Shown: piece by piece, positions 1-64,000 of the stretch
Numbering within the stretch: the stretch's first letter is position 1
Layout: each line of letters starts with the position of its first letter
From: Octopus sinensis
Taxonomy: Eukaryota
Reading direction: 5' to 3'
DNA: 64,000 nucleotides
Assembly (NCBI RefSeq): GCF_006345805.1
Contig: NC_043000.1
Location: 17,670,001 to 17,734,000 of the forward strand
Program-made: the position numbers and the translations under genes
The notes under the pieces: model-generated
Seen by the model: only the letters and a program-made list of their open reading frames with translations
Database searches by the model: none
What the model was told of the DNA's origin: nothing

Positions 1-56
<56 letters not shown>

Positions 57-579
57 TGAAGAAGAGGAATATTCCTTGTGTTGTATGTCTTGTACTCTAT
101 TTTTTCGTTGTTTAAGAAAAATGTCCATTTCCTTGGTTTTGTTTTTATGTTTTCGTTTCTCATTGTGTTCGTTTATTTTGGTGTCCTGTACCCACATATG
201 CATGTATATATATACATGTAGAGGTAGGTACGTACATATATGTATGTATATATGCATATGTTTTATTTATTATTTTGTTATTATATATATATATATATAT
301 TGTTTAATGGAAGTTTTTCTCAAAATTATATATATATCTAACACGTGCTTGATAACGTTGAGAACTGAAAGTGCTTGCACATCTATTAAAGCCTAGACAT
401 AATTTGTGAAATTCCTTTCTAAAGATTGGTACCATTCTATTCGCTAAACAGCCTTTTCTTAATCTTAACTTTTTGAAAAAAATTTTCTCTAAATATTAAA
501 ACTGCATCAAGAATTTCCTAAACTCTCTCTCTTTCTCTCTCTCTCTATCTACTCTCTCTCTCTCTCTTCTCTCTCTCTC

Positions 580-621
<42 letters not shown>

Positions 622-1362
622 ATATATATAATAATATAACTGAACATAAAAACAAATATGAATATAGATATATATATATATATATATATGTGCGTGTGTG
701 TGTACAGGTTTCTTTCAGTTTCCTTCTCTCAAATTTATTTGCAAGGCTTCAGTTGGTCCTTACCCAATGTGTCATGGAGTGTGATTGAACCTGAAACTAC
801 ATGGTTGCAACATGAACTTCTTATCCATACTGCCATGATACTTTGCCGTGGAATTGAACGCAAAACCAAAGTGAACTTTTTAAGCACACAGCCTTGCCTG
901 TCCATATGAGCCATATGTGTACTCATGTACTCATGTACTCCTAATAGTTAAAAATATTAAAAGTAAAAATCTTGCCACACACACAGACACACAAACACAC
1001 ACACACACACACTGACACTTATACATACATACATACATACATACATTCACACATACATTCACTCATATACATGCATACGTACATACATACATACATTCAT
1101 ACATACATACATACATACATACAAACACACACACATACATACATACATACATACATACATACTTACATTCACACATACATTCACTCATCTACATGCATAC
1201 ATACATACGTACATACATACATACATACATACATTCATACATACATACATACATACATACATACATACACACACACATACATACATACATACATACATAC
1301 ATACATACATACATACACACACACATACATACATACGTACATACATGCATACATAAACACAC

Positions 1363-1394
<32 letters not shown>

Positions 1395-2260
1395 ACATAC
1401 ATACATACATACATATATACATACGTGTTGTGTGTGTGTTATCTAAATACACATAGTGTACTTCCTTTCAGTCAATTATTTTTTTGTGAGTGGCAAATAT
1501 TGGGTCAATTATTTCTTCTTATGATGTAATAAAATGAGAGGACGATATCAACAAAACACAGTTTTTTTTTTACTGGTTTATTTATTATGTGGGTGGGTTC
1601 TTTGATGATACATTAAGATCTACTGCTGAATCTACATCTTAATTTCAGTATTTAGTGGTTACTACATTATTATCATTCTAAATTGTTATTCATAGAACAT
1701 TTACAATAACTCCAACAACATTGAATTACATGAATATAAAGACAAAGAGTATCATCATCATCATCATCATTTAATGTCCGTTTTCCACGCTAGCACAGGT
1801 TGGACGGTTCGACCGGGGTCTGGGAAGCCAGGGGCTGCACCAGGCTCCAGTCTGATCTGGCAGAGTTTCTACAGCTGGATGCCCTTCCTAACGCCAACCA
1901 CTCCACGACTGTAGTGGGTACTTTTTACGTGCCACCTGCACAGGTGCCAGGGGGGTCCGGCATCGGCCACGATCGGTTGGAGCTTTTAACGTGTCACTGG
2001 CACGGAAGCCAGCCAGGGCGGTGCTGGCAACGGCCACGTTCGGATGGTGCTTTTTATGTGCCACTGGCACAGAAGCCAGTCGGGTCGACGCTGGCATTGG
2101 CCACGTTCGGATGGTGCTTTTTATGTGCCACCGGCACAGAAGCCAGTCGAGGCGGCGCTGGCAACGGTATATGTTATATGTTATTAGATTTGCACATTCT
2201 CACACTTCCCAACTTAAAGGCGGTGCACACACACACACACACACATACATACACACATAC

Positions 2261-2291
<31 letters not shown>

Positions 2292-2298
2292 TACACAA

Positions 2299-2329
<31 letters not shown>

Positions 2330-2585
2330 TACACACATGTTTGCATATATGTATTTGTGTGTGAAGTTCCGTGGACAAGTGGTTTGGGTGTTGCACTTTC
2401 ATGGTTGCAAGGTCGTGGTTTCAATTCTCAGACTGGCTGTACAGTGCATTCTTGAGCAAAACTTTTTATTTCACAGTTCTCCCGTTCACTCAACGGACGT
2501 TAAACGATGATGATGATGATGATGATGTAGTATATATAGTATGTATAGTGTATATAGTATGTGTAGTATAATAATAATAATAATA

Positions 2586-2639
<54 letters not shown>

Positions 2640-2770
2640 TGAAATTATTGTATACAGTGCTCAGGTGCACCACAACTTGTCAAAAAGTGCGTATAAAGAA
2701 TATGCAGTAATGTAAAAATGCCTGGGAAGTGAACAGTGTATGATGTTGGTGCTGATGATGAAGATGATGA

Positions 2771-2804
<34 letters not shown>

Positions 2805-2831
2805 GGTGGTGGTGGTGGTGGTGATGATGAA

Positions 2832-2914
<83 letters not shown>

Positions 2915-2933
2915 CGGTGGTGGTGATGATGAA

Positions 2934-2964
<31 letters not shown>

Positions 2965-3739
2965 TGTGTGTGTGTATGTGTGTGTAATGTTTGTCTATAA
3001 CACATCCTCTTCTGTTAACAGCTGAAATGCAATAGTCTCATATTGATACCAAACAATTTGTAAATATACACTGTAATTTCTGTGCCTGTTTGTACATACT
3101 TGAAGGTATATCATTACTGCTTCCTCCAGTTCTTACTGATACTTTAGATCAGAACAATGTAATTCTTTGGGGCATTTTTTAATATGAACTTTAAGTAACA
3201 GGATGACTGCAAGTAGTTGTTCTTAAGTGAGGTTAAAGGATTGACAAACCATTGAAAGAGCTGCTATGCTGTCAGTTGCTCTAGCAGCCAAACCATCTTC
3301 AAATCACAACCAACCATTTAAAAAAAAAAAGGAGGGACATTTTGAATAATATATTTCAGAGTTAATTAGCAAGAGTTTGCAAAAAAAAAAAAAAAAAAAA
3401 AAGAGAGAGAAAACTAAAAGTAATTTTACTGGTACAGGCTTGGCTGATTGGTTAAGAAGCTTGCTTTGCAAGCACATAGTTTCAGGTTCAGTCCAACTGT
3501 GTGGCACCTTGGGCAAGTACCTTCTACCGTAGCCCTGGGCTGACCAATTCCTTGCAAGTAAGTCTGGTAGACAGAAACTGTGCAGAAGCCTATTGTACAT
3601 ATATATGTATGTATTATGTATGTATCATGTATATATATGTGTATATATATATATATGTATGCATGTATATATGTATGTATATGTATCTATAAATGTATGT
3701 ATATATATGTGTGTGTGTGTGTATATATGTATGTATGTA

Positions 3740-3780
<41 letters not shown>

Positions 3781-4439
3781 TCATCATCATCATCGTTTAA
3801 CATCCGTTTTCTGCGCTAGCACAGGTTGGACAGTTCGACCGGGGTCTGGGAAGCCAGGGGCTGTACCAGGCTCCAGTCTGATCTGGCAGTGTTTCTACAG
3901 CTGGATGCCCTTCCTAACACCAACCACTCCGCAAGTGTAGTGGGTGCTTTTTACGTGCCACTGGCACAGGTGCCAGGGGATTCTGGCATCGGCCACGATC
4001 GGTTGGTGCTTTTAACATGCCACCGGCATATATATATACATATACATACATGTATGTATGCATATGTGTATGTACGTATGTATATAATATGTGTGCATAT
4101 CTATATGTGTGTCTGTCATTATGTGTGTGTTCCCAATCCCTACCACTTGACAACTTGTGTTGGTTTGTTTACACCCTCATAACCAAGCAGTTTGGCAAAA
4201 GAAAACAATAAAATAAATACTAGGCTTAAAAGAAAAAAGAAGTATTGGAGCAGGTGGGTGGGGGGGCAATTTATTTAACCCAAATCCTTCAAGGATGTGC
4301 TCCAGCATAGCCACAATCCTATGACAAAAACAAGTAAAAGAAGACAGAAAAAAGCAAAAAAAAAAAAAGCAAGGGAAATAGTAATATTATTTTTATTTTT
4401 GTCCCTAATTACAAGTGTCGACTCACAATGTCTTTTGGT

Positions 4440-5330
4440 CTTATATCCTCATCAGTTACATATAATCTCTGTAGATGTTGCCAATGTTAGTTCCTCTAAT
4501 TGTATGTGAAACATTGGGCAGCAGCAAAAGATCTCCATCTTCTGTGGTCTTCTGCAAGAGATTTGGCATCCTTCCAGCTCTTCTGCATCTAGATCCTTCA
4601 GAACTATCCTCTTCTATGTTATTTATGGGTGTCCACATTTCCTTTTCCCACCTTCTGGCTTTTTTCAATCAAGGGAGAGCTTTAGGTGACTTGTTGATGG
4701 TATTTTAAAGACGAAAAGGTGGCGAGCTGGCAGAAACGTTAGCATGCCGGGCGAAATGCTTTGTGGTATTTCGTCCACTGCTGCGTTCTGAGTTCAAATT
4801 CCGCTGAGGTCGACTTGGCCTTTCATCCTTTCGGGGTCGATAAATTAAGTACCAGTTACGCACTGGGGTCGATATAATCGACTTAATCCGTTTGTCTGTC
4901 TTTGTTTGTCCTCTCTGTGTTTAGCCCCTTGTGAGTAGTAAAGAAATAGGTATTTTAAAGACATGTCCAAGAAACCTCAGACAACGATCTTTCACTGTTA
5001 TACACAGTGGTTTCTGCTTAGTTCCCCCACAGACTTCTTCATTGGTTATTCTGTTCTGCCAAGAGATGTTAAGAAGCTTTTCAGAAGCACTTCTAGTGGA
5101 ATACATTGAACTTATGGAAAAGTCCTGTTTAAGTAGCATATATGGTGACGGGGACCACCAAAGAATTGTACAAAACTATCTTGCTTCTTAGAGTCATCTG
5201 ATTAGATTGCCAGATGTTTCTTAGCCTTCTAAAGACAGAGCCTGCTTTTCCAATTCTGCTCAGCATGTCTTGCTCTGCATCACTCCTGTTGGAAATGTTG
5301 CTACCCTAACAGATGTACCTCTCAGTTTCA
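4440..5330 (-). mobile_element. RTE-type LINE ORF2 3' remnant interrupted by a family D SINE
   Basis: Minus-strand LLNISWQNRITNEEV...KDRCLRFLGHVFK, then GGKRKCGHP*IT*KRIVLKDL after removing the SINE. Confidence 0.75.
4713..4948 (+). mobile_element. Family D tRNA-like SINE (head aaggcggcgagctggcagaa, tail aaagaaata); further copies at 8590-8828(-), 28594-28830(+), 40743-40972(-), 53439-53654(+), 55519-55752(+), 62957-63136(+, variant tail)
   Basis: B-box-like GAGTTCAAATTCC; 14-bp TSD ggtattttaaagac at 4699-4712 and 4949-4962; TSDs also visible at other copies (e.g. tacagctatttct 8577-8589/8829-8841). Confidence 0.9.
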
Positions 5331-5382
5331 TCTGCATGTGTGTTATTTACTTGTATTTCAATAAGGTTTTCTTCCTTCACTA

Positions 5383-5769
5383 GTGGAGGCGCAATGGCCC
5401 AGTGGTTAGGGCAGCGGACACGCGGTCATAGGATCGTGGTTTCGATTCCCAGACCGGGCGTTGTGAGTGTTTATTGAGCGAAAACACCTAAAAGCTCCAC
5501 AAGGCTCCGGCAGGGGATGGTGGTGATCCCTGCTGTACTCTTTCACCACAACTTTCTCTCACTCTTACTTCCTGTTTCTGTTGTACCTGTATTTCAAGGG
5601 GCTGGCCTTGTCACTCTCTGTGTCACGCTGAATATCCGTGAGAACTACGTTAAGGGTGCATGTGTCTGTGGAGTGCTCAGCCACTTACACGTTAATTTCA
5701 CGAGCAGGCTGTTCCGTTGATTCGGATCAACCGGAACCCTCATCGTCGTAACCGATGGAGTGCTTCCAC
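5383..5769 (+). mobile_element. Family A tRNA-headed SINE, tail X; other copies 20089-20475(-), 45405-45788(+), 59773-60155(-)
   Basis: Head tggaggcgcaatggcccagtggttagggcagcgg...gtttcgattccc (A/B-box-like); 11-bp TSDs cttccttcact (5371/5772), atggttctaga (20078/20476), tatgagccagt (45394/45789). Confidence 0.9.
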
Positions 5770-6099
5770 CACTTCCTTCACTGGCATGACTTTTGTCTTT
5801 TCTGAGCTGATTTTTAACCTAACTCTAGCCATGTGACTGTTGCCAAAGTAGAGATGAGAAAATCAGTAAAGATTAAAAGATTGTACAATAGTTTCTGTTG
5901 GAAAATAGGATTGTTTAGAAAATAAATAATTCTATGATACCATCTGTATGAAACATAATAGTTAAGTTCATATTAGTATATTGAATGCAAGGAGCACTTA
6001 CAAGCTAACTTTTTATGGCATTTCATGTAAAACTATATAATTTAATATCGTACTTATGTGTAAAATTTATAAAAGTGTGTCCTGGTATCATGTTTTCCA

Positions 6100-6312
6100 T
6101 ACTCTTTTACTCTTTTACTTGTTTCAGTCATTTGACTGCGGCCATGCTAGAGCACCGCCTTTAGTCGTGCAAATCGACCCTGGGACTTATTCTTTGTAAG
6201 CCCAGTACTTATTCTATCGGTCTCTTTTGCCGAACCGCTAAGTGACGGGGATGTAAACACACCAGCATCGGTTGTCAAGCAATGCTAGGGGGACAAACAC
6301 AGACACACAAAC

Positions 6313-6343
<31 letters not shown>

Positions 6344-6515
6344 CATATATACGACAGGCTTCTTTCAGTTTCCGTCTACCAAATCCACTCACAAGGCATT
6401 GGTCGGCCCAGGGCTATAGCAGAAGACACTTGCCCAAGATGCCACGCAGTGGGACTGAACCCGGAACCATGTGGTTGGTTAGCAAGCTACTTACCACACA
6501 GCCACTCCTGCGCCT
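6100..6515 (-). mobile_element. Family C SINE; other - copies about 31152-31558, 35101-35580, 36280-36671, 37172-37590, 40475-41124, 44374-44727, 46146-46557, 47705-48095, 49597-49996, 52763-53194, 61274-61733
   Basis: Reverse complement of the family C sequence (tactcttttacttgtttcagtcatttgactgcggcc...ccacacagccactcctgcgcct). Confidence 0.9.
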
Positions 6516-7739
6516 ATGTTCGTTTTTATCATACATCATTATTGTAGTTTTTACATCTGCTTTTTCCACACTGGTATAATTTGGACAAGATTTATTTAGG
6601 TAGTATGCTATAGTTGGATGCCCTTCATAATGCCGAGGCATTTAAAAAAAATTTTATTCCACTGCTTTTCATACATTGAAATTGCTGAAAATGCTATTGG
6701 TCCAGAAGGCATAATGTTTATAGGAGAAGCAAACAATTAGATCTAAGTTCAAATTCTGTTGATGAGGAGATATGCTGAAACAACAAATACATATACATAC
6801 AAACACAGGCACACACGCACACACACATGCACACTCTCTCTCTCACACACACATTAGACTTCTGTCTACTGAATTTCACTCAGAGAGCATCAGCTAACCT
6901 TGCTCAGTGAATTGGAACCTGAAACCACCTGGTAACAAAGCCTATAAGAAAGTCTTGGAGAGCTAAGAGAGGCCCAAGAATATCTGAGGAGTCTGACTTG
7001 AAAAAATAAATACCTCACAGATCCCTTAAATTTTGAAAGAATTCCTTTCTGTTGTAGAGATTGGGACCTTGTTCCATGTTATAAAGTTCCTTTCGAATGC
7101 TCTGGCCTCTGGAATAATTGATTCAGAAGCAAGAGAGACTAGAGAAAAGGTTCTTTACTATTTTTCTATCGTTTTTAATTAGTCTGTAGAGATGGGCAGT
7201 CCCATCACCACCACCACCACCACCACCACCACCACCAGACTGATAGGACCGATGCAGTATTTTGTTCAGTTTCAATATCTGTAGGTTACATACATCTGCA
7301 GAAGAAAGAAACATACCCAGGGAGAAGATTCTACAGAATTGGAATTCTGAAGATGAATGATTGGGAAGTGTTCTATGCAAGGGGTCTGAGAAGCAAGACA
7401 GAGCAGAGATGATAAGGAAAAATGGAATAAGGAAGATGTGAATTTGATGAGGTGGGCCTATATGAAGCCAGTGTACAGGTTATTGTTCGAAAGATACTGT
7501 AAGTAGAAGTAAAAGTAACAGAGAGAAGAAACAGCACATCTTGTAGCTGGTGGTTGTCGGGTATGGGTTACAGAATCTTTCTCAATAAGCTGAATGATCT
7601 TCCTTTATGAAGTCTAGTATGTTTGTGTGTGTGTGTAGCAGCATCTCGACTATCACTTCTATATTACAGTTAAAAACTGATATCTAACAGACTGCCAAAC
7701 TATGCAGCAACAGACTAGCACAGACCAGACTAAATCAAT

Positions 7740-7806
7740 ATGGATAATAATGTTGAACAGATGAACATGGATAATTCTTTAATGGCTCAATTAAAAGGTA
7801 TTAAAG
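7740..7806 (+). CDS. Candidate first coding exon of an unidentified host gene (MDNNVEQMNMDNSLMAQLKGIK, ends phase 1)
   Basis: ATG at 7740 preceded by in-frame TAA; open to a consensus donor AAG|GTAAGT at 7806/7807; possible upstream acceptor ctatattacag ending 7669; not within a recognisable repeat. Confidence 0.45.
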
Positions 7807-9765
7807 GTAAGTAGTGTTTTGGTGATTATTGCTAAATCTCACATGTCTTTAATCAGATGAACTGCTGTGGCAAAGTTAACACTTCACTCACCTCTTAAGT
7901 GTATAAGATTAGGGTTATACATGTATGGTTTGGTTTTAAAGCACCATCCGTTTGTGGCCGTTGCCAGCCTCCCTTGGCCCCCGTGCCGGTGGCACATAAA
8001 ATGCACCATCTGATAGTGGCCATTTGCCAGACTCGTCTGGCACCTGTGCTGGTAGCACGTAAAAAGCACCCACTACACTCACGGAGTGGTTGGCGTTAGG
8101 AAGGGCATCCAGCCGTAGAAACATTGCCAGATCAAACTGGGCCTGGTGCAGCCTTCTGGCTTCACAGACCCCAGTTGAACCGTCCAACCCATGCTAGCAT
8201 GGAGAACGGACGCTAAATGATGATGATGATGGGCCAGAAATATGGAGCTTAGTTTTAACTTGTGCTAACTTGGATCATCAGTCTTTGTTTTACTTCATGG
8301 AAACTAGGAGACAAGTTTAGTTTTACTTTGGAATATTGATGGAATGAATTTTTCTTAGTGCTGTTAACATCATGTTCATTATCAATGGTACTGTTTGTTC
8401 AGTTTCTGTACATGTTTTCAAAACATATTAGGTCAGAATTGAACTCTCAAACTTGTACTTCACGCAGTGTTCCAATTTGTTGCAGCCTCCTGGCTTCCCA
8501 GACCCCAGTTGAACTGTCCAACCCATGCTAGTATGGAAAGCGGACATTAAACGTTGATGATGATTAGACTTAATAATACAGCTATTTCTTATTTCTTTAT
8601 TGCCCACAAGGGGCAAAACATAGAGGGGGACAAACAAGGACAGACAAAGGGATTAAGTCGATTACATCAACTCCAGTGCATAACTGGTACTTTATTTATC
8701 GACCGCGAAAGGATGAAAGGCAAAGTCGACCTCAACGGAATTTGAACTCAGAACGTAACAGTAGATGAAATTCCGCTAAGCATTTCGCCCAGCGTGCTAA
8801 CGATTCTGCCAGCTCACCGCCTTTCAGCTACAGCTATTTCTAGCAGAGTGAACAACTGTACAGAAGCCCTTTCATGTTATTACTTAGCTTGATGAAGTGA
8901 GGTACTGTTCATAACCTTCTTTGGCCTTCTCAGGCTGCTGAAATTAATGCAGCTGATGTTCAGCATAAGCTTCTACAAATCAGTGTCATCTCTGTCTTCA
9001 ACTCAAAACGGTCACTGCATACATCAAGAAGAAAATCTTGTTTCTTGCCCTCTCTAGAGCTTAGGCAACATGCAATTAAAACACTCAACATTGTTAAAAA
9101 TACAAAGCCACATAATCACTGACAATGTCATCCAATGATTTCACATTGGAAACAGAATAAAAACAGTCCTAAAGACCTGCTTTGTTCTTCAGATCCAGGG
9201 AATATATCAGCTCTAAACAGTCATTAACTTTCTAAAAAGACCGAATAATACTTGGAATGGAGTATTGTTCCCAAATCTGAGAAGATACTGCTCTTACAAA
9301 TACAAACATTCTAGTCTGCATCCAACAAAAATCTAATTACCAAAGACTAACTCTGCAGCACACTTCAATCACTGTCCTGGACATGTGTTTTTCTATTCTG
9401 CAATTTCTTCTGCTATTAGAAAAGTTGCTGTTTCTCAGAAATAGTTGGTTGCATACCACCTCCACCTAAACCTACTGGAAACAACTGTCTTTCTCTCTCC
9501 TACCACTGAAACACTGTCACTCTTCACCCCAGGATTAACTGCTATACCTATTTTCTTCCTTGCTAAATTATTAACCATCTAGAATTCCCTTCTGTTCAGT
9601 ACTTTTCAACAGTAGTTGACTCGCAGTTGAACATGAACAGCATCAATTGTGCCAGCTTTGGAGCCCTATTGTAGATGTGGAAGTAATATTCCATTGAGAC
9701 CTTCATTTATGTTTTGTAGAGGTGTTGGGGCTGAATAATGATAATTGTTGGGGCTGAAGTATCTT

Positions 9766-10166
9766 CTTATTTCTTTATTACCCACAAGGGGCTAAACATA
9801 GAGGGGACAAACAAGGACAGACAAAGGGATTAAGTTGATTACATCGACCCCAGTGCGTAGCTGCTACTTAATTTATCGACCCCGAAAGGATGAAAGGCAA
9901 AGTTGACCGTGGCAGAATTTGAACTCAGAACGTAACGGCAGATGAAATACCTATTTCTTTACTACCCTCAAGGGGCTAAACACAGAGAGGACAAACAAAC
10001 AAGTACAGACAAATGGATAAAGTCAATTATATCGACCCCAGTGCATAACTGGTACTTATTTAATCAACCCCAAAAGGATGAAAGTTGACCTCAGCAGAAT
10101 TTGAACTGAGAACGTAGTGTCAGACGAAATACCACTAAGCATTTTGCCCGGTGTGCTTAACGTTTC
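9766..10166 (-). mobile_element. Family D SINE dimer
   Basis: Same junction (plus strand gaaatacc|tatttc) at 9951/9952. Confidence 0.8.
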
Positions 10167-10714
10167 TGCCATTACAAAGTTGGTCCTTGTTACAATGTGG
10201 TGGCTTGTGCACCACAATGACCATGAGAGCTATGTCAGTGGTGCATAAGCTCCTTGTAGGGCCTCCTATGCTGAACAGGTCAAAGGATAGAGACCAGACT
10301 AATATGGATTACCTCTTCCCAGAGGCAAAAATAGGTTTTCATAGGGCCAACACCCTTATTTAGAAAAAAAAAGCAAAGTTACAGAGGTGTTGATAACAAT
10401 TCAAACCCAACAAATTCTGGGAAAAGAAGGTCTTTTCTTAGGGAAACATGCAGGATAAAAGTTTCCTTCCTGAATCATACCAACTCATAAAGGCTGGTTT
10501 CCTGGTTTCCATGGCATACATATATTCCCCACTCATCACTGGATTATGCATTTTTGCCAGTTGAGCAGACTTGAGCAACATAAAACGAAATATTTTGCTC
10601 AAGAACACAACATGTAGCTTGGGCCAAGAATCGAAACCACAATCTTATGATCATGAGTCCAACACTCTAACCACTTGGCCACACACCTCCATAAACATGC
10701 AGGATGCTGAGGTA

Positions 10715-10825
10715 GAGTTGAAAAAACAGGGATCAACTAGAGAGAAGCTGAAAAACAGCCCAGAGTTGAGAACAGAAGAATCATTGGTGGCCTACGCTTT
10801 GTAGAAAGTGAAGGGCTTAAGTAAG
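10715..10825 (+). mobile_element. RTE LINE extreme 3' end
   Basis: Degenerate C-terminus ending gaagggcttaagtaag, a (TAAG)-type tail. Confidence 0.45.
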
Positions 10826-11470
10826 AGAAGAGCCAGTTGCTGAGCTGTGGTTCTAGCTATGTTAATGATGTTAGGTCTCCCTAAAGATCCTTCTTAGTTT
10901 GGCCAAGAGAGATCCTTAGAGATAGTGAGACCCAATATTTCAAGCAATCATAAAGAATTTAGTTACTTCTGGTGTACTGTTGCTCATTTATCTTTGCCAT
11001 GACTTGATTATATCTTTGTTGAAGCTTGATTATCTTTCCTAAGATTCACTTTTAGTTTGTGAGTCCTGTTTTATCTGTACAGAGCTTGATTCATCTTTGC
11101 TGAGCCATGTCTATCTTTACTAAGCTTCACTTATCTTTGTTGAGTCACACTTATTTTTGTTAAGACTAACTTACTTTTGTTGAGCTTATTTCTCTTATGT
11201 GATACTAGCTTGTCTGAGGTTTAATTTATTCATTTATTTATCAGGTTTATTTGTTTCTTTTTCCTTCCTACAATTTCAGTAATTATCTGATTGCCTTTTC
11301 CTTTCTTTCTTTCTTTTTTTTTTTGTTAATCTTTGAAATACCAAAACAAGGCTGTGGGCACTGCATGCTCTTGATCAATAAAATGAAATATTCTCTCTTC
11401 TCTCTCACCTGCTTTTTCTCTCTCCCTTTCACATAGGCATACATACTCATACAGAAACACAAGGAAACAT

Positions 11471-11517
<47 letters not shown>

Positions 11518-11641
11518 CAGTATATATATTCAAACACAAACAAACACTTCCACTATACACATGCATAGACATTCTATGTATGAAACACATGCTGACATAC
11601 GCGTACCCCTTTACACACACACACACACATATGCACACACA

Positions 11642-11672
<31 letters not shown>

Positions 11673-11935
11673 CACTTACACATTTACATAGGCGAAGTTT
11701 AGTTTGTCCAACTGTAATACAGTCAGACCAAGGAAAGCTTGTTGAGTGAAAAGAATGTCTATGTGTGAACATATTCTTTAAACATTACACAATATGTCCT
11801 AGTTCATTGGATTAATTGAACCAATGCCACAGAGACACACACATATACATATTTACTGCAATATGTACATATATTTATATATATATACACACACACACAC
11901 ACACCATATGCACATACATACATACATATATACAT

Positions 11936-12346
11936 AGGCGCAGGAGTGGCTGTATGGTAAGTAGCTTGTCTACCAACCACATGGTTCTGGGTTCAGTCCC
12001 ACTGCGTGGCATCCTGGGCAAGTGTCTTCTACTATAGCCTCAGGCCGACCAAAGCCTTGTGAGTGGATTTGGTAGACGGAAACTGAAAGAAGGCCATCGT
12101 ATATATGTATATATATATATATGCGTGTGTCTGTTTGTGTGTCTGTGTTTGTCCCCCTAGCATTGCTTGACAACCGATGCTGGTGTGTTTATGTCCCCGT
12201 TACTTAGCGGTTCAGCAAAAGAGACCGATAGAATAAGTACTGGGCTTACAAAAGAATAAGTCCCGGGGTCGAGTTGTCGATTAAAAGGCAGTGCTCCAGC
12301 ATGGCCACAGTCAAATGACTGAAACAAGTAAAAGAGTAAAAGAGTA
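11936..12346 (+). mobile_element. Family C tRNA-headed SINE with internal (TA)/(CA) microsatellite and (AAAAGAGT)n tail; other + copies about 21665-22070, 24066-24400, 31819-32220, 34546-34980, 46687-47099, 48241-48666
   Basis: Head aggcgcaggagtggctgtgtggtaag...gggttcagtccc, near-identical across copies; 3' end gactgaaacaagtaaaagagtaaaagagt. Confidence 0.9.
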
Positions 12347-12605
12347 TTCGTATAGTTGTGTATATGTGTTAGAGTATGTATCTGTATGTATATGAGTCGG
12401 TATACATTTTGAAAGATATGTATGTGCATATATATGTAAGTGTGCAAATACAAATATTTGTATATAAATGTGTCTATAAATGCATGTGTGTGTTTGTGTG
12501 GTGTGGGTGATGTGTATGTGTGTGTGTTGTATTACAGTAATCAAAGGAAGAAGTTCCCATGAGACTTTCTACTAATATTTTTGTTCCTCTTTTTCACCTC
12601 AATAG

Positions 12606-12657
12606 TTTACAGCTTTCTTGAAAGGAAACAGTCACAGTTCAGAACCAAGTTCCACTG
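12606..12657 (+). CDS. Candidate coding exon 2 (V)YSFLERKQSQFRTKFH(W/C), phase 1 to phase 2
   Basis: Long pyrimidine tract ttttgttcctctttttcacctcaatag| at 12605/12606, donor CTG|GTAGGA at 12657/12658; open in the phase left by the 7740-7806 exon. Confidence 0.45.
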
Positions 12658-13168
12658 GTAGGATACAAGCATCAGAAATTCTAATTTTTCATTGCTGTTT
12701 TGCTTATTAATTAAAGTGATTCTTGAGAGTAACACTGCGGTTGAGCGGAAATTGAAGTGGAACATTGCAAACTGGAGCAGACTTGGGTCAATAAGAGAAA
12801 CAAATATTAGTTAGTGAAATTTGTGGGGGAAATTTAGCTGCTATATATCTAACAGGTTGAATGAAGAAGTGGTGGCTTGAATGTGGGAACATAGACAAAA
12901 TTATATGTTTTTAGGACCTCGTGTTTGCTGGTGTGGACGTTTCTTCTTGAATATATTAAATTGGCAGACATCTCATTTCTTTGTCATCTCTTCCATGAGG
13001 CTCAACATTCTGAGGTGAGTCTTCACTACTTCGTCTCATGTTTTCCTGCTCTCTCTCTTCCACAAGTCCCATCCACATTTACAAACCATCTCTTCTTTAA
13101 GCAGCTGTTTTTATCCATACACGTGCATGACCATACCAGCACAGTCTTCTCTTTTGTATACTACATCT

Positions 13169-13384
13169 TATTTCTTTACTGCCCACAAGGGGCTACATAC
13201 AAACGGATTAAGTCGATTATATCGACCCCAGTGCATAACTGGTACTTATTTAATCGACCTCGAAAGCATGAAAGGCAAAGTCAACCTCAGTGGAATTTGA
13301 ACTCAGAACGTAGCGACAGACGAAATACCACTAAGCATTTCACCCGGCGTGCTAACGATTCTGCCAGCTCGCCGCCTTTTTCAC
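13169..13384 (-). mobile_element. Family D SINE directly downstream of the 5S copy (same insertion)
   Basis: Head GAAAAAGGCGGCGAGCTGGCAGAA, tail CCCCTTGTGGGCAGTAAAGAAATA; 5S plus SINE flanked by ttgtatactacatct at 13154-13168 and 13504-13518. Confidence 0.9.
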
Positions 13385-13502
13385 GCTAACAGCACCTAGG
13401 CTTCCCAAGCGATCACCCATCTAAGTACTAACTAGGCTCGATGTTGCTTAACTTCGGTGATCGAACAAGAACCGGTGCTTTCAACATGATATGGCCGTAA
13501 GC
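13385..13502 (-). rRNA. 5S rRNA: Full-length 5S rRNA copy, probably a retroposed pseudogene
   Basis: Minus strand reads GCTTACGGCCATATCATGTTGAAAGCACCGGTTCTTGTTCGATCACCGAAGTTAAGCAACATCGAGCCTAGTTAGTACTTAGATGGGTGATCGCTTGGGAAGCCTAGGTGCTGTTAGC (118 nt) with the metazoan 5S layout and box A/box C; transitions in loop C and box C, no oligo-T terminator. Confidence 0.95.
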
Positions 13503-14949
13503 ATTGTATACTACATCTGATAACTCTCATGCTCAGTTTTTTCCTCTCTAAATGTTTGCACTTTGTTGCATAAGCATACTGACACTGCACATCCAGCAAA
13601 GCATGCTTTCTTCATCTGTTTCTAGTTCTCACATATCCTCTGCATGCACAGCCCATATTTCACTACTAAGTTGCATCACTGTTTGTACTCAAGCATCAAA
13701 CAGTCAGCCTTTCACTCTGTGAGAGAAACCTTTCATGGCCCACAGTTGTAACAGCTTTCTGAACATTATCCATCCTGTGTTTATTCTAGCAACTATGCTT
13801 TTAGAACTTCCTTCTCCACTGTTAATTAGGTCACCTAGTTAATGAGTGTAAAATGTTCAACTTCACATTCTTTAGAGAACAATGTGAGAATGACAGTGGC
13901 CCAAAGACAATTTGAACTCCAGTAAGAGAGATTTGCACAGCATTTTACAAATGAATTTCAAATAAAGGAATATGGACAATTTCCTGGCATATCTGGTCTG
14001 GCATTGCTACAGATTGGTGTATCCAGTCTGAAATAAACTGTACAGGCATACACAGGTCCTGCATACACCTATATGTGGTTAAGATTCATCATGCCCTTGC
14101 ACTTCTATATGTAAGCATAGGTAAATTTTTAAAGGAAGATGGGTAGTTGCCAATATATACAAGCCTTCTTCGTCCTGCCACTGATGTTTATCTAAGTCAA
14201 AGGCTGCTGACTTTGACTGATGCTACTCGACACCAGTGTCATTGCAGGCTTTCTTGTCAAAGAGCTGGAAGAGATACTACTGAGCATCTGACTCAGCTCT
14301 CTAACAGTTTTGTATAGAGAGAAGAGACTTGGCAGTTGCCTATACATGCAAGTTTCTTCTCTCTGTACCACTGATATCAATCCAAGGGAAAGGCTACCGA
14401 CTTGGGTTGATACAGCATATGGCTTGGCATTGATATTGGTGCAGGTTTTGCTGTCAAAATGCAAAGAGCTGAAACAGATACCTGAAGGAATGTTGCTCAA
14501 CACTCTAATGGTTTCATCAATTAATCAAGCTAAATTAGTGCTTTTTTTTTTAATAATCCTGAAAGGAATTTAAACTCATAGTGTAGTGAGTCAAAATAAA
14601 CTGGCATACTAGTAAAAAAAACACTTGGAAATGGCTGAGTTGTGAGGAATGGAGAAGCCAGCCTTTAAGCCATCCTCCAAGTAAATGTTACACACCTGCC
14701 TGTAGAACTCTTACTGTTATCTGAGACCATTACTATTCTTTGAAAAGGATTGGTCATGCAGTATTTCTCTGCTTAATAACAACAGTACAAACAGTGGTCC
14801 AGAGAATGAGATAGATAAAACAAGGGTAAACATTTTTTCCCCTATGCCAATGGAAACATTCATCTCATTTAAATATCTTCTATCCAAGGAGAAGGAAGAG
14901 AATGGGGAAAAAAATCTGTTCTCATAGTATTATGCCTAGTATAAAAGAG

Positions 14950-15374
14950 GGATCTTTTCGGTTTGAACGGCAGTTTTTTAAAATAATTTCCACATAACTA
15001 AGCACTTTTAAACTTCATATACTGGTAGTATGTGTTTATAAAACATCTTTTTCTCTTGGCTTTATTGAGAAAATTCTATAGCTTGTAAGATATTTGTTGT
15101 TTTTTCTCTTCAATTTCTGCAATTTCAACCAATCAATGACCGTCTATTGAGGTGAAAACATTCTGTGCCGTATGAATATGTCCCTCGTTTAAGAAACAGA
15201 TTGGGTTTATTTACATTTCTGAAGAAAAAAAGATACCCTTCCCCCCCACCCCTAACCCTAACCCTAACCCTAAAACAGATTGAAATGCAATAGATCGATA
15301 CTAGGGTCATAATTATGGGTGACAATTTCATATGACACTGCTAGAAAAAACTGCCGTTCAAGCCGAAAAGATCC
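14950..15374. mobile_element. MITE with ~28-bp TIRs, 8-bp TSD and internal (CCCTAA)4
   Basis: TIR ggatcttttcgg(t/c)ttgaacggcagtttt; TSD taaaagag at 14942-14949 and 15375-15382. Confidence 0.85.
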
Positions 15375-15734
15375 TAAAAGAGATTTCTGCTTCATTAATA
15401 ATGGTAAAATATTACAATTCATTTCCCATTCTTTAGATCTTTAACATTCAGATTACTCTGTCTTACTTATTCACATTGTTTTGAATTAATTATGCATTAT
15501 CTCTTGGCTTTGAGATTTGAATGATACGAGTGTTTATTCTAAGACTGACTTTGTAGGGTAGGTGTGAGAAGCCAGATCTGGTCAGTTTAAACATAAAACA
15601 AACAGAATATTTGAGCCAGATATGGCCAGTTTAAATGTTAAAGGGTTAATAATTTCGAAGCAGCTAAAGCTTTTTATTCAAATTGAAATACAACTCTTTT
15701 CCTCCATATTACTACATACTAATATATTTACAGA

Positions 15735-16125
15735 CTAGCAGTATCGCCCGGCGTTGCTCGGGTTTGTAAGGGAAATAACTATATAAGCATTTTTAGAGAT
15801 GTAAAGTATAGTAGCCATCTCAATATGGCTAACCACAAAGCGGGGTGTTACTGTAGCTTTTTACGTTCTGAGATTTAATAATAAACTTTTAGAGAGTTAC
15901 TTCCCTTATATATGCCAAAAATGCATTAAAAATGGGAAAAATTGATGGCAAATTTTTTTTAAATCGTAGACTCATCGTAGACGCGCGCTAATATCCAGAA
16001 GGGCTCGATATGAATCACGACTATAAGATACCCGCTTTTGGTTAAACTGCACCGCAAAATGTGGGAGTAGTTAGGAATCTAAATCGTAGGAGACAGACAT
16101 ACAACTTCACTTTTATATATAAAGA
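15735..16125 (-). mobile_element. Non-autonomous Helitron
   Basis: Minus strand begins A|TC at 16126/16125 and ends with hairpin cccgagcaacgccggg then CTAG|T at 15735/15734; no TSD. Confidence 0.8.
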
Positions 16126-16489
16126 TATATCAATGTGTCTACAGTAGTGTTCTGAAAGAAATGGATGTGTGTTACACTAAGTTTCAATATTTATTTTTGT
16201 CTCTCTGTATTTAAAGTTGAAATCCAGTCAGGGTTTACTGTATCTTTTATTGTTCTCGGTTTCACAAAATGTGTATCAGTTATGCTCAAGAATTTTCCAC
16301 TCCCTATATTTTTTTGTTCTCAAGCGCAGGTTTGGCTGTATGGTTAAGAAGTTTGCTTCCCAACCATTTGGCCTTGGCTTCAGTCCCATTGTGTGGCACT
16401 TTAGGCAAGGGGCTTCTATTATAGACCTGGGCCAACCAACGCCTTGTTAGTGGATTTGGTACATGGAAACTGAAAGAAGCCTGTTGCAT

Positions 16490-16523
<34 letters not shown>

Positions 16524-17661
16524 ATGCATGAGTGATATGCATGTGTGTGTACCCTTGCTTTGGCATCACACAATGGTTGTAAACGAGCACCACTGTCATA
16601 CAAGTAATGTTGTTAATTTCCATTCTGTCAAGAAAGCCATATCTGGCCATGGGAAATATTCCCTTGCTTGGAAATAGGAAAGGCACCAAACCTTAGAAAG
16701 TATACCTCAAAATATTTTGTCTAACTCATGAAAGTATGAAAAATGGACATTAAAATGATGACAACGATAGTGGTGGTGATAATGATGATGATAATGATGA
16801 TGATGATGATATATTCCAAAAATTACAATAATTAAAGAGTTTTCCTCTTTATAGGCTTGATCTTTTATAATCAACCCAACAGATAATCACTACCTGATGT
16901 TGTGGCATTCATGTATTTTCTAGGTCGTGATGATTGCTGATGCAGTCAAAACACATTGCTAGATTAACTATGGCAACTACCGCATAACCTTGAGCCAAAG
17001 TAACTTCTGACTTCTAGGTGGTCACGACTACCATCAGTACCGTTAGCGCCATATTCATGATTACCTCTACTACCATTATCATCACAAACAGCACCACTAA
17101 TTAACAATATTCTTTTGAATTTTGGCAGAAGGCTGGCAATTTTGAGGGGAGGGGAAGACAGTTACATCAACCCCCAGTGCTGAACTCCTACTTATGCTAT
17201 CGACCCAGGAAGGATGAAAGGCAAAGTTAGCCTCAGTGGTATTTGAACTCAGAACATAAAGAAACAGAAGAAATATTGCTAAGCATTTTGTTTGGTGTGG
17301 TAATGGTTCGGCCAACTCACTGCTTTATTGTATCACCAACGAAATCATCATCACCATCACCATCACCATCATCACCCTCACCATCATCACACCACTTTAA
17401 CTACCCCTAACAGTTAATGACCTATGATATTAGGCCATCTTAAAGCCACTATCAATACCACCAGCACCTAGAATATATATTGATTTAAAATTTTGGCACA
17501 ATTCCAGCAATTCCAAAAGCAGGGCAAGTCAGTTATATCGACTCCAGTGCACAATGGTTCTTGTTTTATCGACCCCAAAATGATGGAAAAGTTGACCTCG
17601 GTGGAATTTGAACTCAGGACATGATGATGCCGCTAAGCATTTGCCCAGCATGCTAATGAGT

Positions 17662-18078
17662 CTTATTTCTTTATTGCCCGCAAGGGGCTAAACATAAAGG
17701 GGACAAACAAGGACAGACAAAGGGATTAAGTCGATTGCATCGACCACAGTGCGTAACTGGTACTTAATTTATCGACCCCGAAAGGATGAAAAGCAAAGTC
17801 AACCTCTGCGGAATTTCAACCTAGAACGTAACGGCAGACGAAATACCTATTTCTTTACTACCCACAAGGGGCTAAACATAGAGGGGACAAACAAGGGCAG
17901 ACAAAGGGATTAAGTCGATTGCATCGACCACAGTGTGTAACTGGTACTTAATTTATCGACCCCAAAAGGATGAAAGACAAAGTCGACTTCGGCGGAGTTT
18001 GAACTCAGAACGTAGCAGCAGGTGAAATACCGCTAAGCATTTCGCCTGGCATGCTAACAATTCTGCCAGCTCTCTGCC
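17662..18078 (-). mobile_element. Family D SINE dimer
   Basis: Same junction at 17847/17848. Confidence 0.8.
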
Positions 18079-19414
18079 ATCCCAGGAACATATATTAATT
18101 ACTATCTCTCTCCAGCCATTAATTGTCACCGCCCATCACCACTGGCACCACCACCACCAACATCATCATCATCATCATCATCACCATCATGACCATCCAT
18201 TACTGTTACCAATATCACTATTGGCATTGTTAGGCATTGTTACCAACGCCAACCCCACCATGACATCCAACACCATTGCCCTCACGCTACTACCATCATT
18301 GTTTCCACCTGCACTCTGACAGCCATCATCATCACTAACATCGCAACCAATACCACCATCACCACCATCACCACCTCCACTACTCTTGTTGCCATCATCC
18401 CCCACCACCACTACCACCACCACCAACACCACCATCATCATTGGCATCTCCTCTCCCTACCCTAACCCCACCATTACCACCATTACCATTACCATTATCA
18501 TCACTACCATCATCATCATCATCATCATCTCAACCTCCAGCCTAGTCACATCATTGTCACCACCAGCTAAACCAATGCCACCACCACCACCACCACCACC
18601 ATCACCGCCACCACTACCACCACCATCACCACATATAGGGTGAAGTTGTCAGCGATATTTCAACTATGTTGTTTGTTATACGATCTGGTGAACAGATGAA
18701 AACTGTTTTAGAGAATATGATATAGTGCTTGGTGTGTTGGTAGAGGAGGTCATGGGGGGAATCGTTGATGGTAGGGAAGAGGAAAGAGACAAAGAAATGG
18801 AGCATTTATTATTTCATTATTGTCTGAGACTGACTAGCAAAATACCTTTTGGTATTTAGATACACCTCTTTACATTCTGGGTTCAAATCCAGCTGAGTAT
18901 GGCTTTGATTTTTCATTTTTTTTTTTTTTGCTGGGTCGATGGTTTATGTAAGAATTTTGACTTGTGTGGTTAAGAATCTTGTTTTGCAACCATGTGGTTT
19001 CAGGTTCAGTCCCACTGTGTGGCACGTTGGTTATGTGTCTTCTAAATATGGCCCCCAAGCCAAACAATGCCTTTCAAGTGAATTTAGATGATTGGAAACT
19101 GTGGAAGCCTGTAATATATGTGTTTGTGTGCACATGTGTGTATGTGTATGTGTGTGTATGTGTGTGTGTGTGCATGCATGTGTGTGTGTGTCTTTGTCCC
19201 TCCAATTACCACCACCACCACTACCACCACCACACCACCACCACCACCACCACCACCACCACCACCATTACCAAAGTTGCTTGACAACCAATGTGGGTTT
19301 CTTTATGTCCCATAACTTAGCAGCTTGACAAAAGAGACCAATAGAATAAGTTTCATCATCATCATTGTCATCATTGTCATCATCGTCGTCGTCATCGTTA
19401 TCATTATCATCATT

Positions 19415-19449
<35 letters not shown>

Positions 19450-19954
19450 TTAACAACTATTTTCCAAGAGAACGATAGAATAAGTACTAGGCTTACAAAG
19501 AATAAGTCCTGGGATCGATTTGCTCAACTCAAAGCAGTGCTCCAGCATGGCCACATGGGTTGGATGGTTTGACAGGGGCTAGCAGCCAGAGAGCTGCACC
19601 AGACTCCAATTGTCTGTTTTGGCAAGATTTCTCAGGCTGGATGCCATTCCTAATGCCAACTACTATATAGAGTGTCCTGGGTGGAACCATCACTAGTGCT
19701 TTTTTACATGGCACCAGCACCCACACCAGTGCTTTTATGTGGCATTTGGTTTTAGGATCTCAACTCTGTCGTGATGAATGGGTTTTCTCAAGTACAGCAC
19801 TGCACCACGTATCTTGGTGCTCCGTCGTAAATATATGGAACACACAAGCTTTAAAAACACACAAGTACTAGGGTTCATTTGTTTGACTAAACCCTTTAAG
19901 GCAGTGTTTCTCAACCTTTTTACCCTTGCGTAACCTCAGAAATTTTTCCAAGCT

Positions 19955-22217
19955 GAACTATGTGACCTTGTCAAAGACCTGTCCATCTCAAAAGATAAAG
20001 CAGAACTGTTGGCATCAAGACTGAAGAAGTATCAGCTAGAGCACAGTGTTCGTATAACTTATTTTTGGCAGAGAAATATGGTTCTAGATGGATGGAAGCA
20101 CTCCATCGGTTACGACGACAAGGGTTCCGGTTGATCCGATCAACGGAACAGCCTGCTCGTGAAATTAACGTGTAAGTGGCTGAGCATTCCACAGACACGT
20201 GTACCCTTAACGTAGTTCTCGGGAATATTCAGCGTGACACAGAGAGTACAAGGCCGGCCCCTTGAAATACAGGTACAACAGAAACAGGAAGTAAGAGTGA
20301 GAGAAAGTTGTGGTGAAAGAGTACAGCAGGGATCACCACCATCCCCTGCTGGAGGCTCGTGGAGCTTTTAGGTGTTTTCAATCAATAAACACTCACAACG
20401 CCCGGTCTGGGAATCGAAACTGCGATCCTACAACCGCGAGTCCGCTGCCCTAACCACTGGGCCATTGCATCTCCAATGGTTCTAGAAATGTGTTCTGTTG
20501 AAGGCTTGCTTTACTTTTGCAGTAACATCGATGGACTTTTCAAATGTTGATCACGAAATCATGATCCTGCAGGGTGATGTTTGTTTATTGACTCTCCAAA
20601 ACGAAGTTTAAAAGCTGTACTTCTCCATAATGGTAATTTGAAGCCCTCCATTCTTATTGCACACTCCATTTATCTTCATGAATCATATGAGAATATGGAA
20701 CTTTTATTTCATGCCATTGCCTATGAAAGACGCTCACGGAAAATATGTGGAGATTTACAAGTCATTGGAACATTAACGGGAATGCAGTCAGGTTTCACAA
20801 AATACTGTTGTTTCTTGTGTCTATTGGGTAGTTAGGCAACTGCATGACATTACTCGGAATCAAACTGGCAGACAAGAATATCATACCAGCCTGGACTGTC
20901 TAGCTTCAAGAATACATCTCTTGTAGATCCATGTAATGTCCTGTTGCTTCCTTTGAACATAAAGTTTGGACTGATGAAAGTTTATAAAGACACTAGGGAA
21001 GAGAAATTCCAAAGGGTTTGAGTATATTGTAGAAAAGTTTCCCAAAATCACACAGGCGAAGTTGAAAGAGGGTATCTTTGTCAGACCCCAAATTAGAGAA
21101 ATACTCAAATATGACAACTTCAAGACAGCACTAGATGAACTGGAACTGCCTGCCTGGAATGCTTTCAATTGGATCTGTGAGAATTTCTTGGGAAACAAGA
21201 AGGCCATAAGGATGACATCAAGAATCTTCTGAAATGTTACTCAGCATTGGGTTGTCACATGTCACTGAAAGTTCACTTCTTGGACTCCCATCTGGATTTC
21301 TTTGCAGATAACCTTGGAGCAGTGTCTGATGAACATGGTGAAAGATTTCACCAGGATATTAGTGCTATGGAGAAATGGTACCAAGGCTTCTGGAATGACA
21401 GTATACTAGCTGACTACTGCTGGACACATTACTGCGATCAGTCAGATAAGGAACACTGCAGGAAATCCAAATCAATATGTTTCTAACACTGTTGTTCTAA
21501 CTTTATCTGTTTTGCCTGACCCATTTTTTGTGTGTTCACTCTATGTAGAATGATGGTGATGATTTTTAACTCAATAAACTCATTTACTTTCTAAAAATAA
21601 TATGTCCTTATTTATTATGTTAATGATTTCATATAAATACAAGTATATACAAATATTGTGAAAAAGGCATAAGAGTGGCTGTGTGGTAAGTAGCTTGCTT
21701 TCGAACCACATGGTTCCGGGTTCAGTCCCACTGCATGGCACCTTGGGCAAGTGTCTTCTACTATGGCCTCAGGCCGACCAAAGCCTTGTGAGTGGATTTG
21801 GTAGATGGAAACTAAAAGAAGCCTGTTGTGTATATGTATGTATATATGTATATGTGTGTGTATATGTTTGTGTGTTTGTGTTTGTCCCCACCAACATCAC
21901 TTGACAACCGATGGTGGTGTGTTTACGTCCCCATAACTTAGCAGTTCGGCAAAAGAGACCGATAGAATAAGTACTAGGCTTACAAAGAATAAGTCCTGGG
22001 ATCGATTTGCTCGACTCAAGGCGGTGCTCCAGCATGGCCACAGTCAAATGACTGAAACAAGTAAAAGAGTATGTAAATATTTGCATGTGTCTTCTGAAAA
22101 ACTGATACATGTTGCATACAAATGGAGTGAAGTTTTGAAATCAGCATGAAAAATAAGTCCAAAAATGTTGGTTTGCATTCATAATGAGTATAATATATTG
22201 AATTTTGTTGACCAGTG
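19955..22217 (+). mobile_element. Decayed CMC-group (Chapaev3-like, RAG1/Transib-related) DDE transposon, 5' truncated, two SINE insertions
   Basis: LCDLVKDLSISKDKAELLASRL, FIDSPKRSLKAVLLHNGN, ICGDLQV, KYCCFLC, KLKEGIFV, SLKVHFLDSHLDFFADNLGAVSDEHGERFHQDI; in-frame stops and frameshifts; probable right end ttttgttgaccagtg at 22217. Family label is from recall. Confidence 0.75.
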
Positions 22218-23401
22218 TAATCAAAGATATTCCAGCTGTGATCATTGCCCTTTCTTGTTTAAAGAAATAATATATCCAAAACCACAGCAAGCATTCAATG
22301 TGTCCTGTTTCAAGATGCCATGCTGTAATTTGAGGGTGATTTGGTTGTCATTTCTAGCAGTTGAAGCAACTATATAGAAGCTTCATTTTTGGCCTGTGAT
22401 CTAACAATGATGACAACGGTAATGATGACAAAGATCCAGATGGTGATATTTTTATATATTTCTATTGAAAAGTGTGAAGGTACATAGCTCAGAGGTTAGA
22501 GTGTCAGGTTAATAATAACGAGGTAGTAAGTTTGATTCCCAGACCGGGCTGTGTTGTGTTCTTGAGCAAGATACTTTATTTCATGTTGCTCCATTTCACT
22601 CAGCGACAGAAATGAGTTGCAACATCACTGGTGCCGAGCTGTGTTGGCTTTTGCTTTTCCCTTGGATAACATCAGTGGCATAGAGAGGGGAGGCTGATAT
22701 GCATGGGTGACTGCTGGTCTTCCATAAACAACTGCCTGGACTTATGCCTTGGAGGGTAACTTTCTGGGTTCGATCCCATGGTCATTTATGACTGGAGAGG
22801 ATCTTTACCCTTTATTGAAAAGAATCCTTAGTCTGTAGTCATTCATACTCTGGCACTGCCTTCTTGGGTATAGACCATTACATTGACCCACTCACAGACT
22901 GTTATATAAACTTTGGAAAGATGAAAGGTAATGCAGACATGGGGGAAATTTTACACTTAGAACATATAGGGATCTAATTACATTCCAAAAAGTATAATGT
23001 TATATACACTAGCAACATTCCCCCCACATCATTATTATCATCATCACCATCATCATTTAACATCTACTTATCTAAGCTTGCCGGGTTTAGATAGAATTTG
23101 TTGAGGCAGATTTTCTTCAGCTGGATACACTTCCTGTTGCTTGTCCTCACCTGTATCCAAGTATGATAATATTTTCCTGTAGAAGACTGGAAACAAATGG
23201 CATTGCTTGTATGACAGTGATGCACGTTTTACAACCATCTTATGCTGTCAAGACAAGGGTACAAACAGTCACACAAACACACACAGATGCATACACACAC
23301 ATGTACACACATATATGTATGTATGTATGCACACATGCATACAAATATATGAGGAGTATATATATATATATATATATATAACCACTAGGCCATTGCGCCT
23401 C

Positions 23402-23487
<86 letters not shown>

Positions 23488-23536
23488 CCACAAGGCCATT
23501 GCACCTCCACACACACACACCACACACACACACACA

Positions 23537-23608
<72 letters not shown>

Positions 23609-23610
23609 AT

Positions 23611-23656
<46 letters not shown>

Positions 23657-23741
23657 ATATATATATCCTTAAAAAAATCCTTAAAAATGTTTTAGCCCGA
23701 AGGCCGCGGCCATGCTGGGGCACCATATATATATATGTGTG

Positions 23742-24050
23742 TGTGTGGAGGCGCAATGGCCTAGTGGTTAGGGCAGCGGACTCGCGGCTGCAGGATCGCG
23801 GTTTCGATTCCCAGACCGGGCGTTGTGAGTGTTTATTGAGCGAAAACACCTAAAAGCTCCACGAGGCTCCGACAGGGGGTGGTGATCCCTGCTGTACTCT
23901 TTCACCATTTTTTCTCTCACTCTTTCTTCTGTTGGCCTGCTCGCTTAGCCAGCGGGGTGGCGTCATTCGAAGGCTAAAACAATGCGAACACATTGTGACC
24001 AGCGATGTGTAATAACATCTGATGGTCTGGTCGGTCACGTGATCACGTGA
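23742..24050 (+). mobile_element. Family A head with alternative tail Y; second copy 52131-52444
   Basis: Same head as 5383-5769, diverges after ctttctctcactct into a tail ending gtcacgtgatcacgtga; both copies flanked by (TA)n. Confidence 0.85.
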
Positions 24051-25380
24051 TATATATATATAATGTGCAGGTGTGGCTGCATGGTAAGAAGCCTGCTTCC
24101 CAACCAGATGGTTCCTGGTTCAGTCCCACTGTGTGGCACCTTTGGCAAACATCTTCAATGACCTTGGGCTGCCAAAACCTTGTGAGTGGATTTGGTAGAT
24201 GGAAACTGAAAGAAGCCTGTCATGTGTGTGTGTGTTTGGGTCTGTGTTTGTCCCTAACACCACTTGACAACTAGTGTTGGTGTGTTTATGTCCCTACAAC
24301 TTAGCAGTTTGGCAGAGAGACCAATAGAATAAGTACCAGGTTTAAAAAGAAAGAAAGAAAAGAAAAAGTGTTGGGGTCAGTTCATTCAGCTAAAAGTCCT
24401 CCGTCAATGTGTGTCGGCCAGCACGAGGAAAACCTTCATCTGCAACACGTGTGCAGTGTTCAGGTTAAGCCTGGAGTGCGTGCTCACCACCAAGGGCAGC
24501 CACAGTGATTAATATTAATATCTAAACACATATTTATATGTTAAAACAATAAAAACATGTCTAACTACATCAAAACTCTCACCGTGTCCTTTGTCGAGAG
24601 CGTTGTAATGAGTGTAACAGGACTTTTGCAAAGCTTGGTATATATAATAATAATAATAATATTAACGTGATGTAAGAACTATTACATGTCAATGTGAGAA
24701 CTATTACTACCCATGTATTTTAATTTAACTTAAAAAAAAAAAAAATGAACGAATTATTGAGTTTAGTTTAATGGCCTACCAATGTATACTATGAATTTCT
24801 TTGCCCTAGGAGTCGGGAAGACACTCGGCAAGAAATGGAAGCAAATTTGAAAGAAGAAAAAAAAAAATAATAATATTAGGGAGTATAACTCCAAACTTAC
24901 AGGGAAAAATTTAATTTAGTATTAAATCAAATTTCACAATATAAATATATAAAATATAAATTTATATTATATATTATATATATATATATATGCAACAGGC
25001 TTCTTCAAGTATCTGTCTACTAAATCCACTCACAAGGTTTTGATCATCACAGGGCTGTATAGTAGAAGCCATTTGCTTAAGGTGCTGTGCAGCGGGATTG
25101 AACCCCAGGCCACACTTGCACCTACTGTTTAAAATTGTCAGATTATATATCACATAAAATATTTGTAGGGAGAGCTCATTATGATGTTTATGTCCTGTTG
25201 AGAAATATAAAACCAAAATATTATGTTGAAGGCTTCTGAATTTTGATATCAGATAAGGACCAGGATATTTTACAAGTAGCTTTTAGATGATCTTTGGTTA
25301 TCCTTGATAGTGATTCTTTATTGTTCTGACCACTCTAGAAGCAAGAGCTATGTCATTAAAATATTTTTTATGGTTTAAGG

Positions 25381-25721
25381 CAGGGGTTCTCAACCATTTT
25401 TTTCATGTATGGAACCCTCAGATTACTATTTTATCCTAGTGAACCCCCGTAACCATTTGATGCTTAAAAATTAGTTTTATAGAAACTTCTTTCAAAGTTC
25501 CTATTTGGTTTTTCACCCATTAACTTATGTAGGTTGAATTATGTAAAATGTCAGAGAAAGAAACCTTGCTGTTTCTTGCAATACATATATCTAAAGCAAA
25601 ATTTTTTCAGGGGCCCTTAAAATGCTATTGTGGATCCCCAATTTACTATTTTGCTGCATGGACTCCACAAAATCTTTAATGGACTTTCAGGGGCCATATG
25701 GACCCCAGTTGAAAACCACTG
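25381..25721. mobile_element. hAT (Buster/Charlie-like) MITE
   Basis: Ends caggggttctcaac...gttgaaaaccactg; TSD gtttaagg/gtttcagg (7 of 8). Confidence 0.8.
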
Positions 25722-26597
25722 GTTTCAGGTAATAGGTGGAAGAAGATCAAATGTATAAGGCATTTAGCAAGCTGCTCTTATTGTTTGGGAGTTTGAGTCG
25801 GCAGTTTGTATGCGTTTGGCTGCATTTCTGGAGAGGACATTATGTTGTACAGTACTTTGGTTTATTTAGAAGTCCAGGGAGAAAAGATAGCATAGTACCA
25901 AGGAATATTATCTGCGATAGACCGGTGTCCTAATCAGAGTGATATTTGTCTTATAATATGATAAGCAACTTAAAATTAGGAACTAAGAGAGAAAAAAAGA
26001 AGATAGACAGAGAGAAGAATAGCATATAGAGAGAGAAGGTGTGAAACAGAGAAAGAGAGAGAGAGAGAAAGAGTAGGGGAGAGACTCCACAAAGAAAAGG
26101 CAACAGACATCAAGATGAAGAGAGAGAAATATAGGAAGGGAAAGAGACAGCAATGCACGGAGATAGAGAAAGAAGCAAACATAGAGAGAGGGAATAACAG
26201 TGATAATTCATTAGACAGAGAGTAAAAGACCGAGAGAAAGACAGAGAGAGAGAGAGAAAGAAAGAGAGAGAGAGAGAGAGAAAGAGAGAGAGTTTGTGTG
26301 CATGTATGTGTGTAAGAGAGAGAGGGGAGGAGAGAAATGTATAAGGGCAAATGAGAGAAAGATAATAGAGACAGATAAGAGAACGAGAGAAGAGAAGTAG
26401 ATGATGATGAGGAAGTTGACGATAGAGATGATATTGATAATAGGGATAGCGATGGCGGCGGCAATGATATTGATGATGATGATGATGATAATGATGATGA
26501 CGACGATGATGATGATGACGATGACGATGATGATGATGATGACGATGATGACGACGACGATGATGATGATGATGATGATGAGGACGATGATGAGGAC

Positions 26598-26648
<51 letters not shown>

Positions 26649-27498
26649 GATGATGGTAGTGGTGGTGGTAGGGACAATGCTGTTGATGATGGTGACGATG
26701 ATGATGATGACGATGATGATGACGATGATGATGATGATGATAATGATGATGATGATGATGGTGATGGTGATGGTGATGATGATGACGATGATGATGGAGA
26801 TGATGGTAGTGGTGGTGGTAGGGACAATGCTGTTGATGATGATGATGATGATGGGGGGGCCTAGTGTTTGTGGTGGTAATGGTTGTGGTGGTGGTGACTA
26901 TTTGAACAATAAGGACAAGTGTTAGTGGTGATGCTGATTGCTGTCTTGGTAGATGATGATGATGATGATGATGATGATAGTGTTGTTGTTGTTGTAGTTG
27001 TTATTGGTGGTGTTGGTGGCAATAGGGGTCTTTATCTTATTTCTGGAATGGTGGAGTGGCGGGGGGGGGGGCATGCAGGGGGGCAGGGGGAGCTGGACTC
27101 AGTACTAAGAGTCATTTCAAGAATGTCTGTTTGAGTTTAAAGCCTTGAACAGTCTGTTCTGTAGAGCATTTATTATGTGTTAGACCCAAAACATTTTTCC
27201 TTAAAATTCCTGTCAGTAAGTAAATAAGTGTAGCAAAAGTCACATTACTCAGCAATTTCAAGGTTTCAAATGTTGGAAAGAAAAAAATAAACAAAAAAAA
27301 AAAAAAGGAAAAAAACCCCAACAAAACAGAAAACATTCCAATGGAAGGTGTGGTATACCTCACTGTCTTTGGTGAATCCTTGTAGAATATTTAGTCTTTA
27401 ATTATCTCCAAAACACTCCTTATAGTCTCAGAAGTACTTTATTTATTTCTTAGAGGAAATATTTTCTCTTTAGTAGCTTTTAGTTTTTATTTATCTAT

Positions 27499-27529
<31 letters not shown>

Positions 27530-30500
27530 TTGAAATTCTTTTTAAGTCATTATATTTTTTTCTTTATTTTATTCATGTGATTTATTTTTCCTTCCCAGAA
27601 TTTTTACAGACTTAATATAACCTGATGTCAGTTTGTAAGGGATATTCAATGGTGGATTCTACTGTAACATATACCTTCCAGCTTGCAATACGCTTACATG
27701 AGTTTTTCGTGTAAGCTATTACCACAAGAAATACACAAATAAATACATAAATAATACAAGCATTGCAAATAAAAAAAAAAAAAAAGGCTGACCAAAATAT
27801 CAGGAAATTTAAAGGAAATTTCAGATTCTGGATTGATAGCTTTCAAATAATTCACAAACAAAATAGCTTTGAGAAAAATTGTGGCGGAATACATTGGAAC
27901 ATAGAGAGGGGGGACGGGAGAGAGAGAGAGAGAGGCAGACAGACAGACAGACAGAGTTCAATTTCAGAAAAAACTAGCAGAAGAAAACATGAACCTAACT
28001 ACCATTCCACAAACAAAAATCTCAATTTCAGAAACAAATTAACCTTTTTGTTACCATATTTCTGTTGAAATACAGTGCTTTTGTTTCAATTAATTTTGAA
28101 AATAAGGAAGAATTTAGTAAAATAATTTTGTCATTACTAATCTAGTGTTTGGAGTATAAATTAACTGTTTCCAAGTGCCTCCCCCTATTGGGAGTTTTAA
28201 ATTGTTACTTATTTTCGTTTGTTAACCTGTTTTTTACACGGTCCGTTTTTTTAAAACAGACAAAAACTTTGTAAACTTTCGTCATGTTTTGTCCCTTAAT
28301 GTTTTTAATCAATTTTTGTCAGCCCTTGTAGCCAATAAAACGAATTAATTATTATTATTAAGGTCACTGCCTGAAATTGAACTTGTAATCTTGAGGTTAG
28401 TAGCCTGCACTCTTAACCACTATGCCATATGCCATTATGGAGTGAATTGTAAATAATGTAAATAATGTACATAATTCCTCATTTTTGAGGGTAAGTTTTA
28501 ATTAATTTTGAGGGTAAGTTTTAATTTAAATCACTGTAAAACAGAGTTAACTTCATAGAACAAAGGGTAGTCTCAGGTGGGTTGGTATCAAAATGGTATC
28601 TAAGGCGGCGAGCTGGCAGAAACGTTAGCACGCTGGGCGAAATGCTTAGCCGTAATTCGTCTGTCGTTATGTTGTGAGTTCAAATTCCGCCGAAGTCGAC
28701 TTTGCCTTTCATCCTTTCGGGGTCGATAAGTTAAGTACCAGTTACGCACTGGGGTCGATGTAATCGACTTAATGCCTATGTCTGTCTTTGACCCTTCTAT
28801 GTTTAGCCCCTTGTGGGTAATAAAGAAATAGGTATCAAAAGGATTACTGTAAGATTCAAAGCTAAATTATGAAAAATTCCAATGTGAGAATGAATTAGAA
28901 ACAGTATTAGGTTCTTAGTGATAATCAGGGACTGTGGTGTGTCTTTTCAAGTGCATGTTACAATGCTTTGCAGCAACTGTTGGCATCTGATATGATGGAT
29001 CATGCAGACACTCACAAAAAAACAATCAGAGTATCATGATTTCTTAGGGAATATTCATTTTCAGCTGACTTGATTATGTAGAGTTTAGTAGAAGCCTGAA
29101 AATTGAACATTCCCCTTACCCCTACTGAGTTCACTGGTACTTAAGACATTTACCTCAGACTTACAGTACACACACACTCACACATGTACATATATGGTAT
29201 ATGTATATATGTTTGGTTCACATGGAACTTTAACAGTTTTACTATATTTATATATTTTAATCACCATTAAAAGTATATACCCATATATCGAGTTCTATTG
29301 TTTTACTACCAAGCCTATACACACACACACACACATACACACACACCTATACATACATACATACACACATACATACATACATACATACACACACACATAC
29401 ATACATACATACATACATACACACACACATACATACATACATACATACACACATACACACATACACACATACACATACATACATACATACATACATACAT
29501 ACATACATACTTACATACACATACACATACATACATACATACATACATACACACATACATACACATACATACATACACACATACACACATACACATACAT
29601 ACACATACATACATACACACATACATACATACATACACACATACACACATACATACATACACATACATACATACATACACACATACATACATACATACAT
29701 ACATACATACATACATAGTGATTGCTGCATCTTCACAGTTGATTGCCATCTCTCTGAGCTTCCTCATTGTCATTTGCATTTCTAGCACTCCGTCTATGAC
29801 TTCTCAGATGACTATTCAGTCCCACTGAAGATCTGTGTGCTTTGAAACATTTGTGCACTTGTAGCACCCCAACCATTTCATGATGGCCCCATGAAATTCC
29901 TCCAAAGTAAAAAGGTGTCCAGGGTCCATGTCACAGCCACCCTGATCTTCTTTGATATGTGTGGTGTTAGTGGTGTTATGGGCTGTGATGAGCTATGTGG
30001 TGTTGGTGGAGGGGATTGCAGATGAGGTAGACGGATGTGAAGACTGCAGGGGGCTGTGGGACAGCCACGGGGCATGCATGGGCAGGAAGCGCATGTGGTC
30101 AGTTCGAGCAGAAACGGCAGCGTGCAAGGACGTGTTATTTCTTGACAGTGATCGCTCATCTCGCTAAGGTCAACAGGTAAGGTCTTTGAATTTCTTTCTC
30201 CTGTTTGCTTTTTCTGTCGTCCTTTTCCTCCATCACACTACAGTGTGTTTAAATTAACTGCCCTAAGGTTCTCCTTCCACTTGGAAAGCTCATAGGAAGC
30301 AAGGTCTAGGCTGTAGGGAGGGAAAGTGAACAAAAGCTGGTTATCAGGATGGAATTGTATCAAAAAGGAAGATCATCAAGTGCTTCCCAGTACATTTGCT
30401 TTACCTGGCCTTGTTGAGTCTGGGGGAGCCGGGACGCTTCCATGGGGCACTCTGTTTCTTGGTCTCTGAATCATAACTATGGATCCATCTTCGTCACAGG

Positions 30501-30859
30501 TCACCTGTGACTCAAGTGCTCTTGGATTAGAGGTAATGAGCTTAACCATCTCCCTGCTGCCACCAGCATGTCTTTTTTCTCTTCATCACTGAGCATTCTG
30601 GGAACAAACTGCACACATTTTGTACATGTTCAGATCTTCATGAATAATTCTGTGTACAGTTTCCACACCAACTTCATATTGTATGCTTGATGATTTTTTA
30701 TTCAGAAAATCAAGGACTTTTCCCAACCAGCTCTGATGTTCTGATGTTCCTCTCCCTCCCACACTTTTCATCATCTCTTACCTCCACTTTGCTGTCCTTG
30801 AATCTCTTGTGCCAACAAAAAAAAAAAAGAAAGAAAGAATAAAGATGATCAGCTAATAC

Positions 30860-31152
30860 TAATTACAGTTCTATATTTAAGAGATGAGGAATTATGTACA
30901 TTATTTACATTATTTGCAATTCACTCTATAATGGCATATGGCGTAGTGGTTAAGAGCATGGGCTACTAACCCCAAGATACTGAGTTTGATTCCAGGCAGT
31001 GACCTGAATAACAACAACAACAACATCGAAAAATACCTTAGGAATGAGAACCCAGGTTCGAAATTTCCCCAAGACACCTGATGAAGGCTGGAGGGTATAT
31101 CAGCTGAAACGTTGTGTTAACAACAAACAAGATGAAGGCAAATATCCGTCAT
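30860..31152 (+). mobile_element. tRNA-headed, hammerhead-bearing element (Penelope-associated type); partial inverted copy at about 28360-28482
   Basis: Box A TGGCGTAGTGG 30939-30949, box B-like GAGTTTGATTCC 30982-30993, (AAC)n, then hammerhead core; the 28.4-kb copy shares the head and upstream atgaggaattatgtacattatttac. Confidence 0.7.
31073..31118 (+). ncRNA. Minimal type I hammerhead ribozyme motif
   Basis: Stem I GACAC/GUGUU; CUGAUGA 31078-31084; stem II GGCUG/CAGCU; GAAAC 31106-31110; palindromic stem III AACGUU; predicted cut after GUU (31113). Confidence 0.7.
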
Positions 31153-32231
31153 ACTCTTTTACTCTTTTACTTGTTTCAGTCATTTGACTGCGGCCATGCT
31201 GGAGCACCGCCTTTAGTCGAACAACTCGACCCCGGGACTTATTCTTTGTAAGCCTAGTACTAATTCTATTGGTCTCTTTTGCTGAACCGCTAAGTGACGG
31301 GGAGGTAAACACACCAGCATCGGTTGTCAAGCAATGCTAGGGGAACAAACACAGACACACAAACACACACGCATATATATATATACATATATACGACGGG
31401 CTTCTTTCAGTTTCCGTCTACCAAATCCACTCACAAGGCTTTGGTCGGCCCGAGGCTATAGCAGAAGACACTTGCCCAAGATGCCACGCAGTGGGACTGA
31501 ACCCGGAACCATGTGGTTGGTTAGCAAGCTACTTACCACACAGCCACTCCTGCGCCTATCATGAGTTTCTGTAGCATTCTTGCCCAGTTTAACACAAAAT
31601 TTTATTGCATAGAGCACTTCCAAATTGTCTTCATGTCCTGACTGCATTCTGCAAACTAGTTAGCTGTCACAAGCAGTGTTTAGTAAGCCACCTCCTTCAA
31701 TCTGGAATATAAAAAAAGTTGGCAGGTCAGCTTATTAGATGTATAGTTGTGATATTCTAAAATTACAATAATCTAGGATAATCACAACTGCCATGCTTAA
31801 AATATGACTCAAAACTTCTATGGCTGTGTGGTAAGTAGCTTGCTAACCAACCACATGGTTCCGGGTTCAGTCCCACTGCGTGGCATCTTGGGCAAGTGTC
31901 TTCTGCTATAGCCTCGGGCCGACCAATGCCTTGTGAGTGGATTTGGTAGACGGAAACTGAAAGAAGCCTGTCGTATATATGTATATATATATGTATGTGT
32001 GTGTATGTGTTTGTGTTTGTGTGTTTGTCCCCCTAGCATTGCTTGACAACCGATGCTGGTGTGTTTACGTCCTCGTCACTTAGCAGTTCGGCAAAAGAGA
32101 TCGATAGAATAAGTACTAGGCTTACAAAGAATAAGTCCCGGAGTCAATTTGCTCGACTAAAGGTGGTGCTCCAGCATGGCCACAGTCAAATGACTGAAAC
32201 AAGTAAAAGAGTAAAGAGTAATATGTATATA

Positions 32232-33022
32232 TTGGGTCAGCCCATAAATAATGTGTCTTTTTCAATTGCATGAACTAAAAGTCGGAGGGGGTCAGGATAA
32301 ACTGGCTGCATCAACTTGCTAAAAAAGCAGGTAGTAATTTTACTTTCTGCTTATTCATGGTGCAAGTTTTGAAGAGTGCAGTTCGATTTTAACAGTTATT
32401 TTTCATAGCTATAATGGAAGTGACAAAGGTGCATACACTTGCGTCGGAAATTAATTAGCACTTCTCAAATTTCTACATTTTCTTATTATCAGAAACGAAC
32501 TCGTTTTTAATCAAAAATTTATTAAAACATATCCCAGCATACCACATAATTGTTATTAATCGTGAAATTTAGTCAATATCTTGTTGCACCTCCTTTGGCA
32601 GCAATGACAGCTGCTACGCGGGTCGGCATGCTGTCTATGAGTGCCTGCAGGTACTGTGCAGGGTTGGCCCCTCATGCAGCAAGAAGTGCCCCAAACAGCT
32701 CGTGTCGGTTCCTGTATTGCTGCACATTCAAATCCCTACCCAATCGACTCCAGAGGTTCTCAATAGGGTTCAGGTCAGGTGACTGGCCAGCACGTACTCC
32801 TCGCCACCAAAGAGGTATCCCGTACTATCTCAACGTACTTTGCTGCGTTGATGTTGCCTTCGACGGCATAGAGCCGCCCAACACCACTGTAGCTGAACGC
32901 CCCTCACACCATCAGACCACCCCCACCATGCTTCATGGAGAGCAAATCAAGGGTGCTAATTAATTTCTGACGGTAGTGTATACAGCATATTTTGCATTAT
33001 AAGTTCAATAAAGGCAACAGTG
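32232..33022 (+). mobile_element. mariner 5' fragment hosting the Tc1 insertion
   Basis: TA-ttgggtcagcccataa terminus; ATG at 32414; removing the Tc1 plus one TA gives MEVTKVHIQHILHYKFNKGNS, a mariner-type N-terminus. Confidence 0.75.
32436..32978 (-). mobile_element. Internally deleted Tc1 element with intact TIRs
   Basis: About 27-bp TIRs cac(ttg/tac)cgtc(g/a)gaaattaattagcac, TA on both sides; minus strand MKHGGGGLMV*GAFSYSG and SPDLNPIENLW...SMPTRVAAVIAAKGGATRY. Confidence 0.9.
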
Positions 33023-33238
33023 TTCATATCTACACTATCCACTTGTAATAACAAAATATGAACTCCCATCGGAATCTACATACCATGGACAAGAAGCATT
33101 TCTATCCATTCTACACATATATTTTTATTTTTATTTTTATTCTCTTATTTCCCTTTATTCTTCCTATATCCATCCTTTTCCAAAATAACTCCTTGTATTG
33201 AACTCTACTATTTCCCTCTAGTTAATTCTCTCATGTCA

Positions 33239-33285
33239 TCTCTGATGAAGGGATATCCCTAACATCCCAGAAACAGCTGTAAGAC
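33239..33285 (+). ncRNA. Degenerate minimal hammerhead motif
   Basis: CUGAUGA 33242-33248, GGGAU/AUCCC stem II, GAAAC 33270-33274, palindrome ACAGCUGU, GUA triplet; stem I only 3 bp. Confidence 0.5.
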
Positions 33286-33604
33286 TACCTTTCTCTTTAT
33301 AAATGTCTTATAAATTCCACACAGCCTTGGCTTTGTTGTCTCATTTTATTTAACATATACATGCTCACACAAGACCCACATTAGACTCCTCACTCATATT
33401 ATTATCGACCCTTGAGTCTAACTATGGTCTTCCCATAACACTTACATAACCTTACCTACCATCTTGGATCTTCAGGATACCAACACCTCTCACCTTATGT
33501 TATATAATATTCTGTTATGTTATATTATATTCATATTTAATGTAATATTGTAATATAAATAAATTATTGGATTGTCAATAGTATATCTATATTTAATTTA
33601 TTTT

Positions 33605-33651
<47 letters not shown>

Positions 33652-33680
33652 TGGAAGGTTTGGAGATGATGTACAGGTAT

Positions 33681-33923
33681 TATATATTAGAAGAAATGAG
33701 GTAATCAGAAGATCGGATGGTTTATATTTACAGATATTTATTTATATATTACATTTTTTACATATATATTAGCGCCTTCTCCATTCTAGGGGGTTTTCAA
33801 ATCAAAAATTTGATTTGAAAACCCCACTAGAATGGGAGAAAGCGCTAATATATATGTAAAAAATGTAATAAATAAATAAATATCTGTAAATATAACCATC
33901 CGATCTTCTGATTACCTCATTTC

Positions 33924-33935
<12 letters not shown>
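33681..33935. repeat. ~255-bp near-perfect palindrome in (TA)n
   Basis: About 126-bp arms meeting at 33807-33808 with few mismatches. Confidence 0.95.
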
Positions 33936-33956
<21 letters not shown>

Positions 33957-33981
33957 TGAGTGTGTGTAAGTGTGTGTACAA

Positions 33982-34030
<49 letters not shown>

Positions 34031-34221
34031 ATATAATATATATATTATATATATATATACACTCACGGAGTGGTTGGCGTTAGGAAGGGCATCCAGCTGT
34101 AGAAACATTGCCAAATTAGACTGGAGCCTGGTGCAGCCTTCTGGCTTCCCAGAACCCCGGTCGAACCGTCCAACCATGCTAGCATGGAGAACGGACGTTA
34201 AACGACGATGATGATGATGAT

Positions 34222-34282
<61 letters not shown>

Positions 34283-34486
34283 TATATATATACACTCAAG
34301 AAACGATTGTAGTGGCGGTTTTTTTGACTATTTATTAAAATTTTATGTATTAATAAGTCTTTCCTTGTTTGTTTTGCAAAATAGTGGTTTTGTCTCGAAT
34401 AATATTTTATAATATTTTAATATAAAATCGATTTAATCCTAAATCTGATTTTTTCCCTGTAAATGGATTTATTCCCTAATATTTAT

Positions 34487-34549
<63 letters not shown>

Positions 34550-35602
34550 TGCAGACATAGCTGTGTGGTAAGAAGCTTACTTCTGGGCAACATGATTCTG
34601 GGTTCAGTCCCACTGCAGGGCACCTTGAGGAAGCTTTGGTCCAACCAACAAGGCCTTGTGAGTGAATTTGGTAGGTGGAAACTGAAAGAAGGCCCATCAT
34701 ATATATATGCATTTATATTTATTTGATATATTTGTGTGTGCCTTAGTGTCTGTGTTTGCCCCCCCCACCCCCGCCCCCACCACCATGTGACAACTGGTGT
34801 TGGTATGTTTATGTTCCCGTAACTTTGCTGTTCAGCAAAAGTGGCTGATAGAATAAGTATCAGGCTTAACAAAAAATAAGTACTGGAGTCAATTCATTGA
34901 ACTAAAAGAAAATGTTCAAGGTGGTGCTCCAGCATGTCCGCAGTCAAATGAATGAAACAAGTAAAAGAGTAAAAGAATATGTTTCTCGGTTATGAATTTG
35001 TGTTGCAAGATTCCTGATGTGAAACCATGTGTTGAAACGGATATTGTTGTACTTCAGGCTGGTCATTTCTTTTTTTTTTTTTGCCAAATAAACACACACT
35101 ATACTCTTTTACTCTTTTACTTGTTTCAGTCATTTGACTGCGGCCATACTGGAGCACCGCCTTTAATCGAGCAACTCGACCCCGGGACTTATTCTTTGTA
35201 AGCCCAGTACTTATTCTATCGGTCTCTTTTTGCCGAACCGCTAAGTGACGGGGACATAAACACACCAGCTTCGGTTGTCAAGCAATGCTAGGGGGACAAA
35301 CACAGACACAAAAACATACACGCATATATATATATTGATTGATTGATTGATTCTAGTTTCAGCTTATGAGCTGTGGCCATGCTGGGGCACCGCCATTATA
35401 TATATATACATATATACGACAGGCTTCTTTCAGTTTCCGTCTACCAAATCCACTCACAAAGCTTTGGTCGGCCTGAGGCTATAGTAGAAGACACTTGCCC
35501 AAGGTGCCATGCAGTGGGACTGAACCCGGAACCATGTGGTTGGTAAACAAGCTACTTACCACACAGCCACTCCTGCGCCTATATATTTGTTTTTTATATG
35601 CT

Positions 35603-35832
35603 TATTACTGTTCTCATTTTAACTTGTGTCCATTATCCAGAAATCTTTCATCACACATCTGTGACCTCTTCAGCAACACCTTCAGTCTTCGTGTGTACTC
35701 CTGTTCCACTTAGTCCATTCTCTAATGGGAGCAGGAGCACACACGAGGATGGAAAGTGTTGCAGAAGTGGTCACAGATGTGTGACAAAAGATTTCCAGAC
35801 AATGGACATCAGTTAAAATAAGAACAGTAATA
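35603..35832. repeat. Older ~230-bp fold-back (MITE-like, TA ends)
   Basis: Arms tattactgttct...ccacttag and ctaatggg...agaacagtaata; about 80% match in the inner 86 bp; 8-nt loop. Confidence 0.85.
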
Positions 35833-37108
35833 GACGAGTGAAGAATGAATATACAGGGCGTGTGTGTTTATTTGGCAAAAGCAAAATGACCATCCCAAAA
35901 TACAACACTATATAAGTCTATTTTAAAATAAACAATATGTCATTATCGTTATTTCAACGTCCACTTACCCATGCTTGCATGGATTGGATGGAATTTGTTG
36001 GGGCAGATTTTCTAATGTGGATGACCTTCCTGTCACCAACACACACCTCATTCCAAGTAAGGTGATATTTACCCATGACCAGACATGTCTCAGAAGATTG
36101 GAAATGAAAGATGCCTGATGGTGACACTCACCGCTAACTCACAATGTCAAGGCCAGGAGACAGTAACATACACACACATACAAACATGCACACACTTACA
36201 CACACACACACCACACACACACACACACAGTGGGCTTAATTTAGTTTCTGTCTACCAAATCCATTTATAAGGATTCACTCTTTCATTTGTTTTAGTCATT
36301 TGACTGCGGCCATGCTAGAGCACCGTCTTTAGTCGAGCAAATCGACCCCAGGACTTATTCTTTGTAAGCCTAGTACTTATTCTATCGGACTCTGTTGCTG
36401 AACCGCTAAGTTACGGGGACACAAACACACCAGCATCGGTTGTCAAGCGATGTGGGGTGGGGGGCAAACACAGACACAAACATACACACACACATACATA
36501 TTTATATATATATACATATATACGACGGGCTTCTTCCAAATCCACTCACAAGGCTTTGGTCGGCCCGAGGCTATAGTAGAAGACACTTGCCCACGGTGCC
36601 AAGCAGTGGGACTGAACCTGGAACCATGTGGTTGGTAAGCAAGCTACTTACTATACAGCCACTCCTGCGCCTTTGGAAAGCTAGCAGTTGTCCATTGCAG
36701 GTCTTTTCTTTCTATGTTACCAATATTAGTTGAAAAGCAAAAGAGAGATTATATAACTTTGCACTAGTGTTGCTTCGGGAATTGCCAGAAAGTAATTGAA
36801 GACAACACTGGATCTGCCTCAGAAAATTCAGCTCCTAATTTGTAGGCAATTAAATTGATCCACCACATTTGTTTGATAGTGGCACTATTTGGTTTTATTA
36901 ACCACAGGAGGACAAAAGCAAGGTTGACCTCATCAGGATATAAATGTAGAATGAAAAGAGCCATTACAAATGCACAATTGCTGCGAGGCGTTTTGTCCAG
37001 TGCTCTAGCAATTCTGCCATCGATCACTTTCTCTCTCCCTCTCTCTCTCATACACACACACACACACATCTGTGTATTTGTGTGTGTGCATGTGTACATG
37101 TCTATATA

Positions 37109-37171
<63 letters not shown>

Positions 37172-37596
37172 TACTCTTTTACTCTTTTATTGGTTTCAGC
37201 CATTGACTGCGGCCATGCTGGAGCACCGCTTTAGTCGAGCATATCGACCACGGGACTTATTCTTTGTAAGCCCAGTACTTATTCTACCGGTCTCTTTTGC
37301 CGAACCGCTAAGTGACGGGGACATAAAAAACCCATCGGTTGTCAAGCAATGCTAGGGGGACAAACACAGACCAACAAATACACACACATACACACTATAC
37401 ACATACATATATATTATATATACATATATACGACAGGCTTCTTTCAGTTTCCGTCTACCAAATCCACTCGCAAGGCATTAATCACCCGGGGCTATAGCAG
37501 AAGACACTTGCCCAAGATGCCACACAGGGACTGAACCCGGAACCATGTGGTTGGTTAGCAAGCTACTTACCACACAGCCACTCCTGTGCCTATATA

Positions 37597-37642
<46 letters not shown>

Positions 37643-37661
37643 TATATATATATATATGATA

Positions 37662-37708
<47 letters not shown>

Positions 37709-37743
37709 ACCCCGATATATGTTAGATATTATATATGTATATT

Positions 37744-37797
<54 letters not shown>

Positions 37798-37814
37798 GTA
37801 TATATGTATATATG

Positions 37815-37845
<31 letters not shown>

Positions 37846-38183
37846 TATATTATGTATATATATATTATATATATATATGTGTGTGTGTATATATATACAT
37901 GCACACACATGCACATACATGCATGGACACACATGCACGTGCACAAAACCCATCTCTTATCAGACAAAGACGTTTACTACCCTTTGTTTCATAGGAAAAT
38001 TTATGAGAAATTAAAAATATTATATTGATTACAAAAGTGACTGTTATTTCATACTACATCAAAACATGGCCGATGTAGTCCGCAGACAAATGTAAACTTG
38101 CTACGACACATTTAACACTTCACAATCTGTACTACGCACAATCTGTACCATGCACAATCTCTGGACAAAACTCAGTCTCTAGC

Positions 38184-38226
<43 letters not shown>

Positions 38227-38289
38227 TGTATACACATATTGATTTGGGATGAGATATATATTAATATTTCATAAATACAAACCACAACT

Positions 38290-38765
38290 TGCTCTCTCTC
38301 TCTCTCTCACACTCATTCCTTCTCTCTCTCTCTTTCACTCATTCCATCTTTCTCTCTCTCTCTCTCTCGCATCTCTCTCTCTTCGTCTCTCTCCTCTCAT
38401 CTCTCTCTCTCCCATCTCTCTCTCTCTCATCTCTCACTCTTCTCTCTCTCTCTCTCTCTTCTCTCCCTCTCTCATCTCTCTCTCTCTTCTCTCTCTCTCT
38501 CATCTCTCTCTCATCTCTCTCTCTCACTCATCTCTCTCTCTCTCTCATCTCTCATTCTCATCTCTCTCTCTCATCTCTCTCTCTCATCTCTCTTCTCTCT
38601 CAGCCTCTCTCTCATCTCTCTTTCTCCATCTCTCTCTCTCTTCATCTCTCCTCTCTCATCTCTCACTCTCATCTCTCTCTCTCTCTTCTCTCATTCTCAT
38701 CTCTTCTCTCATCTCTCTCTCATCTCTCTCTCTCTCATCTCTCTCTCTCATCTCTCTTTCTCTCA

Positions 38766-38796
<31 letters not shown>

Positions 38797-38970
38797 CTCT
38801 CACTCTCATCTCTCTCTCTCTCTTCTCTCCCTCTCTCATCTCTCTCATCTCTCTCTCTCTCTCATCTCTCTCTCTCACTCATCTCTCTCTCTCTCATCTC
38901 TCTCTCTCATCTCTCTCTCATCTCTCTCTCTCTCATCTTTCTTTCTCTCATTCCTCTATCTCTCACTCTC
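38290..38970. repeat. Imperfect (CT)n/CAT polypyrimidine tract
   Basis: Direct reading. Confidence 0.95.
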
Positions 38971-39324
38971 ACACTTTCTGTATAAAAATGTAGGCTGATG
39001 CACACACATATGCGCACACTTGTGCACATGCACACACACGCACATGCACACACACACGCACACACACACATGTATGTATTTCAGTCCGGTAGTTGTGCAT
39101 GTATGAATGAATGTATGCATGTGCGTATGAATGTATGTTTGTCTGTATGCGTGCATGTATGTGTATAAGTATATATATGCATATGTGTGTATATTCATTC
39201 ATTCATCTACTCTGTGTCTGTTTTCCATGCAAACGTGTGTGCTTGTGTGAGATTGTGTGTATGTGTGCATGTGTGTGTATATATCTGTATGTGCTTGTGT
39301 CTATGCCTGTGCATATGAATTGCT

Positions 39325-40278
39325 ATCATCATCCTCATCATCCTCATCATCCTCATCCTCATCATCATCATCCTCATCATCATCATCATCATCATCTTCA
39401 TCATCATCATCATCATCTTCATCATCATCATCATCTTCATCATCATCATCATCATCATCATCATCGTCGTCGTCATCATCATTATCATCCTCCTCCTCCT
39501 CCTCCTCCTCATCATCATCATCATCCTCATCATCCTCATCATCATCCTCATCATCATCATCATCATCCTCATCCTCATCATCATCATCATCATCCTCATC
39601 ATCATCATCATCATCATCATCCTCATCATCATCATCATCATCCTCATCATCATCATCATCTCACTCATCATCATCAATCATCATTCATCCTCATCCTCAC
39701 ACCTATCATCATCATCTCATCTCATCATCATCATCATCTTCATCATCATCATCATCATCATCTCATCATCATCATCATCTTCATCATATCATCATCTCAT
39801 CATCATCGTCGCGTCATCATTATAATCATTACCTCATCCTCCTCCTCTCATCATCATCATCCTCATCATCCTCATCATCATCCTCATCATCATCATATCA
39901 TCCTCATCCTCATCATCATAATCATCATCCTCATCATCATAATCATCATCATCATCCTATCCTCATCATCATAATCATCATCCTCATCATCATCATCATC
40001 ATCATCTTCATCATCTCATCATCATCATCTTCATCATCATCATCTTCATTCATCATATCATCATTCATCATCATCGTCGTCGTCATCATCATTATCATCA
40101 TCCTCCTCCTCCTCCTCCTCCTCCTCCTCATCATCATCATCCTCATCCTCATCCTCATCATCATCATCATCATCCTCATCATCATCATCATCATCGCTCA
40201 TCATCATCATCATCATCCTCATCATCATCCTCATCATCATCATCATCATCATCATCATCACCATCATCATCATCATCG
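39325..40278. repeat. Long imperfect (CAT)n; similar tracts 42471-42900, 26400-26850 (GAT), 2742-2962 (GAT/GGT)
   Basis: Direct reading; source of the poly-H/S/I/M/D ORFs. Confidence 0.95.
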
Positions 40279-40679
40279 CCATTGTTCTACATCTGCTTTA
40301 CATGCTGGCATGGTTGGATGGGTTGTCACAGTCAGTCAGTGCATTTTCAGAGCCAGTGCTTGCTTAGACTGGTTGGAGGATCTCAGTTTGCTCATGTTTC
40401 ATTTTTGATTTGGTTTCTACAGCTTGTTGCCTTTCCCAATGCAAACCACTTTACAGAATGTACTGGCTGCTTTTAATTCTTTTATTCTTTTATTTGTTTC
40501 AGTCACCTTGACTGCGGCCATGCTGGAGCACTGCCTTTAATCGAATAAATTGACCCCAGGATTTATTTTTTGTAAGCCTAGTACTTATTCTATTCGTTTT
40601 CTTTTGCTGAACTGCTAAGTTACGGGGATGTAAACACACCGACATCAGTTGTCAAGTGATGGTGGGGAAGCAAACACAG

Positions 40680-40722
<43 letters not shown>

Positions 40723-41235
40723 ACGGGCTTCTTTCAGTTTCTTATTTCTTTATTGCCCGCAAGGGGCCAAACATAGAGGGGACAAACAAGGGCAAAGGGA
40801 TTAAGTCGATTACATCGACCCCAGTGTGTAACTGGTACTTAATTTATCGACCCCGAAAGGATGAAAGGAAAAGTCGACTTCGATGGAATTTGAACTCAGG
40901 ACATAACAGCAGACAAAATACTGCTAAGCATTTCACCCGGTGTGCTAACGTTTCTGCCAGCCTGCCACCTTATGTTCTTTCAGTTTCTGTCTACCAAATC
41001 CACTCACAAGGCTTTGGTCGGTCCGAGGCTATAGTAGTAGACACTTGCCCAAGGTGCCATGCAGTGGGACTGAACCTGGAACCATGTGGTTGGTAAGCAA
41101 GCTTCTTACCACACAGCCACTCCTGTGGTTTATTTTTTTTTTTAGTTTTATTTATTTATTTTTGTTGCACCAGCATTAGAGAGATGTCATGTCCATGACA
41201 AGACCAAAGACTCTTCACAACCTCACACTTTACAC

Positions 41236-41521
41236 CAGTAGTTCCCAAAGTGACAAAGTGAGCAGTACTGCCCCATTGGGGGCAGTGGAAAGATTTAGTG
41301 GGGTGTTGAAGAAAAGTGGGATGATAATTGGGTGGCCAAAATGGAGTGACAGATGTAAAAAAAATATTAATAGGTTAATTAGATTTAAGTTTTATTTTTG
41401 AAATACAGTTGTTTTGAATTTTCAGCATAAAGTGGTTTATATTTGTGGTGGGGAGGGGGCTGCTAGAAAAGTGACCTGGGTGCCAAGGGGGTGGCAACTT
41501 GAAAATGTTTAGGAACTACTG
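41236..41521. mobile_element. hAT (Buster/Charlie-like) MITE, second family
   Basis: Ends cagtagttcccaaa...tttaggaactactg; perfect TSD ctttacac (41228-41235, 41522-41529). Confidence 0.85.
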
Positions 41522-41803
41522 CTTTACACAATGTACCGGGGGGGGGGGGAGGTCTGTTTTACACGTTGTCAACACCAGTGTGATGGGTCTTTGACATTAT
41601 TAAAAAGACCTCCCAACACCACATCTTTGCTCAACTAATTGGTCTCTTTAGTGAGTGAGAAGTAAGAGAGATAGAGGTATGAGTGGTACTGTTAAGTGGG
41701 ATGTGTTTAAAAGGGAATGATTGATAGAGGAACTCAGTGTTCAGAGATAGGTATTTTTTATTCAAAGCACCATGTCTGAGATGACTATATGTTGATGGAA
41801 AGT

Positions 41804-42224
41804 GGTGGCAAGCTGGCAGAAACGTTAGCACGCCGGGCGAAATGCTTAGCGGTATTTCGTCTGCCATTACGTTCTGAGTTCAAATTCCACCGAGGTCGAC
41901 TTTGCCTTTCATCCTTTCGGGGTCGATAAATAAAGTACCAGTTTCGCACTGGGGTCGATGTAATCGACTTAATCCCTTTGTCTGTCCTTGTTTGTTCCCT
42001 CTATGTTTAGCCCCTTGTGGGTAATAAAGAAATAGAAATAGGTATTTCGTCTGCAGTTACGTTCTGAGTTCAAATTCCACCGAGGTCGACTTTGCCTTTC
42101 ATCCTTTCGGGGTCGATAAATAAAGTACCAGTTTCGCACTGGGGTCGATGTAATCGACTTAATCCCTTTGTCTGTCCTTGTTTGTTCCCTCTATGTTTAG
42201 CCCCTTGTGGGCAATAAAGAAATA
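41804..42224 (+). mobile_element. Family D SINE dimer (full unit plus 5'-truncated unit)
   Basis: Junction gaaata|ggtatttcgtctg at 42040/42041; whole dimer flanked by 18-bp TSD tatatgttgatggaaagt (41786-41803, 42225-42242). Confidence 0.85.
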
Positions 42225-42537
42225 TATATGTTGATGGAAAGTAGCAACATGACCTAAGGTGACAGAGCAATATATCAGAGACCCTAGGAAATGTGAGGGG
42301 AAAAGGAGCAAAAGTATGATGATAGACAAAGTGAAAAGGGGTGGGCACAGCTGTATATTTGTTTCAGAAGTTTGCTTCGAAGGAAGGGGTTGTACCAAAG
42401 ATCTTCAGAGACTGGTAAGACTGCCAAGATGCTGCATTTGTGGTTGTCATCCATGGTCAGTATGTATTCATCATCACTATCATCATCATCATCATCATCA
42501 TCATCCACATCATCATCATCCACATCATCATCATCCA

Positions 42538-42570
<33 letters not shown>

Positions 42571-42689
42571 CATCATCATCAACAACATCATCATCATCAT
42601 CATCATCATCAACAACATCATCATCATCATCATCATCATCCACATCATCATCATCATCATCATCATCATCCACATCATCATCATCACCA

Positions 42690-42752
<63 letters not shown>

Positions 42753-42765
42753 CATCATCATCATC

Positions 42766-42799
<34 letters not shown>

Positions 42800-42957
42800 T
42801 TTGTTGTCATTGTTGTCAACATCATCCTCAACATCATTGTCAGCACATCATTCTTATAGTCATCATTATCATCATCATCATCATCATCATCATCATGTTT
42901 GATGATAAAAAAAATTATCATCTTTGACTTAAGGCACATAAAATCATACATACATAT

Positions 42958-43600
42958 GCACAATCACACACACACACACGCACAAAAAGAGAAAAACGAT
43001 ACATGGAAGATCAAAAAAACATGTGATTCCAGTGAGTTGTGATCATTCCATTCTCCAGCTGTCTGCTAATACTATTTCCATAACACACAAAAATCCAGTC
43101 ACAATATTTAGCCATTCTGCAAAACTAAAAGACTTTCAAATCACAAGATTTCGTTCTATTCTGGGATTTTTTACTGCTGATACTACAGAAAAATATTTGT
43201 TTTGGTTCTCTGTTTACTCCACTTGCATACACATACATACATACATAGATACATACATACATAGATACATACATACATACATACATCATACGCACAATCA
43301 CACACACACACACACACGCACAAAAAGAGAAAAACGATACATGGAAGATCAAAAAAATATGTGATTCCAGTGAGTTGTGATCATTCCATTCTCCAGCTGT
43401 CTGCTAATACTATTTCCATAACACACAAAAATCCAGTCACAATATTTAGCCATTCTGCAAAACTAAAAGACTTTCAAATCACAAGATTTCGTTCTATTCT
43501 GGGATTTTTTACTGCTGATACAACAGAAAAAAATTTGTTTTGGTTCTCTGTTTACTCCACTTGCATACACATACATACATACATACATACATACATACAT
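42958..43600. repeat. Direct tandem duplication, period about 334-338 bp
   Basis: Units start 42958 and 43292; ORFs 43023 and 43361 nearly identical; three substitutions seen outside the microsatellites. Confidence 0.95.
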
Positions 43601-44589
43601 ACATACATACATACATACACATACATACATACATACATACATGCATATTCATATGTACATACATAGATACATGCATACATACATACATACACACACACAC
43701 ATACATACATACATACATACATACATACATAGATACATGCATACATACATACATACATACATACATGCATGCATACATACATAATACATACATACATACA
43801 TACATGCATATTCATATTACATACATAGATACATGCATACATACATACATACACACATACATACATACACATACATACATACATACATACATACATACAT
43901 ACATACATACATACATACATACATACATCATCTTCATCATTTTAGCATCTTCGTCCAACACTAGCATGAGTTGGATGGCTTGATGAGTAGCTTCTCCATG
44001 GCAGGAAACTTATTCTGCCTTGTTCCCTTTACTCATATTTTAGCCCCTCATTTCTTAGCATAAAGCCTCCTTTCCCAGGGTTTGTAGTTTTGCTAGCTGC
44101 ACAGTAACCTCACAAGTGCTGGTGACGCAAACAAAAATACCCATACATGCTGTAAAGTGATTGGCATGAGGAAGGGCATCCAGTTGTAGGAACCTGGCCA
44201 TTGTAGACAGTGATGCAGAATGTAAGCTTCTGTATAGTTTCTGCTTACCAATTCCACTCACAAGTCTTATAATAATGGTATAATAGTAATAGAAATAAAT
44301 ATAGAATAAATATTTAAAAAATATATTTCTTTTGAATAGTTTAGCATTCAGATCATTCTGTTAAATGTAATATTACTCTTTTACTCTTTTACTTGTCTCA
44401 GTCATTTGACTGCGGCCATGCTGGAGCACCGCCTTTAGTCGAGGAAATCGACCCCAGGACTTATTCTTTGTAAGCCTAGTTCTTATTCTATCGGTCTCTT
44501 TTGCCGAACCGCTAAGTTATGGGGACATAAACACACCAGCATCGGTTGTCAAGCGATGTTGGCGGGGACAAACACAGACACACACACAA

Positions 44590-44624
<35 letters not shown>

Positions 44625-46844
44625 TACGACAAGCTTCTTTCAGTTTCCATCTACCAAATCCACTCACAAGGCTTTGGTCGGCCCGAGGCTATAGTAAAAG
44701 ACACTTGCCTAAGGTGCCACACAATGGCACCTTGAGCACGTGTTCACCATATTTATTCACATTGGTTTATATTAACCAGGATTTGAGATTTATATGATAC
44801 ACTTATTTATTTTTAGAATTACATTGCTAGGTAGCTGTCAGAGGCCAGATTTGGCTAGTTTGAAAATAAAACAGGTAGAATATTTGGGCTGGATATGGTC
44901 TGGTTTCAATGCTAAAGAGTTAATGAAGAAAAATATTTCAGTTCAGAAGTATAATATATTATTATATAAAATGAGTAGGTCTCATCTTTTGAGTTCAAAA
45001 TTTCCTTTGGTGCCATCTTTGATAGTGTCATGTTGTACAGCATTTATCCAAATGTAGTTATAATCGCACTTAATCTTTCGCATTCAGAGGTTCTATCCAC
45101 TGAATAACCAGGCTGTCACTTTGAACAAGCAGCCATCTGAAATAAGCCCAATCCCATGTAAACACACCAAACAAATGTAATATTATTAGCATAACATCAT
45201 TGCTATGGCCTTTGAAAATGAATTGGTTTAATTTTTTTAGTTATTCAAAAACTGCATCGAAGACCAACTGTTATGTTTGTTCCTATATGGGCTTTTAAAC
45301 CACAGTCTTTGTCAAATGAATTTGGAATATAATTCAAAGATTGGATGACTGATTCCATATTTTAGTCACTACCATTATGGTTTACATGATCTGTATGAGC
45401 CAGTGTGGAGGCGCAATGGCCCAGTGGTTAGGGCAGCGGACTCGCGGTCATAGGATCGCGGTTTCGATTCCCAGACCGGCGTTGTGAGTGTTTATTGAGC
45501 GAAAATACCTAAAGCTCCACGAGGCTCCGGCAGGGGATGGTGGTGATCCCTGCTGTACTCTTTCACCACAACTTTCTCTCACTCTTACTTCCTGTTTCTG
45601 TTGTACCTGTATTTCAAAGGGCCGGCCTTGTCACTCTCTGTGTCACGCTGAATATCCCTGAGAACTACGTTAAGGGTACACGTGTCTGTGGAGTGCTCAG
45701 CCACTTACACATTAATTTCACGAGCAGGCTGTTCCATTAATTCGGATTAACCGGAACCCTCGTCGTCGTAACCGACGGAGTGCTTCCATATGAGCCAGTA
45801 TAATCTGTTCACCATAAAGAATTACAGATATATCATTCTCTGTTTAACCTTTCAGCATTTAAACCCACCATACCCATACCATGTATTCTATTGATTTTAT
45901 GTTCAAACTAACCAATCCAGGTTCTCAAACCTACCCTACAGTGTCATTCTTAAAACAAACAATCACATCATTGAAATCTCATGATTAATTCAAAATGATG
46001 TGAATAAATAAGCAATGAATTTGACAGAATAATATGAATGCTAAATGGTTAAGATATAAATCTAGTTTGTTGTGGTTCATAATTTCTTCTGCATTGATAT
46101 CAAAAATGTGTCAGTTATCACAGCTGTTAAGAAGTACTTCCACATATACTCTTTTACTCTTTTACTCTTTTACTTGTTTCAGTCATTTGACTGCGGCCAT
46201 GCTGGAGCACCACCTTTAGTCGAGCAAATTGACCCCGGGACTTATTCTTTGTAAGCCCAATACTTATTCTATCGGTCTGTTTTGCCGAACCGCTAAGTGA
46301 CAGGGACGTAAACACACCAGCATCGGTTGTCAAGCAATGCTAGGGGGACAAACACACAAACACAAACACACACATACATATATATATATACATATATACG
46401 ACAGGCTTCTTTCAGTTTCTGTCTACCAAATCCACTCACAAGGCTTTGGTCAGCCCAGGGCTATAGCAGAAGACACTTGCCCAAGATGCCACGCAGTGGG
46501 ACTGAACCCGGAACCATGTGGTTGTTAGGCAAGCTACTTACCACAGAGCCACTCCTATGCATAATAAATGAATAATTCTTGGTCTGAATTTCCAGTTTAT
46601 AAGCTTTCGGTTGTTCAACCAACTGATCCATCTGTTCATAGAATTAATATGTAAGTGAATGTATATATGTAACAGCCATATATACAGAGTGGCTGTGTGG
46701 TAAGTAGCTTGCTAAACAACCACATAGTTCCGGGTTCAGTCCCACTGCGTGGCATCTTGGGCAAGTGTCTTCTGCTATAGCCCCGGGCTGACCAATGCCT
46801 TGTGAGTGGATTTGGTAGACGGAAACTGAAAGAAGCCTGTCGTA

Positions 46845-46897
<53 letters not shown>

Positions 46898-47131
46898 TTG
46901 TGTGTCTGTGTTTGTCCCCTTAACATTGCTTGACAACCGATGCTGGTGTGTTTACGTCCCCGTCACTTAGCGGTTCGGCAAAAGAGACTGATAGAATAAG
47001 TACTGGGCTTACAAAGAATAAGTCCCGGGGTCTATTTGCTCGACTAAAGGCAGTGCTCCAGCATGGCCACAGTCAAATGACTGAAACAAGTAAAAGAGTA
47101 TATACCCTTAATATAATCCTCAGGCAAAATC

Positions 47132-47212
47132 AGTGTGACACAGTGTGTGACACAGTGTGTGACACAGTGTGTGACACAGTGTGCGACACAGTGTGTGACA
47201 CAGTGTGTGACC
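47132..47212 (+). repeat. 12-bp minisatellite (cagtgtgtgaca) about 6 copies
   Basis: Direct reading, one unit with a gcg variant. Confidence 0.9.
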
Positions 47213-48401
47213 AGTTTGGATATTTGTTATGATGGGAATTGTGCACATCAGGTATAAGAATAATATAACCCAAATAAATATTTGGATATGGTTATGTAGA
47301 ATGACCTTTCACAAAATTAATATGTTCACACAGAATGCATTCCATACTAATCCAAATGTAGTTATGATATTAAACTAACACAGTAGCCAATATGGACAAT
47401 CAATGCAGTCAACTACCGCTGTCAGCTACCACTGTCAACTACTTGTCAACTGCTTACAATTCACAGTTTCCATATTTATTGAAATGCATTAGTCTACTTT
47501 CACTCATGTGGGGTTGGTCAGGATCCTTCCACAACAATATTTGAATTGCAAGCATAGTCCATCCAATCAACTTCTTCCTAACCAATTTTGGTCTCAAGGC
47601 TATGGTTGACCCTAGGTTATAATAGACATTTGCTCAAGATGCCATCTGTAGGCCCAAGCCCAGAGTTCTTGTGATTAAAAAATAAAAATGAACTCTTCTT
47701 CATACTTGTTTCAGTCATTTGACTGTGGCTATGCTGGAGCACCGCCTTTAGTCAACCAAGTTGACCCCAGGACTTATTCTTTGTAAGCCTAGTACTTATT
47801 CTATCGGTCCCTTTTGACAAACCGCTAAGTTACGGGGACGTTAATACACCACCATCGGTTGTCAAGCAATGTTGGGGGGAGGGGGGGACAAATGCAGGCA
47901 CACAAACATATACACACACACCACACACATATATATATATACATATATACGTCGGGCTTCTTTCAGTTTCTGTCTACCAAATCCACTCACAAAGCTTTGG
48001 TCGGCCCGAGGCTATAGTAGAAGACACTTTCCCAAGGTGCCATGCTGTGGGACTGAACCCAGGACCATGTGGTTCGTTAGCAAGCTACATACAACACTTG
48101 CTGTTTATCCCTATGGTGATTCTTGACTAGCAGACTAATGATCAAAAGCATTTCAGGTTTCTTTTTTATTCCAGGTTTTAGTAGGTCCTGCCTCAATTTG
48201 AACTCTGGGGCTTTTTTCTTCAGTGCAGAAAATTTTCATAAGCAGGAGTGGCTGTGTGGTAAGTAGCTTGCTAAACAACCACATGGTTCCGGGTTCAGTC
48301 CCACTGCGTGGCATCTTGGGCAAGTGTCTTCTGCTATAGCCCCAGGCCGACCAAAGCCTTGTGAGTGGATTTGGTAGACGGAAACTGAAAGAAGCCCGTC
48401 G

Positions 48402-48455
<54 letters not shown>

Positions 48456-48978
48456 TAGTGTGTCTGTGTTTGTCCCCCTAGCATTGCTTGACAACCGATG
48501 CTGGTGTGTTTACGTCCCCGTCACTTAGCGGTTCAGCAAAAGAGACCGATAGAATAAGTACTGGGCTTACAAAGAATAAGTCCCGGAGTCGATTTGCTCG
48601 ACTAAAGGCGGTGCTCCAGCATGGCCACAGTCAAATGACTGAAACAAGTAAAGGAGTAAAGAGTAAGCTGAAACAGGATCTTTCAAATTGAGTGAAATAA
48701 ATCCAACCAATAAGATTCAACGACTACTCATTAATTTCATTGACTGACATTAGCAAAAATACTAATGAATCCCATTTGTTGACTGCAAATCAGTCAAGCT
48801 TTAAATAAGCTAACTCAATTGGAAGACAACAGGCCTGAAAGCAGGGTAGATGTTAGAACAGGGAACTGAACAAAGTGGTGTGTTCATGTCAGGCTCTGTT
48901 CAACATCAGCTGATGTCAACAGCCAAACTTGCCAAATATGATGAGCCTGCAGCAGCATGAACAAACTAACTCCTACTA

Positions 48979-49060
48979 GAATGCAAGTGTCAGCTGCTAT
49001 AGGAACAGCCTAACCCCTATTGGGGTTAGGCTGTTCCTATAGCTGCTGTCACTTGCATTC
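48979..49060. other. 82-nt hairpin, 39-bp stem, 4-nt loop
   Basis: gaatgcaagtgtcagctgctataggaacagcctaacccc-tatt-ggggttaggctgttcctatagctgctgtcacttgcattc; two T/T mismatches. Confidence 0.9.
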
Positions 49061-49228
49061 ATTCACTCTATTTCTCTCTCCCCACTCTCTCCTCTTCACT
49101 CCCCTCTCTCCCTCCTTCCCTCTCTCTTTCTTTCCTCTCCCTTTTTCTCTCCCCTCTTTTTGTATGTGTGTGTATGTACACACACACACACACACACATA
49201 TATATATGTACATATAAATGTACACACA

Positions 49229-49278
<50 letters not shown>

Positions 49279-49560
49279 ACGTTTACATATATTTATATAT
49301 ATATATACATGTACATATAAACACTCCTGAAACACTCCTGTCACAACCTGGGACCTTGAAGACTGCTGTACTGAAGAAAGTATACTAGTCCCTTAATATT
49401 TGATATTCAATATTTCATCTATTCAATAAGACAATCAATACTTCATTTCATTTTACTATATATACTATTTATACTATATATTCTATATTCTACATTAATA
49501 TTATAAAGAATATAAATAAAACATACAAAACAGACAGAGTTGGAATTTCTTTGAATAATA

Positions 49561-49598
<38 letters not shown>

Positions 49599-50110
49599 TT
49601 TTACTCTTTTACTTGTTTCAGTCATTTGACTGCGGCCATGCTGGAGCACCGCCTTTAGTCGAGCAAATCGACCCTGGGACTTATTCTTTGTGAGCCCAGT
49701 ACTTATTCTATCGGTCTCTTTTGCCGAACCGCTAAGTAACGGGGACAGAAACACACCAGCATCGGTTGTCAAGCAATGCTAGGGGAACAAACACAGACAC
49801 ACAAACACACACATGCATATATATATATATATACATATATACGACGGGCTTCTTTCAGTTTCTGTCTACCAAATCCACTCACAAGGCATTGGTCGGCCCG
49901 GGGCTATAGCAGAAGACACTTGCTCAAGATGCCACACAGTGGGACTGAACCCGGAACCATGTGGTTGGTTACTTACTACACAGCCACTCCTGCACCTGTA
50001 TATATATATATATATATGTACACACACCTTTATATATATATAAATGTAAGATCCAGGGATCAAGGCGTAGAAAGAAAGTTAGCTTCAAGCAATCCGTAGT
50101 AAATTTTAAA

Positions 50111-50321
50111 AAACAACTTTTCAGAACCATAGTGGTTTATTGATGCAGAAGGTTGTGGAGTTTTCGTATCGAAGTACAGATAAAATGTAAAAAATTCTTT
50201 TTATTATTTCACAGTAGGCAACCATGGTTACCGAGTATGTAAATCAGAATACAAGAGTTAAGGAATGGAGTTGTAAATATCCAAACGAAGTATATATATA
50301 CTGCTTGCTACTCATCAGGCC

Positions 50322-50360
<39 letters not shown>

Positions 50361-50730
50361 GACTTAATCCGTTTGTCTGTTCTTGTTTGCCCTCTCTGTG
50401 TTTAGCTCCTAGTGGTTAGTAAAGAAATAAGAAATATATATATATCTGTTTGAATCTCCCATGTGTTAATATGTACCTCCTTGCAACAATGTAAACTTTC
50501 ATTTAATCAAGATACCCTAGGCCTGATGAGTAGCAAGCAGTATATATATACTTCGTTTGGATTTTTACAACTCCATTCCTTAACTCTTGTATTCTGATTT
50601 ACATACTCAGTAACCATGGTTGCCTACTGTGAAATAATAAAAAGAATTTTTTACATTTTATCTGTACTTCGATACGAAAACTCCACAACCTTCTGCATCA
50701 ATAAACCACTATCGTTCTGAAAAGTTGTTT
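50111..50730. repeat. Inverted repeat, 213-bp arms (50111-50323, 50518-50730)
   Basis: Three mismatches seen between arms; 194-bp spacer containing (TA)n and a SINE tail. Confidence 0.95.
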
Positions 50731-51218
50731 GATAAATCTCAGAGCGAGTTATAAACAGTAGCGATAACACATCGTGTTGCATATTTGCCATTTGAATATG
50801 GCTAACCCATAAGGGTGGATGCTACTGTAGTTTGTAGCCCCAGGAAGATATCTCCACCAGCTGGCTATAGACACACTATCTGTGTCCTCTCAGTATTTGT
50901 GAAGGGGAGTCATCCTCCCCGTCTTCAACACATGATACACACGTACCCGAGTTTCAAGGTGTTTACCTTTCATCAGCGTGTGACAATCATGGTTGTCGAT
51001 GAGAAGTCAGATCCCTTCACAAATACATATACTTTTTCCAGTGTCGATTTGACACTGATATTGAAAAAGTGAAATCAAACAATGATAAATCTCAGAGCGG
51101 CGAAAGAGTACAGCAGGGATTGCCACCACCCCCTATATATATATATATATATATTGGTAAAAACGGTAAGATAACAAAGGAAAGAAAGAGACCTCAATAT
51201 TATGTAAATAGAGGAATT

Positions 51219-51378
51219 TATCTGTAAAAGTAATATGTGACAATTATTCGGTAGCCAAGATAAAACTCTGAGTTTCGGATAACTGAAGAGATGGTGGTGT
51301 GGATTTCCACAAGGCAATCCGAAACTCAGAGTTTTATCTTGGCTACCGAATAATTGTCACGTATTATATTTACAGATA
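51219..51378. repeat. Fold-back, 62-bp arms with 36-bp spacer, between (TA)n tracts
   Basis: tatctgtaaa...gagtttcggat mirrored by atccgaaactc...tttacagata. Confidence 0.9.
51277..51339 (+). ncRNA. Type I hammerhead ribozyme motif inside a fold-back
   Basis: Stem I GGAUAA/UUAUCU; CUGAAGA 51283-51289; stem II capped by UGUGG-AUUU-CCACA with an imperfect base; GAAAC 51321-51325; stem III ACUC-A-GAGU; cut after GUU (51333). Confidence 0.55.
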
Positions 51379-51452
51379 TATATAATATATATTAATAATA
51401 TATATATATATATATAATATATATATATATATTATATATATATATATATATA

Positions 51453-52118
51453 TCATCATCATATCATCGTTTAATGTCCGCTTTCTGTGCTAGCACGGGT
51501 TGGACGGTTCGACTGGGGTCTGGGGAGCCAGGGGCTGCCCCAGGCTCCAGTCTGGTCTGGCAGTGTTTCTACAGCTGGATGCCCTTCCTAACGCCAACCA
51601 CTCCGCGAGTGTAGTGGGTGCTTTTTACGTGCCACTTGCACAGGTGCCAGAGGGGTCTGGCATCGGCCACGATCGGTTGGTGCCTTTTTTATGTGCTACC
51701 GGCACAGAAGCCAGTCACGGCGGTGCTGGCATCGGCCACGTTCGGATGGTGCTTTTTATGTGCCACCGGCACAGAAGCCATTCGAGGCAGGGTTGGCATC
51801 GGTCACGTTCGGATGGTGCTTTTTATGTGCCACCGGCACAGAGCCAGTGGAGGCTGCACTGGCAAGGGCACGTTCGGATGGTGCTTTTTATGTGTCACCG
51901 GCACAGGTATCACAACTACTGTTTCCATTGATATTTGGTTCGATGTTCATGTACATGCACTTGACTCAACTGGTCTCCTCAAGCACAGCGAGATGTTCTG
52001 GGATCCCACGATCGGTTGGTGCTTTTTATGTGCCACCGGCACAGGAAGCCAGTCGGGGCGGTGCTGGCATCGGCCACGTTCGGATGGTGCTTTTTATGTG
52101 CCACCGGCACAGAAGCCA
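51453..52118 (-). mobile_element. (ATG)n-tailed retroposon with 5' ~67-bp VNTR; other copies 1762-2168(-), 3779-4027(-), 7940-8230(+), 34062-34222(+), 54532-54890(+)
   Basis: Shared body ggagtggttggcgttaggaagggcatccagc...ggacg(t/c)taaa(c/t)gatgatgat; upstream unit gtgctttttatgtgccaccggcacagaagccagtc...ggccacgttcggatg present 0 to about 7 times (unit starts at 51749 and 51816). Confidence 0.85.
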
Positions 52119-52437
52119 TATATATATATATGTGGAGGCGCAATGGCCCAGTGGTTAGGGCAGCGGACTCGCGGTCGTAGGATCGTGGTTTCGATTCCCA
52201 GACCGGGCGTTGTGAGTGTTTATTGAGCGAAAACACCTATAGCTCCACGAGGCTCCGGCAGGGGGTGGTGGCAATCCCTGCTGTACTCTTTCGCTGCAAC
52301 TTTCTCTCACTCTTTCTTCTGTTGGCCTGCTTGCTTAGCCAGCGGGGTTGGCGTCATTTGAAGGCTAAAAAACAATGCGAAACGCATTGTGACCAGCGAT
52401 GTGTAGCAACATCTGATAGCCTGGTCGGTCACGTGAT

Positions 52438-52475
<38 letters not shown>

Positions 52476-55400
52476 CTTTGACTAAAATTCTTTAAGATAG
52501 TGCTCCAGCATGGCCACAATCTAATAACTGAAACAAGTAAAAGAATAAAAGAATATATATATTAGACACAACCAACTAATAAGAAACTATAGAGTAACAT
52601 ATCAAATACAATGATCCAATGAAAACATTCCCTTTCTTCTGTTACTCTCTATAGTTCCTCTTTGGACGGTTGTGTCTGATATAAATTTTTAACAATGCAA
52701 ATGATGAATCAAAAACAATGACTTCTTTTATTCATTCATCCATTTGTCCCAATCTGGCAACTCTTTACTCTTTTACTCTTTTACTTGTTTCAGTCATTTG
52801 ACTGTGGCCATGCTGGAGCACCGCCTTTTAGTCGAGCAAATCGACCCCGGGACTTATTCTTTGTAAGCCCAGTACTTATTCTATCGGTCTCTTTTGCCAA
52901 ACCACTAAGTGACGGGGACATAAACACACCAGCATCGGTTGTCAAGCGATGCTAGGGGGACAAACACAGACACACAAGCACACACACGCATATATATATA
53001 TATATTATATATATATATATATACATATATATATACGACAGGCTTCTTTCAGTTTCCGTCTATCAAATCCACTCACAAGGCTTTGATCAGCCTGAGGCTA
53101 TAGTAGAAGACACTTGCCCAAGGTATCACGCAGTGAGACTGAACCCGGAACCATGTGGTTGTTTAGCAAGCTACTTACCACACAGCCACTCCTGTACACT
53201 ATGTACATCATTCATATGTTAAACAGGTGATTATTTCCTTACACCTCATATTGATACCTCCTGTTACACAGATATAGTGCCACCTGGACAATATTATCAA
53301 ATGACTCCTTTTTAAAACAATGAACTGGGGTTTGAGTGAGTTTTGGTCGCTATTTCTAGCAGTCGAATGACAACGTATGCCACCACTGTTGACTCATCAT
53401 ACTGAAAAGTTGCTGAATGGTAAATAAGAGATGATAGTAGGTGAGCTGGCAGAAATATTAGCACGCTGGGCGAAATGAGTAGCCGTATTTCGTCTGCCAT
53501 TACGTTCTGAGTTCAAATTCCACCGAGGTCAACTTTGCCTTTCATCCTTTCGGGGTCGATAAATTAAGTACCAGTTATGCACTGGGGTCGATGTAATCGA
53601 CTTAATTCGTTTATCTGTCCTTGTTTGTCCTCTCTGTGGGTAGTAAAGAAATAGGTAAATGAGAGTTGATAGTAGGTTGAGCCTACCCGTAATAGACCAG
53701 CAATAGGACTAACTGTAAGGAGCATTAAAGAGATTGTAAAGGTAATACAAGAGATGGTAAAGGTGTGATAATTGGGAAAACTGAATCAAGATCAATTCAA
53801 TAAACCAATTTTTTCTAGTTTGTGTTATAGATGGTAAATTTACTTCTCTCTCTCCCATATTATCATTCCACCACCATGCTGCCTAGGTTGCACGCTGCTC
53901 AAAGAACTTTTCAGTTGCTGCTTTCAGCTGATTATCCAACAGAAGAAGCTGCAGTAGAGATCTATAAAGACATGATAAATGCAACAGTTAAATGCATAAT
54001 GACAAGGGAAACTACAGGGATAGATACTGATATATTGAGGGTGACAGGATGGGTTGTTACATCAATCACTTGCTCAGATTGTGAAACGAGTATGTTATCT
54101 CTGATGGCCAATGAAGCAGTTGTGTGGATCATATAGCTTAACAGAATAGTCTAGGAAAAGAACAAGAGATAAATTCACCATCTACAGCATAAACTATAGA
54201 AAGTCAGCTATCCGCCAATATATTAGGGCTTACTAATATGGATGTGGAGATCTGGTTGACCTTGGATCAACTTTTCCAATTATCATATTCTTACCATCTA
54301 TTGTACTCACCATCTCTTTACTGATTCCTGGTGTTAGTTCTAAATTCGGCCCTATTATAAGTAGGTTCTACTTCCAGCTCCTGTTCCTCATTCAGTAACT
54401 CTTAATAATGAGGAAACCTCAAGAAGACCTTTATTTTGTCATTCAACCTACAAGAAATAGCTACTAAATCTCCCTCAAATCACACCTCATTATGTTAAAA
54501 AAAGGATTCATTTGGTAATATAATCCAGAGCACCACCCGACCGTGTCCGTTGCCAGCGCCGCCCCGACTGGCCTCCGTGCCAGTAGCACGTAAAAAGCAC
54601 CATCCGATCGTGGCCGTTGCCAGCCTTGCTTGGCCCCCGTGCCGGTGGCACGTAAAAAACACCATCCGTCCGTGGCCGTTTGCCGGCCCCGTCTGGCACC
54701 TGTGCGGGTGGCACGTAAAAAGCACCCACTACACTCACGGAGTGGTTGGCGTTAGGAAGGGCATCCAGCCGTAGAAACACTGCCAGATCAGACTGGGCTT
54801 GGTGCAGACTTCTGGCTTCCCAGACCCCAGTTGAACCGTCCAACCCATGCTAGCATGGAAAGCGGACGCTAAATGATGATGATGATGATGCTCCATGTTT
54901 GAAAGATATAATTATTTTATTAATTAAGTCGTGCACTGACATTTGAAGTTCTGACAAGAAGCTTCTAGTATGTTCAAACCTACTCCAATTGCTGTCAGAC
55001 ACTCCACTGCCATCAGACCATTTAGAGATCCAAGATCCTCATTACAGGAAAGGATACCTATACATTGAAGTATTATAATGGTGTTGGAGGTGCACATTTT
55101 CACCATCACTGTGCAAAGGAGATGAAGAAGAGGAGATCAATCCGCTGGCAAGAAGGATCCAAGGCCGCTAGTACCTTCTCTAATGCTGCCAGAAATACAG
55201 TGCATGAGAAATTGTCTTACAGTTGATCACTACATTTTTTGTCGGAGGCTCCTCTTAAATTTTGTCTTCCTGAACTCACCTACAAGGCAGCACATTAGTG
55301 ATCAAACAGTGCTAAGGCATAACCACAGGGTGGGCCTGCATACTGTATCACTGAGCTGTAAAATACTCAATTAGTATGTGTGACCATTAGGAGGCTTGGC

Positions 55401-55774
55401 AGAAGGCTTTAGGAAATAGAGGAAGTGTACTGGCAGTCAAGATTATAACACTTGACTGATTCCAAGTTTACTACATGGGATAAACAGTAGCAGTAATCTG
55501 ATTTTTAGATTTTAGAATTAAGGCGACGAGCTGGCAGAATCGTTAGCACGCTGGGCGAAATGCGTAGCTGTATTTCGTTTGCCGTTACGTTCTGAGTTCA
55601 AATTCCGCCGAGGTCGACTTTGCCTTTCATCCTTTCGGAGTCGATAAATTAAGTACCAGTTACACAATGGAGTCGATGTAATCGACTTAATACCTATGTC
55701 TGTCCTTGTTTGTCCCCTCTGTGTTTAGCCCCTTGTGGGTAGTAAAGAAATAAGTAATCTGTTTTTTTTTTTCT

Positions 55775-56077
55775 TTTTGTTCCTTCTTGAGCCATGCCTG
55801 GCTCATAAGGGTCGGTTTCCCGGTTTCCTTGGCATATAGGTTCCCCACCTGGATGGGACGCCGGTCCGTCGCAGGTGAGCTGCAAGATGCAGGAGGAAAG
55901 AGTGAGAGAAAGTTGTAGTGAAAAGAGTCAGCAGAAGTTTGCCATTACTTTCTGCCGGAACCGCATGGAGCTTAGGTGTTTTGCTCATAAATACACACAT
56001 CGCCCAGTCTGAGATTTGAACCTGCGATCCCTCAACCGTGAGTCCACTGCTCTAACCACAAGGCCATGTGCCTCCAC
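55775..56077 (-). mobile_element. Family A-like head with a third tail (cctgcgacggaccggcgtcccatccagg...)
   Basis: Minus strand head gtggaggcacatggccttgtggttagagcagtgg; different 3' half. Confidence 0.7.
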
Positions 56078-56219
56078 AGTAGTAATCTGTAAACAAGAGA
56101 TATGCAAGCACTACTATTCTAGATACATTATATAATCCTACACACATTCATCCATATACATTTCATCATGCTTACATACATAAACACATTCATACATACA
56201 TATGTACATGTATATATTG

Positions 56220-56545
56220 AGCACTCCATCGGTTACGACGATGAGGGTCCCAGCTGATGCGATCAACAGAACAGCCTGCTCATGAAATTAATGTGGAAGT
56301 GACTGAGCAATCCACAGATATGTGTACCCCTAACGTAGTTCTCAGGGAAATTCAGCGTGACACAGAGTGTGACAAGGCCGGCCCTTTGAAATACAGGAAC
56401 AACTCATTTTTGTCAGCTGAGTGGACTGGAGCAACGTGAAATAAAGTGCCTTGCTCAAGGACACAACGTCTTACCAGGAATTGAACTCATGACTTTACAA
56501 TCATGAGCCGAATACCATAAACACTAAGCCACGCACCTTCACACT
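56220..56545 (-). mobile_element. Different tRNA head (family B) joined to tail X; related head with another tail at about 22475-22815(+)
   Basis: Minus head gtgaaggtgcgtggcttagtg...gtgtccttgagcaaggcacttta; 3' half matches family A tail X (gagcaggctgtt...gtcgtaaccgatggagtgc). Confidence 0.75.
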
Positions 56546-56640
56546 CCATGCATGTGTACGTACATATATACATACATAAATACATATCATATATACACAC
56601 ATATATACATACATAAGTATGTATGTAGATATATACATAA

Positions 56641-56975
56641 CAGGCCGGATATTATTGTAAGATAAAGAAATGCATGTCCTATCAGAGAGGTCAGCTGCGT
56701 GGCTGAAGTGAATTTCTCTTCAAAAACACAGAGAAAGAAGATGACTACATGCAATTGTTTCAAAACCTTCAGCTTCTGTATCCAGATTATACATTTACCT
56801 TCATACCAGTTATAATTGGTGCATTTGGTTTTGTGAGTAAATGCCTAAAGTGACAATCTTGGTTAACTAGGGTTTCCAGAAAAAGGAATCATCCAGCTAG
56901 TTCACTCAGTACAAATACAATCTGTAAGTGGAACAGTAAAGCTATGCGAGACTTTTCTCAAGTTCAAAACACGGA
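56641..56975 (+). mobile_element. 3' remnant of an R4/Dong-like non-LTR element (restriction-like endonuclease domain)
   Basis: RPDIIV...EVSC...(EK)EDDYMQL...LYPDYTFTFIPVIIGAFG...SVSGTVKLCETFLKF across frameshifts. Confidence 0.7.
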
Positions 56976-57504
56976 TTTGTTTTTGTTATCTACATTCCAG
57001 TGATGGAGCTCTGTATCTTTGTTAGGCACCAGCTCCTTCCTTATAGGAAGACTTCAAATAATTAAAAACAGAAGGGAACATTCATTCTCACACTTGCATA
57101 CATACACACAACCAAACAAACAATGCTATACTCTCATGATACCTAACCTAAAAATATTCCCGAATGCTTCTGTTTTGATATCAACAGTTCTACTAACAGA
57201 ACCTCTAACCTTAACCTCAGCACACCAACAACTTCCTAATCTCCCGCCTGTCCACAGAAAGACTTCACCAACAAAGATGTCATCCTCACAGCCTTCACTT
57301 CATATCATAGAAATATATTATCAGTTCTTGCTAATGCCCCAGATTTAGTGCTTACCGACCTAATCAGACAGATGGAATTTACAGGAAAACAACATTGCAA
57401 TGGGAATAATCTCAGAAATGTCTCTTCTATGTTGGCTTCTCTTTGACAAATAATTAACTGATGAATAAATTCTTAAAAAATTACAATGTATTTATTTATT
57501 TATA

Positions 57505-57515
57505 TATAATGCATT

Positions 57516-57547
<32 letters not shown>

Positions 57548-57737
57548 TGTATGTATGTATGTATGTGTGTGTATGTATGTATGTTTGTATGTATGTATGT
57601 ATGTATGTGTGTGTGTATGTATGTATGTATGTGTGTGTTTATGTATGTATGTATGTATGTATGTGTGTATGTGTGTATGTATGTGTGTGTGTATGTATGT
57701 ATGTATGTTTGTATGTAAGTATGTTTGTATGTATGTG

Positions 57738-57768
<31 letters not shown>

Positions 57769-58215
57769 GTGTGTATGTATGTATGTATGTATGTGTGTGT
57801 ATGTATGTGTGTGTGTGTATGTGTGTATATATGTATGTATGTATGTGTGTGTGTATGTATGTATGTATGTATGTGTGTGTGTATGTATGTATGTATGTAT
57901 GTATGTATGTATGTGTGTGTTTATGTATGTATGTATGTATGTATGTTTCTATGTATGTATGTATGTATGTATATATGTATGTTTGTATGTAAGTATGTAT
58001 GTATGTATGTATGTATGTATGTTTGTATGTACGTATGTATGTATGTATGTATGTTTGTATGTAAGTATGTATGTATGTATGTTTGTATGTATGTATGTAT
58101 GTATATATGTATGTATGTATGTTTGTATGTATGTATGTATGTATGTGTGTGTGTGTATGTATGTATGTATGTATGTATGTATGTGTGTGTGTATGTATGT
58201 ATGTATGTATGTATG
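57505..58215. repeat. (TATG)n/(TG)n tract; complementary (CATA)n tracts 975-1425, 29310-29715, 43570-43930; (TCTA)/(TCTG) 58565-58860
   Basis: Direct reading. Confidence 0.95.
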
Positions 58216-58429
58216 CATGTGTGTGTGTGTGTTTGTACTTATATACTATTTATTTATATAACATACACAAACGAACAGCTATATATTTATTTATTTATAA
58301 AATTTGAAATTCTGTTTATGTTACGCTTTTGTTTTGTTTTTTATGCTGTCAGGTTTGTGTTTCTCTGTGGGTAAATGTGTGAGACACTACATGTGTGGGC
58401 ATATGCATGAGTTTTGTGTGTGTGTGTGT

Positions 58430-58467
<38 letters not shown>

Positions 58468-58586
58468 TATAATTGTATATGACTTAAAAATAAATTCATT
58501 GAGTTTAAAGTTCACTTGACATGGCTCTCTAAGAATTTTTTCTGTGTATATATATGTGTGTGCCTATTTATCTATCTATCTATCTT

Positions 58587-58729
<143 letters not shown>

Positions 58730-59276
58730 GTCTGTCTGTCTGTCTATCTGTCTATCTATCTGTCTGTCGTCTGTCTGTCTGTCTCTCTATCTCTCTAGCT
58801 ATCTATCTAGCTATCAATCTATCTATCTTTCTTTCTTTCTTTCTATCTATCTTTCTATTCTATTCTAAAGGTGGTGCTCCAGCATGACCGCAGTCAAATG
58901 ACTGAAATGAATAAAAGAATAAAAGAATATTCTATGCTATTCTATGTTTGTCTATCTATCTTTCTATTGTTATGCCCAACAATATAAAAATATATTTACT
59001 TTATTTTCTTTTAGAGTGTGTTTTTTTTCTGACTTATGGACAACTAACCGATAATTATACATACATACACACATACATGCATGCATACATACATACATAC
59101 ATACATACATACATACATAAATATATATATTAACCCATGCTAGCATGGAGAATGGACGTTAAGCGATGATGATGATAGGTACATATATATATATATATAT
59201 ACACATATGCATACATACATACATACATGCATACATGCATACACACATGCATACATACATACATACATACATACAC

Positions 59277-59311
<35 letters not shown>

Positions 59312-59371
59312 TATATATGTATATATTATTAGGTTGGTGATGTAAACAAAAAAATAGAAGTCAAAACATGA

Positions 59372-59446
<75 letters not shown>

Positions 59447-60377
59447 GTATAAAGATATATGTGTTAGCATTTTTTTGTGTTGGGACTGGGTGATAGTTGT
59501 AAATGAGTGTCACTGTCATACAAGTGGTGTCATTCATTTCCAATCCTCTGCAAAAACCTGTCTGATCATAGGGGAAATAGTTCTTTGCTTAGAAGTAGAT
59601 GAAGATTGGCAACTACAGATAGGGCATCCAGTCATAGAATGACTGCTTCAATGAACTCCATCTGATCCATTCAAGCATGGAAAAGTGGGTGTTAAAATGG
59701 TGGCGATGGTGATGATGATATTAGCTATTGAGTAATCAACAGACACATGTACCTCTGATGTAATTCTCAGGTTGGAAGCACTCCGTCGGTTCCAACGACG
59801 AGGGTTCCGGTTGATCCGATCAACGGAACAGCCTGCTCGTGAAATTAACGTGTAAGTGGCTGAGCACTCCACAGACACGTGTACCCTTAACGTAGTTCTC
59901 GGGGATATTCAGCGTGACGCAGAGAGTGACAAGGCCGGCCCTTTGAAATACTGGTACAACAGAAACAGGAAGTAAGAGTGAGAGAAAGTTGTGGTGAAAG
60001 AGTACAGCAGGGATCACCACCATCCCCTGCCGGAGCCTCGTGGAGCTTTAGGTGTTTTTGCTCAATAAACACTCACAATGCCTGGTCTGGGAATCGAAAC
60101 CGCGATCCTATGACCGCGAGTCCTCTGCCCTAACCACTGGGCCATTGCGCCTCCAGGTAAAATCTCAGGTAAAATCAATTACAGGTACAATCCATGTGAT
60201 GGGTGTCAATACAGTTTCTGCCTACTCAGTTTTGCTCAAAAGGTGTAGGTTGATCCAAGTCTGGCAGACTTGAAACAGAAAGCTCATGTTTGCAAAGCAA
60301 ACTTCTTAACCATTCACCCATACTATATCTACACAGACACAGACTTACATACACACACACACACGCACACACACGCA

Positions 60378-60416
<39 letters not shown>

Positions 60417-60706
60417 GCACACACACACGTTATTAGTGACAGAAACAGCATTAGTTCAAAATAGCAATCTATGTATCATACACATTGCAGATATATCATT
60501 GAAAGCCTTCTAAACTGTGGTATTTGTTTTGAGAAAATTTATCTTATAGACATATAAAAACAAGTATTTAACATCATCACTGCTGCTGGACAGTTTTTGT
60601 CTGCTACTGATATATTTCTGTGTTTCTTAATGCTATGTCTATAAGAAATGCTTTCATGAGACGAGTATTGTAGTTTATAAGGCTTCCAATGATGTATCTG
60701 TTTTAA

Positions 60707-60925
60707 CCCTTTAGTATTTAAACCGGCCATATCCGGCCAAAATAGCTAATCCGTTTTATGTTCAAACTGACAAGATCCAGGCTCTCACGCCTACCCTACA
60801 ATGTTATTCTACATTAAGTAATTATACCATCAAGATCTTGAAGATATGAGATAATGCATGATTAATTCAAATCAATGGGAATCGATAAGCATTATGTTTG
60901 ATTGAATAATCTGAACACTAAAGGG
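60707..60925. mobile_element. TTAA-flanked (piggyBac-like) MITE; degenerate copies about 15440-15645, 44335-44925 (SINE-interrupted), 45848-46048, 61020-61188
   Basis: TTAA|ccctttagtatt ... aacactaaaggg|TTAA. Confidence 0.75.
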
Positions 60926-61498
60926 TTAAGCTTGCTATTTTGAACTAATACAGTTTCTGTCATTTATAATAAATTTTATTCAGCCTGCCAACTAATTATA
61001 ACACTACTTGTTATATGTTAAAACTGACCAGATCCAACCTCTCACACCTAACCTACAATGTCATTCTAAAAATATACTAACACACCATTCAACTCTAGAA
61101 GCTACAAAATGATGTGTGATTAATTTGAAACAATTTGAATAAATAAGCAATTCATTTGACAAAAAAATCTGAATATGAAAGGATTAATGTTTGTTTTATA
61201 CTGAGTTATATATAAGAACAGTTTAACACTAACTGAAGGATTACTTAGTACTTTTTTGTAGATTACATATCTCTCTTTACTCTTTTACTCTTTTACTTGT
61301 TTCAGTCATTTGACTGCGGCCATGCTGGAGCACTGCCTTTAATCGAGCAACTCGACCCCGGGACTTATTCTTTTGTAAGTCCAGTACTTATTCTATCGGT
61401 CCCTTTTGCCGAACCGCTAAGTAACGGGGATGTAAACACACCAGCATCGGTTGTCAAGCAATGCTAGGGGGACAAACACAGACACACAAACATACACG

Positions 61499-61568
<70 letters not shown>

Positions 61569-61951
61569 TACGACAGGCTTCTTTCAGTTTCCGTCTACCA
61601 AATCCACTCACAAGGCTTTGGTCGGCCCGAGGCTATAGTAGAAGACACTTACCCAAGGTGCCACGCAGTGGGACTGAACCCAGAACCATGTGGTTGGTAA
61701 ACAAGCTACTTACCACACAGCCACTCCTGCGCCTATCTGTTAAGTTTTACTAGAAAAAGGCTGACACTGACTGAAGTTTTGTCTGATGATAGAAAGTAAG
61801 TCAAAACTTTGAAGTCACTGTCAACCTTTGCCGTGTGAAAGTTAATGCATGTATGTATGTAAGTATGTAAGTATGTATGTATGTAAGTATGTAAGTATGT
61901 ATGTATGTATGTATGTAAGTATGTAAGTATGTATGTATGTATGTATGTATG

Positions 61952-61982
<31 letters not shown>

Positions 61983-62816
61983 TTCTGTCTGTCTGTATGC
62001 ATGCATGCATATATGTATGTATGTACATGCATGCATACAAGCATGAACACACGTGCCCACACACACACACAGAAAAAAAACTCCTTTTTCACTTTTAAAG
62101 ATATAATTTCCTTTTCCATTTTTAGACGAAATTTTAGTTGTTCATATTACCTATGAGGCTTGAAAAATAATATGTATATATATATCTACATTTCTACATG
62201 AATGTGTGTGTGTGTGTGTGTGAGTAGTAGTAGAGAGAGAGAGAAAAAGAGGGAGAGCTAAGTGAGATTTTGCATTCCACAATGGCCAAACGTCCTTGTC
62301 TAATAAGTTCATAAAAGAGAAAGGAAAACAGACTTAGGAAGTGGGTTGTGTGAAATATTTATGGACCTTAATTGAGAGATATGGATTCATATTTCATTCA
62401 CATAGATCTCCCCTCCCTTTCTGTTCTACATAACATAACATACGGATTTGTATATACACACACATACAGTGACTCATTGTATAGACATTCTCTATACTCA
62501 TACCATAGATATTCTATACACTCATTCTATAGATATTCTATACACTTCATCTATAAGCATTTTACACACTATTTTAGACATCTTATAGAGGTTTATAAAT
62601 ACTCTTTTGATACTTTGTAAGTATTCTATAGATATTCTACCAACACACTACTAATCTATAAGCTAATCTGTTTGACACTTTAACCATCTCTCATCTCTGA
62701 CTGAAAAGCTTCCTGTCTCATAGAACCATGCAGTGTGTGCTGATGAAGCTCTCTGTAACCCACACTCTGACAGCTCTGGTGTGACCCATGGTTTGGTTAT
62801 ATCTCACCCTCTACAT

Positions 62817-63346
62817 CAGTGATTCTCAGCTTGAGGGTCTATATAAGATTTTGTGGGGTCCATGCAACAAAATGGTAAACTGGGGATCTATCATAGTATT
62901 TTAAGGGCCCCTGAAAAAAATTCGCTTTAGATGTATGTAATGGTATATATTGCTAGGCGGTGAGCTGGCAGAAACGTTAGCACACATGTTCTGAGTTCAA
63001 ATTCCACCGAGGTCGACTTTGCCTTTCATCCTTTCGGGGTCGATAAATTAAGTACCAGTTGCGTACTGGAGTTGATCTAATTGATTGGCCTCCCCTCCCC
63101 CAGAATTTTGGGCCTTGTACCTAGAGTAGAAAAGATTATATATTGCTAGAAACAGCTAGGTTTCTTTCTCTAACATTTTACATAGTTCACCCTGCACAAG
63201 TTAATGTGTAAGAAACAAAATAGAAATATTGAAAAAAGTTTCTATAAAACTAGTTTGTAAACATCAAATAGCTATAGGGGTCTTTTAGAATAAAATGATA
63301 ATCAAAGGGGGTCCATAGATAAAAAAAAAGTGGTTGAGAACCCCTG
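62817..63346. mobile_element. Same hAT MITE family, opposite orientation, with nested SINE
   Basis: Perfect 8-bp TSD ctctacat (62809-62816, 63347-63354); nested SINE flanked by tatatattgctag (62944-62956, 63137-63149). Confidence 0.85.
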
Positions 63347-63479
63347 CTCTACATTAACAACTGATTAGCTACAACTTTTATAAACATTTACTCATACGTA
63401 TATGACACCATTCTTCATTCTTCCTTTGCCTTCCTCATGCATTCATCATCCATATGCAACCACAACTCTTCATGCCAAA

Positions 63480-63990
63480 CTGATACAGTCTCTGTGAACA
63501 AAGGTCTTAGAAATAACCTCAGATGGAGCCATGACAATATAGTATCTTTGACAATAAAAAGCGCAATCAACTATACATATCAAGGGAACACTCTTATACC
63601 CTACCGTCCATAGTCTCAGAAAACAAACAATCAAAGCTATCAAAATTAATACGATTGTTAGGCTTCACAATCTCTGGTCATCCTTCTTGACAGCTCTACA
63701 TACACAGTATAGCAAACACTGCGTCTCAGTGACTAATCACTCCTCCTTCAAAGCCATAAAATACTTCAGTTCTGATCAATTACTGATCCTCTGCAATACT
63801 CAAGTTGTACTCATGTTGGAGTGGTGCTCCCACATAAGAGCTGATATTGCTCCTACACACACAAGTGTTTAAACCACATCCAAAAAGAAGGCCATCCAAC
63901 TCTACAACCACTGGCCCACAGAAGTGTTGTACTGTTGTCTACTTACTCTGTCTTTTCTATCTCAACTATAATGATCTCTTCTTTTCTAAG
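63480..63990 (+). mobile_element. CR1-like LINE RT C-terminal remnant
   Basis: LLGFTIS...HSIANTAS and KYFSSDQLLILCNTQVVLMLEWCSHI resemble the CR1-group YF..QLL.LYK.....MEY..HIW segment. Confidence 0.6.
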
Positions 63991-64000
63991 CAACCTGGTT

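What the first reader, a model, noticed from the sequence alone, without database searches (positions are those of the whole stretch)
13154..13518. 5S rRNA fused to a tRNA-type SINE and retroposed as one unit (15-bp TSD)
Seen: a complete 118-nt 5S sequence runs, with only about 1-3 nt between them, into the intact head of a family D SINE in the same orientation. The pair is bracketed by ttgtatactacatct (13154-13168, 13504-13518), and removing it restores the RTE frame it interrupts, so this was a single insertion event. There is no 5S terminator. Known: 5S-headed SINE3 families and template-switch chimeras (U6-L1 type) exist in other animals. Inference: either a one-off template switch from SINE RNA to 5S RNA, or a 5S/tRNA double-promoter SINE subfamily that I do not recall being described in octopus. 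Helix pairs ATGTTG/CAACAT and CCTAG/CTAGG remain complementary although they differ from the usual metazoan sequence, so they may reflect the source gene.
Basis: partly seen in the sequence, partly recalled or inferred. Interest (0 to 1): 0.75.

Follow-up and report, generated by a model that had tools for sequence, protein, structure and literature searches.

The report
5S rRNA–SINE chimeric retrocopy in octopus
A full-length 5S ribosomal RNA copy joined to a complete octopus SINE was pasted into an old LINE fragment in one retroposition event; this kind of template-switch chimera is already known in other animals, and whether this one ever multiplied could not be tested.

Summary
On the minus strand of the window (Octopus sinensis CM016862.1:17,670,001-17,734,000) the order is:
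- a 15-bp target-site duplication (TSD), 13518-13504
- one extra T
- a full-length 5S rRNA, 13502-13384 (Rfam 104.6 bits)
- TGAAAAA
- a head-to-tail 'family D' SINE, 13376-13169
- the same 15-bp repeat, 13168-13154

No inner TSD exists. No T4 terminator follows the 5S for 602 nt.

Other family D copies carry 0-15 nt leaders between TSD and head, mostly ending in AA. The copy sharing subfamily substitutions with the focal SINE has the leader GAAAA. So TGAAAAA is most simply the SINE RNA's own 5' leader, with the 5S joined almost directly to it.

Both halves look similarly aged. The SINE has about 6% non-CpG divergence, and the 5S has about 5-6 private transitions at otherwise conserved positions.

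Best reading: during target-primed reverse transcription of a SINE RNA, the LINE reverse transcriptase jumped onto a 5S rRNA. The same model is proposed for vertebrate 5S/tRNA SINE heads, moth HaSE3 and human 5S/U6-L1 chimeras.

One-off versus amplified subfamily is undecided, because no octopus genome could be searched. A 2026 O. vulgaris annotation lists four uncharacterised 'SINE/5S' families (9.8 Mb), which keeps the subfamily reading alive at about 0.35.

The parts
13504..13518 (-). 5' target-site duplication (AGATGTAGTATACAA on the element's strand)
   Evidence: Exact 15-mer present only twice in the window. It directly precedes the 5S apart from one extra base.
13503..13503 (-). One extra T between the TSD and 5S +1, an untemplated or unexplained junction base
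   Evidence: Direct reading.
13384..13502 (-). Full-length 5S rRNA copy (119 nt), with no terminator
   Evidence: RF00001 at 104.6 bits, model 1-120. All helices are kept except U4.U. Nine positions differ from five intact 5S genes that agree with one another, and 7 of the 9 are C>T or G>A.
13377..13383 (-). TGAAAAA linker, most likely the 5' leader of the SINE RNA
   Evidence: Other family D copies have 0-15 nt between TSD and head, and 6 of 8 leaders (counting the focal one) end in AA. These include GAAAA (c4718) and GCTGAAA (c8821). c4718 shares subfamily substitutions with the focal SINE.
13169..13376 (-). Complete 'family D' SINE: head GGCGGCGAGCTGGCAGAA..., box A-like 13366-13356, box B-like 13304-13292, tail ...GTAAAGAAATA; has a 24-nt internal deletion
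   Evidence: 91% identity to the window consensus over positions 1-182 and 96% over 205-231. Alignment with six other copies. Divergence is 6/36 at CpG sites and 11/172 at other sites.
13154..13168 (-). 3' target-site duplication
   Evidence: It directly follows the SINE tail.
12950..13153 (-). Host on the 3' side: degraded LINE-like ORF2 C-terminal region (KRRLCWYGHARV..., then ...GWDLWKRESRKT.DEVVKTHL after a frameshift)
   Evidence: Conceptual translation of the empty site. Motif-level only: Pfam and the homologue search were negative.
13519..13838 (-). Host on the 5' side: the same degraded LINE-like reading frames (...ARINTGWIMFRKL...EESMLCWMCSVS...LSMRVI)

Best explanation
This is a chimeric retrocopy made in one retroposition event. 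I lean to it being a single, non-propagating event.

Proposed mechanism:
1. A LINE reverse transcriptase began target-primed reverse transcription on the 3' tail of a family D SINE RNA, at a nick in an old LINE fragment.
2. It copied the SINE to its 5' end, including a short TGAAAAA leader.
3. It then jumped onto the 3' end of a 5S rRNA and copied it to nucleotide 1.
4. Second-strand synthesis produced the 15-bp TSD.

The copy has since decayed by roughly 4-6% and has no terminator of its own.

Shown: the anatomy, the single TSD, the completeness and shared orientation of both parts, that the TSD and tail resemble those of ordinary copies of the SINE, and the similar decay of the two halves.

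Inferred: the template switch itself, which LINE did it, and that the event was unique.

The confidence of 0.55 is for the one-off reading. I hold the shared core, a single retroposition of a template-switch chimera, at about 0.9.
For: - A single exact 15-bp TSD flanks the whole unit, and no inner repeat flanks the 5S alone or the SINE alone.
- The 5S is full-length from +1, and it is the 5' partner in sense orientation.
- The SINE is complete to its tail. The focal TSD (15 bp, starting AG) fits the 10-18 bp TSDs starting AG/GG of six of the seven other window copies whose TSD could be found, which points to the same machinery.
- TGAAAAA fits the 0-15 nt leaders of plain copies, mostly ending in AA. 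Copy c4718 has leader GAAAA and shares substitutions 64T>C, 157G>A and 173C>G with the focal SINE.
- The halves have equal age. The SINE has 6/36 CpG-site and 11/172 other differences, about 3.5% private. The 5S has about 5-6 private transitions at positions invariant in five intact 5S genes.
- The same SINE forms dimers at a fixed junction (tail joined to position 48) three times in the window. One of them (41804-42224) is flanked by a single 18-bp TSD, so its two parts entered as one insertion.
- The template-switch origin of 5S/tRNA SINE heads and of small-RNA chimeras is the published model (PMC4824008, PMC4758252, PMC3272025, bioRxiv 10.1101/2025.02.02.635956).
- None of the other 8 head-bearing copies in the window carries any 5S sequence.
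Against: - Uniqueness is untested. No octopus genome could be searched, and 66 kb is far too little to exclude a family.
- An O. vulgaris repeat annotation lists four 'SINE/5S' consensus families covering 9.83 Mb, or 0.35% of the genome (PMC13282606, Suppl. Table 1). That density would predict about 220 bp of such sequence per 64-kb window, close to the 335 bp seen here.
- The missing terminator would let a 5S-promoted transcript read through the SINE, as a double-promoter family would need.
- In human 5S/L1 chimeras the 5S part is usually truncated and antisense, unlike here.
- The 5S lacks the usual 3' U residues at the junction.
Confidence: 0.55

Rival explanations
1. The element is one copy of an amplified composite SINE subfamily: a 5S head plus an intact tRNA-type SINE, giving two Pol III promoters. 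The family would have been founded by such a template switch and then propagated from master copies.
For: - Four 'SINE/5S' families covering 9.83 Mb are listed for O. vulgaris, the closest relative (PMC13282606). The implied density fits one copy per roughly 100 kb.
- No terminator lies between the 5S and the SINE.
- The leader of plain copy c8821 (GCTGAAA) resembles the focal GC(G)TGAAA(AA), which spans the 5S end and the linker. That would fit descent from a composite master.
- Composite dimers of this SINE recur with one junction.
- 5S/tRNA-SINE chimeras did become families in vertebrates and in a moth.
Against: - There is only one junction in the 66 kb held. None of the 8 other heads has 5S sequence upstream.
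- The 'recently active' 5S class in that paper is 7 insertions totalling 42 kb, about 6 kb each. That looks like 5S rDNA arrays rather than SINEs.
- The 9.8 Mb may also include plain SINE copies matched to a composite consensus. The families are not described in the paper.
- Retroposed 5S promoters are thought to be weak without upstream signals (PMC3272025).
- This copy has three changes in the box C region (5S positions 81, 91, 95).
Confidence: 0.35
2. Two independent nested insertions: a 5S retropseudogene and a SINE landed next to each other at different times.
For: The AAAAA after the 5S could be read as a short A-tail.
Against: - A second insertion would have made its own 10-18 bp TSD. 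None flanks the 5S alone or the SINE alone. The longest string shared by the SINE's two flanks is a misplaced 6-mer.
- The 15-bp repeat sits exactly at the outer ends.
- The A-rich stretch matches the leaders of plain SINE copies.
Confidence: 0.03
3. 5' transduction: at a source locus a SINE had inserted just downstream of a genomic 5S gene or pseudogene. A 5S-promoted read-through RNA was then retroposed via the SINE tail.
For: No terminator lies between the parts. The 5S is complete from +1.
Against: - The source SINE's own 5' TSD (10-18 bp) should lie between the 5S and the SINE, but only 7 nt are there, and they look like an ordinary leader.
- 5S genes are followed by T runs, not GTGAAAAA.
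Confidence: 0.04

Closest known systems
Vertebrate Deu-SINEs with composite 5S + tRNA heads (AmnSINE1 group; Nishihara, Smit & Okada 2006, as cited in PMC4824008 and PMC4758252)
   Same: A 5S rRNA sequence is fused to the 5' end of a tRNA-derived SINE. The proposed origin is a reverse-transcriptase template switch from SINE RNA to 5S rRNA.
   Different: [quoted passage not shown] Here both modules are complete, only one copy is known, and the host is a cephalopod.
HaSE3 of Helicoverpa armigera (PMC3272025)
   Same: A 5S head joined to the body and tail of a co-resident tRNA-derived SINE (HaSE1) that shares its tail with an RTE LINE. It is interpreted as a template-switch chimera and is flanked by TSDs.
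   Different: HaSE3 replaces the tRNA head, whereas here the tRNA-type head is retained intact behind the 5S. HaSE3 is found in several copies and species.
Human small-RNA/L1 chimeric retrocopies (U6-L1, 5S-L1; Buzdin 2003; bioRxiv 10.1101/2025.02.02.635956)
   Same: They are single-event insertions with one TSD. A Pol III small RNA sits at the 5' end and a retroelement 3' end at the 3' side. Each is usually unique and non-propagating. As in U6 chimeras, the small RNA here is full-length and in sense orientation.
   Different: The 3' partner here is a whole SINE with a non-poly(A) tail, so a non-L1 LINE is implied. Human 5S-L1 chimeras are mostly truncated and antisense.
'SINE/5S' class in the O. 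vulgaris repeat annotation (PMC13282606)
   Same: The genus is the same, and the class label fits a 5S-headed SINE-like repeat.
   Different: Only counts are published (4 families, 9.83 Mb), with no sequences or structure. The class may be 5S rDNA arrays. Its relation to this element is untested.

Membership tests
Template-switch chimeric retrocopy (small RNA + retroelement) | Two unrelated RNA-derived parts joined in one orientation and flanked by a single TSD | tested here: met
   Exact 15-bp repeat at the outer ends only. No inner TSD.
Template-switch chimeric retrocopy (small RNA + retroelement) | The 3' partner keeps the 3' end used for priming by the LINE enzyme | tested here: met
   The SINE tail ...GTAAAGAAATA is intact. 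TSD length and start match plain copies.
Template-switch chimeric retrocopy (small RNA + retroelement) | Each chimera is a unique event that is not amplified | not testable with these tools
   No octopus genome is searchable. There is one junction in the 66 kb held.
5S-derived SINE (SINEBase definition, PMC3531059) | At least 60% identity to 5S rRNA over at least 60 nt at the 5' end | tested here: met
   Full-length RF00001 match at 104.6 bits.
5S-derived SINE (SINEBase definition, PMC3531059) | [quoted passage not shown] | not testable with these tools
   The length of 335 bp fits. Copy number is unknown. The only hint is the uncharacterised 'SINE/5S' class in O. vulgaris.
5S-derived SINE (SINEBase definition, PMC3531059) | Diagnostic substitutions shared among copies but not with the cellular 5S gene | not testable with these tools
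   Neither other copies nor the O. sinensis 5S rDNA could be obtained.
Functional 5S rRNA gene | Pol III terminator (T run) directly after the gene | tested here: not met
   GTGAAAAA follows the gene. The first T4 run is 602 nt downstream.
Functional 5S rRNA gene | Conserved internal control region (box C) | tested here: inconclusive
   Substitutions at 5S positions 81, 91 and 95, where five intact 5S genes are invariant. No octopus reference or assay was available.
tRNA-derived SINE ('family D') | Head recognisable as a tRNA | tested here: not met
   ARAGORN found none in the window. There was no Rfam tRNA hit at E<=10. Only box A/B-like motifs were seen by inspection.
tRNA-derived SINE ('family D') | Multi-copy interspersed element with TSDs | tested here: met
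   18 matching segments in the window, belonging to about 14 copies, 9 of which have a complete or nearly complete head. TSDs of 10-18 bp.

The most novel reading that the evidence does not exclude
The element belongs to an amplifying 5S + tRNA-type double-promoter SINE subfamily of Octopus that has been listed only as a class, never characterised. It would have been caught at the earliest stage, with both modules still complete, and mobilised by a non-L1 LINE that recognises its own tail. That would make it the first characterised 5S-headed SINE in molluscs and a living intermediate of the route proposed for vertebrate 5S/tRNA SINE heads.
Probability: 0.3. Interest if true: 0.5.

Novelty: new member of a known kind. 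Interest (0 to 1): 0.35.

Why it matters
The element is a clean, fully interpretable snapshot of step one in the published model for how 5S-headed SINEs arise. It has a complete 5S, a complete SINE with its leader, one TSD, and no later trimming. It sits in a lineage (cephalopods, with non-poly(A) LINEs) where such chimeras have not been described in detail.

If it is a one-off, it is a modest curiosity. It would show that octopus LINE reverse transcriptases jump onto abundant Pol III RNAs as L1 does.

If it is one of many copies, it would explain the uncharacterised 'SINE/5S' class in Octopus annotations. It would also offer a natural test of whether a retroposed 5S promoter can drive SINE amplification.

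Tried and rejected
- **Metagenome scan for the junction.** The pattern GGTGCTGT-N{3,30}-GAGCTGGCAGAA was too loose.
- **SINE-head scans of viral and prokaryotic genome collections.** Both returned zero hits, so these collections hold no octopus DNA and a junction search there would mean nothing.
- **Protein search with the antisense translation of the composite.** It found only 5S-antisense ORFs from other organisms and one distant SINE-like Logan contig (L121/L122, 73% identity to the SINE). The window's own ORF was not in the collection.
- **Protein search with the stitched host LINE peptide and Pfam on the three host frames.** Neither gave a hit, so 'RTE' stays unverified.
- **Search for a second copy of the host LINE in the window as an empty-site control.** None was found.
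- **Attempt to harvest more octopus DNA through homologues of a transposon-like ORF.** Only P0011 was from Octopus, and it simply returned the window's own locus (L123). The Tara contigs lack the SINE.
- **Rejected: structural conservation of the 5S as evidence of selection.** All in-helix private changes are C>U opposite G or G>A opposite U, which keep pairing automatically. By my rough estimate, four of four tolerated has p of about 0.09.
- **Rejected: AAAAA as a poly(A) tail of a separate 5S pseudogene** (see rival explanations).

Full report
**Source of the window**

A transposon-like ORF at 21181-21483 matched an Octopus sinensis protein (P0011, LOC118762843). The locus encoding that protein, L123, is 100% identical to window 1-34512. 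The window is therefore O. sinensis GCA_006345805.1, chromosome CM016862.1, positions 17,670,001-17,734,000. The feature lies at 17,683,154-17,683,518. It sits inside the range of that gene model (window 7740-24512, + strand) and is antisense to it.

**Checking the observation**

Rfam finds one gathering-level hit in the whole window: a full-length 5S rRNA on the minus strand, 13502..13384. It scores 104.6 bits at E 7e-22 over model positions 1-120, with one non-standard pair.

Read on the minus strand, the order is:

| Feature | Coordinates |
|---|---|
| AGATGTAGTATACAA | 13518-13504 |
| T | 13503 |
| 5S rRNA | 13502-13384 |
| TGAAAAA | 13383-13377 |
| SINE, head GGCGGCGAGCTGGCAGAA... to tail ...GTAAAGAAATA | 13376-13169 |
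| AGATGTAGTATACAA | 13168-13154 |

The 15-mer occurs only at these two places in the window. Only 0.03 matches are expected by chance, even allowing one mismatch.

The SINE head 28-mer recurs at six other sites and the box B region at fifteen other sites. A consensus search gives 18 matching segments, belonging to about 14 copies. The focal copy is complete at both ends but lacks 24 nt internally.

There is no T4 run on this strand until 602 nt after 5S +1, beyond the element.

- The element is on the minus strand.
- The 5S is 119 nt.
- 7 nt lie between the 5S and the SINE head.
- One extra T sits at the 5' junction.

**The host**

Removing the insert and one repeat copy gives an uninterrupted minus-strand reading ...ERKKLSMRVIRCSIQKRRLCWYGHARV..., in which the repeat encodes RCSIQ. 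I recognise the surrounding degraded frames (...EESMLCWMCSVS......RESRKT.DEVVKTHL...) as the C-terminal region of LINE ORF2 proteins.

This recognition is from my own knowledge only. Pfam finds nothing in the three frames, the homologue search finds nothing, and no second copy exists in the window. 'Frame restored' is therefore shown, and 'RTE' is not.

**The 7-nt linker**

For eight other head-bearing copies I looked for TSDs and found them for seven.
- The TSDs are 10-18 bp. Six of the seven begin AG or GG directly after the tail.
- Between the 5' TSD and the GG of the head there are 0-15 extra nucleotides: GAAAA, GCTGAAA, TGGTATCTAA, CATAA, a 15-mer ending TTAA, or none.
- Counting the focal element, six of eight leaders end in AA.

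The focal TSD (15 bp, AGATG...) and the focal TGAAAAA fall within these distributions.

Copy c4718 has leader GAAAA and shares three non-CpG substitutions with the focal SINE: 64T>C, 157G>A and 173C>G. The simplest reading is that TGAAAAA was the 5' leader of the SINE RNA of that subfamily, and that the 5S is joined to it with 0-1 nt in between.

One loose end remains. The leader of c8821, GCTGAAA, resembles GC(G)TGAAA(AA) spanning the 5S end and the linker. With six comparisons this could be chance.

**One event or two**

A second, later insertion would carry its own 10-18 bp TSD. None flanks the 5S alone or the SINE alone. The 15-bp repeat sits exactly at the outer ends.

The two halves also look equally old.
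- The SINE differs from the window consensus at 6 of 36 CpG-site positions and at 11 of 172 others. About 6 of those 11 are private, or roughly 3.5%.
- The 5S differs at nine positions where five intact 5S genes agree with one another.
  - Positions 3 and 116 change together, so that a C-G pair becomes U-A. Positions 102 and 103 may be lineage features.
  - Positions 36, 39, 81, 91 and 95 are all C>T or G>A.
  - With the separate U4.U mismatch, that gives about six likely decay changes in 119 nt.

This is what co-insertion followed by neutral decay predicts.

**The 5S itself**

The five reference 5S genes come from marine metagenome contigs (L124-L127). There they sit beside U1, U2, U3, U4 and U5 genes, so they look functional, though their organisms are unknown.
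ATGCTG/CAGCAT is present in L125 and in one of the two L127 5S genes.
- The CCTAG arm is also present in L124, where it pairs with CTGGG.

The preservation of pairing in the focal copy is not evidence of selection. Every private in-helix change is C>U opposite G or G>A opposite U, and those changes keep a pair automatically.

Three private changes lie in the box C region (81, 91, 95), so the 5S promoter of this copy may now be impaired. This is an inference with no assay behind it.

**Mechanism**

The anatomy matches the published template-switch model.
- Composite 5S + tRNA SINE heads in vertebrates are explained by a switch from SINE RNA to 5S rRNA (PMC4824008, PMC4758252).
- HaSE3 in Helicoverpa is a 5S head on the body and tail of a tRNA SINE that shares its tail with an RTE LINE (PMC3272025).
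- Human L1 makes single-TSD chimeras with U6, 5S and other small RNAs, which usually do not propagate (bioRxiv 10.1101/2025.02.02.635956).

The octopus case differs in three ways:
- The acceptor RNA is copied whole and in sense orientation.
- The donor is a whole SINE.
- The tail is not poly(A), so a LINE that recognises its own tail is implied.

Such LINEs would not normally copy a free 5S RNA. That would explain why the 5S appears only as a passenger.

The window itself may show the same kind of jump. Three copies are dimers with the same junction, tail joined to position 48 at a shared GGTAT. One of them is flanked by a single 18-bp TSD.

**One-off or subfamily**

This is the open point. 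The junction occurs once in the 66 kb I hold, and none of the 8 other heads has 5S sequence upstream. No collection available here contains octopus DNA, and my one metagenome scan was wasted on too loose a pattern.

Against a confident 'one-off' stands the 2026 O. vulgaris repeat annotation (PMC13282606). It lists a SINE class '5S' with four consensus families and 9,831,953 bp, or 0.35% of the genome. That density would predict about 220 bp per 64 kb, close to the 335 bp found here.

The same paper's 'recently active' 5S entries are 7 insertions totalling 42,242 bp, about 6 kb each. That looks like 5S rDNA arrays. The class also comes from an automated pipeline (RepeatModeler2, AnnoSINE) and is given no description.

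My estimates are:
- one-off chimera: about 0.55
- member of an amplified composite subfamily: about 0.35
- other origins: under 0.1

The statement common to the first two, a single retroposition of a template-switch chimera, I hold at about 0.9.

**Verdict**

The finding is real and correctly interpreted. It is a new example of a known kind of event rather than a new kind of element. Interest is moderate to low unless the genome-wide junction count shows a family.

Noticed in passing
window 41804-42224 (+), 18078-17664 (-), 10171-9768 (-): Three family D SINE copies are dimers with the same junction. A full unit is followed directly by a second unit starting at consensus position 48, joined at ...AAAGAAATA|GGTATTTCG... 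One of them (41804) is flanked by a single 18-bp TSD. This is either a quasi-dimeric subfamily or recurrent microhomology-guided template jumps.
   Followed up: partly
window 4713-4717, 8822-8828, 28594-28603, 40970-40974, 55507-55521: Plain family D copies carry 5-15 extra, non-duplicated nucleotides between the 5' TSD and the head, usually ending in AA. This suggests Pol III starts upstream of the head in source copies, or untemplated addition. Most TSDs begin AG or GG (often followed by TA or AA), resembling the SINE tail, which suggests microhomology at priming.
   Followed up: partly
window 7740-24512 (+); ORF 21181-21483: The annotated gene LOC118762843 (uncharacterised protein, 130 aa) spans this range. 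Its matching exon is a transposon-like domain with over 1300 homologues across animals and metagenomes. The 5S-SINE element lies within the gene range, antisense.
   Followed up: partly
L124, L125, L126, L127 (marine metagenome contigs): Intact 5S genes are tightly linked to U1, U2, U3, U4 and U5 genes on short contigs of unknown marine eukaryotes. The gene caller had predicted 'proteins' on the antisense strand of the 5S.
   Followed up: no
window 25976-26925, 38249-40408, 42259-42963 and many (CA)n / (TATG)n tracts: Long low-complexity tracts give spurious ORFs of 140-380 aa (poly-Ser, poly-His, His-Thr repeats). No intact protein-coding ORF other than the transposon-like fragment was seen.
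   Followed up: no
window 62956-63084 (+): A SINE with the same head as family D has a deletion of consensus positions 29-67 and a different 3' body and tail, flanked by a 12-bp TSD (TATATATTGCTA) abutting the head with no leader. This is a second family sharing the head module.
   Followed up: no
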